Assembly: GCA_018303855.1 (NCBI GenBank)
Contig: JAGVXI010000007.1
Coordinates: 12,143 to 76,142, forward strand
DNA from: Candidatus Pacearchaeota archaeon
GTDB taxonomy: Archaea > Nanobdellota > Nanobdellia > Pacearchaeales > GW2011-AR1
Direction: 5' to 3'
Length of the DNA stretch: 64,000 nucleotides
In this document: positions 1 to 64,000 of the stretch, piece after piece
Layout: every line of letters starts with the position of its first letter
Numbering within the stretch: position 1 is the first letter of the stretch
The notes under the pieces: generated by a model
Told to the model about the DNA's origin: nothing
Database searches by the model: none
The model's input: the letters and a program-made list of their open reading frames with translations, nothing else
Position numbers and translations under genes: made by a program

Positions 1-1
1 G

Positions 2-352
2 CTCCATATCAAAAAAAAGTTCTTGAATGTTCATCTGGCAAAAGAGTTAAGAAAGAGATATGGAAGAAAAAACTTGCTGTTAAGAAAAGGGGATATTATT
101 AAAATTATGCGTGGGGAATTTAAGAAAAAAGAAGGAAAAGTTATCGCAATTAAAACAAAAACAAGCAAAGTGATTATTGAAGGGATAACTGTCAAAAAAC
201 AAGAAGGAGCTAAAGTAGAAGTACCAATACAAGCATCAAATTTGCAGGTTATTGAATTAAACTTAGAAGATAAAAAAAGATTGAAAGGATTAAATAGAGA
301 AAAACCAGTGGTTAATAAATCAAAGGAGAAAAACCAAGAGGAAAAGAAGTAA
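2..352 (+). CDS. rpl24: 50S ribosomal protein uL24 (KOW domain); 5' end probably lies upstream of the window
   Basis: KOW motif 'RKGDIIKIMRGEFKKKEGKVIAI'. The frame is open to the window start. Its position directly before eS4 matches the archaeal spc operon. Confidence 0.85.
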   Translation, partial: LHIKKKFLNVHLAKELRKRYGRKNLLLRKGDIIKIMRGEFKKKEGKVIAIKTKTSKVIIEGITVKKQEGAKVEVPIQASNLQVIELNLEDKKRLKGLNREKPVVNKSKEKNQEEKK

Positions 353-353
353 A

Positions 354-1007
354 ATGGCTTATTTAAAAAGACAAAAAGTGCCAAAAACCTGGCCTATAAC
401 AAGAAAGGGAACAGCTTATGTAGTTAAGCCCAGCTCTAACCTAAAAAATGGAATTCCAATTGTTATTGCTTTGAGAGACATGTTAAATCTTGCGCAGAAT
501 AGAAAAGAAGTAAAAAAAGCAATCCTAGAAAAAATAATTTTAATAAACAAAATGTCTGTTAAAAATGATAGAAAAGCAATGGTTTTATTTGATGTTTTGA
601 GTATTGTTCCGTCTAAAAAAGATTATAGGTTAATTATAAATGAAAGAGGAAAATTTAAATTAGAAGAGATAAATGAGGGTGAAGCAGGAAAAAAATTGGC
701 TAAGATAATCAATAAGAAGACATTAAAGGGCAAAAAAGTTCAGCTTAATTTAAGTGATGGAAGAAATATTTTAAGCAAAGAAAAGCACAACATAGGTGAT
801 TCGCTTATACTGACTTTCAAGGAGAATAAAATAGAAAAAACCCTGCCATTAAAAGATAATTCAAATGTTTTAATTTTTAGTGGAAAGCATTCTGGAACAA
901 AAGGCAAAATTGTTAAACTGAATAAAGAGAGTAAAACTGCTGAGATTGATACAGGAGAAAAAGGAAAGATTAATGTTCTAATTAAACAGCTGATGGTGAT
1001 AGAATAA
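354..1007 (+). CDS. rps4e: 30S ribosomal protein eS4
   Basis: N-terminus 'MAYLKRQKVPKTWPITRKGTAYVVKPS' matches the eS4 start. The 217-aa length and the position between uL24 and uL5 also fit. Confidence 0.9.
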   Translation: MAYLKRQKVPKTWPITRKGTAYVVKPSSNLKNGIPIVIALRDMLNLAQNRKEVKKAILEKIILINKMSVKNDRKAMVLFDVLSIVPSKKDYRLIINERGKFKLEEINEGEAGKKLAKIINKKTLKGKKVQLNLSDGRNILSKEKHNIGDSLILTFKENKIEKTLPLKDNSNVLIFSGKHSGTKGKIVKLNKESKTAEIDTGEKGKINVLIKQLMVIE

Positions 1008-1008
1008 A

Positions 1009-1524
1009 ATGGAAACAGCAAATACAACCGAAAATCCGATGAGAAAAATTAAAATTGAAAAAGTTGTTTTGAGCATAGGGGCGACTGGTGAAAACCTGGA
1101 AAAGGGGGTTAAATTGCTTCAGTTTTTAACGGGCAGAAAACCTGCAAGGATGATATCGAGAAAAAGAATTCCTACCTGGGATGTCAGGCCAAAGTTAGTA
1201 GTGGGAGCAGTTGTAACAGTCAGGAAAAATTCTGAAGAGATTTTGAAAAAAATGTTAGCAGCAATTGAGAATCAAATAAGAAAAAAGCAGGTTAGCGAGA
1301 ATAATTTTTCATTTGGATTAAAAGAGTATATTGAAATTCCTGGAGTTGAATACCAAAGGGATATTGGTATTATGGGCTTTGATGTTACGATAGTATTCAA
1401 AAGAGCTGGAAGAAGAGTAAAGATTAAAAAGCTTAAAAGAGGAAAAATACCTAAAAAACAAAAAATCTCTAAGCAGGAGATAATTAAATTTATGGAGGAT
1501 AAATTCAAAACAGAATTTCTCTAA
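1009..1524 (+). CDS. rpl5: 50S ribosomal protein uL5
   Basis: uL5-typical segments '[19 protein letters not shown]', '[19 protein letters not shown]' and '[17 protein letters not shown]'. Confidence 0.9.
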
Positions 1525-1531
1525 CAAAAAA

Positions 1532-1762
1532 ATGACAGCAAGTGATTGGAAAAAAATTTTGAAGCAGCTTAAGAGCAAACCAGCAATTATGCAAAAGTTT
1601 TTGAAGCATAATAAACCAAAAGAAAGGAAGTTTGGCATTGCAGCAAGAAAATGCGAAAGATGCGGGAGATTTGGAGCGCATATCAAGTCGTATGGTTTAA
1701 ACTTGTGCCGGCATTGTTTTCGCGAAATAGCAGAAGAAATCGGTTTTAAAAAATATAATTAA
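1532..1762 (+). CDS. rps14: 30S ribosomal protein uS14, zinc-binding type. The true start is probably the internal ATG at 1592, giving about 57 aa.
   Basis: C-terminal '[43 protein letters not shown]' carries the CxxC...CxxC Zn ribbon of archaeal S14. Confidence 0.85.
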
Positions 1763-1763
1763 A

Positions 1764-2078
1764 ATGATAAATATTTCAGAAGAACAGCTTGATACTCTAA
1801 GGAAGATTTACTTAGATGAAAATGCCGGTTTTAGGTTAAAAGATGGAATAGAAAAAGTAATAGAAAAAAATCCGGAAGTGGTTCCAGCAATTATAGAATT
1901 GCTAGTTAAAAGATCAAATTTACCAGAGGAAATAAGAAAATATGAAAGATTGTTAAATGAATACACAGAAAGTGTTGATCAATTAAACCTAAACCCTTTA
2001 TCAACTCAAAACACTTATAGGGGCATAAATAGAGCCACAAATGCAATTAAAGATTGGGGGAGCGTAAGGAGTAAATAA
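1764..2078 (+). CDS. hypothetical protein (104 aa) inserted between rps14 and rps8
   Basis: Clean ORF packed between the S14 stop (1762) and the S8 start (2080). It has no recognisable r-protein or domain signature, and no gene occupies this position in canonical archaeal spc operons. Confidence 0.5.
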   Translation: MINISEEQLDTLRKIYLDENAGFRLKDGIEKVIEKNPEVVPAIIELLVKRSNLPEEIRKYERLLNEYTESVDQLNLNPLSTQNTYRGINRATNAIKDWGSVRSK

Positions 2079-2079
2079 A

Positions 2080-2460
2080 ATGTCACAAGATATTCTTGCT
2101 GATGCATTAAATAAAATAAGAAATGCCAACAGAGCTAGCAGAGAAAAAGTAAAGATAAGCATAATCTCAAACTTGCTTGTAGAAGTATTAAAAATTATGA
2201 GACAAAAAGGCATCGTTAAAGGTTACAGAATAGATAGCAAAGAAAAGTTTATAGAAGTTACAATTGGGAAAATGGAGGAGTGCAGGGCGATAAAACCGAG
2301 GTATACTGTAAATACAAGCCAAATTGAAAGGTATATCATAAGATATCTCCCAGGAAAGGGTTATGGAACAATTATTTTATCCACAAATAAAGGTTTAAAG
2401 ACGCATGAGGAAGCTCTAGAGGAAAATATTGGAGGATGCTTAATTGCATATTTTTACTAA
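2080..2460 (+). CDS. rps8: 30S ribosomal protein uS8
   Basis: 'DILADALNKIRNANRASREKVKI' and the C-terminal 'ILSTNKGLKTHEEA...GGCLIAYFY' are typical of uS8. Confidence 0.9.
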   Translation: MSQDILADALNKIRNANRASREKVKISIISNLLVEVLKIMRQKGIVKGYRIDSKEKFIEVTIGKMEECRAIKPRYTVNTSQIERYIIRYLPGKGYGTIILSTNKGLKTHEEALEENIGGCLIAYFY

Positions 2461-2475
2461 AAATGAAGATTAAAA

Positions 2476-3027
2476 TTGAATAAAATGAAAAAAGAAATTT
2501 TTAATGAAGTTGAAATCCCGGAAGGCATTGAAGCCAGAGTTGAAGGTAATGCTGTACTGATAAAGGGTCAGCTCGGAGAAATTAAGAGGGAGTTTAACAC
2601 CACAAATGTAAAAATTGAAATGAAGGAAAATAAAATTATAATTGGATGCAAAAAAGCAACAAAAAAAGAAAAAAAAGTTATAAATACTATTACAGTACAT
2701 GTAAAAAATATGATAAAAGGTGTCCAAGAAAAATTTGAATACAAACTAAAGGCTGTTTTTTCTCATTTTCCAATTAGCATTGAAGTGAAAGGCAAAGAAG
2801 CTCTTGTAAAAAACTTTTTGGGGGAAAAAAAACCCAGAAAAGTAAGTATCATAAAAGGAGTTGAAGTAGATGTTAATGGGCAAGAGATAAATATTAGTTC
2901 TATTAATAAAGAACTTGCGGGTCAAACTGCTGCAAATTTTGAAAAAGCTACGAGAATTCCTCTAAGGGACAGAAGGGTTTTTCAAGATGGCATATTCATA
3001 ACAGAGAAAGCTGGGAGGAAAATATAA
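2476..3027 (+). CDS. rpl6: 50S ribosomal protein uL6
   Basis: Two-domain L6 pattern: 'VEIPEGIEARVEGNAVLIKGQLGE', 'HFPISIEVKGKEALVKNFLGEKKPRKV'. Confidence 0.9.
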   Translation: MNKMKKEIFNEVEIPEGIEARVEGNAVLIKGQLGEIKREFNTTNVKIEMKENKIIIGCKKATKKEKKVINTITVHVKNMIKGVQEKFEYKLKAVFSHFPISIEVKGKEALVKNFLGEKKPRKVSIIKGVEVDVNGQEINISSINKELAGQTAANFEKATRIPLRDRRVFQDGIFITEKAGRKI

Positions 3028-3461
3028 TGGCGAAGAAAAGATTTTTAAGAAGACTTACAAACAGATACCTAAAGCTTGGGAAAAAAAGAAAGAAGAAACA
3101 AAAATGGAGAAAGCCGAAAGGAAGACATAATAAAATGAGAGAAAAAGAAAGAGGATACCCGGCAGTCGTTAGCATTGGCTATAGAAAAAATAGAAATGAA
3201 AGAGGATTGATTAAAAACCAAACTCCAGTTGAAATAAAAAACCTATCAGATATTAAAAAAATTGGAAAAAACAAAATTGCAGTTTTAGGAAGAATAGGTA
3301 AAAAAAATAGAATAGATATTGCAAAAGCTGCAGAAAAAGAGAAAGTAACATTCGCCAATTTTAACGTAAAGAAATTCTTAAAAAAATTAAAAGAAAAAAC
3401 AGTAGTAAAGGAAAAACCCAAAAAAGAAGACAAAACTGGAAACAATGAGGCAACAAAATGA
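3027..3461 (+). CDS. rpl32e: 50S ribosomal protein eL32
   Basis: 'KWRKPKGRHNKMREKERGYPAVVSIGYRKNRNERGL' matches the eL32 core. Lys-rich. Confidence 0.85.
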   Translation: MAKKRFLRRLTNRYLKLGKKRKKKQKWRKPKGRHNKMREKERGYPAVVSIGYRKNRNERGLIKNQTPVEIKNLSDIKKIGKNKIAVLGRIGKKNRIDIAKAAEKEKVTFANFNVKKFLKKLKEKTVVKEKPKKEDKTGNNEATK

Positions 3462-3862
3462 AATTAGACAAAAAAAAGCAATTAGCAGCAAGAACTCTTA
3501 ATGTTGGTAAGAACAGAATAATTTTTGTACAATCAAGATTAGATGAAATCAAAGAAGCAATTACAAAACAAGATATACGTGACTTGCACAAGGGAGGCGC
3601 AATTATAGTAAAGAAAGTAAAAGGAAGAAAAAAAGTTGGGCAAAAAAATAAAAACAGAACCCCAGGAAACATCAGAAAAAAAATCAATAAACGAAAACAA
3701 GATTATGTTAAAATGACTAGAAAACTTAGAGTTTATATATCTGAACTTAAAAATCAAAAAAGATTAACAGTAGAACAGATAAGAGAAATAAGGAAAAAAA
3801 TAAGAAACAGGGTTTTTAAAAGCAAAGCCAGCTTGAAGGAGTATATTGGAGGACTAAAGTAA
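3458..3862 (+). CDS. rpl19e: 50S ribosomal protein eL19
   Basis: N-terminus 'KKKQLAARTLNVGKNRIIFVQSRLDEI' matches the eL19 'LQKRLAASVL.CGK.KVWLDPNE' pattern. Confidence 0.85.
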   Translation: MKLDKKKQLAARTLNVGKNRIIFVQSRLDEIKEAITKQDIRDLHKGGAIIVKKVKGRKKVGQKNKNRTPGNIRKKINKRKQDYVKMTRKLRVYISELKNQKRLTVEQIREIRKKIRNRVFKSKASLKEYIGGLK

Positions 3863-3907
3863 AATGAAAAGAACATTAAAAATCAATAAAATTTTTAAGC
3901 TTCCATT

Positions 3908-4420
3908 TTGCAAGGAAGCGACAGCAAAATGAAAACATTAAAACGCCGAAGACAGGAAAATAAAACAGATTATGCCAAGAGAATTAAATTGCTTAAAGGG
4001 GAGTTGCCCAGGATTGTAATTAGAAAAACAAATAAGTATATCAGTATACAGCATGTTACAAGCAAAGAAGCTCAGGATAAAATAGAGGCGGGAATTAATT
4101 CAAAGGTTTTACTAAACTATGGATGGCCAAAAGAAGCCAAAGGAAGTTTAAAATCAATTCCTGCTGCATATCTAACAGGATATTTGTTTGGTAAAAAAAT
4201 ATCCCAACAAGGAAAAGAAAAAGATATTATAATAGATTTTGGAATGATTAGAAATTTGCATAAAACAAAGATTTATGCTGCTGTAAAGGGGCTTATTGAT
4301 GCTGGCGTGCAAATTAAATATAAAAAAGACATTTTTCCCGACGAAAACAGGATTAAAGGGAACCACATGAAAAATAAAATTAATGTGGAATCAATTAAAT
4401 CTAAGATAACAAAGGAATAA
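3908..4420 (+). CDS. rpl18: 50S ribosomal protein uL18
   Basis: 'KTLKRRRQENKTDYAKRIKLLKGELPRIVIRKTNKYISIQ' matches the archaeal L18/eukaryotic L5 family. An alternative start is the 'MKTLKRRR' ATG 21 nt downstream. Confidence 0.85.
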   Translation: MQGSDSKMKTLKRRRQENKTDYAKRIKLLKGELPRIVIRKTNKYISIQHVTSKEAQDKIEAGINSKVLLNYGWPKEAKGSLKSIPAAYLTGYLFGKKISQQGKEKDIIIDFGMIRNLHKTKIYAAVKGLIDAGVQIKYKKDIFPDENRIKGNHMKNKINVESIKSKITKE

Positions 4421-4440
4421 AATTAAAACAACTAATTAAA

Positions 4441-5238
4441 ATGGCAGAAAGTGAAACTGAAAAAAAAGCAAGTGAAGAAAGACTTGACGAAAAAGCAGAA
4501 GAAGCCATTGTAAAGATTGAAGAGCGGGAAATAAAAAGAAAATCTTTTGAAGAGAAGAGAAAAGAAGAGTTGAAAACAAAGATTGCTTCATGGGTTCCAA
4601 AAACAAAATTAGGCAAAAAAGTTAAGAGCGGGGAAATTAAAGAAATTGATTATATTCTTGACAATAATTTAAAGATACTTGAATCAGAAATTGTTGACTC
4701 CTTACTTGAGGTTAAATCTGATCTAATATTAATTGGGCAGTCAAAAGGCAAATTTGGCGGGGGAAAAAGAAGAGCATGGAGGCAAACCCAAAGAAAGACA
4801 AAAGAGGGAAATATCCCAACTTTTTCAGCATTAGCTATTGTAGGGGATGAAAATGGGCATGTGGGAGTTGGAACCGGAAAAGCAAAAGAAACTCTTCCTG
4901 CAAGAGACAAAGCAATGAGAAAAGCCAAACTTGAAATAATTAAGACAAAAAGAGATTGCGCTAGTTTTTATTGCTCTTGCGGTCAGCCACATAGTCTTCC
5001 ATTTAAAGTAGAAGGAAAAGCTGGAAGCGCTAGAGTTGTGCTAATTCCTGCGCCCCAGGGAACTGGATTAGTTGTCGGAAGAGAATTAAGAAAAGTCCTG
5101 AAACTTGTAGGGATAAAAGATGTTTATAGCAAAACTTTTGGCAAGAAAAGAACTACTTTTAATTTAGTTAAAGCATGCATAGATGCATTAAAAAAAACCA
5201 ATCGTACTGGAATTAAACACTGGAAAAATGAAAAATGA
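4441..5238 (+). CDS. rps5: 30S ribosomal protein uS5, with a roughly 50-aa KE-rich N-terminal extension
   Basis: 'ALAIVGDENGHVGVGTGKAKE', 'GKAGSARVVLIPAPQGTGLVVGRELRKVLKLVGIKDVYSKTFG'. Confidence 0.9.
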   Translation: MAESETEKKASEERLDEKAEEAIVKIEEREIKRKSFEEKRKEELKTKIASWVPKTKLGKKVKSGEIKEIDYILDNNLKILESEIVDSLLEVKSDLILIGQSKGKFGGGKRRAWRQTQRKTKEGNIPTFSALAIVGDENGHVGVGTGKAKETLPARDKAMRKAKLEIIKTKRDCASFYCSCGQPHSLPFKVEGKAGSARVVLIPAPQGTGLVVGRELRKVLKLVGIKDVYSKTFGKKRTTFNLVKACIDALKKTNRTGIKHWKNEK

Positions 5239-5651
5239 TAGCAATAATAAGGATTAAAGGATTGGTAAAAATAAAAGAACCTTTGCAAAAAACCCTGTAT
5301 AACTTAAGATTAAGAAGGAAATATGTATGTGTTATAATTAGTGAAACAAAGGAAAATATGGGGATGATAAAAAAAATCAGCAGTTTCGTTGCATTTGGGC
5401 AGGTGAATAAGGAAACTCTTGAAAAATTAATTGAAAAGAGAGGCAAACTAATTGATAAAAATAAAAAAATTGATGCTAAGAAAGCTGCTGAAGAGATTAT
5501 TAAAGGAATAAAATGCGAAAAGGTAAACTTAAAACCATTTTTTAGGCTGCATCCTCCGCGAGGTGGCATTAAATCAAAAGTTGCTTTTCCAAAAGGTGTT
5601 CTTGGAAATCATGGTGAAAAAATAAATGATTTGATAATGAGGATGCTGTAA
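5235..5651 (+). CDS. rpl30: 50S ribosomal protein uL30 (archaeal long form)
   Basis: 'IAIIRIKGLVKIKEPLQKTLYNLRLRRKYVCVII' matches the uL30 fold. It sits at the expected position. Confidence 0.85.
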   Translation: MIAIIRIKGLVKIKEPLQKTLYNLRLRRKYVCVIISETKENMGMIKKISSFVAFGQVNKETLEKLIEKRGKLIDKNKKIDAKKAAEEIIKGIKCEKVNLKPFFRLHPPRGGIKSKVAFPKGVLGNHGEKINDLIMRML

Positions 5652-5652
5652 A

Positions 5653-6240
5653 ATGACGCACAAAACCCACAAAAGAAAAAAGGCGTCGAGAATGCAGGGA
5701 AGAGGCATGGGAACTCATGGGTCAGGTTCAAGAAAAAACAACAGAAAATCTGGGAATAGAGGAGGAAAAGGAATGGCAGGAACTGGAAAAAGAGCTGACC
5801 AGAAAAAAACACTTATAACCAAGCTTTATGGAAATGATTATTTTGGAAAAGAGGGGGTAAAGAGAAAAAAGCCAAAGATAGATGCTATAAACTTAAGGGA
5901 TATTGAACTGAATCTTGGTAATTATCTGAAAAAAGGCATTGCAAAATCATTAAAAGACGGAATTGAAATTGATTTAAGCAATCATAAAATACTTGGTGAT
6001 GGAGATTTAAAACAAAAGTTAATTATAAAAGCCAAGGCTGCTTCAAAAGCATCAATAGACAAAGTAACAAAACTTGGTGGAGAAATTATTTTGCCAAAAC
6101 AAAATAAAAAAGTTAATGATAAAACTACTCAAGAAAGTAATGTTCCAATTAGCAATAAGTCAGAGAAAATCGGGTTAGACCAAAAATTAAAAAGCAAACT
6201 TGCCATAAGAAAGCCAAAAGTTAGCAATAAAGAGGCTTAA
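5653..6240 (+). CDS. rpl15: 50S ribosomal protein uL15, with a Lys-rich C-terminal tail
   Basis: Gly/Arg-rich N-terminus 'RMQGRGMGTHGSGSRKNNRKSGNRGGKGMAGTGKR' is typical of uL15. Confidence 0.85.
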   Translation: MTHKTHKRKKASRMQGRGMGTHGSGSRKNNRKSGNRGGKGMAGTGKRADQKKTLITKLYGNDYFGKEGVKRKKPKIDAINLRDIELNLGNYLKKGIAKSLKDGIEIDLSNHKILGDGDLKQKLIIKAKAASKASIDKVTKLGGEIILPKQNKKVNDKTTQESNVPISNKSEKIGLDQKLKSKLAIRKPKVSNKEA

Positions 6241-6341
6241 GATAATAATATGCAAGCTGGTGATAAAGTGAGTTAATATAATTTAGCCTATATGTTAAAT
6301 AATAAACCTTAAAGCAAGCTAAAAATAATAAAAAATAAAAG

Positions 6342-7805
6342 ATGGATTGGAAAAACATATTTACATTTATTCCAGAAGTTAGAAAATCTGAAGAGAAAAA
6401 ATTAAGTTTTAACATTAAGCTTAAATGGACTTTAATTGTCCTTATCTCTTTTTTTGTTTTGGCTAATATCCCTCTTTTTGGATTATCAAAAAATGCTCTT
6501 GCGAGATTTGAATACTTAGCGATTATACTTGGAACAGAATTTGGCTCTATTATCAGTTTGGGAATTGGGCCTATTGTAATGGCTTCTATTATTTTGCAGT
6601 TGCTGGTAGGAGCAAAAATTCTTAATATTGATACAACAACAAGTGAAGGAAGGAGATTTTTTCAGGGGTTGCAAAAACTTCTGGTCATGTTTTTTATAAT
6701 TTTTGAGGCAACAATTTATGTGGTTATGCAGGGGTTGCAAGCAGATCCTGCTTTGACTTATGGAGTCCAGATATTGATTTTTCAATTAATACTTGGTGGC
6801 TTAGCTATCTTTTATATGGATGATTTAATGCAGAAATGGGGATTTGGCAGTGGAGTTAGCATGTTTATCGCAGCAGGAGTTAGCTGGAATTTGATTGCAA
6901 GAGCTTTCCAGTTTATTGGAAAAGACCCTGTTACAGGGGGAATAATAATTCAGTATAGTGGCAAGATATTTGTGTTTATACAATCTCTTGTAGGTAAAGA
7001 TGTTACTGGCGCAACTTCTGCACTTGCTGCAATTTTAGTTACAATTTTAATATTTCTAATGGTTGTTTGGGCACAGTCTTTGAAAGTAGAAATTCCATTA
7101 TCATTTGGCAGGCTCAGAGGGTATAGCGTCAAATGGCCACTTGTTTTTTTCTATGCAAGTGTTATCCCAGTTATTTTAGTTGCAGCATTAATGGCAAACC
7201 TTCAGTTATTTGGGGGGTTAATGGAAAATGCAGCTCAGCCTTGTTTTAATGATAACAGCATTCTTGACAGAAGTCTTGAAACTTGCACAGGTGGAGCAAA
7301 AATTTCATCTTTTTTTACATTCTTAGGAAAATTTACTGATGGTATTCCAATTGGGGGGTTTGCGTTTTGGATTGGCTCTACAAACATAGTAGACCTTTTA
7401 ATCAGGAAATCTTTTTCAATGATATACTTATGGCAAGCTTTAGTTCACACAATATTTTTTGTAATATTTGCGACACTATTTTCTGTATTTTGGGTAAAAA
7501 CTGCTAATATAGATTCAAAAGCACAGGCAAAAAATATTATGGCTTCTGGACTACAAGTTTCTGGGTTTAGGCAAGATGAAAGAGTTTTAGAGAGCATATT
7601 AGATAGATATATTATGCCCTTAACAGTAATGGGCGGTGCAGCTGTAGGACTTCTTGCTTCACTTACAGATTTATTTGGGGCTTTGGTAAGCGGAACAGCA
7701 ATGCTACTGGTTATTATGATTATGTTCCAATTCTATCAAAACATTGCTAAACAGCACGAAGTCGATATGCACCCTGCAGTAAGAAAGTTTATGGGTGGGG
7801 GATAA
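6342..7805 (+). CDS. secY: preprotein translocase subunit SecY
   Basis: 487-aa protein with 10 TM segments. It follows rpl15 as in all archaeal spc operons. Confidence 0.9.
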   Translation: MDWKNIFTFIPEVRKSEEKKLSFNIKLKWTLIVLISFFVLANIPLFGLSKNALARFEYLAIILGTEFGSIISLGIGPIVMASIILQLLVGAKILNIDTTTSEGRRFFQGLQKLLVMFFIIFEATIYVVMQGLQADPALTYGVQILIFQLILGGLAIFYMDDLMQKWGFGSGVSMFIAAGVSWNLIARAFQFIGKDPVTGGIIIQYSGKIFVFIQSLVGKDVTGATSALAAILVTILIFLMVVWAQSLKVEIPLSFGRLRGYSVKWPLVFFYASVIPVILVAALMANLQLFGGLMENAAQPCFNDNSILDRSLETCTGGAKISSFFTFLGKFTDGIPIGGFAFWIGSTNIVDLLIRKSFSMIYLWQALVHTIFFVIFATLFSVFWVKTANIDSKAQAKNIMASGLQVSGFRQDERVLESILDRYIMPLTVMGGAAVGLLASLTDLFGALVSGTAMLLVIMIMFQFYQNIAKQHEVDMHPAVRKFMGGG

Positions 7806-7998
7806 GTTTGATTTGAAAAAGTTAGCAAATTTTTAATATTTATTCAAAATACCACTAAATAAAATCAGTTAATATATTCTAACTATTAGACGCTAATTAT
7901 AAGATATACTATCCTAAATATAGGGACATCAAGGTTTAAAACATATAAAAAAGCCCAAACTTTAAAAACTAATTTTTGCTTAGACAATAAGATAAAAA

Positions 7999-8403
7999 AT
8001 GGGAATTGTAGGATTAATGGCTGTTTATCCAAAGCTAAGTGTGATTATGCTTTCTTTTTTAGTCACACTTGTAATGACTCTTGTCACAAAAAAGTTTACC
8101 AATCAAAACCGAATGAAAGAGCTTAAAGAAATACAAAAAAAGTGCAAAATTGATTTAAAAGACGCTAAAAACGACCCTGAAAAAATCAAAAAGATTAATG
8201 TTCAAATGATGGAATGCTCTATGGAATTAATGAAGCATTCATTCAAACCAATGTTTTATACATTTATTCCGTTAATTTTATTTTTTTGGTGGATAAAGGG
8301 AGTTTATGTTGAAACAACTTTGGCAAGCACATGGATTTGGTGGTATATTGGCGCAAGCATTGTTTCCAGCATGATACTCAGGAAAGTTTTGAAAGTTGCG
8401 TGA
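7999..8403 (+). CDS. small integral membrane protein of the DUF106 / YidC-Oxa1-EMC3-like family (minimal form)
   Basis: Topology is TM1, then a KE-rich coiled-coil loop, then TM2 and TM3, all in 134 aa. In archaea the spc operon is typically followed by adk, DUF106 and cmk; here only the DUF106-like gene is present. Confidence 0.5.
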   Translation: MGIVGLMAVYPKLSVIMLSFLVTLVMTLVTKKFTNQNRMKELKEIQKKCKIDLKDAKNDPEKIKKINVQMMECSMELMKHSFKPMFYTFIPLILFFWWIKGVYVETTLASTWIWWYIGASIVSSMILRKVLKVA

Positions 8404-8550
8404 TGAATTACTCCAGATATAATAGGTTAATAAGCTCAATAATAATTCTTATAGTTGGAAGTTGTTAGTGGTTACAGACTTAAAAGATTAAATGGCGGAT
8501 AAATTATCTTTAAAGAAACCTTTAAAAGTCCTTTTTCTTTTTGATGAATC

Positions 8551-8952
8551 ATGAACCAAGAAGAGATTATTTATTATTTAAGCATGATAGAACAGCAAGC
8601 TCGCCAATTGCAAGAGCAATTGCAATCAATTGAGCAAGGGGTAATTGAATTAGCTTCGCTTAACTTAGGATTAAATGAACTTGAAGGCAAAAAAGACAAA
8701 GAGATATTCGCTCCCCTTGGCAGAGGCATATTTGTGAAAGCAAAATTAGTATCTGAAAAGCTAAATGTTGACATTGGTGGGAAAAACTTTGTTGAGAAAA
8801 GCATCCCAGATACAAAAAAGCTAATCCAAGAACAAATAAAAAAGCTTGAAGAGATAAAAAAAGAGTTGATGAAAGAGCTCGAAAAGCTTAATAAAGATGC
8901 AGAAAAAATTATTGAAGAAGCTAAAAAAGAGGCCGAAAAGAAAAAGAGATGA
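8551..8952 (+). CDS. pfdA: prefoldin alpha subunit-like protein
   Basis: Coiled coil, then two beta-hairpin motifs ('IFAPLGRGIFVKAKL', 'LNVDIGGKNFVEKS'), then a second coiled coil, as in prefoldin alpha. Confidence 0.55.
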   Translation: MNQEEIIYYLSMIEQQARQLQEQLQSIEQGVIELASLNLGLNELEGKKDKEIFAPLGRGIFVKAKLVSEKLNVDIGGKNFVEKSIPDTKKLIQEQIKKLEEIKKELMKELEKLNKDAEKIIEEAKKEAEKKKR

Positions 8953-9178
8953 TGATTAATTATGTTTCTCTATTAATTAAGTGATATTTTATCCAACATC
9001 AGCTTCCATTTAACATGCATTACTTCTATTGATAATTCCCTTAATTAGGGCACTTGTTTTGGGAATTTCCCAGATAGATAATTCTGAAAAGAAAGTGTTA
9101 CGATTAACAGAATTATCTATAATTAAATAAAAAGTGCTTACATTAATTATTTAAAGATACCTTCTTTCCATTATAAAT

Positions 9179-10039
9179 ATGTTAGAAATGCTGACTAATC
9201 CAAAGCAAGGTGTGCAAGGAGCTTGGAAGATGTTTTTTGTGGGGTTAGTTTATGCTTCACTTTCTCTTTTATTAGTGCACTGGCTTTTTTCCAATGACCC
9301 AGCATTATCAAAAGCTTCTGGAATGATTGTTGTTGCATTTTGCGTAATGTTTACCCTGCCATTTATGTATTTTTTAATTAAGCAAGAAGAACAGCAAGAT
9401 GAAGAAATTGAAGGCTTCCTTGGAGTCTGGAAAGCCCACAGCGATGCATTATTCGCATTTATGTGGCTGTTTTTTGGATTTATTATTGCATTTTCATTCT
9501 GGTATATACTTCTGCAAAACTCCATGTTATTTAACTTTCAGATTGAAACTTACTGTGTGATTAACAGTCCTCATAATGTAGAAGACTGCGTAGCACAAAA
9601 TGATTTTTCAAAACCTATAATTTATACAGGAGCTGCAACAAAAGAACTTAGATTCTTATCTATCCTGGAAAATAATGTGTACGTTATGATTTTTACGCTT
9701 ATTTTTTCATTAATTTTTGGTGCAGGAGCAATATTTGTTTTGGCATGGAATGCTTCTGTGATTAGTGCTGCAATAGGGATTTTTACACAATATCAAATAA
9801 AAGAAATCCCTCTGGGAATTTTAAGATATATGATTCACGGATTTCCAGAGATTGCAGCATACTTTATAGCAGCTCTTGCAGGAGGAATTGTAGGCGTAGG
9901 AATTATTAGGAATGGAATGATAAGCAAGAAATTCCTGAGGATAATGGAAAATTCTGTTATTTTATTATTTATAGCAATAATTATTCTGGCTTTTGCAGCT
10001 TTTATTGAGGTTTATGTTACGCATGCTATATTGAGCTAG
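9179..10039 (+). CDS. polytopic membrane protein, possibly DUF95/SpoIIM-like
   Basis: Multiple hydrophobic segments and an 'AWNASVISAAIG' motif. The family assignment is weak. Confidence 0.45.
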   Translation: MLEMLTNPKQGVQGAWKMFFVGLVYASLSLLLVHWLFSNDPALSKASGMIVVAFCVMFTLPFMYFLIKQEEQQDEEIEGFLGVWKAHSDALFAFMWLFFGFIIAFSFWYILLQNSMLFNFQIETYCVINSPHNVEDCVAQNDFSKPIIYTGAATKELRFLSILENNVYVMIFTLIFSLIFGAGAIFVLAWNASVISAAIGIFTQYQIKEIPLGILRYMIHGFPEIAAYFIAALAGGIVGVGIIRNGMISKKFLRIMENSVILLFIAIIILAFAAFIEVYVTHAILS

Positions 10040-10209
10040 AAGTATTGAAAGTGGGAGAGTTTAATGTAAAAAGCTTGTTTTATAACCTGATATAACTACT
10101 GCAATTTATCCACAAAATAAAGTGTATTTGGGAGGTTTATTTACATACTACAGAAGATATAAAAAATACAGCCGAAATACTTAAATATCCCCCTTTTTTG
10201 ATAAATGAC

Positions 10210-10347
10210 ATGAAGTTTATTTGCAAAAATTGCAGTTATAGATTTGAAGCTGAGACAGATCAAACATCAAAAGTATGCCCTTATTGCGGGAAAATGATGG
10301 TGGAACAAGAGCCAGATGCTGATGACTTGCTAAAAGACATAGATTAA
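10210..10347 (+). CDS. small zinc-ribbon protein (45 aa) not present in the supplied ORF track
   Basis: Manual translation gives MKFICKNCSYRFEAETDQTSKVCPYCGKMMVEQEPDADDLLKDID, with CxxC...CxxC. It lies immediately upstream of aglB. Confidence 0.4.
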   Translation: MKFICKNCSYRFEAETDQTSKVCPYCGKMMVEQEPDADDLLKDID

Positions 10348-10364
10348 TTCTTAAAGAGGAATAT

Positions 10365-13358
10365 ATGGAAGAAGAAACAGAAAAAAATTTAGAAGAGGCA
10401 AGAGGAGAAAGCTTAATCAAATTTCTCAAACAAAAAAAAGATTTTGCGGTTTATATTGCCTTGGCGTTTATTGTTTGGCTGGGGGTTTATATTAGAACAA
10501 GAAACATGACTATAAATTCAAATACAGGGCAGCCTAAATTGTGGGATATCACAACAAATTCGTGGACACTTGGACCTGATTTAGACCCTTTTCTTTTTCT
10601 GCGATGGATGGAGTATATTTTAGAACATGGAAAACTTATGGCTGTTGATGTGATGAGATATATTCCTTTGGGGTATGATACTGCTGGTGAAATGAGATTA
10701 CTCCCTTACATGATGGCGTGGACTCATAAAATACTTGAATTCCTGTCATTAACAGACAGCATAACTTATTCTGCTGTAATTTTCCCTGTGATTATGTTTA
10801 TTCCCACAACTATTGCTTTTTTTCTTTTTGCGAGAAAAATATTTTATAAAGAAGAAAGGAGCATTCAAAATTTGATTGCATTGCTTGCAACAGCAATTTT
10901 TGTTTTAATTCCTTCTTTATTGCCAAGGACAATTGCAGGGATTCCTGAAAAAGAGTCTGTTGCTTTTGGTTTCATGTTTCTTTCTTTTTATTTTTTTATG
11001 GAGGCATTTACATCAGAAAAACTAAGAAAAGGATTAATCTTTGGGGTTCTGGCAGGGTTATCAAATGGTTTAATGGCTTTAGTATGGGGCGGAACCTCAT
11101 TTATTTTTATGGCAATTGGGGCTTCTGTTCTTTTATCCTTTGTTCTTGGAAAAGTAAAAAAAGAAAAATTTTATATCTATTGCTTATGGTTATTTGCTTC
11201 TTTCGCCTTAATGATTCCGTTTTCAACAAGGTATATGCCAATCCTTTTGATTAAATCAGTGTTTATTGGTTTTGCAATTGGAGTATTTGCCCTAATTGGA
11301 CTGAGTTTTTTATTAATGAAGATTAAAAAAGTAAATGAGTTTTCAGAAAAAACAAAAATTCCAAAAGAATTATTTTATGTTGTTGTTTCCTTTATAATTA
11401 TACTTCTTATAATTTTAATAACCCCTGCATTTGGACCAGATTTTATTTTTGCCCAGATAAATAAAGTAAAAATAAATTTAGTTGAACCATTTAACTCAAG
11501 GTTTAGCCTTACTGTCGCAGAAAATAAACAGCCATTTTTCAGCTCTGAATGGAAAGATAATTTTGGACCAATTGTTAAAGGAATTCCATTGTATTTCTGG
11601 ATGTTTTTTGCCGGTTCTGTTTTTTTATTCAGCAGGTTAGTATCAAACTTAAAAAGAAGCAGAAAGATAATCTTAATATCAGGCTGTACAATATTTTTAT
11701 TTTCAATTATATTCAGCAGGTATTCTGCAAGCTTTTTTACCGAGCCTGGATTAAATAGAACAATCCAAACATTATACTTTGGGGGGTTTTTATTATTATT
11801 AATAGGAATAATTATCTATTCTTATACCATAAGAAAACAAGACAAAGGGCTTTTCTACTTATCTGTCATCCCATTTATGCAAGCATTTTTTGTTTTAATG
11901 TTCTTTACTAAAAAAAACCCAATGAACGGAACCAACATAGGAAGTTTGTTTGTCCAATTTGGGGGGTGGATTTTTCTATTTGCAATTATCTTTTATGTTT
12001 ATTGGAAACAATATAGGGAAGGGGAAATGCTAGAATTAAAAAAAATTAATTTTTCATACATTTTGTACTTTGTTGTGCTAGTCCTTGGAATAATTGGAGC
12101 AAGAGGAGCAATAAGATTAATGATGTTCCTTGGAGCAGTTAGTCCTGCTGTAATTGCTTTTTTTGTTATTAAAACCAGCCAGATTTATTTTCAAGAAAAA
12201 AAAGAGTTGAGAAAAGTTTTTTTTGGAATTGCAGCAATACTCTTAATTATCATAACAATTCTAATTATCATCGGAAATCCACTTTTATTTTTCAAAGGAA
12301 TAGGATTTAATGATTGGAATGGGAATTTCCAGCAAGTTAGGTATACTGCTGAATTTTATGTTCCCGGACCATATCAATGGCAATGGCAAAGAGCAATGGA
12401 GTGGGTTAGGACAAATACGCCGGAAAATGCAGTATTTGCTCATTGGTGGGATTATGGTTATTGGTTGCAAAGTATTGGAAAAAGAGCTACTGTACTGGAT
12501 GGAGGAAATTCTATTGTTTATTGGAATCATCTTCTTGGGAGGCATGTTCTTACTGGGAGCGATGAGAGAACTGCCCTTGAATTTCTTTATACGCACAATG
12601 CAACACATTTATTAATTGATTCAACTGATATTGGGAAATATACTGCGTTCTCAAGCATTGGAGCAGATGAAAATTATGACAGATTTTCCTGGATTCCTAG
12701 TTTTATAATGGATGACAGCAAAACCCAAGAGGCAAAAGATGGGACAACTTACTGGTATGTTGGAGGAGCAACAGGAATTGACGAGGATATAACCTGGAAT
12801 GACAATGGAAAAGAGATATTTTTACCCGGGAGAGAGGCAGTAATTGTGGCGTTTAGCATAAAAACAAAGAGTTCAGGACAGCAATTCTCACAGCCAACTG
12901 CGGTTTTTATTTATGGAGATCAGCAGTATAATATTCCTTTAAGGTACATTTACCTGGATGATACAGGAAAGTTTTCTGATTTTGGTTCTGGATTAGATGC
13001 AGGAGTTTTCATCTTTCCAAAGATAAACAGCATACAGGGGCAGCAGGTTAATATGAATTATCTCGGTGCAGCATTGTACCTAAGTAAAAGAACTATCCAC
13101 TCTCAATTAACAAAACTTTATTTGTTTGATGAAACTTCTCAGTATTTTAAATTAGCACATACTCAAGACAGCATGTTTATTGAAAGTCTCAAAAGTAGTG
13201 GGATGAATATTAAGCATTTCGTGGATTACCAAGGATTGCAAGGCCCAATTAAAATCTGGCAAGTTAATTATCCTGCTGATATGGAAAAAAATCCAGCTTT
13301 TTTAGAAAAAGATTTTCCAGACATTAGGTTAAAAACCCCTCAACCAGGAGAATATTGA
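10365..13358 (+). CDS. aglB: archaeal oligosaccharyltransferase AglB/STT3, paralogue 1
   Basis: 997-aa polytopic N-terminal half plus a soluble C-terminal half. Catalytic 'WWDYGYWL' motif (AHWWDYGYWLQ) is present. A 'DLDP' (DxD) lies in the first external loop. Confidence 0.85.
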   Translation: MEEETEKNLEEARGESLIKFLKQKKDFAVYIALAFIVWLGVYIRTRNMTINSNTGQPKLWDITTNSWTLGPDLDPFLFLRWMEYILEHGKLMAVDVMRYIPLGYDTAGEMRLLPYMMAWTHKILEFLSLTDSITYSAVIFPVIMFIPTTIAFFLFARKIFYKEERSIQNLIALLATAIFVLIPSLLPRTIAGIPEKESVAFGFMFLSFYFFMEAFTSEKLRKGLIFGVLAGLSNGLMALVWGGTSFIFMAIGASVLLSFVLGKVKKEKFYIYCLWLFASFALMIPFSTRYMPILLIKSVFIGFAIGVFALIGLSFLLMKIKKVNEFSEKTKIPKELFYVVVSFIIILLIILITPAFGPDFIFAQINKVKINLVEPFNSRFSLTVAENKQPFFSSEWKDNFGPIVKGIPLYFWMFFAGSVFLFSRLVSNLKRSRKIILISGCTIFLFSIIFSRYSASFFTEPGLNRTIQTLYFGGFLLLLIGIIIYSYTIRKQDKGLFYLSVIPFMQAFFVLMFFTKKNPMNGTNIGSLFVQFGGWIFLFAIIFYVYWKQYREGEMLELKKINFSYILYFVVLVLGIIGARGAIRLMMFLGAVSPAVIAFFVIKTSQIYFQEKKELRKVFFGIAAILLIIITILIIIGNPLLFFKGIGFNDWNGNFQQVRYTAEFYVPGPYQWQWQRAMEWVRTNTPENAVFAHWWDYGYWLQSIGKRATVLDGGNSIVYWNHLLGRHVLTGSDERTALEFLYTHNATHLLIDSTDIGKYTAFSSIGADENYDRFSWIPSFIMDDSKTQEAKDGTTYWYVGGATGIDEDITWNDNGKEIFLPGREAVIVAFSIKTKSSGQQFSQPTAVFIYGDQQYNIPLRYIYLDDTGKFSDFGSGLDAGVFIFPKINSIQGQQVNMNYLGAALYLSKRTIHSQLTKLYLFDETSQYFKLAHTQDSMFIESLKSSGMNIKHFVDYQGLQGPIKIWQVNYPADMEKNPAFLEKDFPDIRLKTPQPGEY
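10710..10804 (+). repeat. 95-nt segment near-identical (2 mismatches) to 13789..13883 in the second aglB
   Basis: Direct comparison of 'atgatggcgtggactcataaaatacttgaattcctgtcattaacagacagcataacttattctgctgtaattttccctgtgattatgtttattcc' against its counterpart. Confidence 0.9.
12381..12470 (+). repeat. About 90-nt segment covering the WWDYG region, near-identical to 15223..15312 (60 nt identical, then 3 mismatches)
   Basis: 'caatggcaaagagcaatggagtgggttaggacaaatacgccggaaaatgcagtatttgct' is identical in both paralogues. A further 43-nt identical patch exists at 10412..10454 and 13491..13533. Confidence 0.9.
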
Positions 13359-13359
13359 A

Positions 13360-16188
13360 ATGACTGAAGAAAATTTTTCAATGGGAGGGGTTGATATTAG
13401 CTTTTCTGCAAAACCTGAACAAGCCTTAGAAAATAAAAAGAGCAGAATATTATCCAGCAAAAAAAGCATAGAAGAAAAAAGATTATGGAGCTTAATCAAA
13501 TTTCTCAAACAAAAAAAAGATTTTGCGGTTTATGTTGCTCTAGCTCTTATCATCTGGTTTGGGATTTATCTTAGGACACTTAATCTTAAAATAAACCCAT
13601 TAACAGGAAAACCATTTTTATGGAATTTTGCAACAAATGATTGGGCTATTGGTATGGAGTTTGACCCTTTTCTTTTCCTGCGATGGATGGAGTATATTGT
13701 TGCACACGGGAGATTAATGGTTATAGATACAATGCGATATGCACCTTTTGGGTATGATACTTCAAAAGAAACAGCGCTTTTTCCATATATGATGGCATGG
13801 ACTCATAAAATACTTGAATTCCTATCATTAACAGACAGCATAACTTATTCTGCTGTAATTTTCCCTGTGATTATGTTTATTCCAACAATTCTTATTCTTT
13901 TTCTGCTTACAAAAAAAGTATTTTACAAAGAGAGCAAAATTACCCAAAATTTGATTGCACTGCTTGCAACTATATTTTTTGCTCTCTTACCAATTTTATT
14001 GTCTAAAACAGGTGCAGGAGTAGCAGATAAAGAAAGTGCTGCTTTGTTATTCATGCTCCTGTCATTTTACTTTTTTTTAGAGGCGTTTAAGTCAGAAAAG
14101 TTCAAAAGAGGCTTGATTTTTGGGATTTTAGCAGGTATTTCAACAGGCTTAATGGCACTGCTTTGGGGCGGTGTTGTGTTTGTGTTTATTCCTGTATCAT
14201 TATCTGTTTTTATCTATTTTCTAATTGGAAAAGTTGAATTAAAAGAGTTTGTCATTTATTTTTCTTGGCTTGCTGTTTCTTTTTTACTCATGTTTAGTTT
14301 TTCCAATAGATACTCACTACAGAATATAACTATACCTGGAAGCCCTGAATCAATGCTAATTATTCTTTTTATTCTAGGCACAAGCTTTTTTTTCTTAAAA
14401 AACAAGAAAACCGCAAGTATAATTAACAGGGTGAAACTTCCTGCACAATTGACTTCAGTTATAATCTCAGGCATTGTACTGGTTATTTTAGCAGTCGTTA
14501 TCTTTGGGCTGAATACTATCATCAGCCCAATAAGTTTTTTAAAGAACTTTTTAGCGAATCCTGCTACAACCAGATTTGGGGTAAGTATTTCAGAAAACAG
14601 ACAACCATATTTTTTAGAAGATTGGGTTGTTTACTTTGGGCCAATTATTGGGGTTCCTTTTTATTTTTACATATTTTTCTTTGGGGTAATCCTTTTATTT
14701 TGGAATATGCTTAAACCTCTTAAGAAAATACACAAGATAACTTTAACCTTGAGCTATTTTATTTTTATCTGGGCAGTTATATTCACAAGATATTCTGAAA
14801 TAGGAGTTTTAAATGGAACGAACGGTGTGAGTTTATTTTTATATGCTTTGGGGCCAATAATTTTCTTTGGGACTATAATTTATACTTATATAAAAATTTA
14901 TAAAGAAAAAGAATTTTTTGAATTTGAAGGCATAAACTTCTCTTACTTATTTTATATTATTCTGTTTACATTCAGCATATTTGCTGCAAGAAGTGCTATA
15001 AGAATATTTTTAGTAGTAGGGGCAATAAGCGTGATTCCTGCTTCTTTTTTCACCATAAAAATATTCCAAAAATACTTTACAGAAAAAGAAGAACTTAACA
15101 AATTTTTTATGGGATTGCTAAGTTTAGCCCTTATTATTTCCCTCTTATTTAGTCTTTATTTTATTTACCAAAAGGATAAAAAAGTTATGCTAGAAGAGCT
15201 TATTACAACTAAATATGTACAACAATGGCAAAGAGCAATGGAGTGGGTTAGGACAAATACGCCGGAAAATGCAGTATTTGCTGCCTGGTGGGATTATGGT
15301 TATTGGCTGCAAACTCGCGGGAGAAGAACTACTATTTTGGATGGTGGAAACTCAATTCCTTATTGGAATCATCTTCTTGGGAAATATGCTCTTACTGGAA
15401 ACGATGAAAACAAAGCATTAGAATTTCTTTACACGCACAATGCAACGCATTTATTAATAGATTTAACAGATATTAAAAAGTATGCTGCAATTTCAGCAAT
15501 TGGCTCAAATGAAGATTATGACAGATTTTCCCAGATTACTCGATTTAACTTAGAAAAAGAAAAAATTTCTAATTTTGGCAATCAGACGCTCTTGCTTTAT
15601 CCTGGAGAATCTCAAACCTATGAGGATATAATATGGAATTTTGATGGGAAAGAGGTTTTGTTTCCAGCATATTTAACTCAGATTAAAGGTTTTGCTTTGA
15701 TTAAAGAAAAAGAAGGAAAAATTGTAAGAGTAGAAATTGTATTATCTGCACAAAACAAAGACTATGCAATTCCCTTAAGGTATGTTTATATAAGTTCTGA
15801 AAATAAACTTATTGATTTAGGTTCTGGATTAGAATCAATGTTTTTTATCTACCCTTCAGTATCACGAGAAGAGGCTATGGTTGATCTTAATATTTTTGGA
15901 GCAGCACTTTATATTCCTAAAAAAGCAAGGGAGTCAAATTTAGTACAACTTTATTTACTGGGGGGTGATTCAGAATATTTTAATCTTGAGCATATAGAAA
16001 GTGACAACATAATTGCAGCATGGAGGGAAGATGTTGCTAATGATATAGGGGAGTTTATTTTTTATGAAAACGATTTTCACGGCCCAATTAAAATTTGGAG
16101 TATTAATTATCCGCAAGATATAAAAACCAATCCAGAGTTTCTAAAAACAGAATTCCCAAGCAGGGGATTAGAATTGGCTAAACTATAA
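13360..16188 (+). CDS. aglB: archaeal oligosaccharyltransferase AglB/STT3, paralogue 2
   Basis: 942 aa with 'AAWWDYGYWLQ'. Same architecture as paralogue 1. The N-terminal 'LIKFLKQKKDFAVY' is shared with paralogue 1. Confidence 0.85.
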   Translation: MTEENFSMGGVDISFSAKPEQALENKKSRILSSKKSIEEKRLWSLIKFLKQKKDFAVYVALALIIWFGIYLRTLNLKINPLTGKPFLWNFATNDWAIGMEFDPFLFLRWMEYIVAHGRLMVIDTMRYAPFGYDTSKETALFPYMMAWTHKILEFLSLTDSITYSAVIFPVIMFIPTILILFLLTKKVFYKESKITQNLIALLATIFFALLPILLSKTGAGVADKESAALLFMLLSFYFFLEAFKSEKFKRGLIFGILAGISTGLMALLWGGVVFVFIPVSLSVFIYFLIGKVELKEFVIYFSWLAVSFLLMFSFSNRYSLQNITIPGSPESMLIILFILGTSFFFLKNKKTASIINRVKLPAQLTSVIISGIVLVILAVVIFGLNTIISPISFLKNFLANPATTRFGVSISENRQPYFLEDWVVYFGPIIGVPFYFYIFFFGVILLFWNMLKPLKKIHKITLTLSYFIFIWAVIFTRYSEIGVLNGTNGVSLFLYALGPIIFFGTIIYTYIKIYKEKEFFEFEGINFSYLFYIILFTFSIFAARSAIRIFLVVGAISVIPASFFTIKIFQKYFTEKEELNKFFMGLLSLALIISLLFSLYFIYQKDKKVMLEELITTKYVQQWQRAMEWVRTNTPENAVFAAWWDYGYWLQTRGRRTTILDGGNSIPYWNHLLGKYALTGNDENKALEFLYTHNATHLLIDLTDIKKYAAISAIGSNEDYDRFSQITRFNLEKEKISNFGNQTLLLYPGESQTYEDIIWNFDGKEVLFPAYLTQIKGFALIKEKEGKIVRVEIVLSAQNKDYAIPLRYVYISSENKLIDLGSGLESMFFIYPSVSREEAMVDLNIFGAALYIPKKARESNLVQLYLLGGDSEYFNLEHIESDNIIAAWREDVANDIGEFIFYENDFHGPIKIWSINYPQDIKTNPEFLKTEFPSRGLELAKL

Positions 16189-16210
16189 TTATCTTATAAA
16201 AAATATTAAA

Positions 16211-17233
16211 ATGGAATATTTATTACTTGCATCAATACTCTTAAGCTTTTTGATAACCCTATTTTTTCTTCCTGCCTGGATTAAAAAAGCCATAAAAATC
16301 GGGCTTATATGGGAGAATATGAATAAGTATAATCACCCCAAAAATATTGCTGGTTCTGGAGGGCTCATAGTAGTTTTTGGATTTGTTTTAGGGGCTTTAT
16401 CTTATATTGCAGTTAAAACTTTTATTTTAAGGACAGATATAACAACTGTTGAAATATTTGCATTACTTGTAACAATACTAATGGCAGGACTTGTTGGGCT
16501 GATAGATGATTTTCTTGGCTGGAGGCATGGAGGAATGTCTGCAAAGCTGAGAATATTTCTAATTTTCTTTGCTGCAATTCCATTAATGGTTATTAATGCA
16601 GGCGAATCTTTGATAAGTTTTCCGTTTATAGGGCAATTTAATCTTGGGTTAATCTACCCCCTGGTTTTTATTCCAATAGGAATAATTGGAGCATCAACAA
16701 CTTTTAACTTTCTTGCTGGCTATAATGGATTAGAAGCAAGCCAAGGCATTTTAATTTTATCTGCATTGGCAACAGTAACATGGTTTACTAATAACAGATG
16801 GTTAAGCTTAATTGCATTCTGCATGGTTGCATCTTTGTTTGCTTTTTATTTGTTTAACAAATATCCTGCGAAAGTTCTTCCAGGGGATATTCTTACCTAT
16901 TCTGTCGGAGCATTAATTGCAATTATGGCTATTTTAGGCAATATTGAGAGAATTGCAATATTCTTTTTCATCCCATATATATTAGAAACCGGGCTAAAAT
17001 TACGGGGAAGATTGAAAATACAAAGTTTTGGAAAAGTCAATGCAGACGACAGTTTGGATGTTCCTTTTAAAAAATTTTATGGACTTGAGCATATTGCCAT
17101 TTATATTCTAAAAAAGATTAAAATAAATGGAAAAGTGTATGAGAAGGACGTTGTATTTTTACTGAATACTTTTCAGGTAGCAATAATTATAGCTGGGTTG
17201 ATAATTTTTAGGAATTCAATATTTAAAATATAA
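16211..17233 (+). CDS. phospho-HexNAc transferase of the MraY/WecA/GPT (Glycos_transf_4) family, AglH/Alg7-like. It is likely the first step on dolichol phosphate.
   Basis: Polytopic. 'GLIDDFLGW' and 'NFLAGYNGLEA' motifs are characteristic of the family. Confidence 0.75.
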   Translation: MEYLLLASILLSFLITLFFLPAWIKKAIKIGLIWENMNKYNHPKNIAGSGGLIVVFGFVLGALSYIAVKTFILRTDITTVEIFALLVTILMAGLVGLIDDFLGWRHGGMSAKLRIFLIFFAAIPLMVINAGESLISFPFIGQFNLGLIYPLVFIPIGIIGASTTFNFLAGYNGLEASQGILILSALATVTWFTNNRWLSLIAFCMVASLFAFYLFNKYPAKVLPGDILTYSVGALIAIMAILGNIERIAIFFFIPYILETGLKLRGRLKIQSFGKVNADDSLDVPFKKFYGLEHIAIYILKKIKINGKVYEKDVVFLLNTFQVAIIIAGLIIFRNSIFKI

Positions 17234-17398
17234 TATAATGCTAAATTAATAATCAAACTTTATATTGATGGCAAAACCTTATTAAACATATTTGCTAAGA
17301 TTTTAGATTAACAAGCCGGGTTAAAAGTTGTAAATTGCACAGACTAAAATTAAACTAAAGTTTATCCTGCATAAACATTAAGATAAATAAGAACTAAA

Positions 17399-18619
17399 AT
17401 GAAAAAATTCCTGTCAAGTGAATTTGGAAAGGGGGCGTTTGTATTGTTTATAACTATAAATATCTTCAATTTTCTCAATTTTATTTTTCATTTTTCTATG
17501 GGAAGACTTCTTGGACCAGCAGATTATGGGGTGTTAGTTGTTCTAATGTCAATAGTCTACCTTTTCAGCATACCTACTGAAACAATACAGAACTTAATTT
17601 CAAGATACACCTCCAAATTTAATGTGAAAAATGAACACGGGAAAATAAAATTTATGATGAAAAAATCTTTGGGGAAAGTTTTTAAGGTTTCTTTCTGGGT
17701 TTTTGTTGTGGCGGTGCTAATTTCATTTCCATTAGCATCATTTTTAAGGATAAATTTTTGGCTTTTATTAATTGTGGACATTTTGATTCTTTATTCATTT
17801 GCTGAACCAGTTTTAAGGGGAGTGCTTCAGGGGAGAAAAAGATTCGGAATGCTTGGAATAAGCATGATACTCGAATCAACTTTTAAGCTTTTGTTTTCAA
17901 TTTCCTTTGTAATATTTGGAATAAATGTTTTTGGGGCAATTTTAGGGGTAGTTTTAGGCGGGGTTGCAAGTTTTGCATTTACCTTATTCTTTAACAGGGA
18001 CATACTTAAAAACAAAGAAGAAAAAACTTCATTTGATAAAATTCAGCAAACCAGCATTCCCTATATAGTTTCAATGTTTGTGATATTTTTAATTTTGAGC
18101 ACCGATATAATCTTGGCAAAAAGATTTTTTTCTGCTGAAACAGCAGGAATGTATGCTGTTTTGTCAATCTTAGGAAAGATTATATTCTTTGGGACATTTG
18201 CTATAAGTAAAGCAATGTTTCCTTTAACATCTGAAAGACACGATATAAATAAAGATTCCTCTCAATTATTTAAAAAATCATTACTCTTGGTGTTTATCTT
18301 GTGCTTAGTTGCTGTTTTTGCCTACTTAATCATTCCTGAACTAATTATATGGATTTTATATGGAAACCAGTATACTTCTGTAGCGAACCTGCTTATTTAT
18401 TCAGCAATTGCATTTAGCTTTTTGTCTTTAAGCAATGTTATAATCGTTTATGCTCTATCTATAAACAAGATAACAAATTATTTTTATTTGCCTATATTTT
18501 TTATAATCCAGATTACACTGCTTTTTATATTTCATAATACTCTTTTTGAGTATATTTTGGCTTTTATGGTTTCAACTATAATAATGTTTATAGGCACGCT
18601 ATTTTTTCTAAAAAAGTGA
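17399..18619 (+). CDS. MOP-superfamily polysaccharide/oligosaccharide flippase (Wzx/AglR-like)
   Basis: 406 aa, about 12 predicted TM helices, no catalytic motifs. It sits in the glycan cluster. Confidence 0.55.
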   Translation: MKKFLSSEFGKGAFVLFITINIFNFLNFIFHFSMGRLLGPADYGVLVVLMSIVYLFSIPTETIQNLISRYTSKFNVKNEHGKIKFMMKKSLGKVFKVSFWVFVVAVLISFPLASFLRINFWLLLIVDILILYSFAEPVLRGVLQGRKRFGMLGISMILESTFKLLFSISFVIFGINVFGAILGVVLGGVASFAFTLFFNRDILKNKEEKTSFDKIQQTSIPYIVSMFVIFLILSTDIILAKRFFSAETAGMYAVLSILGKIIFFGTFAISKAMFPLTSERHDINKDSSQLFKKSLLLVFILCLVAVFAYLIIPELIIWILYGNQYTSVANLLIYSAIAFSFLSLSNVIIVYALSINKITNYFYLPIFFIIQITLLFIFHNTLFEYILAFMVSTIIMFIGTLFFLKK

Positions 18620-18765
18620 AAACCTGACTCAATTAAAATTAAAATGCAAATAGAAAACTTCAAAATTAATATAATTTTAACAGCAGTCGAAAATTTACAT
18701 TTTCGATGTTTTCAATCAATTAAATCCTTACAAAATACATCCGGCACAAACCGGATTTAATTAAA

Positions 18766-19557
18766 ATGAATAATACGTTGAGCATAATCATTCCTGCATA
18801 TAACGAAGAAAATAGAATCGGAAAGACATTAGAAGCATATGGTTCTTTTTTTAAACGCATAAAAAAGAGCAAGAAGATTAAAAAGTTTGAAATCCTTGTT
18901 GTTTTAAATGCCTGCAAGGATGACACCATTGGAGTTATAAAAAAATTTAAAAAAAAATACAAAGAAATAAGATTTTTAGATTTTGAACAGGGGGGCAAGG
19001 GATTTGCAATTATAGAGGGATTTAGACATGCGTCAGCAAGAGGAATTGAATTAATAGGATTTGTTGATGCTGATATGGCTACTTCACCTGAATCTTTTTA
19101 TGACTTGGTTAAAAAAATAAACGGATATGATGGAATTATTGCAAGCAGATGGAAAAATGAATCTGTTATTAAAACCAAGCAGACATTTTTAAGGATAATA
19201 ACAAGCAGGGGATTTAACCTTATAGTAAGGATTGTGCTGCATTTGCTATATTCTGACACACAATGCGGGGCTAAATTATTCAAAAAAAAAGCTATAGAAA
19301 AAATAATTAATGAAAAAATTATCACAGAATGGGCTTTTGATGTTGACTTATTATACAATCTAAAACAAAATAATTTTAAAATTAAGGAAATTCCGACAGT
19401 TTGGGAAGATAAAAGAGGTTCAAAATTAAATTTAATGAAAGTTCCTCTTCAAATGTTCGCTTCTGTGGTAAGATTAAGATTAGTCCATTCTCCATTTAAA
19501 TTTATAGTTAGACTGTATGATAAATTACCAGAAAGGATGAAAATTAATAATTTATAA
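18766..19557 (+). CDS. GT2 glycosyltransferase, dolichyl-phosphate hexose synthase-like (DPM1/AglD/AglJ type)
   Basis: 'LSIIIPAYNEENRI' and a 'DADMA' DxD motif. No C-terminal TM region. Confidence 0.7.
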   Translation: MNNTLSIIIPAYNEENRIGKTLEAYGSFFKRIKKSKKIKKFEILVVLNACKDDTIGVIKKFKKKYKEIRFLDFEQGGKGFAIIEGFRHASARGIELIGFVDADMATSPESFYDLVKKINGYDGIIASRWKNESVIKTKQTFLRIITSRGFNLIVRIVLHLLYSDTQCGAKLFKKKAIEKIINEKIITEWAFDVDLLYNLKQNNFKIKEIPTVWEDKRGSKLNLMKVPLQMFASVVRLRLVHSPFKFIVRLYDKLPERMKINNL

Positions 19558-20174
19558 TGGAAAAAATAAACAGCAAATGCTTAAATTTAGGAAGCGGGGA
19601 AGAATTTATTGAAGGATGGGTTAATTTAGACTGCGACAAAACAAGGAAGGCGGATGTTTATTATAATTTAAATAAGTTTCCCTGGCCATTTAAAGATAAT
19701 GAGTTTGATAAAGTTTTAGCTTCGTATGTATTAGAGTACCTGGATGATGTTTCAAAAGCTATGATGGAAATATATAGGATAACAAAACCGAATGGAGCTA
19801 TTTTTATAAGCGCCCCGCACATAAGCAGTCCGTTTAAATGGATGGAATTAAGCCATAAACATTGTTTTTCATACCTGACATTTGGAGAATGGCATAATAA
19901 TAAAGAACTTTATCCTTATTTTGAGCTATTAAAGAAAAAAATAGTTTTTACAAGAATAAATTTCAGTTTTATGAATAAAATAATTAATCCAATAATAAAT
20001 CTTAACCCAGTTATTTATGAAAGGCTTTTTTCAGGTATTTTACCCAGTGCAGACATCATATATATCTTTAGAGTAAGAAAAGATAAAGAATTTTATGAAA
20101 GCAAAATAAAATACATGAAAATAATGGAAAACTCTAAAAAACTTGACAATCTAAAATTTATTATTGAATCTTGA
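19557..20174 (+). CDS. class I SAM-dependent methyltransferase (small, Methyltransf_11/23-like), paralogue 1 of 3
   Basis: 'CLNLGSGEEFIEGWVNLDC...LEYLDD...KPNGAIFISAPH'. Paralogous to 52900..53388 and 54550..55068. Confidence 0.6.
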   Translation: MEKINSKCLNLGSGEEFIEGWVNLDCDKTRKADVYYNLNKFPWPFKDNEFDKVLASYVLEYLDDVSKAMMEIYRITKPNGAIFISAPHISSPFKWMELSHKHCFSYLTFGEWHNNKELYPYFELLKKKIVFTRINFSFMNKIINPIINLNPVIYERLFSGILPSADIIYIFRVRKDKEFYESKIKYMKIMENSKKLDNLKFIIES

Positions 20175-20177
20175 CAA

Positions 20178-21116
20178 ATGAAAAATAATTATAAAATAAG
20201 CTTCCTTATTCCTGCACACAATGAAGAAAAAATAATTGCAACAACAATCTCACATTTGCTAAAAATCCCTTATGATAATTATGAGGTTATAATAGGATTG
20301 GACGGCTGCACAGATAAAACAGAGGAGATAGTTAAAAATTTCTGCAAGAAATCCAGCAAAGTCAGATATTATAAACTTAATTTGCGCCAGGGAAAGCCAG
20401 CTGTAATAGACAGCATAATAAAAAAAGCCCTGGGAAAAATTGTTTTCATAAATGATGCTGACTGGACTTATGAAATAAAGGATAATAAAATGTTTGAGAA
20501 ATTTTTATCTGTTTTTAATGACAAAAAAATTGGAGGCATTGCAGAATCTTTTCCGGCAGAATGGCACAGAGATAGATTAAAAAAAGGGGATATTGGCTAT
20601 AAAATGGAAGCATACAGCTCTTATTTCTGGCTTAAATATCAAAAAAAAAGATTTACTTATAAAAAAGGCAGAATAAGATATCTAAAAGAGCCTACAATGT
20701 TCCTTACAAACATTTTCAGAAAAAAACTTTACAAACCAAACTTCTCACTTGGCGATGATTTTGAAAGAACGCACTATATAATAAAAAATGGATACCAAGT
20801 TGTTTTGTTTGACGACCCTAATATGCCCAGAATAAAAACAACTTATTATCAAACAAAACTAAAAGATTCTTTTAATCAAAAGATAAGAACAGCTGTTGCA
20901 AGAAAGCAACTAAAAAGCAAAGAAGTTTTTAACATCGGGATAAAAGATTACTATCTTCCTGTAACTTGGTATATCTTTAAAGAAGCGTGGAAAACAAACA
21001 TAAAAATAGGATTTATAATAAGTTTTTGGGTTGCAATGACTATCACAGCCACCATAATCGCCAAATTTAAAAAAATTGGGACAAAAGAAGGATGGAAAAT
21101 AAGAATAAAAAGATAA
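20178..21116 (+). CDS. GT2 glycosyltransferase with a C-terminal membrane anchor
   Basis: 'ISFLIPAHNEEKII', 'IGLDGCTDKT', 'INDADW'. Confidence 0.7.
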   Translation: MKNNYKISFLIPAHNEEKIIATTISHLLKIPYDNYEVIIGLDGCTDKTEEIVKNFCKKSSKVRYYKLNLRQGKPAVIDSIIKKALGKIVFINDADWTYEIKDNKMFEKFLSVFNDKKIGGIAESFPAEWHRDRLKKGDIGYKMEAYSSYFWLKYQKKRFTYKKGRIRYLKEPTMFLTNIFRKKLYKPNFSLGDDFERTHYIIKNGYQVVLFDDPNMPRIKTTYYQTKLKDSFNQKIRTAVARKQLKSKEVFNIGIKDYYLPVTWYIFKEAWKTNIKIGFIISFWVAMTITATIIAKFKKIGTKEGWKIRIKR

Positions 21117-22069
21117 CAAAATCTGGAATGATTAAAGTTAAAAAATGTCCGTGCTGTGAAAATAGGAATCTCTCAGTGCTTTATAAAAACATGTGGGATA
21201 AGATGCATTTTGTCAACGGCATATTTGATTTATTGGTATGTAATAAATGCAGATTAATTTTCCTTGAGCCAAGATTAAATGAAAAACAGCTTTCCAAATA
21301 TTATCCTGAAAAAGAGTATTATTCATTTCATAACATTAATCCTCTGGCATTGAAATACCATAAATTGTGTGCATATTACTATTCTAAAAAAAATCCGTTG
21401 GTTAGTTTATTACTGACTCCATTTAAACCATTATTTTACACTTATTTCACTGATAATAATCACGAAAAAGCTTTGCTTGAAATTGGATGCGGAGATGGGT
21501 TAAAACTTGCAATATATCAGCAATATGGATTAAAAACAGCTGGTTTAGAGCCTTATGGTTCAAAATTAACAGAAAAGGAGAAAGGGCTTGGAATAAAAAG
21601 ACAATCACTTAAAGAAGCAAGATACAAAGAAAATAGTTTTGATATCATTGTTTTAAAAGAAGTTTTAGAGCATATTCCTAATCAAAAACTTGTGTTGGAA
21701 AAATGCAGAAAATGGCTTAAGCCAGAAGGCAAATTAATAATAACCATTCCAAACACAGACGGGTTATGGGTAAAGATGTTTGGAGAAAATTGGTTTGGGT
21801 ATGATGTTCCGAGGCACTTATATAACTATAATCAAAAAAATATCAGAATTGTGCTGAATAAATATGGTTTAAAAATTAACAAAATAAGAGCCTATGATAC
21901 GCCTTATATGTTAGATGGCTCTTTCAGTTTTAGAGCAGTTGCTTTAACAAGAAAAAGAGAACACCCAATAATTTTTTCAAATGCTGCAAAAATTTTATTC
22001 ACTCCAATAAGCCTGCTTGTAAGTTATTTAGGAAAAGGTTCATTGATGGAGATTGAGTGCGGGAAATAA
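21092..22069 (+). CDS. SAM-dependent methyltransferase with an N-terminal Cys4 zinc ribbon
   Basis: 'CPCCEN...CNKCRL' followed by 'LLEIGCGDGLKL' (motif I) and 'LKPEGKLIITIPN'. The likely start is the ATG at 21128 (MIKVKKCPCC). Confidence 0.65.
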   Translation: MENKNKKITKSGMIKVKKCPCCENRNLSVLYKNMWDKMHFVNGIFDLLVCNKCRLIFLEPRLNEKQLSKYYPEKEYYSFHNINPLALKYHKLCAYYYSKKNPLVSLLLTPFKPLFYTYFTDNNHEKALLEIGCGDGLKLAIYQQYGLKTAGLEPYGSKLTEKEKGLGIKRQSLKEARYKENSFDIIVLKEVLEHIPNQKLVLEKCRKWLKPEGKLIITIPNTDGLWVKMFGENWFGYDVPRHLYNYNQKNIRIVLNKYGLKINKIRAYDTPYMLDGSFSFRAVALTRKREHPIIFSNAAKILFTPISLLVSYLGKGSLMEIECGK

Positions 22070-22146
22070 AAATGTATTAAGCATGATATAAGAGTATACA
22101 CTACATTACGATTAATTTTATATATCTTCCACAAATTGTTTATCTT

Positions 22147-23178
22147 ATGAAAGAGTTACCAAAAATCAGCATTGTTACTTGCACCTATAATGGCGAGAGG
22201 GTTATAGGAGAATATTTTAATGGCATCTTTGCCCAAGATTACCCAAAGAATAAAATTGAACTGATTCTTAATGACGGTGGTAGCACTGATAAAACACTTG
22301 AGATAATTAAAAAATATCAACAGAAATATCCTAAGATTGTCAAAATTTATCATAACCCAGAACAATATTCTATAGGCAGGGGATTTGGCATGGACATGGC
22401 AACAAGAAAGGCAAAAGGAGAGATTATTGTTCAATTAGACCAGGATAATATTCTTGTTCAAAAAGATTGGCTGAAAAATATGATACAAATCTTAATCAAA
22501 AACAAGGATATTACAGGGGTTCAGTCCAGGCTTTTTATTCCAGAAAAAGCAAGTTTAACAGACAAATATGTTAACGCTATTGGTATAGAAGACCCTTTTG
22601 CAATACCATATTCACTAAATGCACAGATTGCATTAAACCCAAAAAAATTTGATTATAATAAAAATGGCAAATTTTTTATTTACGAGATTAATAAAGAAAA
22701 GTTTTATTATGCGGGAGATAATGGTTTTGCTATAAGAAAAAAAGATTTTCTTGAAACAGGCGGTTATACACAGGATATTGATAATTTTTGGCGCATGGCT
22801 AATTCAAATAAAAAATATAAAATTGCTGTTCCAAAAGATATAAGATTATACCATAAAACAACAACAGAATTAAAGCACCTGTTAAACAAAAGGATATATT
22901 ATATCGGGCATTATCTTCTAAAAAATTATGAAAGGCGTGATTTTTACTGGTTTGATTTTAAAAAAAATACGTTTAAGCAAAACCTAAGATTTATCAAATC
23001 TGTTTTATTTAACCTGGCTTTTATCCCAGGTTTAATACAGGGGCTTAGTAAAGCTGTTAAAGAAAAAAAATCTTACTGGCTGATTCATTCATTTGTTTTA
23101 TTTTTAATAACCATTGGGTATATATACGCATTTTTTTATGCAAATATTTTTAAGAAACAAAGAGAAGCGGGTATTTGA
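22147..23178 (+). CDS. GT2 glycosyltransferase with a C-terminal TM region
   Basis: 'ISIVTCTYNGERVI', 'LNDGGSTDKT', 'QLDQDN'. Confidence 0.7.
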   Translation: MKELPKISIVTCTYNGERVIGEYFNGIFAQDYPKNKIELILNDGGSTDKTLEIIKKYQQKYPKIVKIYHNPEQYSIGRGFGMDMATRKAKGEIIVQLDQDNILVQKDWLKNMIQILIKNKDITGVQSRLFIPEKASLTDKYVNAIGIEDPFAIPYSLNAQIALNPKKFDYNKNGKFFIYEINKEKFYYAGDNGFAIRKKDFLETGGYTQDIDNFWRMANSNKKYKIAVPKDIRLYHKTTTELKHLLNKRIYYIGHYLLKNYERRDFYWFDFKKNTFKQNLRFIKSVLFNLAFIPGLIQGLSKAVKEKKSYWLIHSFVLFLITIGYIYAFFYANIFKKQREAGI

Positions 23179-23331
23179 AAAAATAAGAAGTTACTGCTCA
23201 CTAAAACTCGCGATTATTGATATTTTTAATTTGCAGGATGTTTGATTAAAATAGCTAATGGTATAGTTATATAAGGCTCACTCTCAAATATTTTTTGTCA
23301 TTAACAATTTATTTAATTTTTACATTAACAC

Positions 23332-25170
23332 TTAGCTATCCTTTATCGTCCAAACATCACCAAAAGTAAAAGGGGAAATTTCATCTGTGTCTGGTTCTTG
23401 GGGATTGTAAGTTTTGTCCATTGTATGCAGGATAATTGCTTTTTCCCCCCCAAGAACCATATAGCCATGCCAATAACCTGGGGGAATTTTGATTAATATT
23501 GGATTTGTTTCTCCTATAACAAATGTTTTAAAATCTGCTTCTCTACTGCCCCCTGCTTTTTCTTTAGCAACAACATATTTTATATTTCCTTTAATGCAAG
23601 TTGTATAGTCTGTCTGCTTGCTGTGGCGATGCAAACCTTTGATAACCCCTGGGTATAAAACAGAAACTAGCACTTGCCCAAATTTTCCGTCAAACAATTC
23701 ATCATCTTGCCTCAAAGTTTCAAATAAATATCCCTGCTCATCTGAAAATAGTTTTAATGGTTTTATTCTAATGTCTGAAAAAGTATTTTTAACTTCTGAA
23801 GGCAGATTATTAATAAATGTATTACTATTAGCTGTTGTGCTGTTTATACTCTGTTCTATTTGCGCATATTGTTTAATGACATTATCACCCCCAGTAAATT
23901 CTGGCTCTAAAATTCTTGCTTTTGGGTAATGTACAATAAATCTCCCGCCTCTTGCTAAAAAATCTGTTTCTTTTTTCATTATTTCTGCAGCATGATTCCA
24001 AGCTGCAAGCAAAGCATAGTCAACATTTTTATCATTGTGAAAATGCTCTGGAGAAACAATAGGGATATGTTTTCCTGGGCTAAGTAATCCTTGCTTGTAT
24101 GGTGTAGAATCAGAAATATAATCTAAAATTTCTCTTCCTACATTGCAATAATTTTGAATAATTGTTCCTTTTGAAGCAGCTGCATAACCAACAATTTTTT
24201 TATCTTGAGATTTAAGATGCAACAACAAATTCTGCAATTCTTTTTTCGATTGAGCAGTATTTTCAGCAAACTGAATATACGGATTAATAGTATCAATGCC
24301 TTTTTGTTTTTCTTGCTCTAAAAGCTGCAAAAATCTTTGGGTTTTGGGATAAGTCCCACGTTTGCATGCATAAACTCTCATTGAACCTCCATGAACCCAT
24401 TGTCTTTCTGCATCAAAAATTTCAAAACCATGCATCCTATAAAGATTTGACAAAGAAGTTAAAGAAAAATACCAGATATGCTCATCATATATTTGGTCAT
24501 AAGAAGTTTTTTCCAAAATATCAAGAATATAAGGGTCTTCTGTTATAAACACCCCATTATCATCTAACAGAGCATTCAATCCGCGCATTAAATCATGCAA
24601 ATCAATTATATTTAATGTTACATTTGTTGAAAGAACTACCCTAAACCTGCCTCTTGACAAAACAATACTTTTTGCAAGCTGTTCTGAAAAAAACTGAGTA
24701 ATTGTCTCTATTCCCTGCTGCTGGGCGATTTCTGCAACATTTTGCGATGGTTCAATTCCCAAAACATTTCTTCTATTTAAAAATGATTTTAGCATAATTC
24801 CATCATTGCTACCAATTTCTAAAACCTTTGGATTTCTGTCAAGAAAACGTTGCTCAACTTCGTGTGCGAGATCTGCAAAATGCTCCTGCATTGCCACTGA
24901 AGTGGATGAAAAAAAAGCATAGTGGGTCTTGCCTGTTTCATCTGGAACAATATATTTGGCATAAGGGACGATGTTTATAAGTTGAACCATATTACAATTT
25001 TCACAAAAACCAACATCCATATTATAAACATATTCAACAAAGCCTGGCTTTTGCAATTCAGAGGGCTTAAGAAAAGCATTTGCAACAGGCATTTTGCCGA
25101 ATGAAATAAACTTCACCAAATTTTGAGTTTTACACAAAGGGCAATGCTTTTTTTCATCAAAAACAACCAT
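23332..25170 (-). CDS. fusion protein: TylCIII-like NDP-hexose C-methyltransferase (Zn-binding domain, SAM-MTase and C-MT C-terminal domain) plus a C-terminal RmlC-like cupin (dTDP-sugar 3,5-epimerase/3,4-ketoisomerase fold)
   Basis: N-terminus 'CPLCKTQNL...FCENCNMVQL', 'VLEIGSNDGIML' and 'KIVGYAAASKGTI' make up the C-MT architecture. The last ~190 aa, 'FETLRQDD...KGLHRH...IKIPPGYWHGYMVLG...YNPQEPDTDEISP', match the RmlC/FdtA cupin family. Confidence 0.65.
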   Translation of the reverse strand: MVVFDEKKHCPLCKTQNLVKFISFGKMPVANAFLKPSELQKPGFVEYVYNMDVGFCENCNMVQLINIVPYAKYIVPDETGKTHYAFFSSTSVAMQEHFADLAHEVEQRFLDRNPKVLEIGSNDGIMLKSFLNRRNVLGIEPSQNVAEIAQQQGIETITQFFSEQLAKSIVLSRGRFRVVLSTNVTLNIIDLHDLMRGLNALLDDNGVFITEDPYILDILEKTSYDQIYDEHIWYFSLTSLSNLYRMHGFEIFDAERQWVHGGSMRVYACKRGTYPKTQRFLQLLEQEKQKGIDTINPYIQFAENTAQSKKELQNLLLHLKSQDKKIVGYAAASKGTIIQNYCNVGREILDYISDSTPYKQGLLSPGKHIPIVSPEHFHNDKNVDYALLAAWNHAAEIMKKETDFLARGGRFIVHYPKARILEPEFTGGDNVIKQYAQIEQSINSTTANSNTFINNLPSEVKNTFSDIRIKPLKLFSDEQGYLFETLRQDDELFDGKFGQVLVSVLYPGVIKGLHRHSKQTDYTTCIKGNIKYVVAKEKAGGSREADFKTFVIGETNPILIKIPPGYWHGYMVLGGEKAIILHTMDKTYNPQEPDTDEISPFTFGDVWTIKDS

Positions 25171-25217
25171 AATTAAAAGTTAAAAACTTTGTTTAAATAG
25201 ATTATTGTGGTATTTTA

Positions 25218-26189
25218 TTAGTTTAAATCATCTAACTTGATAACTTTTCCAGAAGAAAGATATTTGTTATTAACTTTATATCCCCTATTAGCTAAAATAC
25301 CTAAAGCCTGCGTGTATAAAACAACATTTTTATGGAATAATACGCTTAAAAATGTTCCCAAACAATCATCAATTATGCCAAATCCTTTTGTAAGGGAATT
25401 TGCCACAGGTTTATTTTTGAATAAATCTTCCTTAACATTTTTTCCCTTTTTCCCTAAAGAATCAAAAACATCTAAAATATCTGCAAATCTATATGCTAAT
25501 AATAAACCAGGATTTTCTGCTCTTTTAATAAGTTGCATATTCTCAAGGTTTAATTTAGTTACACCATTGAACTGGCTATCTAAACTTACCTCAAACCCCC
25601 TTGAAAATCCAACATAATCAATACCCCCTATTTCTTCTGGTTTTAAATTTAAATGTCTTGCTAGATTAAATCTTGGAAAACCATCCATATCCAACATGCC
25701 TTTAACTAATCCAGGATATTTTTCAGAAGCTTGGTTTAAATACATGCCAGCATGTTGACCTGCTGTAGGAATATCATAAAAATCAACTCCATGCTGGGTA
25801 ATCCCATCAGTTCTTCTTTGCAGCAAGAATATTTCATCTAAGGAAAGAGGCAATATCTCAGTACTTAGCCCATGAATAGATTCAAAAAGATTTGTTTCAT
25901 TTTTTTCTAAAGCTAATTTAAACTGTCCTAAAAGATATTTGTATTCTGTTACTCCACAATTAATGAGTAACTTATCTTCTGTATAATGCACATCTAATGC
26001 TGTTGGAATCATAGAACTTTTCCATCCTTTATTTTCAACATCCCATTTTGCCTCAGCATAATTTCTTAAAAAATTAGAATGAGTTATTTTGCCACAACTA
26101 TCAATTGCTGATGCATTAACGGCATTTACTGGGCTGTCAAATGTACAAGCATAAAATTCTTTCCTTGGGAAAGAGTTGTTTTTTTTCAT
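25218..26189 (-). CDS. hypothetical protein, member A of an uncharacterised paralogous pair
   Basis: Shares 'KGWKSS', 'QRR' and 'PRFNLARHLNLKPEEI' with 27757..28743 ('PRLFNLETQLDFRKKEI'). I recognise no known family. Confidence 0.55.
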   Translation of the reverse strand: MKKNNSFPRKEFYACTFDSPVNAVNASAIDSCGKITHSNFLRNYAEAKWDVENKGWKSSMIPTALDVHYTEDKLLINCGVTEYKYLLGQFKLALEKNETNLFESIHGLSTEILPLSLDEIFLLQRRTDGITQHGVDFYDIPTAGQHAGMYLNQASEKYPGLVKGMLDMDGFPRFNLARHLNLKPEEIGGIDYVGFSRGFEVSLDSQFNGVTKLNLENMQLIKRAENPGLLLAYRFADILDVFDSLGKKGKNVKEDLFKNKPVANSLTKGFGIIDDCLGTFLSVLFHKNVVLYTQALGILANRGYKVNNKYLSSGKVIKLDDLN

Positions 26190-26262
26190 AACATTTGGTT
26201 AAGAAGTTCATTCTTAAGGATTGTTATACTAAAACCACATAAATCTTTATTAACTTATTACA

Positions 26263-27222
26263 TTGAAGAATTTCATGAGGCTTTTAGTCACAGGAGCTTT
26301 AGGGCATATTGGCTCTAAGCTAATAAGAGAATATGCTAAAAGGCAGGATATAGAGCTAATAAGAATTTTTGACAATATTTCTACGCAAAGATATTGCTCA
26401 TTGTTTAATTTGCCACAAAAGCGCGGGCTAAGATATGAGTTTATTGAAGCAGGCATAGATGACAAAAAAGCTTTAAAACGGGCTATGCAGAAAATTGATG
26501 TGGTTATTCATCTGGCTGCTATAACAGATGCTCCTTCTACTATTGCAACGCCAAAATTAACTCATAAAGTTAATTTCGAAGGAACTAAAAATGTGCTAAT
26601 GGCTGCAATTGATGCTAATGTTAAAAAATTTCTTTTTCCCTCTACAACAAGTGTTTATGGTGAAGCAGAAGGACTTGTAGATGAGAATTCTCCAGAAAAT
26701 ATGTATAAACCGGCTTCTCCTTATGCTGCTACAAAACTTAAGGCTGAAAAATTTATTTTAAAAACTGCAAAAGCAAAAGGGTTTAATGCAAATGTTCTTA
26801 GGATGGGAACTATTTTTGGAACAAGCATTGGCATGAGATTTCATACTGCAATAAATAAATTTTGTTGGTTAGCTGTAATGAACAAGCCATTAACTGTCTG
26901 GGATTCTGCATTAAACAGCATGCGTCCTTATTTGGGATTAAATGACTGCATAAGGGCTTTTTATTTCTTGGAAAAGCATGGAAAACCAGGAGAGCTGTAT
27001 AATGTTGTAACAAGAAATTATTCTATGAAAAATATAATTGAAACAATAAAGCAGTTTGTCCCAAATGTGCAAATTCAAATAACAAAATCTCCATTGCTTA
27101 ATCAAAAACCATATGAAGTCGGCAATGAGAAGATTAAGAAAATTGGATTTGAATTCAAGGACACTCTTTCTGGCGGAATAAGAGCAACTTTGGTGTTGAT
27201 GAAAGGAGTGAGAAGATTTTAG
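26263..27222 (+). CDS. NAD-dependent epimerase/dehydratase (extended SDR)
   Basis: 'LLVTGALGHIGSKL' Rossmann motif and 'YAATKLKAE' (YxxxK). Confidence 0.75.
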   Translation: MKNFMRLLVTGALGHIGSKLIREYAKRQDIELIRIFDNISTQRYCSLFNLPQKRGLRYEFIEAGIDDKKALKRAMQKIDVVIHLAAITDAPSTIATPKLTHKVNFEGTKNVLMAAIDANVKKFLFPSTTSVYGEAEGLVDENSPENMYKPASPYAATKLKAEKFILKTAKAKGFNANVLRMGTIFGTSIGMRFHTAINKFCWLAVMNKPLTVWDSALNSMRPYLGLNDCIRAFYFLEKHGKPGELYNVVTRNYSMKNIIETIKQFVPNVQIQITKSPLLNQKPYEVGNEKIKKIGFEFKDTLSGGIRATLVLMKGVRRF

Positions 27223-27358
27223 TTTTCCTGCATATAACTCTAATTGGAAACAGGCAGAGAAAGTAAGAAATATCTTATATAAATTACTTAATTAATGCAG
27301 GCATATATCTATATCAGGGTGCAATAATCCTTAAAAATGGATAGTTATAAAATGAGGT

Positions 27359-27721
27359 ATGTCAGAAGGTAAACAAATATATAAACCAGAAGAAATACGG
27401 GCAGAAGGAATAGTAAGAGCAATTACAAACAATAACAAGGATAAAAATTTAATAACTTTAAGACTTGAGGATAGAACCAGACATAAAACTAAACCAGAAC
27501 AACCAGAAGAAATTGAAGTTGATTTACCTGTAAAAAGAACAGACAATGATTTTGACTTAATTCCTTTACATTTAGCACTTTTAAACCAAAGAATTGAATA
27601 TCTTAGAACAAAAATGATTCATGACAATGGTGGGAATACAACACATCATTATATAAAAATACATACAGGACCTTTAAGAGGGCAGGAATATAGCAATATA
27701 AAGGAAAGGGCGGGAATATAG
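27359..27721 (+). CDS. hypothetical protein (120 aa)
   Basis: ORF only; hydrophilic, no recognisable motifs. Confidence 0.35.
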   Translation: MSEGKQIYKPEEIRAEGIVRAITNNNKDKNLITLRLEDRTRHKTKPEQPEEIEVDLPVKRTDNDFDLIPLHLALLNQRIEYLRTKMIHDNGGNTTHHYIKIHTGPLRGQEYSNIKERAGI

Positions 27722-27756
27722 TAATATAAAATAAAATTCTTTATTATTTAAAACAA

Positions 27757-28743
27757 ATGAGTATGATAAATAGAAGAGCTAACCCATGGATTGGAGTTTA
27801 TCCATTTGAAGGAAGAGGATTAATAATCAATGATATAAACTTAGGGGTTGAGTTAAACCCGGAAATGGCTGAATATATTGAGAAATTATGGCAGCCAAAA
27901 GCTGAAAAAGGATGGAAAAGTTCCTGGATTGCTTTTATAGATAAATTTTACTGTTCTTCTGCTGATAAAGAAGGTTATCTTGATAATAAAAGTGTTGTTG
28001 TAATTGCTAGCGCAATACCTTTTTATTATGTTGATGGAATAAATAAAGCAATAGAACAAGGCAAAAATTTTGCGCCAGAGCAAGGTTATGTTAATTGTTT
28101 GTCTGTTGGATTTCCAACAGCTACAAAAGATGGAAAAGTTATTTTTCAAAGAAGAGCCCCTGATGTTCATTGCCCAAATATTTTAATCCATGAACCATGC
28201 GGTTATATGACTTCTCTTGCTTTTGCATCAAGAGCAGAATGTGATAAGCCAGAACACGCAAATGATCCTAGATTATTTAATCTTGAAACTCAACTTGACT
28301 TTAGAAAAAAAGAAATTGCAGATACTTTTGGTTTAGAGGCAGAAGCTGTTATTTATGAACCAGCCCAGGATTGCTTAGCTGCCGGTTGGCTCACAACAGA
28401 AATGTATTTTTCAACAACAGGAAAAATAGATGCTTCTGAAAAAGAATTAAAATTACCAGAAAAAGGGGAATTTTTCTTTGTTCCATTTGAATATTTGAAA
28501 GATTTGATAAATAATCAAGGAAGGCTCTCTAAAATTAATCCTGAAGGTTATCGTCCTGAAGACCCAAGAGAAATTCCTTTAATTGATGAATCTTTAGTTG
28601 GATTAATATGGGGTTATGAAAAACTTACAGGAGAAAAACTTGATATAGAAGAAACAGTTGACAGGCTTGGACATGGCGGTCTTGATATTAGGGTTATGGA
28701 TACTTCTTTTAGAAAAAGTTATGTTTTTCCAACAAGGTTTTGA
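27757..28743 (+). CDS. hypothetical protein, member B of the uncharacterised paralogous pair
   Basis: See 25218..26189. Same length class (328 vs 323 aa) and the same shared motifs. Confidence 0.55.
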   Translation: MSMINRRANPWIGVYPFEGRGLIINDINLGVELNPEMAEYIEKLWQPKAEKGWKSSWIAFIDKFYCSSADKEGYLDNKSVVVIASAIPFYYVDGINKAIEQGKNFAPEQGYVNCLSVGFPTATKDGKVIFQRRAPDVHCPNILIHEPCGYMTSLAFASRAECDKPEHANDPRLFNLETQLDFRKKEIADTFGLEAEAVIYEPAQDCLAAGWLTTEMYFSTTGKIDASEKELKLPEKGEFFFVPFEYLKDLINNQGRLSKINPEGYRPEDPREIPLIDESLVGLIWGYEKLTGEKLDIEETVDRLGHGGLDIRVMDTSFRKSYVFPTRF

Positions 28744-28749
28744 TAAAAA

Positions 28750-29658
28750 ATGAATTCTCAAGTAAAAGATGTTTGCATTGAAGCTTTAAGAAGAGTTTAT
28801 AATTTACAGAGAGAATTAATGCAAAAAGAAGTTATTGGAGAAATTATTGCTAAAGGTTCTGGATTAGATAAAGCAATTCGTGGAGATTGGGAATCAGAAG
28901 AAGCTGTGATTAACTTTTTAAAAAAACAGAGATTACCTGCTATGATTATTTCTGAAGAACATGGCCAATTTAGTTTATCAAAAAAACCAGCATATCTTGT
29001 CGTATTAGATGGAATTGATGGAAGCAGTGGGTTAGCAGCAAATCCTAAAGCAAGATGCGGAACAATTATTAGTGTTGCTGACAATTTAAATCCAAAATAT
29101 GATGATTTTATTTTTTCAGGAGTTACTGAATTTTCTCAAGAGAGGATAGCATATGTTTCTAAAGGAGATAAGGTTAGGCTAATAGAACAACCAGGAAAAT
29201 TAGAGAAAACTGCAATTGTTGATAAAATTTTTCCAAAACCTTTGTGTAAAGAAACTAAAATCCATATTGATGATAAACAATTTTATCCCGACTATAAAGA
29301 AGGAATTACAATTAGCATGGATAAAATAACTAAATTAATGAGAAATGTTTTTTCTAATAAATTAAATGGCAAGTTTGAATTAAGTGGCATGGCTTCCACT
29401 TCATCAATGTTCATTGACCTTGTTCTTGGCAAAGTTGATGCTGTTTGCGGGGTTATTGTAAAAGGTGTTTTTGAGCCTCCTGCAGGATATCTTTTGTCTA
29501 AAACCATTGGCGGAGAAGTTTATGGTTTTTCTAATGATAAATGGGAAAAAATTGATAATAAAAAATGGCAAGAATATGGAAAACCAATATCTCCGGTTTT
29601 ATTTGCAGCATCTCCTGAACTTGCAAATGAGTTGATTAGCATTTTAAAATCATCCTAA
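28750..29658 (+). CDS. inositol monophosphatase/FBPase-family (IMPase-like) sugar-phosphate phosphatase
   Basis: 'IISEEHG' and 'VVLDGIDGSSG' resemble the IMPase metal-binding motifs (..EE.. and DPIDGT). Confidence 0.45.
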   Translation: MNSQVKDVCIEALRRVYNLQRELMQKEVIGEIIAKGSGLDKAIRGDWESEEAVINFLKKQRLPAMIISEEHGQFSLSKKPAYLVVLDGIDGSSGLAANPKARCGTIISVADNLNPKYDDFIFSGVTEFSQERIAYVSKGDKVRLIEQPGKLEKTAIVDKIFPKPLCKETKIHIDDKQFYPDYKEGITISMDKITKLMRNVFSNKLNGKFELSGMASTSSMFIDLVLGKVDAVCGVIVKGVFEPPAGYLLSKTIGGEVYGFSNDKWEKIDNKKWQEYGKPISPVLFAASPELANELISILKSS

Positions 29659-29711
29659 TTAATATATCCCAAATTCAGAATCTTTATTAATAGGTAGTTT
29701 TAAGATATGTT

Positions 29712-30716
29712 ATGGAAAACCTGCAAGAAATAAAAAGCATGCAAGGAAAAAAAGTATTAATAACAGGCGGCTTAGGATTTATAGGAAGCAATTTAGCAAA
29801 AAGGCTTGTGGGTGAGGGGGCAGAAGTTACATTATTTGATAAGATTGAAAATGATAGCGATAAGGTTAAAAATATAGCTGATAAATTAAAAATTGTTAAA
29901 GGTGATAATTTAGATAAGCAATTAATTGATGATATTATTAAGGAAAAAGATTACATTTTTCATTTTGCGTGGCAGACTGATTTAAAAGAATCTATGATTC
30001 ATCCTGGCCAGGATATAACCAGGGACATTATCGGCTTAATAATAATGCTTGAATCCTGCAGGAAATATAATAAAAATGTCAAAATAATTTTTGCAAGCAG
30101 TGTTACTGTTGCAGGGGAAATTGAAAAAATACCAGCAGGAGAAGATGTAGCTGAAAACCCCTTATCAATTTATGAAGCAAATAAATTAGCTGCTGAAAAA
30201 TATCTTTATGTTTATTTTAAAAATTATGGACTAAAAACTTGCGTGTTAAGATTGGCTAATGTTTTCGGTGAAGGACAAAGAATTGATAACCCCAATAGGG
30301 GGGTTTTAAATTTTATGATAGGCAGGGCTTTGCGTGGAGAACCTTTAACTGTTTATGGTAATGGAGAGTTTATCAGGGATTATACTTATGTTCAAAACTA
30401 TATTGATGCGTTTATTTTAGCTGCTCTTTCTGATAAAACAGACGGAGAATTTTATGTATTAGGAAGCGGAAAAGGATTAACCATGAATGAAGTGGTTCAT
30501 AAAATAAAAGAGATTACTAGAGAAATTACTGGAAAAGATGTTCTTATAGAACAAATTCCTTTTCCAGAATCAACCCATAAAATAGATAAAAGAAATTTTA
30601 TTGCAGATTACAGTAAATTCAAACAGGCAACTGGCTGGCAGCCAAAAATAGATTTTGAGTGGGGGTTAAGGAAAACTATTGAATTCTACTACATAAATTC
30701 TTTAAAAACAGCATAA
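29712..30716 (+). CDS. NAD-dependent epimerase/dehydratase (extended SDR)
   Basis: 'VLITGGLGFIGSNL' and 'YEANKLAAE'. Confidence 0.75.
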   Translation: MENLQEIKSMQGKKVLITGGLGFIGSNLAKRLVGEGAEVTLFDKIENDSDKVKNIADKLKIVKGDNLDKQLIDDIIKEKDYIFHFAWQTDLKESMIHPGQDITRDIIGLIIMLESCRKYNKNVKIIFASSVTVAGEIEKIPAGEDVAENPLSIYEANKLAAEKYLYVYFKNYGLKTCVLRLANVFGEGQRIDNPNRGVLNFMIGRALRGEPLTVYGNGEFIRDYTYVQNYIDAFILAALSDKTDGEFYVLGSGKGLTMNEVVHKIKEITREITGKDVLIEQIPFPESTHKIDKRNFIADYSKFKQATGWQPKIDFEWGLRKTIEFYYINSLKTA

Positions 30717-30728
30717 ACACACATATTC

Positions 30729-31826
30729 ATGGGTAGTTATAAAAAGGAGTATGAAGAGGTTTTTGAAGGTAAAACCATACTAATTACAGGCGGATTAGGA
30801 TTTATTGGGAGTAATCTTGCACATAAGTTAGTTGAACTAAATCCAAAAAAGGTTATTATTGCTGATGCACTTGTTAACGGATTAGGCGGAAGCATTGAGA
30901 ATATAAAAGAGATAAAGGATAAACTAGAAATTTATGCTGGTTTAGAAGGAGACATAAGGAACATACAAAAAATTAAAGAACTTGTTTCTCAAGCAGATTA
31001 TGTTTTTAATTTAGCTGGTTCAATTAGGCATACAGGGCATAATAGAGAAGACCTTATTTTTGATTCTGAAATAAACTTAATTTGTCAAACATTATTCTTA
31101 GAAGCATGCAGGCAATGCATGATTGAAAATCCTAAAAAAAACCTATCAATTATTTATGCAGGAACAAGAGACCAATACGGAAAAGTTAGCTTTATGGATT
31201 TGCCATTAAAAGAAGATTTTGTGCCAAAAACATTTACAGATTATCAATCTATTAGCAAGGGAGCGGCAGAAGCTCACCACATAATGCTACACTCCAGTTT
31301 AAAAGAACAAGGAATTGATGGCATTAAAATCACTTCTGTAAGAATAACCAATACTTATGGCCCAAGACAATCGCTAGATTGTGGGGGAGCTGTGCCAACT
31401 TTTATTAAAAAAATTCTTAGCGGAGGAAAGATAGAACTTTGGGGTGGCGGAGAAGTATTAAGAGACTTTAACCATGTTGATGATGTTGTTGATGCATTGA
31501 TATTATTAGCAGCATCTGATAAAACAGGAGGGCAGATTTACAATTTGGGATGCTGCATTGGAAAAGAAGGAATGAATACCCCGGTAGGAGGCAATCTCAC
31601 AACAATCATGAATCTAGCGCATCTTATTAGAGATATTTCTGGCTTGGGTGATGTAACTGCAATTCCTTATCCAAAAGAAAGAGCAAGCATTGAACCAGGA
31701 CATTGTTGTTCTGATATTTCAAAGATTGCCAGACTTGGATGGATTCCAAAATATAGCTTGAGAAAAGGATTAGAAGAAACAATTAGATTTTATAAAGAAA
31801 AAACATTAAATAATAAAGATTATTGA
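30729..31826 (+). CDS. NAD-dependent epimerase/dehydratase (extended SDR)
   Basis: 'ILITGGLGFIGSNL' and 'YQSISKGAAE'. Confidence 0.75.
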   Translation: MGSYKKEYEEVFEGKTILITGGLGFIGSNLAHKLVELNPKKVIIADALVNGLGGSIENIKEIKDKLEIYAGLEGDIRNIQKIKELVSQADYVFNLAGSIRHTGHNREDLIFDSEINLICQTLFLEACRQCMIENPKKNLSIIYAGTRDQYGKVSFMDLPLKEDFVPKTFTDYQSISKGAAEAHHIMLHSSLKEQGIDGIKITSVRITNTYGPRQSLDCGGAVPTFIKKILSGGKIELWGGGEVLRDFNHVDDVVDALILLAASDKTGGQIYNLGCCIGKEGMNTPVGGNLTTIMNLAHLIRDISGLGDVTAIPYPKERASIEPGHCCSDISKIARLGWIPKYSLRKGLEETIRFYKEKTLNNKDY

Positions 31827-32027
31827 TGATAAAAAATGAGTTAGGTTAATACATAAACTATATTGTTAAGATGTCAATGTTGATACTATTATATTAAACC
31901 ACAACTGTAAATTTAAAGTAAGCTTGAATCATTTATCAACTTACTGATTATTAAAGATTTAATAAAACCAGAAAAAATTTGATGCCACATTAAATATTAA
32001 CAATAAAATATAAATAAAAAACTAAAA

Positions 32028-33131
32028 ATGATACCAATTGGCAATTTAAGAAGAAAATATCTTGTTCGGAAAAATGAGTTTGACTCAGCTATTTTACGTG
32101 TGCTTGATAGTGGGTGGTTTATTCTTGGAAAAGAAGTTGAAGAATTTGAAAAAGAATTCGCAGCATATTGCGGAAAAAATTATGGTATTGGAGTTGGTAG
32201 TGGGTTTGATGCTTTGTTGCTTGCATTAAAAGCACTTGAGATTGGAGATGGGGATGAAATAATAACTGTGCCACACACTGCCATACCAACAGTTGCAGCA
32301 ATTATAGCTAGCGGCGCAATTCCAAAATTTGTAGATGTAGGTGAAGATTGCTTGATGGATGTTAACAAAATTAAAGAAGTTATTACAGAAAAAACAAAAG
32401 CGATTATGCCTGTTCATTTATACGGGCAAGCTTGCGACATGGAACAAATATTAGAAATTGCTAACCAACACAACCTTTTTATTATTGAAGATTGCGCACA
32501 GGCTCATGGAGCAGAATACAAAGGAAAAAGAGTCCCAATTAGCACTCTTGGATGCTTTAGTTTTTATCCAAGCAAAAACATGGGGGCATTTGGAGACGGA
32601 GGCATGATTGTGACAGATAGTGAAGCAATTAGCACCAGGCTAAAAATGCTTAGAAATTACGGGCAAGCAACAAGATATCACGCTAAGATGCAAGGGTATA
32701 ATACAAGGCTTGATGAATTACATGCAACAATACTTAGAGTTCAATTGAAATATCTTAATGAAGATAATGAGATAAGAAAACAAATTGCATTAAGATATAA
32801 TTTGCTATTAAAAGAAATAGTGACTATACCAAATGTAAACCAAAACAAAAAACATGTTTATCATCTTTATGTTATAAAAACAGACAAAAGAGACAGATTA
32901 AAAGAAAAGCTAAATGAACTTGGAATTGGAACAGAAATTCATTACCCTATCCCATTACATTTGCAAGAAGCTTACAAATATTTAGGATATAAAAATGGGG
33001 ATTTTGCACAAACAGAAAAAGCAGCAAAAGAGATTCTTTCAATCCCAATATATCCTGAATTAACAGATACTGAAATAGAAACTGTTGCTCAAAAAATCAA
33101 GGAAGTTATGCAAAATATGGCTGGTCCTTGA
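32028..33131 (+). CDS. DegT/DnrJ/EryC1/StrS-family PLP-dependent sugar aminotransferase
   Basis: 'WFILGKEVEEFEKEFAAYCG', 'ITVPHTAIPTVAAI' and 'FSFYPSKNMGAFGDGG' are typical of the family. Confidence 0.8.
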   Translation: MIPIGNLRRKYLVRKNEFDSAILRVLDSGWFILGKEVEEFEKEFAAYCGKNYGIGVGSGFDALLLALKALEIGDGDEIITVPHTAIPTVAAIIASGAIPKFVDVGEDCLMDVNKIKEVITEKTKAIMPVHLYGQACDMEQILEIANQHNLFIIEDCAQAHGAEYKGKRVPISTLGCFSFYPSKNMGAFGDGGMIVTDSEAISTRLKMLRNYGQATRYHAKMQGYNTRLDELHATILRVQLKYLNEDNEIRKQIALRYNLLLKEIVTIPNVNQNKKHVYHLYVIKTDKRDRLKEKLNELGIGTEIHYPIPLHLQEAYKYLGYKNGDFAQTEKAAKEILSIPIYPELTDTEIETVAQKIKEVMQNMAGP

Positions 33132-33852
33132 TTCCTTCTTTTTCTTTTAAAAATTGGCTTGAATGAAATAAGCTTTCAAATGTTCCTGCATCTGACCAAA
33201 AACCCTTGATAATACCATAAAAACATTTTCCTGATTTTACATAATAATCAATTGCATCTGTTATCTCTAATTCTCCTCGGGCAGAAGGTTTAAGCACATC
33301 TATGATGTTAAAGATATTATTATCAAACATATACAATCCTGTCATTGCAAGATTTGATTTTGGGTCACGTGGCTTTTCTTCAACATAAACAACTTTATCT
33401 CCTTCTGTTAATGCACAGCCAAATCTTCTAGCATCTTGCATTGAAACCTCTTTTAAAAAAATCTTAGCTCCCTCTTGCTGTTTTTCAAATTCTTCTACAA
33501 AAGGTTTTACATCATCTTCAAAGATATTATCCCCTAAAACAACAACTACTTTATCATCTCTAACAAAATTTCGCGCTAGTTTTAACGCATGTGCAATTCC
33601 ACCTGAACCTTCTTGCACATCATAAGCAAGATCTACTCCGAATTCTTTCCCACTTCCTAAAAGATTTAAAAAATCTCCTGCGTGCCCTTCCCCGGAAATA
33701 ATTAATATATCTTTAATGCCAGCTTTTGCTAAAAGTTGCAAGGGATAATAAATCATGGGTTTATTATAAACAGGAAGCAGGTGCTTATTAGTGACTTTTG
33801 TACAGGGGTATAGCCTTGAACCAGTGCCTCCTGCTAAAATTACTCCTTTCAT
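33106..33852 (-). CDS. rmlA: glucose-1-phosphate thymidylyltransferase-like sugar nucleotidyltransferase (short RmlA form)
   Basis: 'MKGVILAGGTGSRLYPCTKVTNKHLLPVYNKPMIYYPL'. Confidence 0.8.
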   Translation of the reverse strand: MKGVILAGGTGSRLYPCTKVTNKHLLPVYNKPMIYYPLQLLAKAGIKDILIISGEGHAGDFLNLLGSGKEFGVDLAYDVQEGSGGIAHALKLARNFVRDDKVVVVLGDNIFEDDVKPFVEEFEKQQEGAKIFLKEVSMQDARRFGCALTEGDKVVYVEEKPRDPKSNLAMTGLYMFDNNIFNIIDVLKPSARGELEITDAIDYYVKSGKCFYGIIKGFWSDAGTFESLFHSSQFLKEKEGIKDQPYFA

Positions 33853-34847
33853 GATGTCCTCCTACCAGGCATGTTTTTTAATGGCTGCCACCACCATTTA
33901 TTATTCTTATACCATTCTATTGTTAAGCTAAGTGCTTTATCAAAATTAAATCGCGGTTTCCAACCAAGCGCCTTTATTTTTTCACAATTTAAAGAATACC
34001 TTAAATCATGCCCCTTTCTATCTTCAACTAACTGAATAGATTCCTCTCCGGCCCCCATTTTTTCAAGTATTAATTTTGTTAAACCTATATTAGTAATTTC
34101 ATTTCCTCCCCCTATATTGTATACCCCATTAACCTGCCCATTATGAATAATAAAATCAATTGCTTCACAATTATCCTGAACAAAAATCCAATCTCTAACA
34201 TTCTTTCCTGTTCCATAAAGGGGGACTTTTTTTTGTTCGATTAAATTTGTAATAAACAAAGGAACTACTTTTTCTGGAAAGTGATAGGGCCCAAAATTAT
34301 TACTTGACCTTGTAATGATAATTGGCTGTTTAAATGTTTTAATATTGCCCAAACAAATCATTTCTGCAGCAGCTTTTGATGCACTATAAGGTGAAGAGGG
34401 ATTCAAAACATCTTGCTCTTTGCTCGAAGCATCGCCGAAATTAAGCGAACCATATACCTCATCTGTAGATATTTGCACAAATAAACCTGCTTTTTTTTGC
34501 CTGGCAGCTTCTAAAATTGAATGAGTCCCTAAAACATTTGTTTGAATAAAAATCTGCGGTTCTTTTATAGAATTATCAACATGTGATTCTGCAGCAAAAT
34601 TGACTATAACATCTCCTTCTTGGATTATGTTCCTCATAAAATCGTAATTTGCAATATCTGCTTGGATAAAAGCATAATTGCTTTGATTCTCAATTTGTTT
34701 TAAATTTTCCTGGTTTCCAGAATAAGTAAGCTTGTCTATGTTAATAAACTGATAATTAGGGTATTTATTAACCATTAGAATTAGAAAATTACTTCCTATG
34801 AACCCGCATCCCCCTGCAACTATAACTCTTTTTGCCTCTTTGCTCAT
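33849..34847 (-). CDS. rmlB: dTDP-glucose 4,6-dehydratase
   Basis: 'RVIVAGGCGFIGSNF' and 'YSASKAAAE'. It overlaps rmlA by 4 nt, as in an operon. Confidence 0.8.
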   Translation of the reverse strand: MSKEAKRVIVAGGCGFIGSNFLILMVNKYPNYQFINIDKLTYSGNQENLKQIENQSNYAFIQADIANYDFMRNIIQEGDVIVNFAAESHVDNSIKEPQIFIQTNVLGTHSILEAARQKKAGLFVQISTDEVYGSLNFGDASSKEQDVLNPSSPYSASKAAAEMICLGNIKTFKQPIIITRSSNNFGPYHFPEKVVPLFITNLIEQKKVPLYGTGKNVRDWIFVQDNCEAIDFIIHNGQVNGVYNIGGGNEITNIGLTKLILEKMGAGEESIQLVEDRKGHDLRYSLNCEKIKALGWKPRFNFDKALSLTIEWYKNNKWWWQPLKNMPGRRTS

Positions 34848-34909
34848 AAGTTAGCCTATATTAAAGGAATTATAAATATTTGTGTTGTCTGAAATAGATT
34901 AAAGTTATT

Positions 34910-36418
34910 TTAAGCTGTTTCTTGCAGGTTATTATAACTAATTTTATAAATAACTAAAATAGGCTGATTATTGAGGGTATAAACCTGAACAGGAACAAAA
35001 ACTTCTGGATATTTTGCTGGAAATTCAAACATCCAAGGGGCATGATTTTCAAAGACATATAAAACAAAATATTTTGGCTTTTCTTCATTTAGCTGATTTA
35101 ATAACTCTTGTTCTGCAACGTCCAATACAGAAGAGTTTTCTCGAAAAACTCTTCTCTCAGAATAATACGCTAATTGAGGCAAACTTCTTGACCAAACACT
35201 ATCTTGAGGATTGGAATTATCTTTAATCCACAAACCAGCTGCCCTTATCTCTGCGTAGGTGTTGACTTTTAGTTTTATAATTTGATCAGCATGTTTTAGC
35301 TGAATATAAGCTCCTGAAAAAATAATTATGATTATAATAGTTATTGCTCCAAGTTCTTTAATATACTTTTTTATAAGCTGGAAAGTTAACATGATTCCTT
35401 TTGAGGTAATAATGAATATGGCAAAAGACATTGCCATAAACCACCTTTCTTCAAAACTCCTTAATACAAATATGTTGATGCCTAGAAGAAAAATCATAGA
35501 TATTGCTATAAACAAATCATTTTGATATTTTTTAGAGCCTTTTAAAATTTGATCGAAACCTAAAATAATAGTAATAAATGTTATTAAGCCCATAAAGAAG
35601 AATGCTAAAAAAACTTTTTCTGTATAAAGCGGAATAAATTTAAAGGCATCCCATCCAAAATTTTCTTCTCCTGGCCCGCCATAAGCACCTGTAAATGCAA
35701 GGGCATCTCCATGATGATAATATGACCAGATTAAGTGTGGCGAAAGTGTTAATAAAAAAACCAGTACCATCCCCCATAATGCTGGTTTTTTAAGAAATTT
35801 AAAATTTTCTGTAATTAAAACGAAAATTGCAATGATTACCCCGTAATAAATTCCTGCTGGACGTAATAGGAAACTAAGTGCAATAAAAAATCCAGAAATA
35901 TAGACAAACTTATTATTTTTACCAAAAGCATACCCTTTCCAAAAAAAGTAAAAAGCTAGCAACCCAAATAAAAAACTCATTTCATCATTCATAACCCTTG
36001 CAGAATAAAATAAATGAATCCAAAGCACAGCCGTAAGAAATGCAGTAAGGAGGGCAATTTTTTCAGAATACATTTCTTTTGCAAGAAGATATGTAAAAAA
36101 AACTACTAATACGGATGGGACTAAAACTAAAAAAAATCTTACTGACTGTTCAGATAATCCTACCCTAAAGATTAAAGATATTAAAAAAGGAAAAAGCACA
36201 ACTCTTTTTGGACTAATATCATAAGGAGTTCCAAAAACTATTTTTTTTGCATAAGCCATATATTCTGCTTCATCCCACCATAATGCTTGATCCTGAGTTA
36301 ATAAAAAATAATACAACCTAAGGATAAATGCAAAGATTAAGATTGCCAACAAATAAAAATTGGCGGGCTTTCTCAACCAAAGCCTTATTTTTTCAGTTAA
36401 AGCTTTATTGGCATCCAT
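34910..36418 (-). CDS. GT-C fold membrane glycosyltransferase (ArnT/PMT-like, GT39/GT83)
   Basis: 502 aa, polytopic. It has an N-terminal-loop 'WWDEAEY' acidic motif. Confidence 0.65.
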   Translation of the reverse strand: MDANKALTEKIRLWLRKPANFYLLAILIFAFILRLYYFLLTQDQALWWDEAEYMAYAKKIVFGTPYDISPKRVVLFPFLISLIFRVGLSEQSVRFFLVLVPSVLVVFFTYLLAKEMYSEKIALLTAFLTAVLWIHLFYSARVMNDEMSFLFGLLAFYFFWKGYAFGKNNKFVYISGFFIALSFLLRPAGIYYGVIIAIFVLITENFKFLKKPALWGMVLVFLLTLSPHLIWSYYHHGDALAFTGAYGGPGEENFGWDAFKFIPLYTEKVFLAFFFMGLITFITIILGFDQILKGSKKYQNDLFIAISMIFLLGINIFVLRSFEERWFMAMSFAIFIITSKGIMLTFQLIKKYIKELGAITIIIIIIFSGAYIQLKHADQIIKLKVNTYAEIRAAGLWIKDNSNPQDSVWSRSLPQLAYYSERRVFRENSSVLDVAEQELLNQLNEEKPKYFVLYVFENHAPWMFEFPAKYPEVFVPVQVYTLNNQPILVIYKISYNNLQETA

Positions 36419-36680
36419 AAAAATAAATATGAATTTAGGTTTTTAGTTGTTTGTGTCAAGATAAAACCATATAATAAATGACTTTAATTTCTCCCCATTT
36501 TCTTTGTCGTTTACTATCTAGCAAAGGCGCAAAATGCGGGTAAATAAAAGCGTCCTTTGCTATAACCAGCATAAGTATATCTCTAAAAACCATATGCAAT
36601 AATCTATATTTTAACTCAACAAATTATTTAAATTAACATTTGTAGAAAAATACCATGAATAAAAGTAAAAAAGAGATGAG

Positions 36681-38237
36681 ATGGTAAATATCTTATATGC
36701 GCATAAAGACCATCCTATAGAACCTTTAGGGCCTGCTTATTTAACCAGTTCTATAGCGAGACACGGGCACAAATCAAAACTACTTTTAACTTCAAGAAAT
36801 ATTGATAAGGCTGTTGAAGAAGTATCAGAAGAAATTAAAAAGGAAAGAGTAGACATTTTTGCCCAAAGCATCATATTTGGCAGCCACCATTATGCAATTG
36901 AATTAAATAAAAAAATAAAAGAAAGACATCCAAAAGTCATTGGATTTCTTGGCGGTCCTGCACCAACATTTACACCTGAGCTACTTGAAAGAGGTTTTGA
37001 TGTTATATGCAGGTATGAAGGAGAATATCCTTTTTTAGAATTCTGTGATGCAATTGAAAAAGGAGATGATGTTGGTAATATTGCAAATATATGGGTAAAA
37101 GAAAATCTTAACCTATATCACACAAAAGTAAGAAATACAAAAAATAATCTAGATATTGATACCCAGGGGTATAGAGATGAAAGCGGGTATGATCCTAAAA
37201 GAAAAAGATTTGTGAATGCCACAAGAAATCTTGTTGAAGATGAATCATTAGATGAACTTCCTTTTCCAGACAGGGAATTTCTTTATGCCAATCAAAAATA
37301 TAGAAACAGTCCTATAAAGCATTTTATGCATACAAGGGGGTGTGCATTTAGATGTTCTTATTGTTTTGTCCATGTAATGAATGCAGAAAACACACGAAAA
37401 GGAAAGTTTGTAAGAAGACGCAAAGATGAATCGGTAGCTGAAGAAGTAAAAAAAGTTGTAGATGAATATGGGGCAGGCAATATTTATTTTCAGGATGATA
37501 TTCTAGGCCCGGCTTATAAGGCTGAATATGCAAAAAGATTTTCGGAAGTTTTTTCTGAAATTGGAGTGCCAATGCATGGACATGTGAGATTTGATTTAAT
37601 TGCTGACAACCCTGATACTGCAAAATATCTTGCAAAAGCAGGGATTACAGGAGTCCATGTTGCCATTGAATCTGGGGATGATGAAATAAGGAATAAAATC
37701 CATAGAAGAGATATGTCCTTAGATGACATTCTTAAAGGAGCTAAATATCTAAGAGATAACGGAATTAAAATGATGACTCAAAATATTTTAGGAGCTCCTG
37801 GCGAAACAAAAGAGCAAATGTTAAAAACGCTTGAGTTGAATATTGCTGTCAAGCCGGCTTTTGCATCTGCTTCAATATTTCAACCATATCCAGGAACTAC
37901 TGCATTAGAAATAGCAGCAAATCAAGGCGTTCTTCCCACTAGAGATCAGGATGAATTAATAGATTTGTTTGGTTTGGAAACATTTTATAATAGATCAATA
38001 TTAGTTCAAGACCCTGAACACAAAAGATGGCTCGAGGGTTTTCAAAAGTGGTTTGCCCTTGCTGTTGCAAATCCTCAAATTTACAATTCAGGTGTTCTTG
38101 AAAGAGTTATTAATTCTTATCCTGAAGAAAAAGCAGCTGAAAAAGACTTAGAACATATGTATAGGGAACATAGAGCTAAAGCTGACGAGGAACTTTATGG
38201 AGTTAAGATTACAGATGTTGTTATGGAAGAGAATTGA
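36681..38237 (+). CDS. B12-binding-domain radical SAM enzyme (class B-like)
   Basis: N-terminal Rossmann-like B12-type domain. 'RGCAFRCSYC' supplies the CxxxCxxC radical SAM cluster motif. Confidence 0.75.
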   Translation: MVNILYAHKDHPIEPLGPAYLTSSIARHGHKSKLLLTSRNIDKAVEEVSEEIKKERVDIFAQSIIFGSHHYAIELNKKIKERHPKVIGFLGGPAPTFTPELLERGFDVICRYEGEYPFLEFCDAIEKGDDVGNIANIWVKENLNLYHTKVRNTKNNLDIDTQGYRDESGYDPKRKRFVNATRNLVEDESLDELPFPDREFLYANQKYRNSPIKHFMHTRGCAFRCSYCFVHVMNAENTRKGKFVRRRKDESVAEEVKKVVDEYGAGNIYFQDDILGPAYKAEYAKRFSEVFSEIGVPMHGHVRFDLIADNPDTAKYLAKAGITGVHVAIESGDDEIRNKIHRRDMSLDDILKGAKYLRDNGIKMMTQNILGAPGETKEQMLKTLELNIAVKPAFASASIFQPYPGTTALEIAANQGVLPTRDQDELIDLFGLETFYNRSILVQDPEHKRWLEGFQKWFALAVANPQIYNSGVLERVINSYPEEKAAEKDLEHMYREHRAKADEELYGVKITDVVMEEN

Positions 38238-38415
38238 GTTTTAATAAAGTTAGTTGTTCGCATTTGGCTCACAATCAACTGAAGCTTATTAATAGTTGAG
38301 GATATTAACTTATGAAGTATGTTGGGATAACATTAAGCATCACAAAGTCTTATTGTCTATGGTTTAATATTACAAATCAACACAAACTTATTAAATTATA
38401 GTACATTAAAAATTT

Positions 38416-38664
38416 ATGCCAAAAGATTATATTATGACAACAGAAGAAATGGAAGCATTTCTATTAAATAAATATGGCAAAATACCGAGAGGGAGCATAG
38501 AAGCTTACAATTTATTAAGAGAAAAAACAGGACTGGGTATTAACAATAAAAACAATGAAGAATTGCCGTATACTGAAAAAGTAAAACTCCACAAGGATAT
38601 TTGTAAACTGCTGGGATTTTCTCCTGAAGGTGGGCTTGCCGGAAGAAATATGGGTGAGTTTTAA
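38416..38664 (+). CDS. hypothetical small protein (82 aa)
   Basis: ORF only. Confidence 0.3.
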   Translation: MPKDYIMTTEEMEAFLLNKYGKIPRGSIEAYNLLREKTGLGINNKNNEELPYTEKVKLHKDICKLLGFSPEGGLAGRNMGEF

Positions 38665-38684
38665 CAGAATTTAATGTATTAAAG

Positions 38685-39308
38685 TTACCTATTTAATAAA
38701 GTATCTAAATCTCTTTTCAGTTGCGTGGGATTTTTGTAAAGAATTGTGTCCATACCAAGTTGCTTTGCTGGTTTTAGATTTTCAATTTTATCATCAATAA
38801 AAATGACTTCTGAAGGTTGTGCATCCAAATCTCTTAAAACAAATTCATATGCTTTAATATCTGGTTTCATTAAACCAATTTCACACGAAATATAATTCTT
38901 GTCAAACAAATTAAAAACCCTATTTTTGGCTTTATTAAATTCAACTATTTCTTTTTCGGTATTAGTAAAAGAAACAACCTCGTATTTTTTTAAGTTCATT
39001 AAACCTCTTATAATCTCTAAAACCTCTTTAAATATCTTAAAATTTTTTTCATAAACGTCTATATGTTTAGAAAGGAGTTCTTGAGGAGAAGGTTTTTTCA
39101 AATTAAGTCTTTCTAGTGTTTTGGTATAAAATTCTAAAAGTGTCATTTTTCCAATAGGAACAAGGCTATAAATATCTAAATTAGCTTTTTTTAATTCCTC
39201 AAAATTTATTCCTAACAATTCAGAAATTTGTTTGTTAATAATTAACATTGTCTCTGGAACTAAAACACCCCCTAAATCTAATAAGATGTATTTTATCTTG
39301 CTATTCAT
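38685..39308 (-). CDS. HAD-superfamily hydrolase (subfamily IA-like)
   Basis: N-terminal 'ILLDLGGVLV' and C-terminal 'VIFIDDKIENL'. Confidence 0.6.
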   Translation of the reverse strand: MNSKIKYILLDLGGVLVPETMLIINKQISELLGINFEELKKANLDIYSLVPIGKMTLLEFYTKTLERLNLKKPSPQELLSKHIDVYEKNFKIFKEVLEIIRGLMNLKKYEVVSFTNTEKEIVEFNKAKNRVFNLFDKNYISCEIGLMKPDIKAYEFVLRDLDAQPSEVIFIDDKIENLKPAKQLGMDTILYKNPTQLKRDLDTLLNR

Positions 39309-39321
39309 TTTAATCTAAATT

Positions 39322-39786
39322 TTACTTACTTTCCTTTATTTCAATTGGCATTAATCCTGTTAAAGTAGATGATGACTGCAGTTTTTCTCCAAGACTATCA
39401 ACTATTTTTATATTAAATCTCTCGCACACTTCTTGTTCAGGAATCCTGTCATGTTTTCTAAAACTGCATGCAAATATATCTGGCTTAACCATCTCAAGGG
39501 TTTTAGAAACAGTCCTATCTTCATCTATAGAAAGAACAACTTCATCAACTAACTTTAAAGCTTTTATAATTTCTATTCTTTCATTTTGAGGCATAAAAGG
39601 TTTTCCTTTTTTTAATTTGGCTTGATTATCATTGTTTATAATAGCTATCAATCTACCATTTTCTCCAACCAGGTTTTTTGCTAATTTAAATAATTGCAAA
39701 TGGCCAATATGCAATGGGTCAAAATATCCAGAGACTGCAACTACAAGATCTTTTTTTGTTTTTTTATTTTCCATCTTATGGCACAC
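39322..39786 (-). CDS. cytidylyltransferase-fold nucleotidyltransferase resembling HldE domain II (heptose-1-phosphate adenylyltransferase)
   Basis: 'VAVSGYFDPLHIGHLQLF' carries the (H/T)xGH motif, and 'LIAIINNDNQ...KGKPFMPQNERIEIIKALKLVDEVV' follows. Confidence 0.55.
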   Translation of the reverse strand: MCHKMENKKTKKDLVVAVSGYFDPLHIGHLQLFKLAKNLVGENGRLIAIINNDNQAKLKKGKPFMPQNERIEIIKALKLVDEVVLSIDEDRTVSKTLEMVKPDIFACSFRKHDRIPEQEVCERFNIKIVDSLGEKLQSSSTLTGLMPIEIKESK

Positions 39787-39794
39787 AATTTTGA

Positions 39795-40718
39795 CTAAAT
39801 AAATTTTTCTAAATTTATTTCCTCTTTTCTAAAAAGTATTTTATCCATTTCTTTTATGCAGTCTTCATGAGTAATTTTGTCAAATTCTTCTTTGGATTTA
39901 ACAGGAATATGCCCTGCAACATCTCCGCTCCCTTTACATCTCTGCAGATATTCTTTTCCTATAGTAATCAAAATGCCATCATAACCCTGAGATATTGTAT
40001 GGGGTACTCCTCTGTTTTTATACTTATCTCCTAATTCCTTTTGGACATTTGATAAAAATGAAACAACTCCTTTAACATCTTCTTTATGAAAAACAAGATG
40101 AGAGAATGGAAAAGAAGGCATTACAGATATATCTTTTGTTTTTTTGCAGGAAATTTTCTCTGCAGCATCAAATCCATATGTTTTTCCTAGTATATCATAC
40201 CCATTTCTGAATGTTGTTAAATGCCAGTGTTCATGAGCTGGGATGGTTGCTCCAAAACCAGGGCTATTATGAAAAATTTCAAAACCTGTTTTATCTGAAA
40301 AATTTACAAAATAATTAAGTTCACTTTCAAGATTATCTATTTTCTGGGTTGTATACATTGGACGTTCTTTTTCAGTAATAGCCAAAGAAAAACCTTCTAT
40401 AATAGGGAATTTATTTATTGTGAATATATAATCTAAAACCTTTTCTTCAGTAATAAGGTTCATTAGTTGGTTATTTTTTGCTGATAAAGATGCATTGCAT
40501 AAACTGCAGTTTGAAGATTCTTTTATATTTTCCTGGCTGGTGGGTCTATTAAAACGATTTTCATTATGTATTATGCCAAAAACATATCCTGGGTTAGCAT
40601 TGCTTTCAACAATCCTAATATTTGGCTTGTAGGCATCTTTTGGGATGCCTTCTACTTCTGCAGCTTTGTGCCATCTTTCTAATACCTTTTGTCTAAGTGT
40701 TGAAAATTTTTCTGACAT
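39795..40718 (-). CDS. putative GalT-like HIT-superfamily nucleotidyltransferase/phosphorylase (tentative)
   Basis: 'CSLC' (CxxC) sits upstream of 'PAHEHWH' (HxHxH-like), as in the GalT/Ap4A-phosphorylase branch of HIT. There is no other support. Confidence 0.3.
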   Translation of the reverse strand: MSEKFSTLRQKVLERWHKAAEVEGIPKDAYKPNIRIVESNANPGYVFGIIHNENRFNRPTSQENIKESSNCSLCNASLSAKNNQLMNLITEEKVLDYIFTINKFPIIEGFSLAITEKERPMYTTQKIDNLESELNYFVNFSDKTGFEIFHNSPGFGATIPAHEHWHLTTFRNGYDILGKTYGFDAAEKISCKKTKDISVMPSFPFSHLVFHKEDVKGVVSFLSNVQKELGDKYKNRGVPHTISQGYDGILITIGKEYLQRCKGSGDVAGHIPVKSKEEFDKITHEDCIKEMDKILFRKEEINLEKFI

Positions 40719-40825
40719 GAATAAGCTTACTATAACGACTTTTTAAACATTTATCTATTCAAAGATAATTATTATAACAATTAAAGAACAATTAAATTTA
40801 TAAGGGGTTTAACAAAACTAATATC

Positions 40826-41296
40826 ATGCAAAACATTACAGAAATTTCAGGCATTGTAGACAGAGGTTTAAGGCATTCTTCTGGATATGATGAAAATGGA
40901 AAAGCATTCAGATTTTATGGGAGTAATGTTGGCTCAATCAAAAGCCAAAGATCTTTTTTTGAGAAGATCATACCTGAATTCTCAGAAATATATAACGGGA
41001 GTATTAATGTAAGCATTCATCCAAAAAGATTTGATATTGTTGAATTTGATTATGAAATAAATTGTAAATGGGATCCAAATCGTCGTGCAGAGAATTTTTG
41101 GTTTGTTAATACTGCCATAATTCATAAAAACAACAGCTATAAAGGATATGTGTATTACCCTTGTCCTTCAGAATGGAAAAAGCGGAAAGAAAATAATACA
41201 TTTGAGATTCTTGCTACTTTTATTTCCAATATAAAGTATGGAGACCACCTATCATTAATATTTAATTCTAGAAAGATTAAAATAAGCCAAATTTAA
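40826..41296 (+). CDS. hypothetical protein (156 aa)
   Basis: ORF only. Confidence 0.35.
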   Translation: MQNITEISGIVDRGLRHSSGYDENGKAFRFYGSNVGSIKSQRSFFEKIIPEFSEIYNGSINVSIHPKRFDIVEFDYEINCKWDPNRRAENFWFVNTAIIHKNNSYKGYVYYPCPSEWKKRKENNTFEILATFISNIKYGDHLSLIFNSRKIKISQI

Positions 41297-41880
41297 TTAG
41301 CATTTATAATCTCAGCTGCTTCAAAAAGATCTTTGGCATAAAAATCTGGTTTTGTATTTTCGTTAAGGTTTATATTTGAAATAATAATCTCTTTATTTTT
41401 GGGAGATTTTATCATTATTGTTTTACATCCTGCATTTTTTCCTGTTGCAATATCACTAATCACATCTCCAATCATCCAGCTTTCCCTGAGATTTATATTA
41501 AAATCTTTTGAAGCCTGTAGAAGCATGCCAGGAGCAGGTTTTCTGCAATTGCAAGATACTCTGTATTTTAGTGCATATTCTGGAACATCTGAATGCATTT
41601 CAGGATGATGAGGGCAAAAATAAAATTTATCTATTAGATTATTTAAGTTTTCATTCAAATACTCATGAAGTGATTCTAACTCAAGTTCAGAAATAAGCCC
41701 TCTAGCTATTGTTGGCTGGTTCGTCACAACAATTGAAAGATAACCCTTATCTTTTAATAATTTTAAAGCCTCAACCACTCCTGGAAGAATGGTAATATCT
41801 TCTTTTTTATAATTATACCCTCCGCCAACTTTTTCTTTATTTATTACTCCATCCCTATCTAAAAAAACAGCTTTGTTCAT
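41293..41880 (-). CDS. gmhB: D,D-heptose 1,7-bisphosphate phosphatase (HAD, GmhB/histidinol-phosphatase-like)
   Basis: 'AVFLDRDGVIN' (motif I), 'FCPHHPE' and 'CNCRKPAPGM' (the Zn-binding and RKP-PGM signature of GmhB), and 'MIGD'. Confidence 0.7.
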   Translation of the reverse strand: MNKAVFLDRDGVINKEKVGGGYNYKKEDITILPGVVEALKLLKDKGYLSIVVTNQPTIARGLISELELESLHEYLNENLNNLIDKFYFCPHHPEMHSDVPEYALKYRVSCNCRKPAPGMLLQASKDFNINLRESWMIGDVISDIATGKNAGCKTIMIKSPKNKEIIISNINLNENTKPDFYAKDLFEAAEIINAN

Positions 41881-41934
41881 GATTGAAGTTAATATTATGA
41901 ATTTAAAAATGCTATGTTTTCTTTTTTATTCCTT

Positions 41935-42837
41935 TCATACAATCCCTTTCGTACTCTTCGTCGCATGCCAGGCATCTTTATGATACTTCTTTAATATTTT
42001 TAACTGATAATACACCAAAAGCCAGACATATAATTTAGCGGGAAAAAGCAAAAAAGTCCATATAATCTCTTTTATTGTTTTGGGATAAAAAAAAGCTCTG
42101 TAACTTTCAAAAAGTTCATTCTTAAAAGTTTTTGTTTTTGGGTATTTTCTTAAGTTGATGTATTTAGACAACTGAATATGGGCTTTTGTTGTTCTTTTTT
42201 TCTGGTCAACAAAATCTCTAAAGTTTTTTGGATAAGAAACATAAACTATTGCTTTTGGCACATAAGCCATTTTATATCCTTTTTTCATGAAATAATAAGG
42301 GATTATTGCATCTTCAGGTATATCTAATGGAAAATTCTTAACAATGTTATTTCTAAAAGCCCATAAATATCCAGAACATTCAAGAAATTGTCCTTTTTTA
42401 GCTCTTTTAAGCCTTGCTTGATGAGCACCCGCGTCACAAAGCAAATGGCTCCAATACCCAAGCATTTTATTTTTTGAATCTATGGAAACCGGCCTGCCTG
42501 TAACACATCCAACTTTTGGATTTTTGAAAGGCATTAAAATATATTTTAGTGCATTATCTCCAATATGAACATCCCCGTCAGATAAAACAAGGATCTCGCC
42601 TTTAACTTTTTTAAATAACAGGTTAAGTGCAAACATTTTTCCCTTGCCGGGATCTTTGAAAAGTTTAACATCCTTATTGTTTTTTTGATATTTTTTAACA
42701 ACTTCCTGAGTTTCTCTATCGGGAGAGGAAACTATTAGCTCAAATTTTTTTCTTTTTAGATCTTGCTGTAAAAAACCTTCAATAGCTCTGCCTATTGTTT
42801 TTGGCTCTTTAAAAGAAGTTATAATGACTGAAATCAT
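41935..42837 (-). CDS. GT2 glycosyltransferase
   Basis: 'ISVIITSFKEPKTI' and 'VLSDGD'. Confidence 0.65.
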   Translation of the reverse strand: MISVIITSFKEPKTIGRAIEGFLQQDLKRKKFELIVSSPDRETQEVVKKYQKNNKDVKLFKDPGKGKMFALNLLFKKVKGEILVLSDGDVHIGDNALKYILMPFKNPKVGCVTGRPVSIDSKNKMLGYWSHLLCDAGAHQARLKRAKKGQFLECSGYLWAFRNNIVKNFPLDIPEDAIIPYYFMKKGYKMAYVPKAIVYVSYPKNFRDFVDQKKRTTKAHIQLSKYINLRKYPKTKTFKNELFESYRAFFYPKTIKEIIWTFLLFPAKLYVWLLVYYQLKILKKYHKDAWHATKSTKGIV

Positions 42838-43131
42838 AAAATTCTTCCTATAATAATATTTTTAAGAATTATGTAGGAGAAATGTATATGTTTGGGGGTT
42901 AGTTTTACTGAAAAAGATTAACAGATAATTTTTGATATTTGTAGAATAAATTATGAGTTACACTAAAAATTTTATTAAGATTTCATACCCTTTTATCAGA
43001 GAATGTTCATAATTATGGATTAACGATATAAATATAATTAATTATCATTATACAACCTATATAAAAATCCTTAATAAACTATTTAAACAGAAGATAAAAT
43101 TGTTTTATATAAATAACTTTACAAAGATAAA

Positions 43132-43575
43132 ATGAGGTATCCATTAGATGAACTTTTAGACAAGAGGTCAATTATTCTGCTAAAGATTGATAAAATTAAA
43201 GATGAGGAGCTTAAAGAAAGGTTATGGAAAGAGTTCAGTGATTATACTATTGCTATATGGGAATATATAAAAGAGGGATTTTGTAAAATCGAACAAATTG
43301 AGGAATGGCATAAAGAACTTTATGAAGCAAATGGAAAAATATGGGAGCTTGAAACTGATCTTAGAAAAGGAAAGGAAATGGAGCTTGGATTTGAAGAAAT
43401 TGGCAAAAGAGCAATACAGATAAGGAATTTTAATGGTATAAGAGTAGCTATAAAAAGCAAGGTTGCAGAAATAACAGGAGCTGGCTATAAAAACATAAAG
43501 GTGGACCATGTGTCAGCTGAATCCTATAAAGATTACGAGAAAAATGCTAAAGTTGGCCAGTCTTATAGGATATAA
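43132..43575 (+). CDS. hypothetical protein (147 aa)
   Basis: ORF only. Confidence 0.35.
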   Translation: MRYPLDELLDKRSIILLKIDKIKDEELKERLWKEFSDYTIAIWEYIKEGFCKIEQIEEWHKELYEANGKIWELETDLRKGKEMELGFEEIGKRAIQIRNFNGIRVAIKSKVAEITGAGYKNIKVDHVSAESYKDYEKNAKVGQSYRI

Positions 43576-43617
43576 GTGTCAAATTTTACACTAATTATTC
43601 TTCCTGCTTTTTGATTT

Positions 43618-44796
43618 TCATTTTTTCATTAATAACTTTTTATATTCCTCCATATATTTCTTATAAATATCATCCCAATCATAACTTTTGGATTTTTTAA
43701 TATTGGTTAACGAAATCTTTTTAGCTAATTTCTCATCATCAATTATTTTTAATATATTTTCTTCCAAACTTTTTATATTCCCGTAGTTTACAAAAAAACC
43801 ATTTTCTGGCTCTTTCATTTCATAAGGAACACCGTTAACAGGACTTGCAATAATCGGCAATCCAGATGCCATGGCTTCAAATAAAGTTAAAGGCAACCCT
43901 TCTCTGTAACTTGGCAAAACATAAACATCTGCTGCTTGGTACATTTCTGCAACTTTTTCTTTTCCATAAATTGGGCCAAGGTAATGCATGTTTTTATAGC
44001 CTTTAATTAATTTTTTAACCTCTTTTGCTTTTCCTTCATCTGGACCAACCCAAACAAAAGCTATGTTTTTTGCCTTACCGGATTTAGTTAAGTTTATTGC
44101 AGATCTTGCAAACACCTCAGGACCTTTTGTGGGATTTAGTCTGCCAAAAAATAAAACCATGTTTTTTTCTTTGATTTTATGCCTTTTTTTAAACTGGTTA
44201 TTTTTAATTTTTTTGTATAAGATACTATCCATACCATTTGGAATCACCTTAATTTTATTTTCATCTGTAAATTTTTTTAATATATCTAATTCCCAGGGAG
44301 TTATGGCTATTACTTTATTAATCAAACTAAAAGCAATTTTATTCATAAAAAGATTATTTAAGAAAATAAATGGCTTTAGAATTCGTGGTCTAAATTCTGT
44401 GCCTGTCCATGGGCAATGAGTTGTATGAATGTGCTTAAACCCATATACTTTTGATAAAATTCCCGCAATAAGTATATAAGCATGCCCAGAAACATGCGTA
44501 TGAATTATATCAAACTTTCCATATTTCCCAAATCTCCAAAGCAAAGATGGCCAGATAAAAGTGCTTAATGAGAGCCTAAACCAATAAGGAAACCTATGGA
44601 CATGAATGCTGTCAAGAACTTCTTCTTTAATTTTAAGCCTTTGATTTTTATCTGAATCACAGCAAAAAACATGAACTTCATGCCCTTGCTTAACTTGTCT
44701 TTGAGCAAGTTCATACATTACTTGCTCAACACCCCCAAAAGTTGGCAAATAGAACATATTAATGTGGGCAATTCTCAACTTCTTCATAAAAACCAA
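43618..44796 (-). CDS. GT4 (GT-B) glycosyltransferase
   Basis: C-terminal 'SYREGLPLTLFEAMASGLPIIAS' gives the EX7E motif. Confidence 0.75.
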   Translation of the reverse strand: MVFMKKLRIAHINMFYLPTFGGVEQVMYELAQRQVKQGHEVHVFCCDSDKNQRLKIKEEVLDSIHVHRFPYWFRLSLSTFIWPSLLWRFGKYGKFDIIHTHVSGHAYILIAGILSKVYGFKHIHTTHCPWTGTEFRPRILKPFIFLNNLFMNKIAFSLINKVIAITPWELDILKKFTDENKIKVIPNGMDSILYKKIKNNQFKKRHKIKEKNMVLFFGRLNPTKGPEVFARSAINLTKSGKAKNIAFVWVGPDEGKAKEVKKLIKGYKNMHYLGPIYGKEKVAEMYQAADVYVLPSYREGLPLTLFEAMASGLPIIASPVNGVPYEMKEPENGFFVNYGNIKSLEENILKIIDDEKLAKKISLTNIKKSKSYDWDDIYKKYMEEYKKLLMKK

Positions 44797-44918
44797 AACA
44801 AGAATTTGTTTATAACATTATATGTATCTTTAGTATATATCTTATCTCAATCATCTTTAAAAAAAGTGCAGGTTTTCGGATATTTAATAAAAATGGGGCA
44901 AATAAAAATAAGAGGAAA

Positions 44919-47669
44919 ATGAAGGCAGTGATACTTGCTGGAGGAAGAGGTAAAAGAACAGGGCAATATGGAGAAGAAAAACCAAAATGTCTTTTTGAGT
45001 TTAATAGGAAAACGATTCTTGCACATCAGCTTGAAGCATTAATAGCAAATGGCATAAAGGATATTATTATTATTACAGGATATAAAGAATTTATGATTAA
45101 AGATTTTATAAAAAACAACCACCAATTCAGCAACTTGAATATTCAGTATATAAATAATCCATATTATGAGACAACAAATACCTCATATGGGTGGTGGCTT
45201 TGCAGAGAATATGTTAAAAATGAAGAAGCTATACTACATTTTAATTCTGATTTGATTTTTTTTCCAGAACTTATTAAAAGGGTTATTGAAGATGATCACA
45301 AGAACATTTTATGTATTGACAGAAAGGTAGAGTTCAACGATAGCATGGAACAGGTTATTTTAAATGAAAAAACAGGACAAATTCTTCATATGGATAAAGC
45401 AAATATTCCTGGAGCTCATGGCAAAGGAGTGGGAGTTGCAAAATTCTCAAATGAAACAATTAATTTTATACTAAACAAGCTTGATGAGTTTATTATTGGT
45501 AAAGGAGATAGAGGGCAGAATTTTTATAAAATGATTAGGATAGCTGTAAAATACCTTGACTTTTATGGTTTGGATATAGGTGAATCTTTTTTTAGAGAAG
45601 TTAACACAGTTGGAGACTATGATATTACCAAGAGAGAATATGCTAAGCTAATACTAAAAGAATTACCTAAAAAAAGTATAAAAACAATTATCTTGGCAGG
45701 TGGGAAAGGGGACAGGTTAAAGCATTTTGTTGAAAATGTGCCAACAGCGCTCTTAAGTGTCGAAAACAAACCATTGCTTGCTTATCAGCTTGAGGCATTA
45801 ATGGCAAATGGCATTAATGATATTATTGTAATTATTGGATATAAAGGATTTATGATTAAGGAGTTTATAAAAGAACATCCAAAATTTAAAAATTTAAATA
45901 TAACTTATGTTGAAAACGATGAGTACAATACCACTGGCACAGCTTATGGATGGTGGTTAGCCAAGAGCCATATGAAAAATGAGCAATCAGTTTTACACAT
46001 TCATTCAGACTTAATTTTCTCTGAAGATTTAATAAAAAATATTATTGAGGATAAGAGAAAAAATGTTATTTGCATTGATAAAAAAATAGGGCTGAATGAA
46101 AGCATGGAGCAGGTTATTTTGGATTTGAGAGATGACAAAATGCTGTATATGGATAAAAGAAATGTGCCTGGAGCACATGGCAAGGCTGTTGGAATTGCTA
46201 AGTTTTCAAATGAAGCTGTTGAATATATGTTAAATAGAATACAGGCATATGTTGATTTAGGAGACAAAAACCAGGCATTTTATGGCATAATAAGAAAAAC
46301 AATCCATGAACACGATTTTTATGGCTTGAATATAGAGAATTCTTTTTTTAGAGAGGTAAATACAGTAGAAGACTACCAAAAAACATTACAGCTGCAACAA
46401 GCACAGGAAAAACCCCCTGTGCCAGAGAAAACATCTGTTATAATGCTTTATGGATTGCCTGTAAGCGGTAAAACCACTGCCTCAAGAAAGATAAGAGATT
46501 ATTTTGAAAAAGACATTAATATAGAGGTTATATCAACTTTTAAAATCAGGGAAGAAAAAAACCTTATTAATCTTTATTCTGAAGAGCAAAGAGAAAGGGT
46601 TTATGATGAAATTTGCAAAGTCCTTGAGGAAAAACTGCAAAAGAATATCTATAAATGCATTATTCTTGACGGAAATTTCAATAAAAAGGAAAGAAGACAA
46701 AAAGTGTATAATGTTTTAAAAAGATATAATTGCGATTTTTACATTATTGAGTGCTTTATTGAAAACACAAATGAAATTAAAAAAAGGCTTTCAGAAAGAA
46801 AAGGAGATTTTGGGGTTGAAAATGCGGCAACAAGTTTTGAACTTTATAGTATGATTAAAAATGAGGGGCATCTGCTCTCTGAAGACGAGTTTATTAACCC
46901 TATTCCGATTATCATTTCTTTTAATACAGAAACCAACTCTGTTCAATTAAAACCGCAGCAGTATCTTGTAAGGGGGATAATTGAGGCTTTGAAAGAGCCA
47001 AAGCCTGTTTTAAGCAATATAACAGAGATTATTTTTGTGAGGCATGGGGAAACACAAAACAATAAGGAAGGAATTTTACAGGGACATTCAGATATTCCAT
47101 TAAATGAGCAGGGATTCAAAGAGGCAGAAGAACTGGCATTATTCTTAAAAGATATTAAAACAGATTTAATAATTTCAAGTGATCTACCAAGAGCAATGCA
47201 GTGTGCTAAAAGAATTGCTTGGGGGAACCCCCATTTAGCAATAATTGAGGAGCCATTGCTAAGAGAAAAATATTTTGGAAAACACCAAGGAGTTAGTGTT
47301 TTAGAATTAGGCTATCCAAGTATTGATTATTATAATTTAACAAAACATCTTTATGAATGCAATTGTCCTGACGGAGAGAGTAATGAGCAATTGTCAGAAA
47401 GAATAAAACAATTCCTTAAAAAATTAGTAAAAGAACATAGCGGCAAACGTATGCTGGTGATTACACACGGAGGGTTTATCATGCTAGCAATAAATCATCT
47501 TCTAAAAGAAGAAATTAAGCTTGAAAATGCAAGACAGCATAAAAACGGGTATGTTTCTTATTTTAAACTTGATAATAACTTAAATGTTATTGATTCACTA
47601 ATTGATGTTCATGCTTCTAAAGTTGCGGGATATTTGAAAATAAATAATAATGAAGATAGGATTAATTAG
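44919..47669 (+). CDS. four-domain fusion: tandem LicC/PntC-like sugar/alcohol-phosphate cytidylyltransferase domains (aa 1-245 and 250-495), a P-loop kinase (about aa 500-690) and a histidine phosphatase/PGM-family domain (about aa 700-916)
   Basis: 'MKAVILAGGRGKR' and 'IKTIILAGGKGDRL' each start a LicC-like domain ('IIITGYK', 'YGWWL', 'HFNSDLIF', 'REVNTVGDY'). 'LYGLPVSGKTT' is a Walker A motif. 'IIFVRHGETQNN...SSDLPRAMQ' is the RHG phosphatase signature. Confidence 0.6.
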   Translation: MKAVILAGGRGKRTGQYGEEKPKCLFEFNRKTILAHQLEALIANGIKDIIIITGYKEFMIKDFIKNNHQFSNLNIQYINNPYYETTNTSYGWWLCREYVKNEEAILHFNSDLIFFPELIKRVIEDDHKNILCIDRKVEFNDSMEQVILNEKTGQILHMDKANIPGAHGKGVGVAKFSNETINFILNKLDEFIIGKGDRGQNFYKMIRIAVKYLDFYGLDIGESFFREVNTVGDYDITKREYAKLILKELPKKSIKTIILAGGKGDRLKHFVENVPTALLSVENKPLLAYQLEALMANGINDIIVIIGYKGFMIKEFIKEHPKFKNLNITYVENDEYNTTGTAYGWWLAKSHMKNEQSVLHIHSDLIFSEDLIKNIIEDKRKNVICIDKKIGLNESMEQVILDLRDDKMLYMDKRNVPGAHGKAVGIAKFSNEAVEYMLNRIQAYVDLGDKNQAFYGIIRKTIHEHDFYGLNIENSFFREVNTVEDYQKTLQLQQAQEKPPVPEKTSVIMLYGLPVSGKTTASRKIRDYFEKDINIEVISTFKIREEKNLINLYSEEQRERVYDEICKVLEEKLQKNIYKCIILDGNFNKKERRQKVYNVLKRYNCDFYIIECFIENTNEIKKRLSERKGDFGVENAATSFELYSMIKNEGHLLSEDEFINPIPIIISFNTETNSVQLKPQQYLVRGIIEALKEPKPVLSNITEIIFVRHGETQNNKEGILQGHSDIPLNEQGFKEAEELALFLKDIKTDLIISSDLPRAMQCAKRIAWGNPHLAIIEEPLLREKYFGKHQGVSVLELGYPSIDYYNLTKHLYECNCPDGESNEQLSERIKQFLKKLVKEHSGKRMLVITHGGFIMLAINHLLKEEIKLENARQHKNGYVSYFKLDNNLNVIDSLIDVHASKVAGYLKINNNEDRIN

Positions 47670-47775
47670 TGTGAAAAATAAGTTAACTGATTATAAATAT
47701 TAGTTATGCCTAATAATTATTAACAATTTTTATTATTCATTAATTAAAACCTCATTAACAAATGTGTATCAAACC

Positions 47776-48408
47776 TCACAAATTCAAAATCTCCCTCAAA
47801 TCCCTAATTTTCCTTCCTTGATAATCTGGGTGCTTGTTTTTTGAATCAAAAAGAACAGCATTACTTCTTGTTATTTGAGCTCCGCGAATATCAGATATGA
47901 GATTATCCCCCACCATTATTGTGTTTTCAGGAGAAGAGCCGATTTTTTTAAAACAAAGTTCAAAGATTTCTTTTTGAGGTTTCTTTAATCCGACTTTGTG
48001 AGAAAGAACAATTACATCAACATATTCTCTAAACCCTTTTTCAATAATAACTTTATCAACAAAGTTATTATTATCAGATAAAATAGCAATTTTGGAGCCT
48101 TTTTTTCTTAATTCATTCAGCACTTCTATAGCATGTGGCAAGATTTCTGTTTTGCTTAGTATATTATCTAATTTTGAAAAAAATTCTCTTTTTTGTTCTT
48201 CTGTAAAAGATAATCTAAGATGATTTAAGAGAGCATTAAGAGCAGCCTCTCTTGAACCAAAATCTCTCACATCTAAGAAGTATCTAATGTCTGTAAAATA
48301 ATCTTCTGCATTTTTTCCAAAACTTTTGCTCATAAGTTCAACATAAGCAGACATGTCAAAACTAACTAAAGTTTCAAAAAAATCAAAAATATAATTCATT
48401 TTTGCCAA
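47776..48408 (-). CDS. HAD-like hydrolase (non-canonical motif I)
   Basis: 'YIFDFFETLV' at the N-terminus; 'LSDNNN' and 'MVGDNLISDIRGA' at the C-terminus. Confidence 0.5.
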   Translation of the reverse strand: MAKMNYIFDFFETLVSFDMSAYVELMSKSFGKNAEDYFTDIRYFLDVRDFGSREAALNALLNHLRLSFTEEQKREFFSKLDNILSKTEILPHAIEVLNELRKKGSKIAILSDNNNFVDKVIIEKGFREYVDVIVLSHKVGLKKPQKEIFELCFKKIGSSPENTIMVGDNLISDIRGAQITRSNAVLFDSKNKHPDYQGRKIRDLREILNL

Positions 48409-49448
48409 AATTTTTTTGTTAAATTAATCCTTTTACCATTTGATTCTGCAGACTTATAAAATCCAAAGATTACCTTCATAGCAGGAATAGAATCCTTCCC
48501 TTCTATTAATGGTTCCCTACCTTTCATAACTGAATCGACAAAATCATTTATTATTATTTCATGACATGGTCCATAATAAGCTGGTCTGTATTTTAAAGGG
48601 ATTGCATTTAAATTTGCGTCTAAAGGAGCAGGCATATTTGGAACACTCCATACAGGAGTTAAATCATCAGATAAAACAATTTTTCCATTTTCTCCTGAAA
48701 TGCTGATAATTGAAAGAGTTTCTTGATTATTAGGACCAAGAGAAGAATTATTAGCTTCTAAATTAGCTACAAAGCCATTTCTAAAATAAATTTTTCCTTT
48801 TGCATAATCTTCTATCTCTAAATAATCTCTAGTTGTCTTGGTAACTCCTTCAACGGCAATAGGCTCGCCAAAAATAAAGACAATTTGATCAATTCTGTGT
48901 AAAGTTTGGCTCATTAAAACCCCGCCTCCTGTTTTTTTTGCTGCTCTCCAACCATTATAAAATTCTTTTTTCTTATAACAGCTAAAATCTAACTCCACAT
49001 TGCGAATTTTTCCAAGAAGCCCTTCTTTAACAGCTTCCCTTGCAGCTATTGTATTAGGATAAAGTCTTCTTTGAAGCATTGTTGAAAATTTAACCCCTTC
49101 TTTATCACACGTGTCTATCATATCCTCAATATCTGACATTTTTGAGGCCAGAGGCTTCTCGCATAAAACATCAAGTCCATTTTTAGCAAAGAAAATTGTT
49201 TGTTCAGGATGCTCATAGTGGGGTGTTAAAATAAAAACTGCATCCAGATTGTCTTTCAAAACATCTTTGTAATCTGTATATACCTCATTTATATTAAATT
49301 CTTTTGCCTGTTTTTCAGCTTTTTCAGGATTAATATCCGCAACAGAAACAACTTCTGCATCAGGACTTTTACTTAAAGTGTAAAGATATGTGGGGGAAAC
49401 ATTTCCACATCCTATAACAGCAGATTTTACGAGCCTCGATTTTTTCAT
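48396..49448 (-). CDS. Gfo/Idh/MocA-family NAD(P)-dependent oxidoreductase
   Basis: 'KSAVIGCGNVS' and 'GLDVLCEKPLA'. Confidence 0.75.
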   Translation of the reverse strand: MKKSRLVKSAVIGCGNVSPTYLYTLSKSPDAEVVSVADINPEKAEKQAKEFNINEVYTDYKDVLKDNLDAVFILTPHYEHPEQTIFFAKNGLDVLCEKPLASKMSDIEDMIDTCDKEGVKFSTMLQRRLYPNTIAAREAVKEGLLGKIRNVELDFSCYKKKEFYNGWRAAKKTGGGVLMSQTLHRIDQIVFIFGEPIAVEGVTKTTRDYLEIEDYAKGKIYFRNGFVANLEANNSSLGPNNQETLSIISISGENGKIVLSDDLTPVWSVPNMPAPLDANLNAIPLKYRPAYYGPCHEIIINDFVDSVMKGREPLIEGKDSIPAMKVIFGFYKSAESNGKRINLTKKFWQK

Positions 49449-49451
49449 TTA

Positions 49452-50285
49452 TTGAAATACATGGCATGCCTTATAAATCTTGCTTACATAAAATATATAA
49501 ACAAAAATGCGCAATTGATAAATATGAAAAATAAAGATAGAGGTAGAAAAATTCCTTCTGTAAAAGAATTAAAGAAGTTATGCCAAAAACCAGAACCGCC
49601 AAAATACTGGCGTGATAGATTTCTACGAAAAATATCAATACGTTTTACAAAATTATTTTTAATGCTCGGTATGACCCCAAACCAAGTGAGTTTTCTTGTT
49701 TTGATTTTCGGGATTATTTCTGCTTTATTTTATATGACTGGGCAGTATTTTTATTTGCTAATCGGACTGTTATTTCATCATCTGCATTTTATTTTTGATG
49801 GATGCGACGGAGAAGTAGCAAGATTTAGGAAAACTAATGAGCTAGAAGATACCCGAGGAGTTTATCTCGATGGAATGACTCATGCAATAGTTATCCCTTT
49901 ATTAATTATGGGCATGGCTATTGGTTCTTATTTTAATAATTTTACACCTTTTCCAGATGCAACCTTTTTAATTGCTGGTTTTTTTGGGGGGTATTCTTTA
50001 TTACTGCTTAATTTTAGTCGTGTTAAAAAATATGAAGTGTTCACAAAAAAAGGCAGATATGATATTTTAAAAAAAATTAATAGGATTCTTTCTGGAAAAG
50101 AAGGAAAATCAAATTGGTTAAGAACTGAGATAGAATTCTTATTGGGTTTTGAATTGTTTAATTTAATGTTTGTTTTTACAATATTAAACTTAGTACCTTA
50201 TTTGGTATTATTTTATGCGATATTCTTTACCTTATTTGCTATTAGAAGATTTTATTTGGGGTATAAAAATATAGAGAGAATTTAA
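49452..50285 (+). CDS. CDP-alcohol phosphotransferase-like integral membrane protein
   Basis: 'DGCDGEVARFRKTNELEDTRGVYLDGMTH' approximates the DGx2ARx8Gx3Dx3D signature, with a longer loop and a terminal H. Polytopic. Confidence 0.5.
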   Translation: MKYMACLINLAYIKYINKNAQLINMKNKDRGRKIPSVKELKKLCQKPEPPKYWRDRFLRKISIRFTKLFLMLGMTPNQVSFLVLIFGIISALFYMTGQYFYLLIGLLFHHLHFIFDGCDGEVARFRKTNELEDTRGVYLDGMTHAIVIPLLIMGMAIGSYFNNFTPFPDATFLIAGFFGGYSLLLLNFSRVKKYEVFTKKGRYDILKKINRILSGKEGKSNWLRTEIEFLLGFELFNLMFVFTILNLVPYLVLFYAIFFTLFAIRRFYLGYKNIERI

Positions 50286-50436
50286 ATAAAGTTTAATAAT
50301 TTCAGGATAGAAAATACTTAATCATCTATATAACAACAAATAGATAATACACAGCTAGTTAAGATTAGCTTAAGTAGATTATACACTAAATACTCACATT
50401 ATTAATTTTAAAATTAGCATCTGAATTGTCAAAATC

Positions 50437-51195
50437 TCAAGTATACCCCAAAGCTCTAAGTTTTGCCATTACTTCTTCTCTTACTATCCCTCTTCCTGCT
50501 CTTTCATGAGCATTTGGGTCTGTATTTTTCTCAGAGAATATTGTGCACCCTAAAGAAGTATATCCCTGAGCATAAAGAGGGTTGCATTCAAGATTAAATT
50601 TTTTAACATATTCTAAAATATCAGCTTGTCTCCAAAATAACAGTGGATGCACTCTAATATGAATCGGATTTTGCCTTGGTGAAAAAAAAGTTTCTTTTGC
50701 TCTTTCTTCATGCTCTACTCCTCTTAACCCCACAAAAAAAGCATTAAATCCTCTATCACTAATTGCTTTCATCATAGGGGCTATTTTATGATACCCGTCA
50801 TATGCTACAGTAAATTCAGGAGTTTTAAATCCATACAATTGCTTAAATTCTTCTGTACGTATTTGGTCTGCTCTAACTTTTTGATAATCTTTTATGTCCC
50901 ACCCTATTATGACTTTGTTTACAAAGTCGTAAGTTTCTGGAAATTCATGCTGGGTATCTACAAAAACGCAGGGGATATTTTTCTTTAAAGGCAAAACAAG
51001 ATGCAATAAAACTAAACTATCTGTTCCTCCACTAAAACCCAGCCCTATCTTAGAATATCTTTCAAGAGCCTCTTTTATGATTTCTTTAGACTTTTCTATT
51101 TTTTTATCAAGAGGTAAAGCCAATAAAGGCTTAATCTCTGGTCTCATTAAATCCTCACAAATCTTTGCCCTCTCTTTTGTAAATGTTTCAACCAT
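50437..51195 (-). CDS. PAPS-reductase-family PP-loop protein
   Basis: 'GLGFSGGTDSLVLLH' (SGGxDS PP-loop) and C-terminal '...YTSLGCT...ERAGRG'. Confidence 0.6.
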   Translation of the reverse strand: MVETFTKERAKICEDLMRPEIKPLLALPLDKKIEKSKEIIKEALERYSKIGLGFSGGTDSLVLLHLVLPLKKNIPCVFVDTQHEFPETYDFVNKVIIGWDIKDYQKVRADQIRTEEFKQLYGFKTPEFTVAYDGYHKIAPMMKAISDRGFNAFFVGLRGVEHEERAKETFFSPRQNPIHIRVHPLLFWRQADILEYVKKFNLECNPLYAQGYTSLGCTIFSEKNTDPNAHERAGRGIVREEVMAKLRALGYT

Positions 51196-51271
51196 TATGT
51201 ATAATTATATATAATTAAGGTATTTAAATATTTATATAATGGAGGACATAAAAATAGAAATGAATATACAA

Positions 51272-51523
51272 TTAATACCCTAAAATTCTTAACCTTTTAA
51301 TCAATTCTGATTCTTCTTCTTTTTCAAGAACTTTATTTTTATCGTCGGGTTCTGGAGAAGAAAGAATTTGCCTTAAAACAAATGAGACATAAGCTGAAAC
51401 AGAAGGCATGCCAGTTCCCTTTATTCTTTTTTGGATTTTTTCAATTAAAGGGATGGGCAAGGAAATTGTGCCATATTTAACCTTAATGTCATTTTTTTTA
51501 GGTTTTTTCATAATTATACACAA
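51272..51523 (-). CDS. small ribbon-helix-helix (CopG-like) DNA-binding protein, tentative
   Basis: 'ISLPIPLIEKIQKRI...SVSAYVSFVLRQIL' has a beta strand followed by two helices. Confidence 0.35.
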   Translation of the reverse strand: MCIIMKKPKKNDIKVKYGTISLPIPLIEKIQKRIKGTGMPSVSAYVSFVLRQILSSPEPDDKNKVLEKEEESELIKRLRILGY

Positions 51524-51593
51524 TTAGACAGCATTATTAAATGTTGCCCTGAAGTATATGAAAGTTTAAAAGTTCAAATATCATAAAAAAACA

Positions 51594-52889
51594 ATGAAAA
51601 ATATTGTTATTATCATCATAGATGCTTTAAGGCCAAAAAACCTCAGTTTGTTTGGGTATAACAAAGAAACAGACAAAAATCTTAAAGAAATTGCAAAAGA
51701 ATCTACATTGTTCAGAAACTTTTTTTCTGTTTCTAATTCTACTTTTCCAACAATAACAAGCTTGTTTACAGGCAAGTATCCAAAAACTCACGGAATAATG
51801 CATCAAGCTCCATATGCAACACCAGAAGAATACGAAAAATTGCTGGCAATAGAACAGCCAAAATTTTGGCTTCCGACTTATCTAAAAAACAAAGGCTATT
51901 ACACTATTGGAATTGACTGGATAGGTTTATGGTTTAAAGAGGGTTTTGAATATTATGGAGAGAAAAAAGAAGCGTTTTATAAAAAATTTACAAAAAACGC
52001 AGCAGTAAAAAAAATTTTGTTAAACTTGCCAAGTTGGGCTTATAAATTTGGAAAAAGTTTTGTAAAAAATAAAAATGAAAAACTGTTTCCCTCTGCAAAA
52101 CAAATGGCTGATTTAGCAATAGATAAAGTTAAAGAAGCTGAAAAATTAAACAAACCATTTTTTCTTTTTATGCATTTTGAAGATACTCATTTTCCTTATC
52201 CAAATGTACCTAAACCAGAACTTTCAGGAGAAAATGATATTAATGAAGTTTTAGAAAAAATCAATACTGATTCACAAAGAGAATATTTTAAGAAAAGAGT
52301 TGCAGATATTGAATTAGCTTCAATTAAAGATATGAAAAATAAATATGACTTAGCTATTACTGGAATAGATGAACAAATAGGAAGAATAAGAAATTTTTTA
52401 ATCGAAAATGAGCAGTGGGAAGATACAATGTTTATTATCTTGTCTGACCATGGGGATTGCTTGGATGAACACGGAGTTTATTTTAGTCATGCAAGTCTTT
52501 TTGATGAATCTGTTCATGTCCCACTAATCATGAAAATACCTAATTTTAAAAGTAGAGAGATCAATGAATTTGCACAAACTCCTGACATTGCACCAACTAT
52601 CTTGGAAGGATTTGGCGATAAGGGGGATTTTGAAGGAAAATCAGTTATTTCATTAATAAAAAAAGGCAACCCGTTAAGAGATAAAGTGCTTTTATATGAT
52701 GGCTTGGCACCTGATGTTAAAGCTGTGAGAACAAAAAAAAGAAAACTTATTATTGCTAATGGTAATAAATGCAATTTATGTAAATCAGAACACCATGCAA
52801 AAATAGAAGAATATGACTTAGAAAAAGACCCTAATGAAACAAATAATATCTATTCGGGAAAAAGTGAGTTAATGGAGTTTATTAAATAA
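51594..52889 (+). CDS. alkaline-phosphatase-superfamily (sulfatase-like) enzyme with Thr rather than Cys/Ser at the nucleophile position. It appears soluble.
   Basis: 'NIVIIIIDALRPKN', 'STFPTITSLFTGKYP' (aligned with the sulfatase CxPxRxxxxTG) and 'SDHGDCLDEHG'. Confidence 0.6.
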   Translation: MKNIVIIIIDALRPKNLSLFGYNKETDKNLKEIAKESTLFRNFFSVSNSTFPTITSLFTGKYPKTHGIMHQAPYATPEEYEKLLAIEQPKFWLPTYLKNKGYYTIGIDWIGLWFKEGFEYYGEKKEAFYKKFTKNAAVKKILLNLPSWAYKFGKSFVKNKNEKLFPSAKQMADLAIDKVKEAEKLNKPFFLFMHFEDTHFPYPNVPKPELSGENDINEVLEKINTDSQREYFKKRVADIELASIKDMKNKYDLAITGIDEQIGRIRNFLIENEQWEDTMFIILSDHGDCLDEHGVYFSHASLFDESVHVPLIMKIPNFKSREINEFAQTPDIAPTILEGFGDKGDFEGKSVISLIKKGNPLRDKVLLYDGLAPDVKAVRTKKRKLIIANGNKCNLCKSEHHAKIEEYDLEKDPNETNNIYSGKSELMEFIK

Positions 52890-52899
52890 ATAATAAAAA

Positions 52900-53388
52900 A
52901 TGAAAAGATTGAATTTAGGTTGTGGACCAGATTATAGAAAAGGTTGGGTAAACGTAGATATAAGAAAAGACATTAAGGCAGATATTGTTCATAATTTAAA
53001 TAAGTTCCCTTATCCATTTAAAGAAGATGAATTTGATATTACATTAATAAGCCATACTTTAGAGCATTTGGATTATCCTGAAAGAGTTTTAAAAGAAGTG
53101 GTAAAAATATGCAAAAGCGGTGCAAAGTTGATAGTTGAAGTGCCACATGCGTTTTCTTATGCAAATGCTACTGATATGCAGCATAGGCGTAATTTTACTG
53201 AGAACTCATTTACAAGAAAACATATTATGCAATATGGATTGGGAGCATTAAGATTGCGAAAAAAGGTATTTCTTTACCCAGTGAATAAATGGAAGAAGTA
53301 TATCCCATTGAAAAGGGTTCTTAAAATTTTCTTCAATGGGATTTATGACAATCTTTTATTTGAGTTTAAGATTGAGAAGGAGAAATAA
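52900..53388 (+). CDS. class I SAM-dependent methyltransferase, paralogue 2 of 3
   Basis: 'RLNLGCGPDYRKGWVNVDI...LEHLDYPE...GAKLIVEVPH'. Confidence 0.6.
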   Translation: MKRLNLGCGPDYRKGWVNVDIRKDIKADIVHNLNKFPYPFKEDEFDITLISHTLEHLDYPERVLKEVVKICKSGAKLIVEVPHAFSYANATDMQHRRNFTENSFTRKHIMQYGLGALRLRKKVFLYPVNKWKKYIPLKRVLKIFFNGIYDNLLFEFKIEKEK

Positions 53389-53437
53389 AGATTTTAACAC
53401 AATTAAGTATTTAAACAGATTTTTTAATCTGAATTAG

Positions 53438-54553
53438 ATGAATAAGAGATTAAAAATAGCAATCTTTGAACCTTCTCGTGGAGTTGTTGGGGGAGGGCAG
53501 AAAGCAATGGCAAAAATTGCTGCGCACTTAGCCGAAAAACATGATGTTACAATTTTTACGCAAAGGCCTCCAGAACAAAAGTTTGAATTAGATTTTGGAA
53601 AAGCATGCATTAAATATATTAAACCAAATAAACAATTTCTTGCTCCACTTGCATTTTTATTAAAAAAAGTCAGTGGTTTTGATTTATTATTTTTAGGGGG
53701 ATTTCCTGCTAATTTAGGAAGTATTAGGAATAGTAAAAGCACTCCCTGCATCACTCTTTGTTATTCCCCAACAAGGGTTTTTTATGATTTGCGGGAACAT
53801 TTAAAAAAATGTTCTACACGTAGTGGGCAGATAAAATTAATTTTCAAAACCATCTTTCTTAGGAGATTGGATTATATGGCTTCCCAAAAAACACACTTAA
53901 TTTTAGCTATTAGCAAAACTATTGAAGAGAGAGTTAAAAGGTATTATAAAAGAAAATCTGTTGTTTTTTACCCCGGAATTGATTCTTATCAGTTTAAAAA
54001 AGGGAAATATAACAATTATATTCTAAGTGTTGCCAGATTTGTTTCTGCAAAAAGAGTGGATATGATAATAAAAAGCATGGAATATGTTAAAAATAAAAAA
54101 ATTCAGATGTATATTGTGGGGGCAGGCGAAAGAGAAAAAGAATATCGAGCGCTTGCAAAAAAATATCCTAATGTTAAATTTCTTGGTTTTGTAAGCAACA
54201 AAAAACTTTTCGAACTTTACGCAAATTGCCTTGCAGCTATCTACATTCCAATAGATGAAGATGAAGGGTATGTGCCAATTGAAGCTGGTGCATCTGAAAA
54301 AACAACAATAGGCGTAAACGAAGGCGGACTACGTGAAACCATTATTAACGGCAAAACAGGATTTTTAATTGATAATGTAACACCACAAAAAGTGGCGGAA
54401 AAAATAGATTTTTTAGCCAATAATAAAAAAATAGCGAAGAAAATGGGCAAAGAAGCATACAAATATACCCGAAAATTTGATTGGAAAAATACTCTTACCG
54501 AACTTGATAAAGCAATTGAAAAATTATTAAAAATAAAAGCCAAGGTAAAATGA
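53438..54553 (+). CDS. GT4 (GT-B) glycosyltransferase
   Basis: 'EDEGYVPIEAGASEKTTIGVNEGGLRETI'. Confidence 0.7.
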   Translation: MNKRLKIAIFEPSRGVVGGGQKAMAKIAAHLAEKHDVTIFTQRPPEQKFELDFGKACIKYIKPNKQFLAPLAFLLKKVSGFDLLFLGGFPANLGSIRNSKSTPCITLCYSPTRVFYDLREHLKKCSTRSGQIKLIFKTIFLRRLDYMASQKTHLILAISKTIEERVKRYYKRKSVVFYPGIDSYQFKKGKYNNYILSVARFVSAKRVDMIIKSMEYVKNKKIQMYIVGAGEREKEYRALAKKYPNVKFLGFVSNKKLFELYANCLAAIYIPIDEDEGYVPIEAGASEKTTIGVNEGGLRETIINGKTGFLIDNVTPQKVAEKIDFLANNKKIAKKMGKEAYKYTRKFDWKNTLTELDKAIEKLLKIKAKVK

Positions 54554-55068
54554 AAAAATTAAATCTTGGAAGCGGATTTGATTATAAGCGAGGCTGGATA
54601 AATGTTGATATTAATAATAAAGATATTTATGGAAGAAAAATAAAAATTGATGTGAAGCATGACTTGAACAAATCTCCTTGGCCATTTAAAAAAAATGAAT
54701 TTGATTTTGTGTTGATGAAAGGTGTCCTTGAACATATGAGTGATATTGATAAAACAATTAAAGAATTAGCAAGAATTACAAAAACAGGAGCTAAAATAAA
54801 AATTTCTGTCCCTTATTTTACAAGCTATTTTGCATATAGAGAACTTTATACACATAAATTCTCGTTAAATGCTTTGCAATTATTTGGTATATTTAAAAAA
54901 TACAGATTAATAATAATCTCAAAAAAATTAAGAAACAATAACAAATTCTTAAAATGGATAGAAATTTTTGTTAATTTTAATGAATCAACCCAAAACTTTT
55001 ATGAAAGATTTTTTTCTGGGATTTTTCCAATGAACCAGATTGAGTGGGTGTTAAGAGTTGAAAAATGA
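54550..55068 (+). CDS. class I SAM-dependent methyltransferase, paralogue 3 of 3
   Basis: 'KLNLGSGFDYKRGWINVDI...LEHMSD...GAKIKISVPY'. Confidence 0.6.
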   Translation: MKKLNLGSGFDYKRGWINVDINNKDIYGRKIKIDVKHDLNKSPWPFKKNEFDFVLMKGVLEHMSDIDKTIKELARITKTGAKIKISVPYFTSYFAYRELYTHKFSLNALQLFGIFKKYRLIIISKKLRNNNKFLKWIEIFVNFNESTQNFYERFFSGIFPMNQIEWVLRVEK

Positions 55069-55207
55069 ATAAATTATAACCTTTGATAACCATAAAAAAG
55101 ATATGTTAAATAACAAGCTTCTTAAACAATTACTGCTTGGGGCATTATATATTTAAGACAAAACCATAATTACCTATTAAATGTTTTGCTGAAAGCTTAA
55201 TAAATTC

Positions 55208-56296
55208 TTATAAAATATTCCTTAATTCATTGCATATATATTCAATTTCCTCTTTTTTCAGCTTCACAGAACTTGGCAAACTAATTCCTCTTCGAGATAT
55301 ATCTTCTGATATAGGGTACTTGTTCTTTTCCTTATATGGAGGCATTTGATGAATTGGGTAAAATAACGGGCGCGTATCAATGCCTTTTTCTGCAAGTTTT
55401 TTCATGATTTCATCTCGTGATTTGCTATTTATTAAAATAGAGTACAACCAGATAACATTTTTTGCCCAAGGCATTTTTGGATGAGGAGTTATTAACCCTT
55501 GATTTATCAAATCTTTTAGATAGTGCCTGTACAAATTTGCTATTTGGTTCTTTTTTTCTATAAATTTATCCAACTTTTTAAGCTGAGCCAAACCCACAGC
55601 TGCCTGCATATTTGTCATACGATAATTGTACCCAACAACTTCATGCCAATATCTCTTTTTTTTAGACATTCCATGATTTTTAAAAAGATTTATTTTCTCA
55701 AGAAATTTTTCATTATTTGTTAAGCACATTCCTCCTTCGCCAGTTATAATGTTTTTATTTCCAAAAAAAGAAAAACAAGAGATATCCCCAAAACTTCCGA
55801 CTTTTTTTCCCTTATATTCTGCACCATGTGCTTCTGCTGCATCTTCTATAACGTAAAGATTGTATTTTTTAGCAATTTCAAGAATTGATTCCATATCACA
55901 AGGATGCCCATACAGATGAACAGGAATAATTGCTTTTGTTTTTTTTGTGATTTTGTTTTTTATTTTTTCTGGATCTATGCCCCAATAATCTTTGTTTACA
56001 TCGACAAAAACAGGTTTGGCGCCGCAATATCTCACAGTATTTACAGGAGCTATAAATGTAAGGCTTGGAACAATTACTTCGTCTCCTGGTTTAATTCCAA
56101 CAGCAAGAAGAGCAAGGTGCAAAGCTGTTGTGCCATTTGAAGTTGAACTTGAATATTTCATGTTGCAGTATTTGGCAAAAGCCTGCTCAAATCTTGAAAT
56201 AAACTCCCCTTTAGAACTAATCCAGCCGGTTTTAATTGTTTCTAGAAGATTATTAAATTCATTTTCGTCAAAATAAGGCTCTGCAACAGGTATCAT
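55208..56296 (-). CDS. DegT-family PLP-dependent aminotransferase, GDP-perosamine synthase-like. It is adjacent to gmd.
   Basis: 'WISSKGEFISRFEQAFAKYC', 'IIPVHLYGHPCDM' and 'FSFFGNKNIITGEGGM'. Confidence 0.75.
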   Translation of the reverse strand: MIPVAEPYFDENEFNNLLETIKTGWISSKGEFISRFEQAFAKYCNMKYSSSTSNGTTALHLALLAVGIKPGDEVIVPSLTFIAPVNTVRYCGAKPVFVDVNKDYWGIDPEKIKNKITKKTKAIIPVHLYGHPCDMESILEIAKKYNLYVIEDAAEAHGAEYKGKKVGSFGDISCFSFFGNKNIITGEGGMCLTNNEKFLEKINLFKNHGMSKKKRYWHEVVGYNYRMTNMQAAVGLAQLKKLDKFIEKKNQIANLYRHYLKDLINQGLITPHPKMPWAKNVIWLYSILINSKSRDEIMKKLAEKGIDTRPLFYPIHQMPPYKEKNKYPISEDISRRGISLPSSVKLKKEEIEYICNELRNIL

Positions 56297-56297
56297 T

Positions 56298-57353
56298 TTA
56301 AGAGGTGTCTTTTATTCCTTGGAATTTTTTTATATCAGCATCAATCATGATTTTTACAAGTTCATGAAACTTAATTTTTGGTTGCCATCCAAGCTTTAAT
56401 TTTGTTTTTGAAGCATCGCCTTGCAATAAATCAACTTCTGTTGGCCTAAAATGTTTTGGATCTATCCTAATAATAGTTTTTCCTGTTTTTTTATCAATTC
56501 CCATTTCATTTAAACCAGCACCAACCCATTCTAAATCAATGCCTAACTCTTTACAAGCAACCTCTACGAATTCCCTAACAGAATGGGTTTCACCGGTTGC
56601 TATTATATAATCATCTGGATCTGGCTGTTGCATCATTAGCCACATTGCTTCTACATAATCTTTTGCATAGCCCCAATCTCTTTTTGCATTTAAATTCCCC
56701 AGGTAAAAAATATCTTTTAACCCTAATTTAATTTTGCACAGATTTTGAGTTATTTTTCTTGAAACAAAATTTTCCCCTCGTCTTGGAGATTCATGATTAA
56801 AAAGAATTCCATTGACTACAAACATATCATATGCTTCTCGATAATTTTTAGCAATCCAATAAGCGTATAATTTTGCACAGCCATATGGGCTTCTTGGATA
56901 AAAGGGAGTTTTTTCAGTTTGAGGGGTTTCCAAAGCCTTGCCAAATAATTCGCTTGAAGATGCTTGATAAAATTTGATTGGAAAACCAGCGCTTCTTATT
57001 GCCTCCAAAAGCCTTATTGTTGATAAACCAGTAACATCTGCTGTGTATTCTGGAATATCAAATGAAATCCTGACATGAGACTGCGCACCTAAATGGTATA
57101 TTTCAGCAGGCTTAATTTTTTCTATAAGCCTTGCAATAGAGCTTGAATCTGCCAAATCCCCATAATGAGTGAATATTTTTGTTTTAACTCCTTCTTCTGG
57201 GGTGTGCAGGTGATCAATTCTCTCAGTATTAAATGTTGAACTTCTTCTTATAAGACCATGAACCTCATACCCTTTCTCTAATAAAAATTCAGCAAGATAT
57301 GAACCGTCTTGACCGGTTATCCCTGTTATTAACGCTCTTTTCATAACTGCCAA
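56298..57353 (-). CDS. gmd: GDP-mannose 4,6-dehydratase
   Basis: '[35 protein letters not shown]' is the canonical GMD N-terminus. 'YGCAKLYAY' follows. Confidence 0.85.
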
Positions 57354-57420
57354 AAAAAGAATTAGTTTTTAATGATTATGTATTTTAAATAGGCATGTTG
57401 CAAAATTATATTTATAGTCT

Positions 57421-58170
57421 TTAATGCCACTTTTTTGAGTCTCCAAGCATCTTACTTAATCTCTCATTATAATCTAAACCAGGGTAGTGGTTTATTACTG
57501 GTTTTTTTGTTTCAAATCTGCCTGGGATATTATTCCATTTTAAATCAAGCCAGCTAATTTTTTCTTCCCATTTGGAGGGAACTTTAGTAATTTGCCTGCC
57601 AGTATCAAGTGTTTTAGAAAGAGCTTGCTTAAGCTTGCTTTTTTTTAGGATTTTAGTTGCCATATTTTTTAATCTTGTTTTATAAAGAAATGCAAGCACA
57701 ATAGTTTTTAGTGTACTTTGTTTTTTTACTTTATACCCTAACAAATCATTTAAAGCTGCATTTTCCCACCATTTATGATAAATAAACTCCTCTTTGTTCC
57801 ATACAGCTTTAAATAAAGATTTTGAAAAATTAGTATTTTTTATTAACATCATACCAGTGTTGGGGATATCTCCGTGTTTTACTAAATAAATATCCTTATC
57901 CTTCTTTATTTCTCTCATAATATTCTTGTCAAATCTTACAAAAATAGCATCAGAATCAATCCAAAAAACAAAGTCATAATCATAAGGAGGATTTAACAAT
58001 TTGGTTATTATTATAATTTTATTCCAAGGAGCTGGGCGAGATGATTTTAAATCATTAAATAATTTTACATCAAAATGGTATTTATTTGCATATTCTTCAA
58101 CACTTTTTAAGCATAATCTGCCCATCTGCTCAAAATTATTATCAAAATAAGTTGTAAGGCATATTTTCAT
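57421..58170 (-). CDS. GT34-like (GMA12/MNN10 galactosyl/mannosyltransferase family) glycosyltransferase, paralogue 1
   Basis: 'WNKIIIITKLL...DFVFWIDSDAIF' and 'NTGMMLIKNTNFS'. Confidence 0.5.
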   Translation of the reverse strand: MKICLTTYFDNNFEQMGRLCLKSVEEYANKYHFDVKLFNDLKSSRPAPWNKIIIITKLLNPPYDYDFVFWIDSDAIFVRFDKNIMREIKKDKDIYLVKHGDIPNTGMMLIKNTNFSKSLFKAVWNKEEFIYHKWWENAALNDLLGYKVKKQSTLKTIVLAFLYKTRLKNMATKILKKSKLKQALSKTLDTGRQITKVPSKWEEKISWLDLKWNNIPGRFETKKPVINHYPGLDYNERLSKMLGDSKKWH

Positions 58171-58260
58171 GGTAAAATAAAAATAGTCAACTTGTTTTTA
58201 AAGATGCTTATTATGCAAGATATAAAATTATTTAAAGAAATTTATGGTTGGTTTATAGAA

Positions 58261-59181
58261 ATGAAAAAAATACTCGTAACAGGAGGTGCGGGATTTATCG
58301 GAAGTTCACTTGTGGATAGATTAGTTCAAGAACCAGATAATCATATTACAGTAGTGGATAATTTACTAACGGGAAGAAGAGAGTATATCCTAAAAAATGC
58401 GCAGGATTATCAATTCATTAAATGTGATGTTAACAACTTTAAAGATATTTCAGCTGTAATGCTTTCTAATAACTTTGATTATGTTTTTCATTATGCAGCT
58501 GTAGTTGGAGTACAAAGAACATTAAATAATCCAATGATGGTTCTCAATGACATAGATGGAATAAAGAATGTGCTTAATCTCGCAAAAAACACAGGAGTAA
58601 AGACAGTTTTTTTTTCATCATCATCTGAGATTTATGGAGAATCAGTAGAATTTCCACAGCATGAACACACTACCCCTTTAAATTCCAGGCTTCCTTATGC
58701 TGTTGTGAAAAACGCTGCAGAAGCTTTTTTAAGAACATTTCAAGAAGAGTATAATTTGAATTACACAATTTTTAGGTTTTTTAACACATATGGACCAAGA
58801 CAAAGTGCAGATTTTGTAATCTCTAAGTTTATCGACGCTGCGCTTAAAGGAAAAGATATTCCTATTTATGGGGATGGAAATCAGTCAAGAACTTTTTGCT
58901 ATATAGATGATAATCTTGAAGCAACTACTAACATCTTGAAGCAAAACCTGTATGAAAATGATGTTGTGAATATAGGAAATGACAATGAAACTTCTGTTTT
59001 AGAATTAGCTCAACTGATAATAAAACTAACAGACTCAAAATCTAAGATACTGCATCTGCCCCCACTAAAGCAAGGTGATATGAAAAGAAGAGTCCCAGAT
59101 GCCTCAAGAATGAAAGAGATTTTAGGAAGGAATTTTATTACTTTAAAAAATGGTTTAGAAAAAATAATAAATCAAAAATAG
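58261..59181 (+). CDS. NAD-dependent epimerase/dehydratase (extended SDR). The start is chosen at MKKILVTGG rather than the upstream ATG at 58192.
   Basis: 'ILVTGGAGFIGSSL' and 'YAVVKNAAE'. Confidence 0.75.
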   Translation: MKKILVTGGAGFIGSSLVDRLVQEPDNHITVVDNLLTGRREYILKNAQDYQFIKCDVNNFKDISAVMLSNNFDYVFHYAAVVGVQRTLNNPMMVLNDIDGIKNVLNLAKNTGVKTVFFSSSSEIYGESVEFPQHEHTTPLNSRLPYAVVKNAAEAFLRTFQEEYNLNYTIFRFFNTYGPRQSADFVISKFIDAALKGKDIPIYGDGNQSRTFCYIDDNLEATTNILKQNLYENDVVNIGNDNETSVLELAQLIIKLTDSKSKILHLPPLKQGDMKRRVPDASRMKEILGRNFITLKNGLEKIINQK

Positions 59182-60023
59182 AACGTATTGACTAGCTTAA
59201 CATCTGCAACCATTTGTTTTAATCGTTCTTGAATTGACATGGCAGGATAATGATTTATTATTCTATTTCTTGGCAATGGTTCATAACATAAAGCATTCCA
59301 TTTTGAATCAAGCCATTTTACTTTTTCTAACCATTTGCTTTTGGGATTGTTTATTATTTTTTTATTAATATTCTTAAATCCCAGCTTATTTTTAGATTTT
59401 TGCGTGAATCCTAATTTTTTAAAGCTCAACATTTTTTTTAGTTTTGGAATATAATTTCTTATTTTTAGTTTATGAGCTATGCCAAGTAAAAACTCCTTGA
59501 ATGGTTTTCTGTCAATTATGTGTTTATATCCGAGTACATCATCTAGTGCTGCATTTTCCCAGAGTTTATTGTAGATGTATTGTTTTTTGTTCCATATTAC
59601 CTGCAAAAGTTGTTTTGACCAGTTGCTATTACATATTAACATCACGCCAGTTGATGGTCTGTCTTGCCCTTGAGCATTAAATTTAGTCAAATAAACATCC
59701 TTATTGGGAGAAATTTCTTTGGCAATATCTTTGTCAAATCTCATAAATATTGTATCAGAGTCAACCCAAAAAACAAAATCATAATCTTTTTGACTATTAA
59801 GAAGCTGCCTGATAATGGCAATTTTGTTCCATGCTGGAGGTCTCGTAGTTAAGGGCTTTGTGTAAGCTATTATATCATACCCGTATTTTTCAGCGTATCT
59901 TCGCATTCCCTTAAGACAAATTTTTCCGATGTGTTCAAAATTCTTGTCAAAAAAGGTGGTTAAGCAAATTTTGGGCTTTTGTTCTTTTATTTTATCCTTC
60001 ATTTTGTTAATAACCATCAGCAC
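59172..60023 (-). CDS. GT34-like glycosyltransferase, paralogue 2
   Basis: 'WNKIAIIRQLL...DFVFWVDSDTIF' and 'STGVMLICNSNWS'. Confidence 0.5.
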   Translation of the reverse strand: MLMVINKMKDKIKEQKPKICLTTFFDKNFEHIGKICLKGMRRYAEKYGYDIIAYTKPLTTRPPAWNKIAIIRQLLNSQKDYDFVFWVDSDTIFMRFDKDIAKEISPNKDVYLTKFNAQGQDRPSTGVMLICNSNWSKQLLQVIWNKKQYIYNKLWENAALDDVLGYKHIIDRKPFKEFLLGIAHKLKIRNYIPKLKKMLSFKKLGFTQKSKNKLGFKNINKKIINNPKSKWLEKVKWLDSKWNALCYEPLPRNRIINHYPAMSIQERLKQMVADVKLVNTFYF

Positions 60024-60067
60024 TGGTAAACCATTTATTCCCGACTTTTAAATATATATCTTTTATA

Positions 60068-61609
60068 CTACTTATGTTTGAATATTTTCTTCTTAATGCT
60101 CCTCAAAATCAAAAAATCATTTTTATCCAGACAACCAGTTGCAAATATTAGGATTAAATAAATAAGCAAGAATAATATGCCAATTAAGATTAAGCTTAGA
60201 TTATTAATTGGAACAATCTCTTTTAAATAAAAGAGTATAAAAATTGGGATAAGTGAAACAGAAAAAATTCTTAGCATTTTTCTTCTAAAAGGAAATGCCT
60301 TTGTTAATGAATATGTTTGTGTTATTAACCCAATACTCATCATCACATTAACAAAACTAGTTGATAGGGCTGCACCAATTAAACCATATTTTGGAATAAG
60401 AAGTAGCCCCAAAATAAGATTAAAAAGAGATGCTAAAATTAAATTTAATAGGAGTAGCTTTGATTTTCCAGCCATAGAGATTATGTTAGTTGTTATTGGA
60501 ATAACTAAAGCTGCAATCAATCCTCCTACCGCAATAATCCTTAAAGGTTCTTGGGCAATAATGTACCCGGGTCCAAAAAGTAAATTAACAATTGCTTCTG
60601 GAAATAGTATTAAAAGTAAAAAAATCGGCAGAATTATAATAAAAATCCATTTACTAACTTGTTTAGTTAATTCCCGTATCACTATAAAATTCCTGTTTGA
60701 AAATTCTTTTGTAATTAATGGAAAAAAAAGCTGCATAAATAATTCTGGTGCAATGCCCATTACTCCTACAATTGTGATGGCAACATTATAAAACCCAACA
60801 CTAGAAACATCCATAAAATACCCAATTATGAATGAATCTATTTCATAAAATATTGAGGTCATAAGAGAGAAAAACATAATAGGCCATGAATATGAAAAAA
60901 ATTTCTTTATTTCTTCTTTTTTTATTTTTTGATTAATGATGTATGGCCCAAATATTTCTGGAACCTTGTATCTACAAATTAGATAAGCTACTATAAAAAC
61001 ACTCATAATTCCTGCAGCATAAGACCAGATAATTGCATTTGTTTTAAATCCCATCAAAACAAATAAGATTAGGGCAAAAACCTTGGCAAAATTAATCAAG
61101 ATATTTGAAACAAAAGAGTACCATCCAATTTTTTCATATGCCCTGATTATTGAAGCAAAGACTCTTGAAAAAACATAAAATGGGATAAACAAGCTAAAAA
61201 CTTTTAAGAAGATAATTAACTCAGGCGTATGGAATATTTTTACAGCAATAAAATCAGCTGAGACATACATCATAATCGCAGCAAAGACTGTGGAAAAAGA
61301 CAGGAATATCAGAGAAAATCTTAAGATATTTTTTATTTTAGCAATTTCTTTTTTTCCGCGATATAAAGAGACAAATCTAAGGACTCCTCTAGCTAAACCA
61401 AATGCGGCAATAACTGTAAACCACCCTAAAATCATAATAGCCAAAGAGAACATTCCGTAAATTTCTGGGCCAAAATATCTTGCAAGAATTACTTTATACA
61501 CATAAGTGAATAGTTTTGATAAAGTCAAACCAATAAGAACAACTATAGAGGATTTTATAATTAATTTAAGCCCTCTATTTACCTCTTCATTTTCGTGATG
61601 TTCATCCAT
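60068..61609 (-). CDS. MOP-superfamily polysaccharide flippase (Wzx-like)
   Basis: 513 aa with about 14 TM segments, as expected for Wzx/PST family transporters. Confidence 0.65.
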   Translation of the reverse strand: MDEHHENEEVNRGLKLIIKSSIVVLIGLTLSKLFTYVYKVILARYFGPEIYGMFSLAIMILGWFTVIAAFGLARGVLRFVSLYRGKKEIAKIKNILRFSLIFLSFSTVFAAIMMYVSADFIAVKIFHTPELIIFLKVFSLFIPFYVFSRVFASIIRAYEKIGWYSFVSNILINFAKVFALILFVLMGFKTNAIIWSYAAGIMSVFIVAYLICRYKVPEIFGPYIINQKIKKEEIKKFFSYSWPIMFFSLMTSIFYEIDSFIIGYFMDVSSVGFYNVAITIVGVMGIAPELFMQLFFPLITKEFSNRNFIVIRELTKQVSKWIFIIILPIFLLLILFPEAIVNLLFGPGYIIAQEPLRIIAVGGLIAALVIPITTNIISMAGKSKLLLLNLILASLFNLILGLLLIPKYGLIGAALSTSFVNVMMSIGLITQTYSLTKAFPFRRKMLRIFSVSLIPIFILFYLKEIVPINNLSLILIGILFLLIYLILIFATGCLDKNDFLILRSIKKKIFKHK

Positions 61610-61646
61610 ATTAACTACTTAGAAAAAATTAGTTTTTAAACATTGT

Positions 61647-62780
61647 TTAGAATAAATCTTTAAGCATTTTCCTTAGAACTATTTCTGTAAATTTTCTGGG
61701 ATTATTAGATAATCTTCTTGGATTGGGAGATTCCGCCATTTTGTAGATATCCTCTTCTTTTAAGCCAAGCCCACTAAGCCTTGTTTCTAAACCTATTTCA
61801 TCCATAAGCTTGCTTATTTTTTGTTTCAATTTCTTTGGGGTAGGACAACCACAAAATTTACATAAATCTAATATAGTTTGCCTGACATAGGTAAATCCTC
61901 TTTCATCATTACACTCTTCTTGAGTCGTGCCAGCATTATATCCCAAAACTGATCCAAGAGTCATAGCAACTGCATGTCCATGAGGAACCCGATGGTTAAT
62001 TGTTAGGTAGTAAGATAATGCATGAGGTGCTGTTGTTAGGGTAATATTAATTGCCTTCCCTGATAAATTTGCAGCACGAGACATCGCAATTCTTGATCCG
62101 ATTGTATTCTTCTTAACTGCATCTTCAAGATTCTGAAAACAAAGAGTTATTGCTTTTTTTGAAAATTTTTTTGAGTTATAATTGGAATTAATGCTCCAAT
62201 AAGATTCCATAGCTTGGGAAAGAGCATCTATTCCTGTTGAAGCAGTTATTTTTTGGGGAAGAGTCATCGTTAACAAAGGATCAATTAAGGAATAACCAGG
62301 AATTAAGAATTTGTGATGTAAAGAAATTTTTTCATGTCCACTAGTTATAACAGAAAAACCTGTAGCTTCACTGCCAGAACCAGAAGTTGTTGGAATTGCA
62401 ACTAATGGCTTACCTTTATTTTTTATTTGCCGGATTTTGTTTAAATAGTCAGTAGGTGGAAATTCCTGCTGTGATAAGACATTAATTGATTTAGCTATGT
62501 CCAGTGCACTACCACCACCTACTGCAATAACTAAATCACAATCATCATCAAAACTAAAAATCCCCTTTTCTAAATCACTAATGGTAGGATCTGGTGAAAA
62601 ATCTGTAAAATGAACTAATTTATAATTTAGGAACATTGATGAAAGTTTATCTTTAGCCCCTGAAATAATATAAGAGTTTTTTCCGGTTACAAGGAATATT
62701 TTTTTTGGTTTTTCTAAATCCAATATCTCTGGTAACTTTTCAATAATTCCCACACCAAAATATTCCTTTTGTTTAATCAT
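61647..62780 (-). CDS. group III iron-containing alcohol dehydrogenase, phosphonoacetaldehyde reductase-like
   Basis: 'DLVIAVGGGSALDIAKSI' and 'HGHAVAMTLG' are the metal/NAD motifs of Fe-ADH. It overlaps the upstream ThDP gene by 8 nt. Confidence 0.7.
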   Translation of the reverse strand: MIKQKEYFGVGIIEKLPEILDLEKPKKIFLVTGKNSYIISGAKDKLSSMFLNYKLVHFTDFSPDPTISDLEKGIFSFDDDCDLVIAVGGGSALDIAKSINVLSQQEFPPTDYLNKIRQIKNKGKPLVAIPTTSGSGSEATGFSVITSGHEKISLHHKFLIPGYSLIDPLLTMTLPQKITASTGIDALSQAMESYWSINSNYNSKKFSKKAITLCFQNLEDAVKKNTIGSRIAMSRAANLSGKAINITLTTAPHALSYYLTINHRVPHGHAVAMTLGSVLGYNAGTTQEECNDERGFTYVRQTILDLCKFCGCPTPKKLKQKISKLMDEIGLETRLSGLGLKEEDIYKMAESPNPRRLSNNPRKFTEIVLRKMLKDLF

Positions 62781-63903
62781 GCTCCAAAAATTTCATAAAA
62801 ACTGTTTTATTCTCTAAAGGGGTTTTTGTCGGCCTTCCTAAATCTAATCTGGAGCCATTCTTAACTTTAATAACCAGCATTGCTGGACCTTTCAAATAGT
62901 TTATTTTATTAATTGCAGTTATCACTTGTTTTTTTGTGTAAACAATTTTAGCAAAGCCATATCCAGAAGCCAATGCTATTTTTTTAAAGTCTACAGTATT
63001 TGAAACAGTTGGTTGCCCGCCTGTAGACTCGTGAGAATTATTATCAAAAATTAAGTGCAAGATATTTTTTGGTTTATAGTGCCCTATTGTAGCTAATGTC
63101 CCAAGTTGCATCAAAACAGCCCCATCGCCATCAAGGATGACGATTTTTCTATTTGGGATCTGCAAGGCAATTCCAAAAGCAATTGAAGAAGCACACCCCA
63201 TACTTCCGACTGTATAAAAATCATGTGGTTTATGATGTTTAGATATCCTATATTCAAATAATTCTCTTGAGGCTTTGCCTGTTGTGGAGATAATTGCTTC
63301 AGACCCACTAAGTGAGTCCAATATTGTTTTAATTGCTTCTTCTCTTGTCATCTCATACGTCTGCTTATAATTAATTCTTGAAGAATATTTAGTAAAAGTT
63401 TCTTTTTTGATGATTATAGCAACTGGCTGATTTTTTTCTACTGCAATTTGCTTAGCTTTAGATATAATTAAATCTACTTTCTCTTTGTTATCTGGCATAA
63501 TAGCGTATGGAATCTCAAGTGTTTTAAGTAAAGGAACCATGATCCTGCCCATCTTTTTATGCTGAGGTTCATCTTTGTTTCCTGGTTCCCCTCTCCATCC
63601 AATCATTAGAATTAAGGGAATAGAATATACTTCTTTATCGCATAGAGATGTTAGAGGATTAACTGCTTTTCCTAACCCCGCATTTTGCATGTAAACAACT
63701 CCAACCTTTCCAGTTGCTAAATGATATCCTGTTGCAATGGCAGTTGCTTCACACTCATTACAAGCTATAATATTAGTAAGTTTTTTATTATGCTTATCAG
63801 CAAGAAAACTCATCCAGTCTTTAAAAACAGAGTCTGGCACACCTGTAAAAAAGGTAAGATCATTTTTTTTAAAAATTTCAAAGAGGTCTTCACAGATTAT
63901 CAT
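62773..63903 (-). CDS. small two-domain ThDP-dependent decarboxylase, phosphonopyruvate decarboxylase-like. The alternative is sulfopyruvate decarboxylase.
   Basis: About 376 aa with Pyr and PP domains. 'FTGVPDS' sits near the N-terminus. The ThDP motif is 'LDGDGAVLMQ...FDNNSHESTGGQP' (GDG...NN). The start is placed at the ATG at 63903; the track's 63957 start is a TTG. Confidence 0.5.
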   Translation of the reverse strand: MIICEDLFEIFKKNDLTFFTGVPDSVFKDWMSFLADKHNKKLTNIIACNECEATAIATGYHLATGKVGVVYMQNAGLGKAVNPLTSLCDKEVYSIPLILMIGWRGEPGNKDEPQHKKMGRIMVPLLKTLEIPYAIMPDNKEKVDLIISKAKQIAVEKNQPVAIIIKKETFTKYSSRINYKQTYEMTREEAIKTILDSLSGSEAIISTTGKASRELFEYRISKHHKPHDFYTVGSMGCASSIAFGIALQIPNRKIVILDGDGAVLMQLGTLATIGHYKPKNILHLIFDNNSHESTGGQPTVSNTVDFKKIALASGYGFAKIVYTKKQVITAINKINYLKGPAMLVIKVKNGSRLDLGRPTKTPLENKTVFMKFLEHD

Positions 63904-63916
63904 TTTGATTACACTT

Positions 63917-64000
63917 TTAAGTTTTATATTCTGCTGTATAAGTTCTGGTTGAACCAACAGGCTCTAAAACCTCTTTTATAGAGGAGCATATTTCTTCAGC
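63917..64000 (-). CDS. 3' end of a further upstream gene on the minus strand that runs off the window. Its product is unknown; this is where PEP mutase would be expected.
   Basis: The frame is open from the window edge to a TAA at 63917-63919 (C-terminal ...AEEICSSIKEVLEPVGSTRTYTAEYKT). It ends 14 nt before the ThDP gene's ATG. Confidence 0.3.
   Translation of the reverse strand, partial: AEEICSSIKEVLEPVGSTRTYTAEYKT

What the first reader, a model, noticed from the sequence alone, without database searches (positions are those of the whole stretch)
38685..41880. Partial nucleotide-heptose module without GmhA or a kinase
The segment contains a confidently recognisable GmhB (DRDGVIN, CNCRKPAPGM). 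It also has an HldE-domain-II-like adenylyl/cytidylyltransferase, a second HAD phosphatase, and a 307-aa protein with CxxC and HxHxH-like motifs reminiscent of GalT-type HIT nucleotidyltransferases. Two unknowns (156 aa, 82 aa) are present as well. The canonical sedoheptulose-7-P isomerase and the heptose kinase are not visible in this window. Either they are elsewhere, or the HIT-like and unknown proteins substitute for them in a non-canonical route to an NDP-heptose or another NDP-sugar.
Basis: partly seen in the sequence, partly recalled or inferred. Interest (0 to 1): 0.55.

Follow-up and report, generated by a model that had tools for sequence, protein, structure and literature searches.

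The report
Archaeal heptose-type sugar module with HIT enzyme
A tiny symbiotic archaeon carries a cell-surface sugar gene cluster that looks like a heptose pathway missing its first two enzymes; its unknown 307-aa protein is a GalT/Apa2-type nucleotide-sugar phosphorylase-like enzyme that accompanies such pathways in related archaea rather than replacing the missing steps.

Summary
All six ORFs and the quoted motifs are present in a Candidatus Pacearchaeota (DPANN archaeon) surface-glycan island. No SIS/GmhA, PfkB or GHMP kinase occurs in the window or in 20 kb of extra flank, about 84 kb in total.

The 195-aa protein is GmhB-like: its best solved relative is E. coli GmhB, though it falls just under NCBIfam's equivalog cutoffs. 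The 307-aa protein is a GalT-branch HIT enzyme (Pfam DUF4922; AF2 pLDDT 91; Foldseek top hit is the Ap4A phosphorylase Apa2, E 1e-11; invariant CxxC and HxH).

The 154-aa nucleotidyltransferase is not HldC-type. It lacks the (F/L)xxGxSTT motif and scores only 30 bits against solved HldC, versus 88 bits for the true HldC-like proteins of sister loci. The second HAD has a YihX-like D-x-G motif I, which suggests a sugar-1-phosphate phosphatase.

In 27 distinct related loci the HIT gene lies with a sugar-1-P nucleotidyltransferase (26/27), a B12-radical SAM (23/27), PMT_2 (18), GT9 (15) and a heptose kinase (13). In some loci it sits directly beside GmhA plus HldE. It therefore adds to heptose pathways rather than replacing GmhA or the kinase. 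Its likely role is NDP-sugar phosphorolysis or exchange, which is inferred and untested.

The parts
39795..40718 (-). 307-aa GalT-branch HIT nucleotidyltransferase/phosphorylase-like enzyme (DUF4922/GDPGP1-like; Apa2-like fold). Proposed Zn ligands are C71, C74, H150 and H162; the proposed nucleophile is H164.
   Evidence: Pfam DUF4922 25.4 bits; precomputed faint GDPGP1_C; family alignment invariants; the HxHxH stretch aligns to the HIT motif of 3r6f; AF2 pLDDT 91.4 and pTM 0.90; Foldseek top hit Apa2 at E 1e-11 with TM 0.61-0.66, then ADP-Glc phosphorylase and GalT.
39322..39786 (-). 154-aa (150 aa from the ATG at 39774) class-B cytidylyltransferase-like nucleotidyltransferase, lying 8 bp downstream of the HIT gene in the same operon
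   Evidence: PF01467 60.8 bits; TIGR02199 rfaE_dom_II 59 bits against a cutoff of 181; class A/B split and motif test; PDB hits ECT 53 bits, 3glv 47, CCT 45.5, HldC 30, versus 88.5 bits to HldC for class A.
38685..39308 (-). 207-aa HAD-IA hydrolase with non-canonical motif I DLGGV (Asp+2 replaced by Gly); candidate YihX-like sugar-1-phosphate phosphatase; last gene of the HIT operon
   Evidence: Pfam Hydrolase/HAD_2; NCBIfam glucose-1-phosphatase 48 bits, below cutoff; D-x-G-G-V conserved in 6/6 orthologs; YihX hit at E 6e-10; YihX motif I FDLGNV verified in 8pno.
41293..41880 (-). 195-aa GmhB-like HAD-IIIA sugar-bisphosphate phosphatase (DRDGV; CPHH...CNCRKP Zn-loop)
   Evidence: NF006506 148.6 bits and TIGR00213 137.6 bits, both just below cutoff, and TIGR01656 126.6 bits, above cutoff; best PDB hits are GmhB 3l8e/2gmw at E 6e-29; 46% identical to the GmhB-like gene in the HddA/HddC-type cluster L008 and 69% to that of L006.
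40826..41296 (+). 156-aa conserved unknown (U156), divergent from the HIT operon, with its 3' end overlapping the GmhB-like gene by 4 bp
   Evidence: No Pfam or NCBIfam hit. Homologs occur in L006 (65%) and in L039 and L043 (33-38%), always inside these clusters. The AF2 model failed at pLDDT 31.8. Similarity to the RibK MJ0056 is weak: hhalign E 0.0025 with probability 12%, and 3/300 shuffles reach the observed score.
38416..38664 (+). 82-aa conserved unknown (U82), located between the B12-rSAM and the HAD-IA gene
   Evidence: No family hit. Orthologs at 44-61% identity occur next to the B12-rSAM in L020 and L021.
36681..38237 (+). 518-aa B12-binding-domain radical SAM enzyme, the most constant partner of the HIT gene after the nucleotidyltransferase
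   Evidence: PF02310 and PF04055. All NCBIfam equivalogs are far below cutoff. The best solved relatives are the sugar-modifying AprD4 at 46.9 bits and TokK. Present in 23/27 distinct HIT loci.
41935..42837 (-). 300-aa membrane GT2, upstream of the GmhB-like gene in the same transcription direction; homologous to the GT2 half of the GT9-GT2 fusions in sister loci
   Evidence: PF13641/PF00535; 48% identical to the GT2 half of the L006 631-aa GT9+GT2 fusion; GT2_300 present in 14/27 loci.
34910..36418 (-). 502-aa PMT_2 family GT-C glycosyltransferase, presumed to transfer from a polyprenyl-phosphate sugar
   Evidence: PF13231 in the precomputed annotation; present in 18/27 distinct HIT loci.
43132..43575 (+). 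147-aa conserved unknown (U147), divergent from the GT2 gene
   Evidence: No family hit. Orthologs sit next to GT2_300 in L009, L013, L019 and L021.

Best explanation
The segment is the core of a DPANN-archaeal surface-glycan module for a nucleotide-activated higher-carbon (heptose-type) sugar. It contains a GmhB-type bisphosphate phosphatase and the operon HIT - class-B nucleotidyltransferase - YihX-like sugar-1-P phosphatase. Flanking genes encode a B12-radical SAM enzyme, a membrane GT2 and a PMT_2 GT-C, which would pass the sugar to a lipid carrier and then to the cell surface. The 307-aa protein is a GalT-branch HIT enzyme. By analogy with Apa2, GDPGP1/VTC2, ADP-glucose phosphorylase and GalT, it should attack the alpha-phosphate of an NDP-sugar with His164, form a His-NMP intermediate, and pass the NMP to phosphate (releasing sugar-1-P and NDP) or to another sugar-1-P. 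It acts on the pool made by the nucleotidyltransferase it is gene-paired with. My preferred reading is that it edits or recycles wrongly or excessively activated NDP-sugar, with the YihX-like HAD removing the anomeric phosphate, as in GDPGP1-type quality control. It does not replace GmhA or the heptose kinase. Those entry enzymes are either encoded elsewhere in this genome or have been lost from this lineage. Shown: the folds, motifs, gene order and co-occurrence. Inferred: the substrates, the direction of the reaction, the physiological role, and that the sugar is a heptose in this particular genome.
For: HIT identity: Pfam DUF4922; AF2 pLDDT 91.4; Foldseek hits to Apa2 at E 1e-11 and to GalT and ADP-Glc phosphorylase; invariant CxxC and HxH across the family. 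DUF4922 is the domain of GDPGP1/VTC2, which are NDP-hexose phosphorylases, and GDPGP1 acts in quality control of the NDP-sugar pool (PMC7041677, citing Adler 2011). Context in 27 dereplicated loci with at least 8 kb of flank: a nucleotidyltransferase in 26, a B12-rSAM in 23, PMT_2 in 18, GT9-type in 15, a heptose kinase in 13, and at least one heptose marker in 22. The HIT gene lies directly beside SIS+HldE+GT9 in L010, beside GHMP kinase+GmhB+NTP_transferase in L008, and near a SIS-transaldolase fusion in L018. HIT clades track the partner NTase type. The PfkB kinases of the closest relatives L019 and L021 belong to the family that database sources name heptose-7-P kinase. The GmhB-like protein is closest to solved GmhB. 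The HAD-IA shares the D-x-G motif I with the glucose-1-phosphatase YihX. A distant CPR relative sits in a kinase/NTase/HAD/isomerase operon.
Against: No biochemical data exist for any member of this family. Phosphorolysis of the partner NTase's own product would be a futile cycle unless the enzyme discriminates between substrates. The near-universal B12-rSAM is not explained by an editing role. The window itself has no GmhA, kinase or GT9, and its NTase is not HldC-type, so 'heptose' is inferred from relatives only. The DUF4922 score is only marginally above cutoff, and Apa2, the best structural match, acts on Ap4A rather than on sugars.
Confidence: 0.5

Rival explanations
1. Nucleotide-as-handle pathway. 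The nucleotidyltransferase attaches an NMP handle to the sugar phosphate, the B12-radical SAM enzyme modifies the NDP-sugar (C-methylation, deoxygenation or rearrangement), and the HIT enzyme then removes or exchanges the nucleotide by phosphorolysis. This gives a modified sugar-1-P that is re-activated or dephosphorylated. The logic copies fosfomycin Fom1(CyTase)/Fom3/FomD.
For: The NTase, B12-rSAM and HIT genes form the most constant trio (26, 23 and 27 of 27 loci), and the B12-rSAM is often directly adjacent to the HIT gene. The fosfomycin precedent is documented in PMC8158854. The class-A NTase is homologous to 5x3d, a 160-aa chain deposited as 'phosphoenolpyruvate phosphomutase' that I take from memory to be the Fom1 CyTase domain. 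The best solved relative of the B12-rSAM is the sugar-modifying AprD4. Several kinase-bearing loci have two NTases (L006, L008, L032, L035, L043), which would allow re-activation.
Against: Many loci show only one NTase (L018, L039, L044, L019/L021), leaving nothing to re-activate the product for the GT9, GT2 and PMT_2 enzymes. No homolog has been assayed. The B12-rSAM is far below every NCBIfam equivalog cutoff.
Confidence: 0.17
2. In the window lineage the module does not handle heptose. The class-B NTase activates a different phosphate ester, for example a phospho-alcohol as ECT, CCT and TagD do. The GmhB-like enzyme dephosphorylates another bisphosphate, and the HIT enzyme works on that NDP-X.
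For: The class-B NTase scores higher against ECT, CCT and 3glv than against HldC and lacks the heptose-NTase motif in 0/11 members. The window has no GmhA, kinase or GT9 in about 84 kb. No close ortholog of the L019 kinase was found. Five of 27 loci show no heptose marker at all.
Against: Class-B loci L019 and L021 carry an HldA-type kinase, and L006 carries HldE, a GmhB-like gene and a GT9-GT2 fusion. The GmhB-like protein is much closer to GmhB than to any other solved HAD. The window's GT2 is the ortholog of the GT2 half of the GT9-GT2 fusions.
Confidence: 0.13
3. Non-homologous proteins in the cluster supply the missing isomerase and kinase steps. Candidates are U156 acting as a small RibK-like kinase, the PFK-2/FBPase-2-like half of the neighbouring 916-aa fusion, or the HIT enzyme itself.
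For: A GmhB-like enzyme needs a bisphosphate substrate, yet no canonical kinase lies within about 84 kb and no close kinase ortholog was found. U156 shows a weak collinear similarity to the CTP-dependent riboflavin kinase MJ0056 (hhalign E 0.0025; 3/300 shuffles reach the score). The C-terminal half of the 916-aa protein aligns with PFKFB3 across both the kinase and phosphatase domains (E 6e-6).
Against: The HIT gene co-occurs with SIS plus a kinase in L010, L018, L027 and L047 and with a kinase in 13/27 loci. U156 co-occurs with PfkB or HldE in 3 of 4 loci. HIT chemistry is nucleotidyl transfer, not isomerisation or phosphorylation. The RibK similarity has only 12% hhalign probability and the AF2 model failed. 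The 916-aa fusion does not recur with the module in full form (one 531-aa partial relative in L016). The source is a MAG contig, so the missing genes may simply lie on other contigs.
Confidence: 0.07
4. The module belongs to phosphonate tailoring, linked to the PepM/Ppd/Fe-ADH cluster about 20 kb away. In this reading the NTase, B12-rSAM and HIT enzymes act on a nucleotidyl-phosphonate, as in fosfomycin biosynthesis.
For: A phosphonate cluster with two further CTP_transf_like genes lies at and beyond the right end of the window. The Fom1/Fom3/FomD precedent applies.
Against: No PEP-mutase, Ppd or Fe-ADH homolog occurs in any of the other HIT loci. The phosphonate cluster has its own NTases. 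The conserved neighbours are heptose genes.
Confidence: 0.03

Closest known systems
GDP-D-glucose phosphorylase GDPGP1 / GDP-L-galactose phosphorylase VTC2 (Pfam DUF4922, GalT branch of the HIT superfamily)
   Same: Matches the same Pfam domain. It has an HxHxH/Q nucleophile motif and is expected to work through a His-NMP intermediate that converts NDP-sugar plus Pi to sugar-1-P plus NDP. In plants the next step is a sugar-1-P phosphatase (VTC4); here a YihX-like HAD sits in the same operon.
   Different: The Pfam match is marginal (25.4 bits). This is a small, separate family: 53 representatives at E<1e-30 among 1.84 billion proteins, all identified genomes being DPANN. It carries a GalT-like CxxC Zn motif, sits in heptose-type clusters with a B12-rSAM, and its substrate is unknown.
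Yeast Ap4A phosphorylase Apa2 (PDB 4i5t/4i5v/4i5w)
   Same: Best structural match (Foldseek E 1e-11, TM 0.61-0.66) with the same two-lobed GalT-branch architecture. Apa2 is a phosphorolytic nucleotidyl transferase.
   Different: Only 13-16% identity. Apa2 acts on dinucleoside polyphosphates and has no link to glycan genes.
Canonical NDP-heptose pathways: GmhA-HldE(HldA/HldC)-GmhB (ADP-beta-heptose) and GmhA-HddA-GmhB-HddC (GDP-alpha-heptose), including the archaeal 'HBEs' of Tang et al. 2024 (via PMC11461863)
   Same: A GmhB-like phosphatase is present. Sister loci contain SIS, PfkB or GHMP kinases, HldC-like or HddC-like NTases and GT9.
   Different: The window lacks GmhA, the kinase and GT9. 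Its NTase is a different subclass without the (F/L)xxGxSTT motif. The module carries extra conserved genes (HIT, B12-rSAM, YihX-like HAD, U156, U147, U82) that are not part of any described heptose pathway.
Fosfomycin Fom1(CyTase)/Fom3/FomD
   Same: Combines a CTP_transf_like nucleotidyltransferase, a B12-radical SAM enzyme and an enzyme that removes the nucleotide.
   Different: The resemblance is by analogy only. The fosfomycin substrate is a phosphonate, FomD is a hydrolase of another fold, and no phosphonate genes are conserved with the HIT family.
E. coli YihX (alpha-D-glucose-1-phosphate phosphatase, HAD-IA)
   Same: The 207-aa HAD is a detectable homolog (E 6e-10) and shares the unusual motif I with Gly at Asp+2.
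   Different: It scores far below the NCBIfam equivalog cutoff (48 vs 295 bits). The sEH N-terminal phosphatase domain scores slightly higher. Its substrate is untested.

Membership tests
GmhB (D-glycero-D-manno-heptose 1,7-bisphosphate 7-phosphatase, HAD-IIIA) | HAD motif I DxDG(T/V), plus the Zn-binding CxH...CxC insertion followed by RKP | tested here: met
   FLDRDGVIN and FCPHHP...SCNCRKPAPGM are read directly from the translation. The residues align with E. coli GmhB 3l8e.
GmhB (D-glycero-D-manno-heptose 1,7-bisphosphate 7-phosphatase, HAD-IIIA) | Score at or above the curated equivalog/subfamily cutoffs (NF006506, TIGR00213) | tested here: not met
   148.6 vs 178 bits and 137.6 vs 149.6 bits. 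Only the broader TIGR01656 histidinol-phosphatase-like domain passes, at 126.6 vs 84.15 bits.
GmhB (D-glycero-D-manno-heptose 1,7-bisphosphate 7-phosphatase, HAD-IIIA) | Closest characterised relatives are GmhB rather than HisB-N or other HAD-IIIA enzymes | tested here: met
   3l8e/2gmw at E 6e-29 (104 bits), against HisB 2fpr at 1e-7 (34.6 bits).
GmhB (D-glycero-D-manno-heptose 1,7-bisphosphate 7-phosphatase, HAD-IIIA) | Hydrolyses heptose 1,7-bisphosphate at C7 | not testable with these tools
   Requires an enzyme assay.
HldC / HldE domain II (heptose-1-P nucleotidyltransferase, 'HENase') | Cytidylyltransferase-fold HxGH motif | tested here: met
   SGYFDPLHIGH; PF01467 at 60.8 bits.
HldC / HldE domain II (heptose-1-P nucleotidyltransferase, 'HENase') | C-terminal (F/L)xxGxSTT motif (Tang et al. 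2024, via PMC11461863) | tested here: not met
   The window has NSLGEKLQSSSTLTGL. None of 11 class-B sequences has the motif, whereas 13 of 14 class-A sequences have it in strict or relaxed form.
HldC / HldE domain II (heptose-1-P nucleotidyltransferase, 'HENase') | Equivalog-level similarity to rfaE domain II / solved HldC | tested here: not met
   TIGR02199 at 59 bits against a cutoff of 181. HldC 5x9q scores 30 bits, below ECT, CCT and 3glv. The class-A control scores 88.5 bits with 5x9q as its top hit.
GalT branch (branch III) of the HIT superfamily | HxHxH/Q nucleophile motif | tested here: met
   H162-E-H164-W-H/Q166; H162 and H164 are invariant in 24 sequences. The stretch aligns to the HVHFH motif of the HIT protein 3r6f.
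GalT branch (branch III) of the HIT superfamily | Two-lobed GalT/Apa2-type fold | tested here: met
   AF2 pLDDT 91.4. Foldseek hits: Apa2 at E 1e-11 with TM 0.61-0.66; ADP-Glc phosphorylase and GalT at E about 1e-3.
GalT branch (branch III) of the HIT superfamily | CxxC plus two His Zn site, as in E. coli GalT (C52, C55, H115, H164; from memory) | tested here: inconclusive
   C71, C74 and H162 are invariant and H150 is at least 90% conserved. The 3D clustering of these residues was not measured.
GalT branch (branch III) of the HIT superfamily | Nucleotidyl transfer via a covalent His-NMP intermediate | not testable with these tools
   Requires biochemistry.
GDPGP1/VTC2 (DUF4922 + GDPGP1_C) | Passes the Pfam DUF4922 gathering score and has the C-terminal GDPGP1_C domain | tested here: inconclusive
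   DUF4922 scores 25.4 vs 23.6 bits. GDPGP1_C appears only as a 'faint' precomputed hit. Most family members have no precomputed Pfam hit at all.
Complete NDP-heptose biosynthesis locus | SIS-domain GmhA and an anomeric heptose-7-P kinase (PfkB HldA/HldE-I or GHMP HddA) present | tested here: not met
   None was found in the window or in 20 kb of extra flank. They are present in sister loci. The rest of the genome was not searchable.
YihX-type sugar-1-phosphate phosphatase (HAD-IA) | Motif I with Gly at Asp+2, and homology to YihX | tested here: met
   DLGGV is conserved in 6/6 orthologs. YihX is hit at E 6e-10, and YihX reads FDLGNV. The protein is below the NCBIfam equivalog cutoff (48 vs 295 bits), so this is a resemblance and not established membership.
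CTP-dependent riboflavin kinase fold (DUF120/RibK), considered for U156 | Significant profile or structural similarity to MJ0056 | tested here: inconclusive
   No Pfam hit and no hit with a PDB sequence profile. hhalign gives E 0.0025 at 12% probability. The shuffle control gives z about 3.7, with 3/300 shuffles reaching the score. The AF2 model is unusable.

The most novel reading that the evidence does not exclude
DPANN archaea (and perhaps CPR bacteria) possess an undescribed step in higher-sugar nucleotide metabolism. A dedicated NDP-heptose (or NDP-octose) phosphorylase/exchange enzyme of the GalT-HIT type works with a B12-radical SAM enzyme that remodels the nucleotide-bound sugar, so the nucleotide serves as a transient handle, as in fosfomycin biosynthesis. 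In the window's lineage the canonical GmhA/HldA entry would have been replaced by non-homologous enzymes: the RibK-like U156, or the PFK-2/FBPase-2-like kinase-phosphatase fused to two nucleotidyltransferase domains.
Probability: 0.12. Interest if true: 0.8.

Novelty: new variant of a known kind. Interest (0 to 1): 0.5.

Why it matters
NDP-heptoses have recently been recognised as cross-kingdom immune agonists whose biosynthetic enzymes occur in archaea (Tang et al. 2024, via PMC11461863). The surface glycans of DPANN episymbionts are unknown but probably mediate attachment to their hosts. This analysis defines a small, uncharacterised HIT enzyme family that is gene-paired with the nucleotide-activating enzyme of those clusters. 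It also defines a second, non-HldC nucleotidyltransferase class and a constant B12-radical SAM partner. If the HIT enzyme is an NDP-heptose phosphorylase or exchanger, it would add a new reaction to heptose metabolism, either as a control point or as a remodelling step. It would also be a useful biocatalyst for making or interconverting NDP-heptoses. The practical lesson is that 'pathway holes' in MAG windows need comparative context before non-canonical routes are proposed.

Tried and rejected
1. The structure prediction of U156 from a 3-sequence alignment failed (pLDDT 31.8), so no fold search was run on it.
2. The U156 = RibK-like kinase lead, which began from memory, was tested four ways. 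Pfam at E<=10 and a PDB sequence profile both gave nothing. hhalign and the shuffle control were weak. The lead is kept only as a hint.
3. The phosphonate/fosfomycin-type reading was rejected, because no PepM, Ppd or Fe-ADH homolog occurs in any other HIT locus.
4. I looked for informative domain fusions among longer, distant HIT relatives. Only plain HIT or CwfJ-like domains appeared, or nothing at all.
5. I searched for the window organism's own heptose kinase using the kinase of its closest relative, L019. Among 5541 hits, none of the top 120 bore the organism's signature. This is negative but not conclusive.
6. The contig look-up with the TTG-start ORF at 62773-63957 failed because the gene call differs. 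It was repeated with the neighbouring gene.
7. The profile of the HIT family against PDB sequences gave only a marginal hit to a HIT protein (E 0.46). Structural comparison was needed to place it.
8. The literature searches for DUF4922, for heptose plus histidine triad, and for DPANN plus heptose found no prior description.
9. tRNA and Rfam scans of the window found nothing.

Full report
**Where the window comes from.** The 307-aa protein is identical to 'hypothetical protein J4225_02320 [Candidatus Pacearchaeota archaeon]'. The window is the reverse complement of part of a 146-kb metagenome contig. GC content is about 31%. No tRNA or Rfam family was found. The left 16 kb holds the archaeal ribosomal-protein operon, SecY, and an STT3/AglB homolog at 10365-13358. 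From about 16 kb to the right end, the window is one long surface-glycan island. It contains GT2 and GT4 transferases, flippases, sugar epimerases/dehydratases, aminotransferases, methyltransferases, RmlA and an RmlB-like dehydratase (the 332-aa epimerase/dehydratase-family ORF at 33849-34847).

**Observation check.** The genes at 38685-40718 (HAD, nucleotidyltransferase, HIT) form a tight minus-strand operon with 13-bp and 8-bp gaps. The 156-aa gene is divergent from that operon, and its 3' end overlaps the GmhB-like gene by 4 bp. The GT2 and GmhB-like genes are co-directional. No SIS, PfkB or GHMP domain was found by Pfam across 16-60 kb. None was found by BLASTP with DPANN reference proteins across the whole window. 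None appears in the annotated genes of the next 10 kb on the left or about 9 kb on the right. GT9 is also absent from the window.

**The 195-aa protein.** It carries the HAD-IIIA motif I (DRDGV) and the CPHH...CNCRKP zinc loop. It scores 148.6 and 137.6 bits on the two GmhB models, just below their curated cutoffs of 178 and 149.6. Its best solved relatives are genuine GmhB enzymes (E. coli 3l8e/2gmw, E 6e-29), far ahead of HisB-N at 1e-7. It is 46% identical to the GmhB-like gene in a DPANN cluster that also has a GHMP kinase and an NTP_transferase (L008), and 69% identical to that of L006. 'GmhB-like' is well supported. Strict equivalog membership is not shown.

**The 307-aa protein.**
- Pfam places it marginally in DUF4922 (25.4 bits against a 23.6 cutoff). 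DUF4922 is the domain of GDPGP1/VTC2, which convert GDP-hexose plus phosphate to hexose-1-P plus GDP (PMC7041677).
- An alignment of 24 homologs shows invariant C71, C74, H162 and H164, a near-invariant H150, and H or Q at position 166.
- The AF2 model is confident (pLDDT 91.4, pTM 0.90).
- Foldseek against the PDB returns yeast Ap4A phosphorylase Apa2 first (E 1e-11, TM 0.61-0.66). DUF4931, ADP-glucose phosphorylase and GalT follow at E about 1e-3.

The family is small. An exhaustive profile search of 1.84 billion representative proteins found 166 hits at E<1e-3 and 53 at E<1e-30. All eight genome hits are DPANN MAGs. The only named distant relative is from a CPR bacterium.

**The 154-aa nucleotidyltransferase.** It has the HxGH motif of the cytidylyltransferase fold, but it scores only 59 bits on rfaE_dom_II against a cutoff of 181. 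Comparing all such proteins next to HIT genes revealed two classes.
- Class A is 160-177 aa with TNGSFD(I/L)LH. It carries the heptose-nucleotidyltransferase motif (F/L)xxGxSTT described for HENases (PMC11461863) in 13 of 14 sequences. A class-A example hits the solved HldC 5x9q at 88.5 bits as its top match.
- Class B is the window's type, with SGYFDPLHIGHL ... NNLGEKLQSSSxLTGL. It never has the motif (0/11). It scores 30 bits on HldC, below ethanolamine- and choline-phosphate cytidylyltransferases and 3glv at 45-53 bits.

'HldE-domain-II-like' is thus true only at superfamily level.

**The 207-aa HAD.** Its motif I is DLGGV. The Asp+2 general acid/base of HAD phosphatases is replaced by Gly, and this is conserved in all six distinct orthologs. 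The E. coli alpha-D-glucose-1-phosphate phosphatase YihX has the same peculiarity (FDLGNV, verified against PDB 8pno) and is a detectable homolog (E 6e-10). A role as a phosphatase for the anomeric phosphate of a sugar-1-phosphate is plausible but untested.

**The two unknowns.** U156 has no family match. It recurs inside these clusters in L006, L039 and L043. I suspected a resemblance to the small CTP-dependent riboflavin kinase MJ0056. The tests gave only a weak signal: hhalign E 0.0025 at 12% probability, shuffle z of about 3.7, and 3/300 shuffles reaching the observed score. The sequence-profile searches were negative and the AF2 model failed. U82 recurs next to the B12-rSAM in L020 and L021. 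Both are real genes of unknown function.

**Comparative context.** I collected 58 loci that encode relatives of the HIT protein, called and labelled their ORFs, and dereplicated them at 90% HIT identity. Among the 27 distinct loci with at least 8 kb of flank:

| Neighbour | Loci (of 27) |
|---|---|
| Sugar-1-P nucleotidyltransferase (any of three types) | 26 |
| B12-binding radical SAM | 23 |
| PMT_2 GT-C | 18 |
| GT9-type (heptosyltransferase family) | 15 |
| Orthologous ~300-aa GT2 | 14 |
| Heptose-type kinase (PfkB, fused HldE or GHMP) | 13 |
| GmhB-like | 7 |
| SIS | 3 (a fourth, L027, lies on a short contig) |
| At least one heptose marker | 22 |

Four loci are especially informative:
- L010 reads GT2 | B12-rSAM | SIS | HldE-like | 112 aa | HIT | NDT-like | GT9.
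- L008 reads B12-rSAM | GmhB-like | NTP_transferase | GHMP kinase | HIT | NTP_transferase, which is the HddA/GmhB/HddC layout.
- L018 encodes a SIS-transaldolase fusion next to a GHMP kinase, a GmhB-like gene and the HIT gene.
- L044 fuses the NTP_transferase to a 4,6-dehydratase.

The PfkB proteins of the window's closest relatives, L019 (70% HIT identity) and L021 (52%), belong to the family that database sources name D-glycero-beta-D-manno-heptose-7-phosphate kinase in DPANN genomes. HIT clades follow the type of partner NTase. Even a distant CPR relative lies in an operon of Cof-type HAD, NTP_transferase, GHMP kinase, epimerase, sugar isomerase and HIT.

The heptose theme is supported by association. 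The suggestion that the HIT-like and unknown proteins replace GmhA and the kinase is not supported. The HIT gene sits beside canonical SIS and kinase genes in several loci, and U156 co-occurs with PfkB or HldE in three of its four loci. HIT chemistry (nucleotidyl transfer through a histidine adduct) does not fit isomerisation or phosphorylation. About half of the loci, including the window, have no kinase within 10 kb. In the window's nearest relatives the kinase lies just beyond the B12-rSAM, where the window has PMT_2 instead. A search with the L019 kinase returned no hit with the window organism's signature, and identity falls from 100% (the query's own protein) straight to 50%. So the kinase may be lost or very divergent in this lineage. 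The rest of the genome could not be searched.

**Most likely mechanism (inferred).**
1. The GmhB-like enzyme yields a sugar-1-phosphate.
2. The adjacent NTase makes the NDP-sugar.
3. The B12-rSAM and other tailoring enzymes modify it.
4. GT2 loads it onto a polyprenyl phosphate, and PMT_2 (with GT9 in other genomes) transfers it outward.
5. The HIT enzyme acts on the NDP-sugar pool by phosphorolysis or NMP exchange.
6. In the window clade, the co-operonic YihX-like HAD can then remove the anomeric phosphate.

I favour an editing or recycling role modelled on GDPGP1, because it explains why the HIT gene is paired with whichever NTase a cluster uses. The main rival is a fosfomycin-like 'nucleotide handle' scheme (PMC8158854), which better explains the constant B12-rSAM. 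A phosphonate connection to the neighbouring PepM cluster is not conserved.

**Novelty and score.** No paper in the searchable library links HIT-family enzymes or DUF4922 to heptose pathways or to DPANN glycan clusters. Taken singly, the genes are new members of known superfamilies. The conserved combination of HIT, NTase and B12-rSAM inside archaeal heptose-type clusters, together with the non-HldC class-B NTase, amounts to a new variant of a known kind of system. Interest is moderate at 0.5. The family is well defined and directly testable, but its function rests on inference, and the headline 'missing GmhA/kinase' may be no more than genome context.

Noticed in passing
window 44919-47669 (+): A 916-aa four-part fusion: two NTP_transferase domains, a P-loop kinase (AAA_33/KTI12-like) and a His_Phos_1 phosphatase. 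Its C-terminal 422 residues align collinearly with human PFKFB3 across both the kinase and phosphatase domains (E 6e-6). It therefore has a PFK-2/FBPase-2-like architecture fused to sugar-1-P nucleotidyltransferases. This could be a self-contained kinase-phosphatase-NTase route to an NDP-sugar.
   Followed up: partly
window 61647-63957 and L060 1-10008 (contig beyond the right end): A phosphonate cluster. Fe-ADH (61647-62780) and a TPP enzyme, probably phosphonopyruvate decarboxylase (62773-63957), lie in the window. Beyond it come PEP mutase, a radical SAM-SPASM protein, a 454-aa unknown, two CTP_transf_like genes, CDP-OH_P_transf, GT2 and a second PMT_2. This suggests a CMP-activated 2-hydroxyethylphosphonate-type head group on lipid or glycan in a DPANN archaeon.
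   Followed up: partly
L018 6429-7910 (-): A 493-aa fusion of a SIS (GmhA-like) domain with a transaldolase, next to a GHMP kinase, a GmhB-like gene and an NTP_transferase. It is a Rosetta-stone link between sedoheptulose-7-P (or octulose-P) formation and isomerisation. From memory, this resembles the LmbR/LmbN logic of GDP-octose synthesis in lincomycin biosynthesis.
   Followed up: no
L044 7908-9653 (+); L005 6040-7422 (+); L006 10605-12500 (+): Further unusual fusions in sister loci: NTP_transferase with a GDP-mannose-4,6-dehydratase-like domain, GT9 with NUDIX, and GT9 with GT2 (also in L014 and L028).
   Followed up: no
L005, L010, L031, L039-L043, L057 (adjacent to the HIT gene): A 134-147-aa nucleoside 2-deoxyribosyltransferase-like protein (PF05014) is conserved immediately downstream of, and convergent with, the HIT gene in the class-A loci, at 65-78% identity between loci. 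Its role in a sugar-nucleotide cluster is unexplained.
   Followed up: no
window 43132-43575 (+) and 38416-38664 (+): Two small conserved unknowns. U147 always lies divergent from the ~300-aa GT2 (L009, L013, L019, L021). U82 always lies next to the B12-rSAM (L020, L021). Neither matches any family.
   Followed up: partly
window 23332-25170 (-): A 612-aa protein that combines a sugar C-methyltransferase (Methyltransf_13/23/14) with a C-terminal dTDP-4-dehydrorhamnose 3,5-epimerase-like domain.
   Followed up: no
window 50437-52889: A PAPS-reductase-domain protein and a sulfatase/phosphodiesterase-family protein lie side by side in the glycan island. L006 has ATP-sulfurylase and APS-kinase genes upstream of its HIT cluster. 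These may point to sulfated glycans.
   Followed up: no
window 25218-26189 (-), 27757-28743 (+), 28750-29658 (+): Three ORFs of 302-328 aa inside the sugar island have no Pfam match, or only a weak FBPase N-terminal hit (25.8 bits, below cutoff).
   Followed up: no
L061 (Candidatus Andersenbacteria contig): A distant CPR-bacterial relative of the HIT family (E 1.7e-18 to the profile) ends an operon of GT4 | Cof-type HAD | NTP_transferase | GHMP kinase | epimerase | Fucose_iso_C isomerase | 149 aa | HIT. The logic is the same, with a different isomerase.
   Followed up: partly
L003 9627-10826 (+), L016 5748-6944 (+), L036 5450-6931 (+): A ~400-aa unknown (U399) recurs only in kinase-less HIT loci, between HAD and NTase genes. 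It has no Pfam match.
   Followed up: no

Follow-up and report, generated by a model that had tools for sequence, protein, structure and literature searches.

The early fosfomycin pathway comprises Fom1 (a cytidylyltransferase-PEP mutase), Fom2, FomC and Fom3. Group 1 phosphonolipid clusters, described in Burkholderia and Nostoc, contain ppm, ppd, an AEP transaminase, an NTP transferase and a CDP-alcohol phosphatidyltransferase (PMC8942020, PMC5987646). In the N-glycosylation cluster of Halobacterium, the sulfatase-fold AP-superfamily proteins Agl30 and Agl31 are sulfotransferases, as demonstrated by genetics and heterologous expression (PMC11980604).

Organisation of the locus

We analysed a 64,000-nucleotide stretch of DNA (the window) from Candidatus Pacearchaeota (DPANN). 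The host is a tiny symbiotic archaeon, and the genes lie within a large surface-glycan and phosphonate island. A preliminary description had joined four genes into a single module (HAD phosphatase, Gfo/Idh/MocA oxidoreductase, CDP-alcohol phosphotransferase-like membrane protein and AP-superfamily enzyme), and all four are present where it placed them. It passed over two genes between the third and the fourth, for a PAPS_reduct protein and an 83- or 79-aa protein, which are the true partners of the fourth. The relevant features are:

44919-47669, + strand: NTase fusion, 916 aa, with two LicC/PntC-like nucleotidyltransferase domains, a P-loop kinase and a histidine phosphatase; putative head-group activation
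47776-48408, - strand: HAD-fold hydrolase (Pfam Hydrolase, 79 bits)
48396-49448, - strand: Gfo/Idh/MocA NAD(P) oxidoreductase (Pfam GFO_IDH_MocA N- and C-terminal domains)
49524-50285, + strand: CDP-alcohol phosphotransferase (CDP-OH PT), 253 aa (ORF 49452-50285; PF01066 and AF2299 matches)
50437-51195, - strand: PAPSr, a CysD/CysH-like PP-loop protein of the "PAPS reductase family" (Pfam PAPS_reduct, 137 bits)
51272-51511, - strand: small conserved protein, 79 aa from its ATG (83-aa ORF, 51272-51523), with homologues that have an LGY tail
51594-52889, + strand: SulfT, an S1-sulfatase-fold enzyme (Pfam Sulfatase, 148 bits)
52900-55068, + strand: methyltransferase, GT4 glycosyltransferase and methyltransferase (Pfam), co-directional genes downstream of SulfT that form its glycan context
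61647-64000, - strand: phosphonate operon, with the C-terminus of PEP mutase (63904-64000), phosphonopyruvate decarboxylase (62773-63957) and an Fe-alcohol dehydrogenase (Fe-ADH, 61647-62780)

The interval holds two adjacent modules, each conserved independently, not one. In module 1 (44919-50285), genes for a nucleotidyltransferase, a kinase, an oxidoreductase and a phosphatase accompany the CDP-alcohol transferase. Of the loci that have enough flank and encode a CDP-OH PT of the window's type (with a His described below), 11/11 have an NTase no more than 4 kb away. Seen from the other side, 26 SulfT loci have 2.5 kb or more of flank on each side; in these, SulfT adjoins the small LGY protein in 21 and PAPSr in 19, whereas CDP-OH PT occurs in 2. 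The proposed linkage of CDP-OH PT, NTase, Gfo and HAD genes is upheld, but the AP-superfamily protein falls outside it; likewise, CDP-OH PT is co-conserved with the NTase while SulfT, counted from its own side, does not follow the NTase fusion. Among loci with the His-type CDP-OH PT, SulfT is confined to a Pacearchaeota subclade. SulfT is nevertheless near CDP-OH PT in approximately 5/7 loci of close CDP-OH PT homologues, and in locus L163 the two adjoin directly, with the SulfT start at the CDP-OH PT stop codon, so some functional coupling between the modules is possible. We give about an even chance to the reading in which module 1 is a Kennedy-type head-group pathway and module 2 a glycan sulfation system. 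The identities of the genes, the changed motifs, the folds and the co-occurrence are observations, whereas the substrates throughout, the sulfate chemistry and the function of the tail are inferred.

Module 1: a candidate head-group pathway

The NTase fusion matches Pfam NTP_transferase (twice), AAA_33/KTI12 and His_Phos_1. The best PDB matches of its NTase part, LicC (1jyk, E 1.6e-16) and PntC (6pd1), are both cytidylyltransferases; its phosphatase part best matches CobC, and the kinase and phosphatase half aligns to PFKFB2 (5htk). A separate small cytidylyltransferase is encoded at 39322-39786, so phosphonate activation may be its task rather than that of the fusion.

Matches to both Pfam domains bear out the Gfo/Idh/MocA identity of the oxidoreductase; its best NCBIfam matches, inositol 2-dehydrogenase and UDP-GlcNAc 3-dehydrogenase, are both far under cut-off. 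Its gene shares 13 nt with the HAD gene and points away from the CDP-OH PT gene. The HAD protein has the fold that had been proposed, but its motif I (D-F-F-E-T) is without the Asp+2 general acid, as is that of its homologue in L164, a fusion with an MBL-Gfo protein, so the label "phosphatase" is not secure. Gfo and/or the atypical HAD recur beside CDP-OH PT in L164, L166 and L168, with the Gfo gene adjoining CDP-OH PT in each, and relatives in CPR keep company with Gfo or Zn-ADH, NTase, an NTase-DHQS-like fusion, APH kinase and IMPase.

By profile, AF2299 sequence match and predicted fold, the membrane protein is a CDP-alcohol phosphotransferase, as had been suggested. It passes the PF01066 (CDP-OH_P_transf) profile at 23.8 bits (gathering score 22), matches AF2299 (4o6m) at E 3.7e-12, and has an AF2 model (pLDDT 85.8) whose top 18 Foldseek matches are all CDP-alcohol phosphotransferases. 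The true start is probably M25 (49524), judging from a recorded protein (P0001) that is identical over its 253 aa. Its best NCBIfam relatives are DIPPS, AIPS and PIPS, the products of which need a phosphatase.

The motif reads D92-G-C-D95-G-E-V-A-R...G112-V-Y-L-D116-G-M-T-H120, with D92, D95, G96, A99, R100, G112 and D116 of the signature present. The letters had thus been quoted correctly as an approximation of that signature, but the terminal His (H120, 49881-49883) replaces its fourth Asp (D4). This His is conserved at 90% or more in the alignment, occurs at D4 in 13/86 loci of the family, and marks a DPANN/CPR subfamily of CDP-alcohol phosphotransferases. His120 takes the place of the usual catalytic-base Asp, a change that could point to altered chemistry or to loss of activity.

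The head group of module 1 may come from the phosphonate operon at the edge of the window. Its phosphonopyruvate decarboxylase scores 456 bits against TIGR03297 (cut-off 312.5), the Fe-ADH best matches the phosphonate-cluster PsrA family (under cut-off), and the terminal peptide of the PEP mutase matches the C-terminal ends of Ppm in L138, L140 and L141. In L165, a true PEP mutase-NTase fusion is divergent from a CDP-OH PT 47% identical to that of the window. The earlier view that the system uses non-orthologous parts was overstated for module 1, as clusters that unite NTase, CDP-alcohol phosphatidyltransferase and ppm/ppd are already recognised as Group 1 phosphonolipid clusters (PMC8942020, PMC5987646).

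The logic of module 1 would thus be Kennedy-type or, with ppm-ppd-Fe-ADH, phosphonolipid-type. The P-loop kinase and the LicC/PntC-like cytidylyltransferase domains would make a CDP-activated alcohol, either a polyol or cyclitol shaped by Gfo/Idh/MocA or a CMP-phosphonate from the ppm-ppd-ADH operon. The six-helix CDP-alcohol phosphotransferase would then hand the phospho(no)-head group on to an acceptor bound to the membrane, releasing CMP, and the His-phosphatase and atypical HAD would remove leftover phosphate, as happens after the DIPP, PIP and PGP synthases.

Module 2: a candidate glycan sulfation system

In alignment with a solved sulfatase, SulfT Thr50 (51741-51743) occupies the FGly position (T-F-P-T-I vs S-T-P-A-R). 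The Thr reported in this soluble sulfatase fold is therefore real, and it is conserved (Thr in 38/40 homologues, Ser in 2/40). No [CS]x[PA]xR, and hence no CxPxR, occurs anywhere in the SulfT sequence, so there is no FGly motif elsewhere in the protein. The comparison with LtaS, EptA and MdoB fits as regards Thr at the nucleophile position, but by structural comparison the scaffold is of the S1 sulfatase type rather than that of LtaS or EptA. SulfT also has D10, D285-H286 and the conserved motif C393-x2-C396-x3-H400-H401 (52770-52796). It has no signal peptide, its chain begins at the first fold strand, where the metal ligand D10 lies, and it is predicted to be cytoplasmic. The genes at 52900-55068 have homologues (58% identity) in L001, where they lie beside CDP-OH PT and approximately 7 kb downstream of SulfT.

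PAPSr, with 575 homologues, mostly in DPANN, has an intact SGGTDS loop (51016-51033), an ERAGR motif and a C-terminal ...KLRALGYT tail (50440-50460), and is without the ECGLH cysteine. An annotated CysD has this C-terminal signature (ERAGR...LRxxGY) too. PDB matches include CysH/APS reductase and CysD, and all matches to NCBIfam CysH and CysD are under cut-off. The C-terminus of the small protein (...RLRILGY, 51275-51295) mimics this tail, and LGY lies at most two residues from the C-terminus in 54/54 complete homologues found. The small protein is 58% identical to its L001 homologue; its N-terminal half, with sub-threshold matches to RHH_1, is possibly a ribbon-helix-helix. In a Haloarcula glycan cluster, the SulfT homologue retains both Thr and CxxC and has the LGY tail fused to its own C-terminus.

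By analogy with Agl30/Agl31, module 2 (50437-52889; PAPSr, small protein and SulfT) is most likely a glycan sulfation system. In the chemistry that we infer, the CysD-like PP-loop enzyme would convert ATP and sulfate to APS, and SulfT would accept the sulfuryl group on Thr50 and pass it to a sugar of a lipid-linked glycan. Thr can neither become formylglycine nor eliminate sulfate, which would favour transfer over hydrolysis; Recksiek et al. reportedly found in 1998 that FGly-to-Ser arylsulfatase mutants trap the sulfo-enzyme. The small protein, with its CysD-type LGY tail, may be an adaptor or regulator. SulfT clades follow partner type: the Thr clade occurs with PAPSr, and a sister clade with a Ser nucleophile lies beside NTase-kinase or PEP mutase genes, so the scaffold may be a general transferase of nucleotide-activated anionic groups. 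CysN, the GTPase that CysD normally requires, was not seen near PAPSr.

Alternative explanations

A single module is a doubtful alternative. Here SulfT would use its Thr, a nucleophile that in the AP superfamily is typical of phosphoryl rather than sulfuryl transfer, to move phospho-X or phosphonate from the fusion's CDP-/CMP-X to glycan, with the CDP-alcohol transferase as a second, membrane-level outlet for the same donor. The L163 arrangement is consistent with this, as are the recurrent "sulfatases" of bacterial ppm neighbourhoods (PMC8942020) and a sister clade of SulfT that adjoins NTase-kinase homologues of the window fusion (L124, L128, L160) and Fom1-like cytidylyltransferase-PEP mutase genes (L138, L140, L141). 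However, the NTase/Ppm-linked clade has a different active site (Ser vs Thr, T-P vs D-W, C-R-G vs S-H-A, CYLCG vs CNLCK). The window SulfT falls in the Thr clade, which is constantly accompanied by the PP-loop protein but not regularly by NTase, and the S1 scaffold also speaks against an LtaS/EptA-like role.

It is unlikely that PAPSr is instead an FAD-synthetase-like adenylyltransferase making an ADP-linked phospho-compound, from which SulfT would transfer the phospho-group, not sulfate, to glycan. FAD synthetase, an enzyme that adenylylates a phosphate, does belong to the PAPS_reduct family, which would allow a phospho-compound as the activated group, and cytidylyltransferase-containing genes replace PAPSr in other loci, which fits a generic nucleotide-activating role. 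The match to FAD synthase (8rom/8ron) is, however, limited to residues 176-219, while ERAGR, GYxSLG and the C-terminal signature are of CysH/APS reductase/CysD type, and the experimental precedent in archaeal glycan clusters is sulfation (PMC11980604).

SulfT's strongest sequence and fold matches are hydrolases, and the cluster has other phosphatases, so SulfT might simply act in hydrolysis, as a phosphatase, phosphodiesterase or sulfatase that processes a precursor or recovers a by-product, with the PP-loop gene serving ordinary sulfur or nucleotide metabolism. We consider this improbable: the motif for the FGly machinery needed for sulfatase hydrolysis is missing, the three genes are tightly syntenic in glycan clusters on hundreds of DPANN contigs, and a SulfT homologue of haloarchaea carries the LGY tail as a fusion. 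A role in DNA modification or defence like that of BREX type 4 (BrxP PAPS reductase plus the AP-superfamily PglZ) is highly improbable despite PAPSr matches to the PADLOC BrxP model (E 2.7e-17) and, weakly, SspD, as the former covers only the generic PAPS_reduct domain, SulfT (sulfatase-family, not PglZ) and the small protein match no defence model, and the genes around them always encode glycosyltransferases, flippases and sugar-nucleotide enzymes.

Comparison with known systems

The best sequence, profile and fold matches to CDP-OH PT are AF2299/IPCT-DIPPS (Archaeoglobus fulgidus; 4o6m, 4mnd) and the archaetidylinositol-phosphate/PIP synthases. It shares with these an N-terminal juxtamembrane helix, the six-helix core, DGxDGExAR...GxxxD, pairing with a cytidylyltransferase and a likely need for a downstream phosphatase. 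It differs in having His for the fourth Asp (the proposed catalytic base), no fused cytoplasmic domain and a place in a glycan cluster.

Like the Group 1 clusters, the island has ppm-ppd, a LicC/PntC-type NTase and CDP-OH PT, and L165 has its PEP mutase-NTase fusion beside CDP-OH PT. Unlike them, it is archaeal (DPANN), has Fe-ADH (the HEP branch) instead of a transaminase, and has its CDP-OH PT, a His variant, 11 kb from ppm-ppd and beside Gfo and HAD. Fosfomycin-like parts occur in L138 and L141, where a cytidylyltransferase-PEP mutase fusion, a Ppd-B12-radical-SAM fusion and Fe-ADH directly follow SulfT and the small protein; in the window such parts are present but unfused. No epoxidase or FomD homologue was identified, and the context is glycan decoration, not antibiotic synthesis.

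PAPSr shares the PAPS_reduct fold, PP-loop, DT, ERAGR and GYxSLG with CysD (ATP sulfurylase small subunit) and CysH (PAPS/APS reductase), and the ...LRxxGY C-terminus with CysD. Unlike these, it has no CysN partner in view and no catalytic ECGLH cysteine, scores under all curated cut-offs, and has a sulfatase-fold protein as its constant neighbour. Agl30 (VNG1056C) and Agl31 (VNG1057C) of the Halobacterium salinarum N-glycan are likened to SulfT as sulfatase-fold proteins of a glycan cluster (PMC11980604); no PP-loop partner or LGY-tail protein is described for them, and their donor and mechanism are unreported. LtaS, EptA/MCR-1 and OpgB resemble SulfT in their Thr nucleophile, their Asp/Glu-Thr-Asp-His metal ligands and, putatively, the ping-pong transfer of a head group to glycan or lipid.

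Two modules around the nucleotidyltransferase fusion

The region at 44919-52889 holds variants of two known kinds of enzyme, both uncharacterised and each with a conserved substitution of a catalytic residue. The preliminary description treated four of its genes, together with cytidylyltransferases, as one system that makes a CDP- or CMP-activated compound and transfers the phosphorylated group to lipid or glycan. Its observation is confirmed, but the interpretation is supported in part only. All four genes claimed at 47776-52889 are found where they were placed; two intervening genes, for a PP-loop protein of the PAPS_reduct family (PAPSr) and a small protein, were omitted. The genes of the two modules are as follows:

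44919-47669 (+), module 1: nucleotidyltransferase (NTase) fusion, followed by a HAD protein and a Gfo/Idh/MocA protein (Gfo)
49452-50285, module 1: listed open reading frame of the CDP-alcohol phosphotransferase (CDP-OH PT)
50437-51195 (-), module 2: PAPSr
51272-51523 (-), module 2: small protein
51594-52889 (+), module 2: sulfatase-fold AP-superfamily protein (SulfT)

A CDP-alcohol phosphotransferase with His in place of Asp

Both profile and fold identify the membrane protein of module 1 as a CDP-alcohol phosphotransferase. It passes the CDP-OH_P_transf profile check that the preliminary description suggested (PF01066, 23.8 bits, gathering threshold 22, E 6.4e-5), and its close homologues also have precomputed PF01066 matches. 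It matches AF2299 with an E-value of 3.7e-12 (phmmer), and in NCBIfam it comes closest to DIPPS, archaetidylinositol-phosphate synthase and PIP synthase. The only significant structural matches of its AF2 model (pLDDT 85.8, pTM 0.83) are CDP-alcohol phosphotransferases, which make up all of the top 18 Foldseek matches in the PDB, with query-normalised TM-scores of at most 0.60. Because an identical 253-aa database protein begins at the ATG at 49524, the gene probably starts there, and the first 24 codons of the listed reading frame (49452-49523, TTG start) are probably untranslated.

The signature D1xxD2G1xxAR...G2xxxD3xxxD4 is present in seven of its eight residues (D92, D95, G96, A99, R100, G112 and D116), but the D4 position is His120. 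In CDP-alcohol phosphotransferases, the D4 Asp is the proposed catalytic base, and His120 could act as the base in its place. In the subfamily alignment, Patescibacteria homologues included, the His is conserved to at least 90%. A scan of genome contigs with the CDP-OH PT alignment recovered mostly members of the wider DIPPS/AF2299-like family that have the canonical Asp, and its loci served only for NTase adjacency and the His-versus-Asp count: Asp in 72 and His in 13 of 86 family loci. The His type occurs in DPANN and CPR as well as in one Bacillota and one Actinomycetota. The spacer between the Arg and Gly of the signature is 11 residues long in the window protein and 8 in close homologues.

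Neighbours of the phosphotransferase and their proposed chemistry

The NTase fusion, HAD, Gfo and CDP-OH PT, as first grouped, form a genuine association that is conserved widely, since these neighbours recur in loci of close homologues and of Patescibacteria. An NTase lies within 4 kb of CDP-OH PT in 11/11 His-type loci having sufficient flank. An NTase is adjacent in the related locus L122, a Gfo fragment is present in the locus of a close homologue (L166), and in L164 CDP-OH PT adjoins an MBL-Gfo-HAD fusion and a second HAD. The operon of L001 contains an NTase-HAD, a P-loop kinase similar to 2-phosphoglycerate kinase, a KARI-like reductase and a GAPDH-like dehydrogenase. In L165, CDP-OH PT and a genuine PEP mutase-NTase fusion (TIGR02320, 345 bits, cut-off 319.55) are divergently arranged. 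Two Patescibacteria loci (L167 and L168) have a related set, in which the CPR His-variant CDP-OH PT occurs with Gfo or Zn-ADH, an NTase, an NTase-DHQ-synthase-like fusion, an APH-family kinase and an IMPase; this set suggests a CDP-cyclitol head group. L168 additionally carries a TagF-like Glyphos_transf gene and a Sulfotransfer_3 gene. The accessory enzymes around CDP-OH PT and NTase are interchangeable.

Individual assignments within the module differ in firmness. The HAD protein has the HAD fold (Pfam Hydrolase, 79 bits), but its motif I, instead of DxDx[TV], is D-F-F-E-T in the window protein and D-L-F-E-T in that of L164; it lacks the general acid at Asp+2, so the phosphatase role first given to it is not secure. 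Pfam matches both domains of Gfo, whose best NCBIfam matches, inositol 2-dehydrogenase and UDP-GlcNAc 3-dehydrogenase, are far below cut-off. The second NTase domain of the fusion is closest to LicC (CTP:phosphocholine cytidylyltransferase, E 1.6e-16) and also matches PntC (phosphonate cytidylyltransferase). The P-loop kinase and histidine phosphatase at 46425-47669 align as a unit to PFK-2/FBPase-2 (5htk, E 7e-6), an architecture that is fused here to two cytidylyltransferase domains.

In the simplest chemistry that we propose for module 1, the kinase would phosphorylate an alcohol shaped by the oxidoreductase, an NTase domain would make CDP-X, the predicted CDP-OH PT would hand phospho-X on to an acceptor bound to the membrane, releasing CMP, and a phosphatase would take off the residual phosphate. 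A phosphatase step also follows the DIPP, PIP, AIP and PGP synthases. Alternatively, X might be a phosphonate from the operon for PEP mutase (Ppm), phosphonopyruvate decarboxylase (Ppd) and alcohol dehydrogenase; the two NTase domains of the fusion would leave room for both donors.

The window at 47776-51195 shows mosaic relatedness to L164 and L087. Over 55 residues, the PP-loop fragment of L164 shares 96% identity with the window, and the full-length L087 copy 88%, but the neighbouring CDP-OH PT is only 53% and Gfo only 38% identical, a pattern suggestive of recombination or exchange of cassettes within the glycan island.

A sulfatase-fold protein with Thr at the formylglycine position

SulfT scores 148 bits against Pfam Sulfatase, and has the S1 sulfatase fold with C-terminal subdomain and D...D-H metal ligands. 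As first proposed, Thr occupies the formylglycine (FGly) position, in T-F-P-T-I: Thr50 aligns with the FGly-position residue of a solved sulfatase, and the [CS]x[PA]xR motif of S1 sulfatases is absent from the whole protein. Across 40 homologues this position is Thr in 38 and Ser in 2, and the Arg of the motif is always replaced by a hydrophobic residue. D10, D285 and H286 are conserved among homologues and, with T50, give SulfT the Thr nucleophile and E/D, D, H ligands of LtaS/EptA/OpgB-type enzymes. Classification with LtaS, EptA and MdoB nevertheless fails, as LtaS and EptA are not the closest relatives and SulfT has no N-terminal multi-helix membrane domain: its 431 residues begin at catalytic strand 1, with neither a hydrophobic N-terminus nor a signal peptide. 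In the comparison of SulfT with other families, the figures are 33-38 for S1 sulfatases, 28-30 for LtaS/LtaP, 22-27 for EptA/EptC/MCR-1 and about 24 for NPP.

The C-terminal subdomain also contains an invariant C-x2-C-x3-H-H (CxxCKxxHH, 52770-52796), which may be a Zn site. We do not know this motif as a canonical sulfatase feature.

The PP-loop protein, the small protein and their shared tail

PAPSr has a canonical PP-loop (SGGTDS) and, like CysH and APS reductase, the motifs DT, ERAGR and GYxSLG. The ECGLH catalytic cysteine of CysH (PAPS/APS reductase) is absent, and the protein ends in ...KLRALGYT. PAPSr has both the PP-loop and the C-terminal signature of CysD: its C-terminus, ERAGRG..REEVMAKLRALGYT, aligns residue for residue with that of an annotated CysD adjoining cysC, and E231-R-A-G-R235...L246-R247..G250-Y251 are invariant in the alignment with the annotated Skermanella CysD. 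Against the curated CysD family NF003587 it scores 87.7 bits, below the cut-off of 195. CysD normally requires CysN, and no GTPase gene adjoins PAPSr in any annotated locus. Over the best 120 of 575 homologues, identity to PAPSr is 63-90%; the homologues are mostly from DPANN with some from CPR, and each consists of a single domain. Haloarchaeal and Desulfolutivibrio plasmid PAPS-reductase homologues have no informative gene context. A defence (BREX) reading is dropped, as the PADLOC match is limited to the PAPS_reduct domain of BrxP.

The LGY[TSN] tail is conserved in the 37 complete PAPSr homologues found (41 matches in all), and all 54 complete homologues found for the small protein end in [KR]L[KR]xLGY; the N-terminal half of the small protein has sub-threshold ribbon-helix-helix matches only. 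The same motif ends three proteins: the PP-loop protein (50440-50460), the small protein (51275-51295) and a Haloarcula sulfatase-like enzyme (L170:8992-10509). The last is a SulfT homologue (29% identity, E 5e-44) in a plasmid glycan cluster, which keeps the Thr and the CxxC..H motif and has ...KRLEALGYR fused at its own C-terminus. This fusion ties the tail to the enzyme, Rosetta-stone fashion.

Partners of SulfT in related loci

We searched 80 metagenome loci around SulfT homologues with the window proteins, and counted neighbours in the 26 loci with at least 2.5 kb on each side of SulfT.

Table. Neighbours of SulfT
Neighbour; loci
Small protein; 21/26
PAPS-reductase-like protein; 19/26
PEP mutase; 2/26
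CDP-alcohol transferase; 2/26

The small protein and PAPSr usually adjoin SulfT directly. With CDP-OH PT near SulfT in so few loci, the placing of SulfT in the CDP-OH PT module is not supported. Among 36 related SulfT loci of at least 6 kb, the atypical HAD has no significant match and Gfo has weak matches in 2. SulfT is near CDP-OH PT only in a Pacearchaeota subclade (the window, L001, L122, L163 and L087/L164); the two genes abut in L163, so some coupling between the modules is possible.

In a neighbour-joining tree of 62 SulfT homologues, the PAPSr-linked enzymes, the window's included, separate from a second clade. Neighbours in this second clade are either NTase-kinase genes homologous to the window fusion (L124, L128, L160) or, in L138, L141 and partly L140, a cytidylyltransferase-PEP mutase resembling Fom1, together with a Ppd-B12-radical-SAM fusion, an Fe-ADH and an NPP-like protein. 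The SulfT active site co-varies with partner type.

Table. SulfT residues in the two clades
Feature; PAPSr-linked clade; NTase/Ppm-linked clade
Nucleophile; Thr; Ser
Residues 108-109; D-W; T-P
Residues 298-300; S-H-A; C-R-G
C-terminal motif; CNLCK; CYLCG

A nucleotide-activating enzyme is a usual companion of SulfT in loci with enough flank: PAPSr in 19/26 loci and an NTase-kinase or cytidylyltransferase-PEP mutase in most others, with none near SulfT in three (L096, L109, L137). Adjacent activating enzymes and active-site covariation together support a role for the SulfT family as transferases of a nucleotide-activated anionic group. The earlier idea of transfer from a nucleotide-activated donor is thus partly vindicated for the family, but the clade and partner pattern argues that PAPSr, and not CDP-X, is what the window SulfT works with.

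Some loci have further features. In the DPANN loci L138:11642-18136 and L141:11630-18892, the Fom1-like set directly follows a Ser-type SulfT and small protein, there is no PP-loop gene, and the NPP-like protein is an NPP-type phosphodiesterase. On a Nanoarchaeota-type contig (L169:12092-13375), the genes after a SulfT-PAPSr pair encode a RuBisCO large-subunit homologue, an Inositol_P protein of the IMPase/CysQ family and an NTase. A radical SAM/SPASM gene lies directly upstream of SulfT in L001:1468-2508, L099:8947-9963 and L122:7099-8130 (52-66% identical between loci). It matches generic rSAM/SPASM families only, far below cut-off; as an anSME maturase acting on Thr it is rejected, having no anSME model match and being absent from the window.

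The glycan island and its phosphonate genes

SulfT is 100% identical to a database protein that is named sulfatase and comes from a Candidatus Pacearchaeota archaeon, so the source is a DPANN archaeon. The window is AT-rich (GC content approximately 31%), and from approximately 23 kb up to its right end it is a surface-glycan island. This encodes sugar-nucleotide dehydratases and epimerases, DegT aminotransferases and one C-methyltransferase, together with glycosyltransferases of GT2, GT4 and GT34-like type, a PMT_2 protein and a flippase (Polysacc_synt). A search of the window against Rfam gave no RNA features. A phosphonate operon lies at the right window edge:

60068-61609: flippase, next after the phosphonate operon
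61647-64000 (-): phosphonate operon
61647-62780 (-): Fe-alcohol dehydrogenase, PhpC/PsrA-like (best NCBIfam match the phosphonate-cluster PsrA family, below cut-off)
62773-63957 (-): phosphonopyruvate decarboxylase (TIGR03297, 456 bits, cut-off 312.5)
last 97 nt of the window (-): PEP mutase C-terminus (the encoded peptide matches PEP mutase C-termini of related loci)

With its Fe-alcohol dehydrogenase, the operon implies 2-hydroxyethylphosphonate. A separate sub-cluster at 36681-40718 has four genes. One is for a radical SAM enzyme that binds B12 and has Fom3/PhpK-type P- or C-methyltransferases among its matches; the others encode a HAD, a small cytidylyltransferase (CTP_transf_like) and a DUF4922/HIT-like protein. 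The four could provide a Fom1/Fom3-like route to a CMP-activated, methylated phosphonate. The Nitrosopumilus methylphosphonate cluster of Metcalf et al. in 2012 is said to carry 'sulfatase' and nucleotidyltransferase genes.

Sulfation or phosphoryl transfer

Given the Agl30/Agl31 precedent from Halobacterium and the Haloarcula tail fusion, we read PAPSr, the small protein and SulfT as a system for sulfate activation and sulfotransfer. With Thr in place of formylglycine, a covalent intermediate would be passed on instead of hydrolysed; FGly-to-Ser mutants, in work by Recksiek et al. from 1998, reportedly trap the sulfo-enzyme. A fuller version, which we offer tentatively and consider rather unlikely, makes module 2 a PAPS-independent glycan sulfation machine. 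APS would be made by PAPSr as a stand-alone CysD-like PP-loop enzyme, SulfT would be a ping-pong sulfotransferase acting via sulfo-Thr50, and the shared CysD-type LGY tail would couple activation to transfer, while the sister Ser-clade would do the same with CMP-phosphonates.

A live alternative is that PAPSr makes an ADP-linked phospho-donor instead of APS. PAPS_reduct members include FAD synthetase, and Thr nucleophiles are typical of phosphoryl transfer, which favours a phosphoryl-transfer reading of SulfT.

Significance and comparison with known systems

DPANN and CPR are ultra-small symbionts whose surface chemistry is almost unknown. The His-for-Asp signature variant of CDP-OH PT is conserved and common to DPANN archaea and CPR bacteria, and both enzyme sets are connected by the locus with DPANN phosphonate biosynthesis. 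Module 2 offers three proteins that can be tested as a system, Thr50 being the defined nucleophile and PAPSr the candidate for activation, and provides a handle on archaeal glycan sulfation. If the PAPS-independent sulfation reading is true, SulfT would belong to a general transferase family that moves nucleotide-activated oxyanions onto glycans.

For module 1, a known counterpart is the recognised "Group 1 phosphonolipid" class, i.e., clusters of ppm, ppd, NTP transferase and CDP-alcohol phosphatidyltransferase (PMC8942020, PMC5987646), which L165 fits.

For module 2, there is a direct precedent in Halobacterium salinarum, where archaeal glycan sulfation has recently been linked genetically to sulfatase-like AP-superfamily proteins of an N-glycosylation cluster, the membrane-associated Agl30 and the cytosolic Agl31 (PMC11980604). 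A search of its text finds neither a sulfate donor nor PAPS, catalytic residues or an active site mentioned, and the literature text searched gives no annotation for Agl7 (HVO_2046). SulfT is surrounded by glycosyltransferases, methyltransferases, a flippase and sugar-nucleotide enzymes, and its Haloarcula homologue likewise lies in a glycan cluster. As Agl30 and Agl31 are described there, SulfT resembles them in being a sulfatase-like AP-superfamily protein encoded in a glycosylation cluster, and PAPS-independent sulfation, if true, would supply the missing donor and mechanism for both.

Follow-up and report, generated by a model that had tools for sequence, protein, structure and literature searches.

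The far edge of this stretch of archaeal DNA raises the question of what a phosphonate-type gene module makes in a DPANN archaeon, and where its product goes. The window, the whole 64,000-nucleotide stretch analysed, comes from a metagenome-assembled genome (MAG) of Candidatus Pacearchaeota already deposited in NCBI. An initial annotation had read in its last genes part of a phosphonate pathway of phosphoenolpyruvate mutase (PepM), phosphonopyruvate decarboxylase (Ppd) and iron-dependent alcohol dehydrogenase (Fe-ADH), with 2-hydroxyethylphosphonate (HEP) or 2-aminoethylphosphonate (AEP) as end product. These three enzymes are supported, but the end product is probably methylphosphonate (MPn) rather than HEP or AEP, because the same operon encodes, three genes further upstream, a homologue of methylphosphonate synthase (MpnS). 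We consider it likely that the operon makes MPn via HEP, and that the product is CMP-activated and put on a glycoconjugate of the cell surface, in the way proposed for Nitrosopumilus.

Operon layout across the window edge

A public contig (L001) matches the window with 100% identity over 11,228 nt and continues beyond base 64000. On it the module extends into a nine-gene operon on the minus strand, with gene spacings of -8 to +50 nt; the window holds the 3' half of the operon, and its edge cuts the 3' end of the PepM gene. The genes in operon order, and then the divergent neighbour, are as follows.

L001:5233-5766, same strand as PepM, upstream, off-window: cytidylyltransferase CTa (PF01467)
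L001:5763-6212, same strand as PepM, upstream, off-window: cytidylyltransferase CTb (PF01467)
L001:6216-7580, same strand as PepM, upstream, off-window: MpnS homologue
L001:7589-9064, same strand as PepM, upstream, off-window: radical SAM/SPASM enzyme
L001:9061-9987, same strand as the PepM 3' end: off-window remainder of PepM
63917..64000, minus strand: PepM 3' end (last 27 codons and stop); L001 is identical across the window edge
62773..63903, minus strand: Ppd, a single-chain thiamine diphosphate (ThDP) enzyme of 376 aa (TIGR03297; Pfam TPP_enzyme_N, TPP_enzyme_C)
61647..62780, minus strand: group-III Fe-ADH of 377 aa, predicted phosphonoacetaldehyde reductase (Pfam Fe-ADH, ADH_Fe_C)
60068..61609, minus strand: MOP/Wzx-type polysaccharide flippase (Pfam Polysacc_synt, Polysacc_synt_3, MatE; weak NCBIfam MurJ/MOP-flippase matches)
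59172..60023, minus strand: GT34-like glycosyltransferase, final gene of the co-directional run (Pfam Glyco_transf_34, Nucleotid_trans)
L001:4198-4962, divergent to the operon, off-window: CDP-OH_P_transf-like gene

The flippase gene follows 37 nt downstream of the Fe-ADH gene in the same direction. The open reading frames are long and match their families strongly (E 1e-16 to 1e-137), too well for a chance origin to be a concern. Neither Rfam families nor tRNA genes turned up when the window was scanned for them. Genes for Ppd, Fe-ADH, MpnS and a cytidylyltransferase-PepM, together with the divergent CDP-OH_P_transf gene, are found again in three further MAGs of DPANN archaea (L003, L007 and L008).

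The predicted route to methylphosphonate

The family assignments behind the predicted PepM, Ppd and MpnS steps are shown by sequence tests. The initial annotation had expected a PEP mutase past base 64000, and this is what L001 carries: the 308-aa protein scores 338.1 bits on TIGR02320 (cut-off 319.55), stays under the cut-offs of the phosphonopyruvate hydrolase and methylisocitrate lyase models, and is named phosphoenolpyruvate mutase in NCBI (MBS3085521.1). At residues 125-134 it has EDKKYPKSNS, the EDKx5NS active-site motif that sets PepM apart within the isocitrate-lyase superfamily (PMC8942020; 10.1101/2020.11.04.368217). The gene ends, as had been noted, just upstream of and co-directional with Ppd, with its stop at 63917; the gap to the Ppd ATG is 13 nt and not 14, and the two genes adjoin. 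Ppd itself agrees with the earlier description of a compact Pyr+PP-type ThDP enzyme of about 376 aa with a GDG...NN motif, having TPP_enzyme_N at residues 5-110, TPP_enzyme_C at 210-344, GDG at residue 259 and NN at 288-289. On the phosphonopyruvate decarboxylase equivalog model (TIGR03297) it reaches 456.2 bits, well over the cut-off of 312.5, and its NCBI name is 'phosphonopyruvate decarboxylase' (MBS3085520.1).

Between the ATG of the Fe-ADH gene and the Ppd stop there is an overlap of 8 nt (ATGATTAA), which makes the translational coupling proposed for the pair plausible, and both expected domains of a group-III Fe-ADH are present. Its best NCBIfam model is Phn_Fe-ADH (TIGR03405), yet the score is under the cut-off (178.9 versus 423.7 bits), and for this reason the enzyme is classed not as an equivalog but by its family, group-III Fe-ADH, its role as phosphonoacetaldehyde reductase being predicted from context. 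The prediction draws on the family and on conserved context: more than 20 other loci, among them L003-L016 and many from metagenomes, have homologues of 35-52% identity beside PepM/Ppd, with the D-A-L-S-Q (DALSQ) and PHGH motifs in common. The NCBI name is 'phosphonoacetaldehyde reductase' (MBS3085519.1).

The MpnS homologue aligns with the Nitrosopumilus maritimus enzyme (PDB 6b9s) over query residues 10-454 and chain residues 16-451 (E 3.5e-78, 267 bits), and scores lower against HEPD (6b9r, 216 bits). Its residues H149, Q153, F163, I184 and H190 make up the full MpnS signature, described as H148/Q152/F162/I-V184/H190, where HepD has I/Y162 and E/G184 (PMC9381506, Suppl. Table S2); MpnS criteria are likewise given in the methods of PMC11978286. 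In this signature H148, Q152 and H190 are the 2-His-1-Gln iron triad, and Phe162 and Ile/Val184 fix the Gln and separate MpnS from HEPD (PMC9381506; PMC11978286). The same HQFIH signature is present in 13 relatives of the homologue, and relatives with 43-46% identity carry the JGI name 'methylphosphonate synthase'. The closest relatives in the GTDB set scanned, which does not include the source species, come from DPANN MAGs (49-54% identity). In the NCBI record the homologue is a 'hypothetical protein', unlike the three core genes of the source MAG, whose phosphonate names are already public. We infer MpnS activity from the five signature residues, at moderate identity to the characterised enzyme. 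MpnS requires O2, which sits uneasily with the fermentative lifestyle generally attributed to Pacearchaeota.

In the proposed route, PepM would turn PEP into phosphonopyruvate, and Ppd would convert this into phosphonoacetaldehyde, thereby drawing the unfavourable mutase equilibrium forward. The Fe-ADH would then reduce phosphonoacetaldehyde to HEP, and the MpnS homologue, as an O2-dependent non-haem iron bicupin, would convert HEP into MPn and CO2.

Activation, transfer and the candidate acceptor

By analogy with Fom1, with PntC/LicD-type tailoring and with the N. maritimus cluster, one or both Fom1-type cytidylyltransferases would form the CMP-phosphonate, and the phosphonyl group would be moved to a surface glycoconjugate made by the surrounding glycosylation island. 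CTa and CTb both match PF01467, with HYGH and HMGH as their HxGH motifs, and both match the Fom1 HEP-cytidylyltransferase domain (5x3d) over the whole domain (E 1.9e-14 and 1.3e-10); they also match glycerol-3-phosphate and heptose-1-P transferase models, all under cut-off. Genomic context suggests a phosphonate (HEP or MPn) as their substrate, and these two in-operon enzymes are the best activator candidates. A LicC-like nucleotidyltransferase fusion had been pointed to in this connection. Such a protein is indeed encoded 13,978 nt from the Fe-ADH gene (44919-47669; 916 aa, with an N-terminal NTP_transf_3 domain of MobA/LicC type), but it is a poorer candidate. Its domains (IPCT/G1P-cytidylyltransferase-like, sugar-1-P nucleotidyltransferase, kinase, histidine phosphatase) and its neighbours (an inositol-dehydrogenase-like protein, a DIPPS-like CDP-alcohol transferase and HAD phosphatases) point to a separate inositol-phosphate/CDP-inositol-type module, while Fom1-type cytidylyltransferases stand in the operon itself; a part in phosphonate activation is unlikely.

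The surroundings of the operon comprise the flippase, glycosyltransferases, sugar-nucleotide enzymes and two AglB genes. The further genes that bear on acceptor and transfer are these.

57421-58170, minus strand: second glycosyltransferase (Pfam)
56298-57353, minus strand: GDP-mannose 4,6-dehydratase (TIGR01472 gmd, 566 bits versus cut-off 415)
55208-56296, minus strand: LegC/PseC-family aminotransferase (TIGR04181, 380 bits)
51594..52889, plus strand: alkaline-phosphatase-superfamily 'sulfatase-like' protein (Pfam Sulfatase, Phosphodiest)

For the transfer step the best candidate would be the divergent CDP-alcohol-phosphotransferase-like membrane protein, with the Thr-type sulfatase-like protein as the alternative. 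In the latter the formylglycine motif C/S-x-P-x-R was sought and not found, T-F-P-T-I being in its place; weak local similarity to phosphoethanolamine transferases suggests that it may act on the glycan as a phospho(no)transferase or esterase. The former has a Pfam match and reads DHIDGSVAR-x8-G-x3-D-x3-H, where the PF01066 signature is D-x2-D-G-x2-A-R-x8-G-x3-D-x3-D; the same change of the last Asp to His occurs in 8 of 18 cluster-linked CDP-OH_P_transf homologues.

CDP-alcohol phosphotransferases normally make lipid head groups, and eukaryotic ethanolaminephosphotransferases use CMP-AEP. The CMP-phosphonate might thus go to a membrane lipid as a phosphonolipid head group through this protein, and not to a glycan, an alternative to which we give perhaps one chance in several. 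The divergent gene lies next to the operon, and next to Ppd in L003, L007 and L008 as well, and its best NCBIfam matches are archaetidylinositol-phosphate synthase-like. These matches are weak, however (39 bits, with the cut-off at 180), and His replaces the final Asp of the motif. Moreover, the operon runs straight into the Wzx-type flippase and glycosyltransferases, and the wider island is glycan-oriented, with its two AglB genes, GDP-mannose dehydratase and aminotransferase. A surface glycoconjugate is the acceptor that we prefer.

The radical SAM/SPASM partner and related systems

Between the MpnS and PepM genes lies a radical SAM gene of the SPASM/twitch type, without a B12-binding (cobalamin) domain. 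Its family has at least 157 members in DPANN archaea, Omnitrophica, Armatimonadota, Deltaproteobacteria and marine metagenomes, and is associated with PepM/Ppd/Fe-ADH and a nucleotidyltransferase, mostly without MpnS (present in 10 of 46 loci). We found no description of the family in the searchable literature, and a scan of IMG/VR for it returned unrelated radical SAM proteins only. With a structure model of a 63%-identical homologue (P0003, pLDDT 89.7), a fold search gave generic SPASM/twitch neighbours only (anSME, ChlB, SuiB, TigE, BlsE, MoaA). Three known or conceivable functions were set aside. As an anaerobic sulfatase maturase the protein falls short of the equivalog score, and the partner sulfatase is without C/S-x-P-x-R; a Fom3-like methyltransferase would have a B12 domain; and a role as O2-independent substitute for MpnS is not favoured, the two co-occurring in at least 10 loci. 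The enzyme probably adds a tailoring step, not yet described, on HEP or CMP-HEP, and given this unexplained step the actual end product may differ from plain MPn. The O2-labile radical SAM enzyme is encoded directly beside the O2-requiring MpnS, a counterpoint to the role assigned to the latter.

The frequency of MpnS-free loci in this family also bears on a somewhat less probable alternative than that of a lipid acceptor, namely that the attached group is HEP, either as such or after modification by the radical SAM enzyme, with the MpnS-like protein acting like HEPD, in some other way or in a minor branch. HEP esters are known from polysaccharides (PMC8942020), and the substrate on which Fom1-type cytidylyltransferases have been characterised is HEP (PMC6697681). 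Against this, the MpnS homologue is a full-length member of the operon whose F/I-type signature, the feature that tells MpnS from HEPD, is complete, and the joint occurrence of MpnS and the radical SAM enzyme in at least 10 other loci indicates that they are not alternatives to each other. We regard the attachment of HEP as unlikely, and MPn as the preferred product.

In the fosfomycin pathway of Streptomyces, Fom1 is a CyTase-PepM, Fom2 the Ppd, FomC the Fe-ADH, Fom3 a radical SAM enzyme and Fom4 the HppE. The combination of cytidylyltransferase, radical SAM, PepM, Ppd and Fe-ADH mirrors Fom1, Fom3, Fom2 and FomC: HEP would likewise arise from PepM, Ppd and Fe-ADH, the PF01467 cytidylyltransferases are homologous to the Fom1 CyTase, a radical SAM gene is present between the MpnS and PepM genes, and each system includes an iron-dependent cupin, MpnS here and HppE there, which are distantly related. 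A secreted, fosfomycin-like small-molecule phosphonate is nevertheless very improbable as the product. The cobalamin domain of a Fom3-like methyltransferase is absent from the SPASM/twitch enzyme, the cupin, the one protein with any HppE similarity, is of the MpnS type and resembles that epoxidase only weakly, genes for FomD, resistance or export did not turn up, and the operon sits amid surface-glycan genes and not in an antibiotic cluster. The remaining alternative, a sulfopyruvate decarboxylase of the ComDE type (for coenzyme M or sulfonate metabolism) in place of Ppd and a sulfoacetaldehyde reductase in place of the phosphonoacetaldehyde reductase, is for practical purposes ruled out by the HMM cut-offs and the PepM immediately upstream: the families are related and partial matches exist, but Ppd scores 134.5 versus 221.5 bits on the beta model (ComE, TIGR03846) and 87.8 versus 147.95 on the alpha model (ComD, TIGR03845), the Fe-ADH 129.6 versus 700 on the reductase model, and MpnS is in the operon, so that the comparison of Ppd with ComDE for which the initial annotation had called comes out for Ppd, which also stays at or below 58 bits on acetolactate synthase models with cut-offs above 500.

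Marine ammonia-oxidising archaea are already known to have this pathway, and what the locus adds is therefore a new host and not a new system. By the account that PMC9381506 gives of Metcalf et al. (2012) and Born et al. (2017), the N. maritimus cluster comprises ppm-ppd-pdh-mpnS along with genes for nucleotidyltransferases, a sulfatase-like protein and glycosyltransferases, and goes with an MPn-decorated exopolysaccharide. The Pacearchaeote shares the archaeal background, the four-enzyme route from PEP through phosphonopyruvate, phosphonoacetaldehyde and HEP to MPn, the identical H-Q-F-I-H signature, and nucleotidyltransferase, sulfatase-family and glycosyltransferase neighbours, which suggests an MPn-esterified surface polymer here too. 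It differs in being a DPANN archaeon of groundwater-type metagenomes and not a marine ammonia oxidiser, in an MpnS that reaches only the 267 bits given above against the N. maritimus enzyme, in gene order, with a cytidylyltransferase that is split from PepM and duplicated, and in the in-operon radical SAM/SPASM and adjacent CDP-alcohol-phosphotransferase-like genes.

Bacterial Pnt pathways combine PepM, Ppd and an AEP transaminase with the cytidylyltransferase PntC and a LicD-type transferase (Rice et al., 2019; PMC6697681). There, as proposed here, a C-P compound is made, CMP-activated and moved to surface glycans or lipids, and nucleotidyltransferases are fused or adjacent to PepM. Unlike in Pnt pathways, no AEP transaminase was recognised in or adjoining the operon, which argues against AEP as the intermediate; the cytidylyltransferases are of the PF01467 and not the LicC/PntC (PF12804) type; and LicD was not found, the CDP-alcohol-phosphotransferase-like and sulfatase-like proteins being the transferase candidates.

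MPn is the precursor of methane formed in oxygenated waters. Known archaeal producers are Thaumarchaeota and, in one survey, 'Crenarchaeota archaeon' genomes (PMC9381506), and the source of MPn in groundwater-type samples has been asked about (PMC11978286). The complete PepM-Ppd-ADH-MpnS operon and its DPANN relatives would widen the candidate producers to ultra-small, probably host-dependent archaea, including those of groundwater-type settings. More tentatively, and with rather less than even confidence in the two parts together, the radical SAM family may carry out a new radical transformation on nucleotide-activated HEP or MPn, and Pacearchaeota and other DPANN archaea may be unrecognised MPn producers in groundwater and ocean. 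If the first part held, the phosphonate on the surface would be a hitherto undescribed compound; if the second did, these archaea would supply substrate for aerobic methane formation driven by C-P lyase. For enzymology, this conserved radical SAM/SPASM family that accompanies HEP pathways offers an untouched target. The operon also implies that a reduced genome devotes nine genes to C-P surface decoration, which could shield the envelope from phosphatases or affect attachment to the host.

The window-edge operon and its phosphonate core

The phosphonate genes at the window edge form the 3' half of a minus-strand operon of nine genes. The initial annotation had described a ThDP enzyme gene, an overlapping Fe-alcohol dehydrogenase (Fe-ADH), a co-directional gene upstream and a LicC-like protein about 14 kb away, and all were found as noted. 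The ThDP gene stop and the ADH start codon overlap by 8 nt (ATGATTAA), the ThDP enzyme carries GDG at residue 259 and NN at residues 288-289, and another reading frame in the same direction runs into the window across base 64000, ending at 63917, 13 nt 5' of the ThDP start.

Features of the operon and its surroundings (window coordinates unless L001, the public contig running past window base 64000, is named)
61647-62780, minus: Fe-ADH, 377 aa; Fe-ADH and ADH_Fe_C domains (Pfam)
62773-63903, minus: ThDP enzyme, 376 aa; N- and C-terminal ThDP-enzyme domains (Pfam)
L001:7589-9064, operon strand: radical SAM/SPASM protein, 491 aa, between the MpnS homologue and PEP mutase genes
L001:6216-7580, operon strand: methylphosphonate synthase (MpnS) homologue, 454 aa
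5' of the MpnS homologue, operon strand: two PF01467 cytidylyltransferases, 149 and 177 aa
L001:4198-4962, minus on L001, divergent from the operon: CDP-alcohol-phosphotransferase-like membrane protein
44919-47669, plus: MobA/LicC-type fusion, 916 aa, four parts
51594-52889, plus: sulfatase-family protein lacking the C/S-x-P-x-R formylglycine motif, with T-F-P-T-I at the equivalent place

Exact-sequence look-up listed the ThDP protein in 44 blocks of the collection and placed it on at least 24 contigs, among them L001, a 146-kb ENA contig. Because L001 matches window positions 52773-64000 with 100% identity across 11,228 nt, the two represent the same genome. The gene running off the window, predicted to encode PEP mutase (PepM), does so on L001: its 308-aa product scores 338.1 bits on TIGR02320 (cut-off 319.55) and contains the diagnostic motif EDKKYPKSNS. 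The ThDP enzyme reaches 456.2 bits on the phosphonopyruvate decarboxylase (Ppd) equivalog (cut-off 312.5). Against the models for the two sulfopyruvate decarboxylase subunits and for acetolactate synthase, its scores are far below threshold. These scores, together with PepM upstream, support the phosphonate reading and reject the rival sulfopyruvate decarboxylase (ComDE) assignment. Four further genes lie 5' of PepM on the same strand at spacings of -4 to +8 nt, and 3' of the ADH, also on this strand, a Wzx/MOP-type flippase (37-nt gap) is followed by a GT34-like transferase, which together give the nine-gene operon.

Canonical Fe-ADHs have a His in the D-x3-H metal motif and usually a second His 14 residues after PHGH. 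In the phosphonate-linked subfamily (61647-62780 and homologues), the first motif reads DALSQ, with Gln replacing His, and PHGH is conserved while the usual second His is absent. Metal ligation in this subfamily may therefore differ from that of textbook group-III ADHs.

The window begins with an archaeal ribosomal-protein/SecY operon, and the best named relatives of SecY (67-70% identical) are from Candidatus Pacearchaeota and Nanoarchaeota. Exact look-up also retrieved NCBI deposits from the Candidatus Pacearchaeota archaeon MAG named 'phosphonoacetaldehyde reductase' (MBS3085519.1), 'phosphonopyruvate decarboxylase' (MBS3085520.1) and 'phosphoenolpyruvate mutase' (MBS3085521.1). The three-gene core is thus already publicly annotated, but the MpnS step is not, its protein (MBS3085523.1) being deposited as 'hypothetical protein J4225_02450'.

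The MpnS homologue and the predicted product

The 454-aa protein matched no Pfam or NCBIfam model in our scans, yet aligned over its whole length with the crystal structure of Nitrosopumilus maritimus methylphosphonate synthase (6b9s; E 3.5e-78, 267 bits). Streptomyces albus HEPD (6b9r) matched less well, at 216 bits, and similarity to HppE was weak. MpnS and HEPD are told apart by five residues, the H148/Q152/H190 iron triad plus F162 and I/V184 (PMC9381506, PMC11978286), and HepD carries I/Y162 and E/G184 instead (PMC9381506 Supplementary Table S2). Counted along the 6b9s alignment, the protein has H149, Q153, F163, I184 and H190 at these sites; in a pattern scan, HQFIH occurred in it and 13 relatives, as against HQYGH in the HEPD reference. 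We therefore regard it as an MpnS homologue and a predicted methylphosphonate synthase. A database search returned 1383 relatives at E <= 1e-20, several of which (43-46% identity) bear the JGI name 'methylphosphonate synthase', whereas the DPANN copies are all labelled 'hypothetical', a label also borne by the Pacearchaeota, Nanoarchaeota and TARA archaeon copies.

With PepM and Ppd present and ComDE excluded, the earlier phosphonate reading stands, but its proposed products need refining: given the MpnS homologue in the operon, sequence comparison indicates that the product is probably methylphosphonate rather than 2-hydroxyethylphosphonate (HEP) or 2-aminoethylphosphonate (AEP). The predicted pathway is of the known Nitrosopumilus type, in a new host lineage, the DPANN. 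Surveys have placed archaeal MpnS in Thaumarchaeota and 'Crenarchaeota archaeon' genomes only, and Woesearchaeota are represented solely by reads assigned to pepM/aepY in a supplementary table (PMC9381506). In the searchable literature, no text mentioned either Pacearchaeota or Woesearchaeota together with phosphonate or methylphosphonate.

Nucleotide activation and the radical SAM/SPASM family

Both small cytidylyltransferases contain HxGH and show domain-wide matches to the Fom1 cytidylyltransferase domain (5x3d; E 1.9e-14 and 1.3e-10), which produces CMP-HEP in fosfomycin biosynthesis (PMC6697681). These in-operon, Fom1-type enzymes would activate the phosphonate. In relatives (e.g. a 439-aa ORF on L007, a DPANN MAG locus) the cytidylyltransferase domain is fused to PepM, whereas in the Pacearchaeote it is separate and duplicated.

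The LicC-like fusion had been proposed as the activator. It is present as described, but is not needed in that role, because dedicated cytidylyltransferases sit in the operon. An IPCT/glucose-1-P-cytidylyltransferase-like (MobA-type) domain is joined in it to sugar-1-P nucleotidyltransferase, AAA_33/KTI12-type kinase and histidine phosphatase domains. Its neighbours (47776-50285) encode HAD phosphatases, an inositol-2-dehydrogenase-like oxidoreductase and a DIPPS/AIP-synthase-like CDP-alcohol transferase, and the whole looks like a separate, self-contained CDP-alcohol module, perhaps of inositol type.

The large, highly conserved radical SAM/SPASM family comprises at least 157 proteins, the best 120 of which share 44-66% identity, plus one fragment at 99%. 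Its invariants include CxxxCxxC and nine further Cys. The protein has no B12 domain, and the folds closest to a predicted model of a homologue are generic SPASM enzymes. Hosts include DPANN, Omnitrophica, Armatimonadota, Deltaproteobacteria and marine metagenomes. PepM, Ppd, Fe-ADH and a nucleotidyltransferase accompanied the gene in all five contexts inspected (an Armatimonadota MAG, a Deltaproteobacteria MAG, the MAG contig L022 of GCA_040960315.1, a possibly viral contig and the Pacearchaeote). Of 46 metagenome loci flanked by at least 5 kb of sequence, 33 had an ADH homologue, 24 PepM, 21 Ppd, 13 a cytidylyltransferase and 10 MpnS. Most inspected loci have Fe-ADH and a nucleotidyltransferase as neighbours, usually with PepM/Ppd; in a subfamily with no PepM in the available flanks, Fe-ADH and an APS-kinase-fused nucleotidyltransferase are still adjacent.

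Fusions were also observed: a 722-aa nucleotidyltransferase-radical SAM/SPASM protein (P0010; L021:783-2951) and, in three MpnS relatives, nucleotidyltransferase-MpnS proteins of about 710 aa (P0275, P0286, P0363). The latter link methylphosphonate chemistry to nucleotide activation, and both kinds together suggest that the radical SAM/SPASM enzyme and MpnS may act on, or pass to, nucleotide-activated phosphonates. For the former, the simplest conjecture is that it tailors CMP-activated HEP by radical chemistry.

One contig (L017:1-17413 and L018; Logan SRR5251696, JGI 3300025122) has many small unannotated ORFs and combines a phage-type DNA helicase (phrog_1967, 404 bits), endonuclease VII and peptide deformylase with radical SAM, Fe-ADH, PepM, a split Ppd, CTP_transf_3 and NeuB. 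It may represent a virus-encoded HEP-type phosphonate module; an IMG/VR scan returned no member of the radical SAM/SPASM family.

Transfer, acceptor and glycan surroundings

Candidate transferases are the CDP-alcohol-phosphotransferase-like protein and the sulfatase-family protein. A gene for the former is conserved beside Ppd in the DPANN loci L003, L007 and L008. Its signature is D-x2-DG-x2-AR...G-x3-D-x3-H, with His for the last Asp, a variant shared by 8 of 18 cluster-linked homologues. Homologues with this variant lie beside phosphonate genes on L003, L007, L008, L024, L025, L080 and L086, and a second such protein in the window (49452-50285, plus) likewise has His for the last signature Asp. 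In the sulfatase-family protein, T-F-P-T-I in place of C/S-x-P-x-R points away from a sulfatase and towards a putative phospho(no)esterase or transferase with a Thr nucleophile.

The most likely acceptor is a surface glycan, since the operon is surrounded by glycosyltransferases (GTs), a flippase, GDP-mannose 4,6-dehydratase, a LegC/PseC-type aminotransferase and two tandem AglB genes; a lipid is the less likely alternative. Beyond the divergent CDP-alcohol-phosphotransferase-like gene, a GT2, a PMT_2/Agl23-like GT-C protein and further glycan genes follow.

The tandem AglB/STT3 oligosaccharyltransferase paralogues (10365-13358 and 13360-16188, plus) are very large (997 and 942 aa) and lie about 2.5 kb 3' of the ribosomal-protein/SecY operon, after which the glycosylation island fills most of the remaining window. 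Inside the island, a PAPS-reductase/CysD-like protein (50437-51195, minus) adjoins the sulfatase-like gene. Instead of assimilatory sulfate reduction, its role may be to modify the glycan through sulfur or nucleotide (ATP-PPase-type) chemistry.
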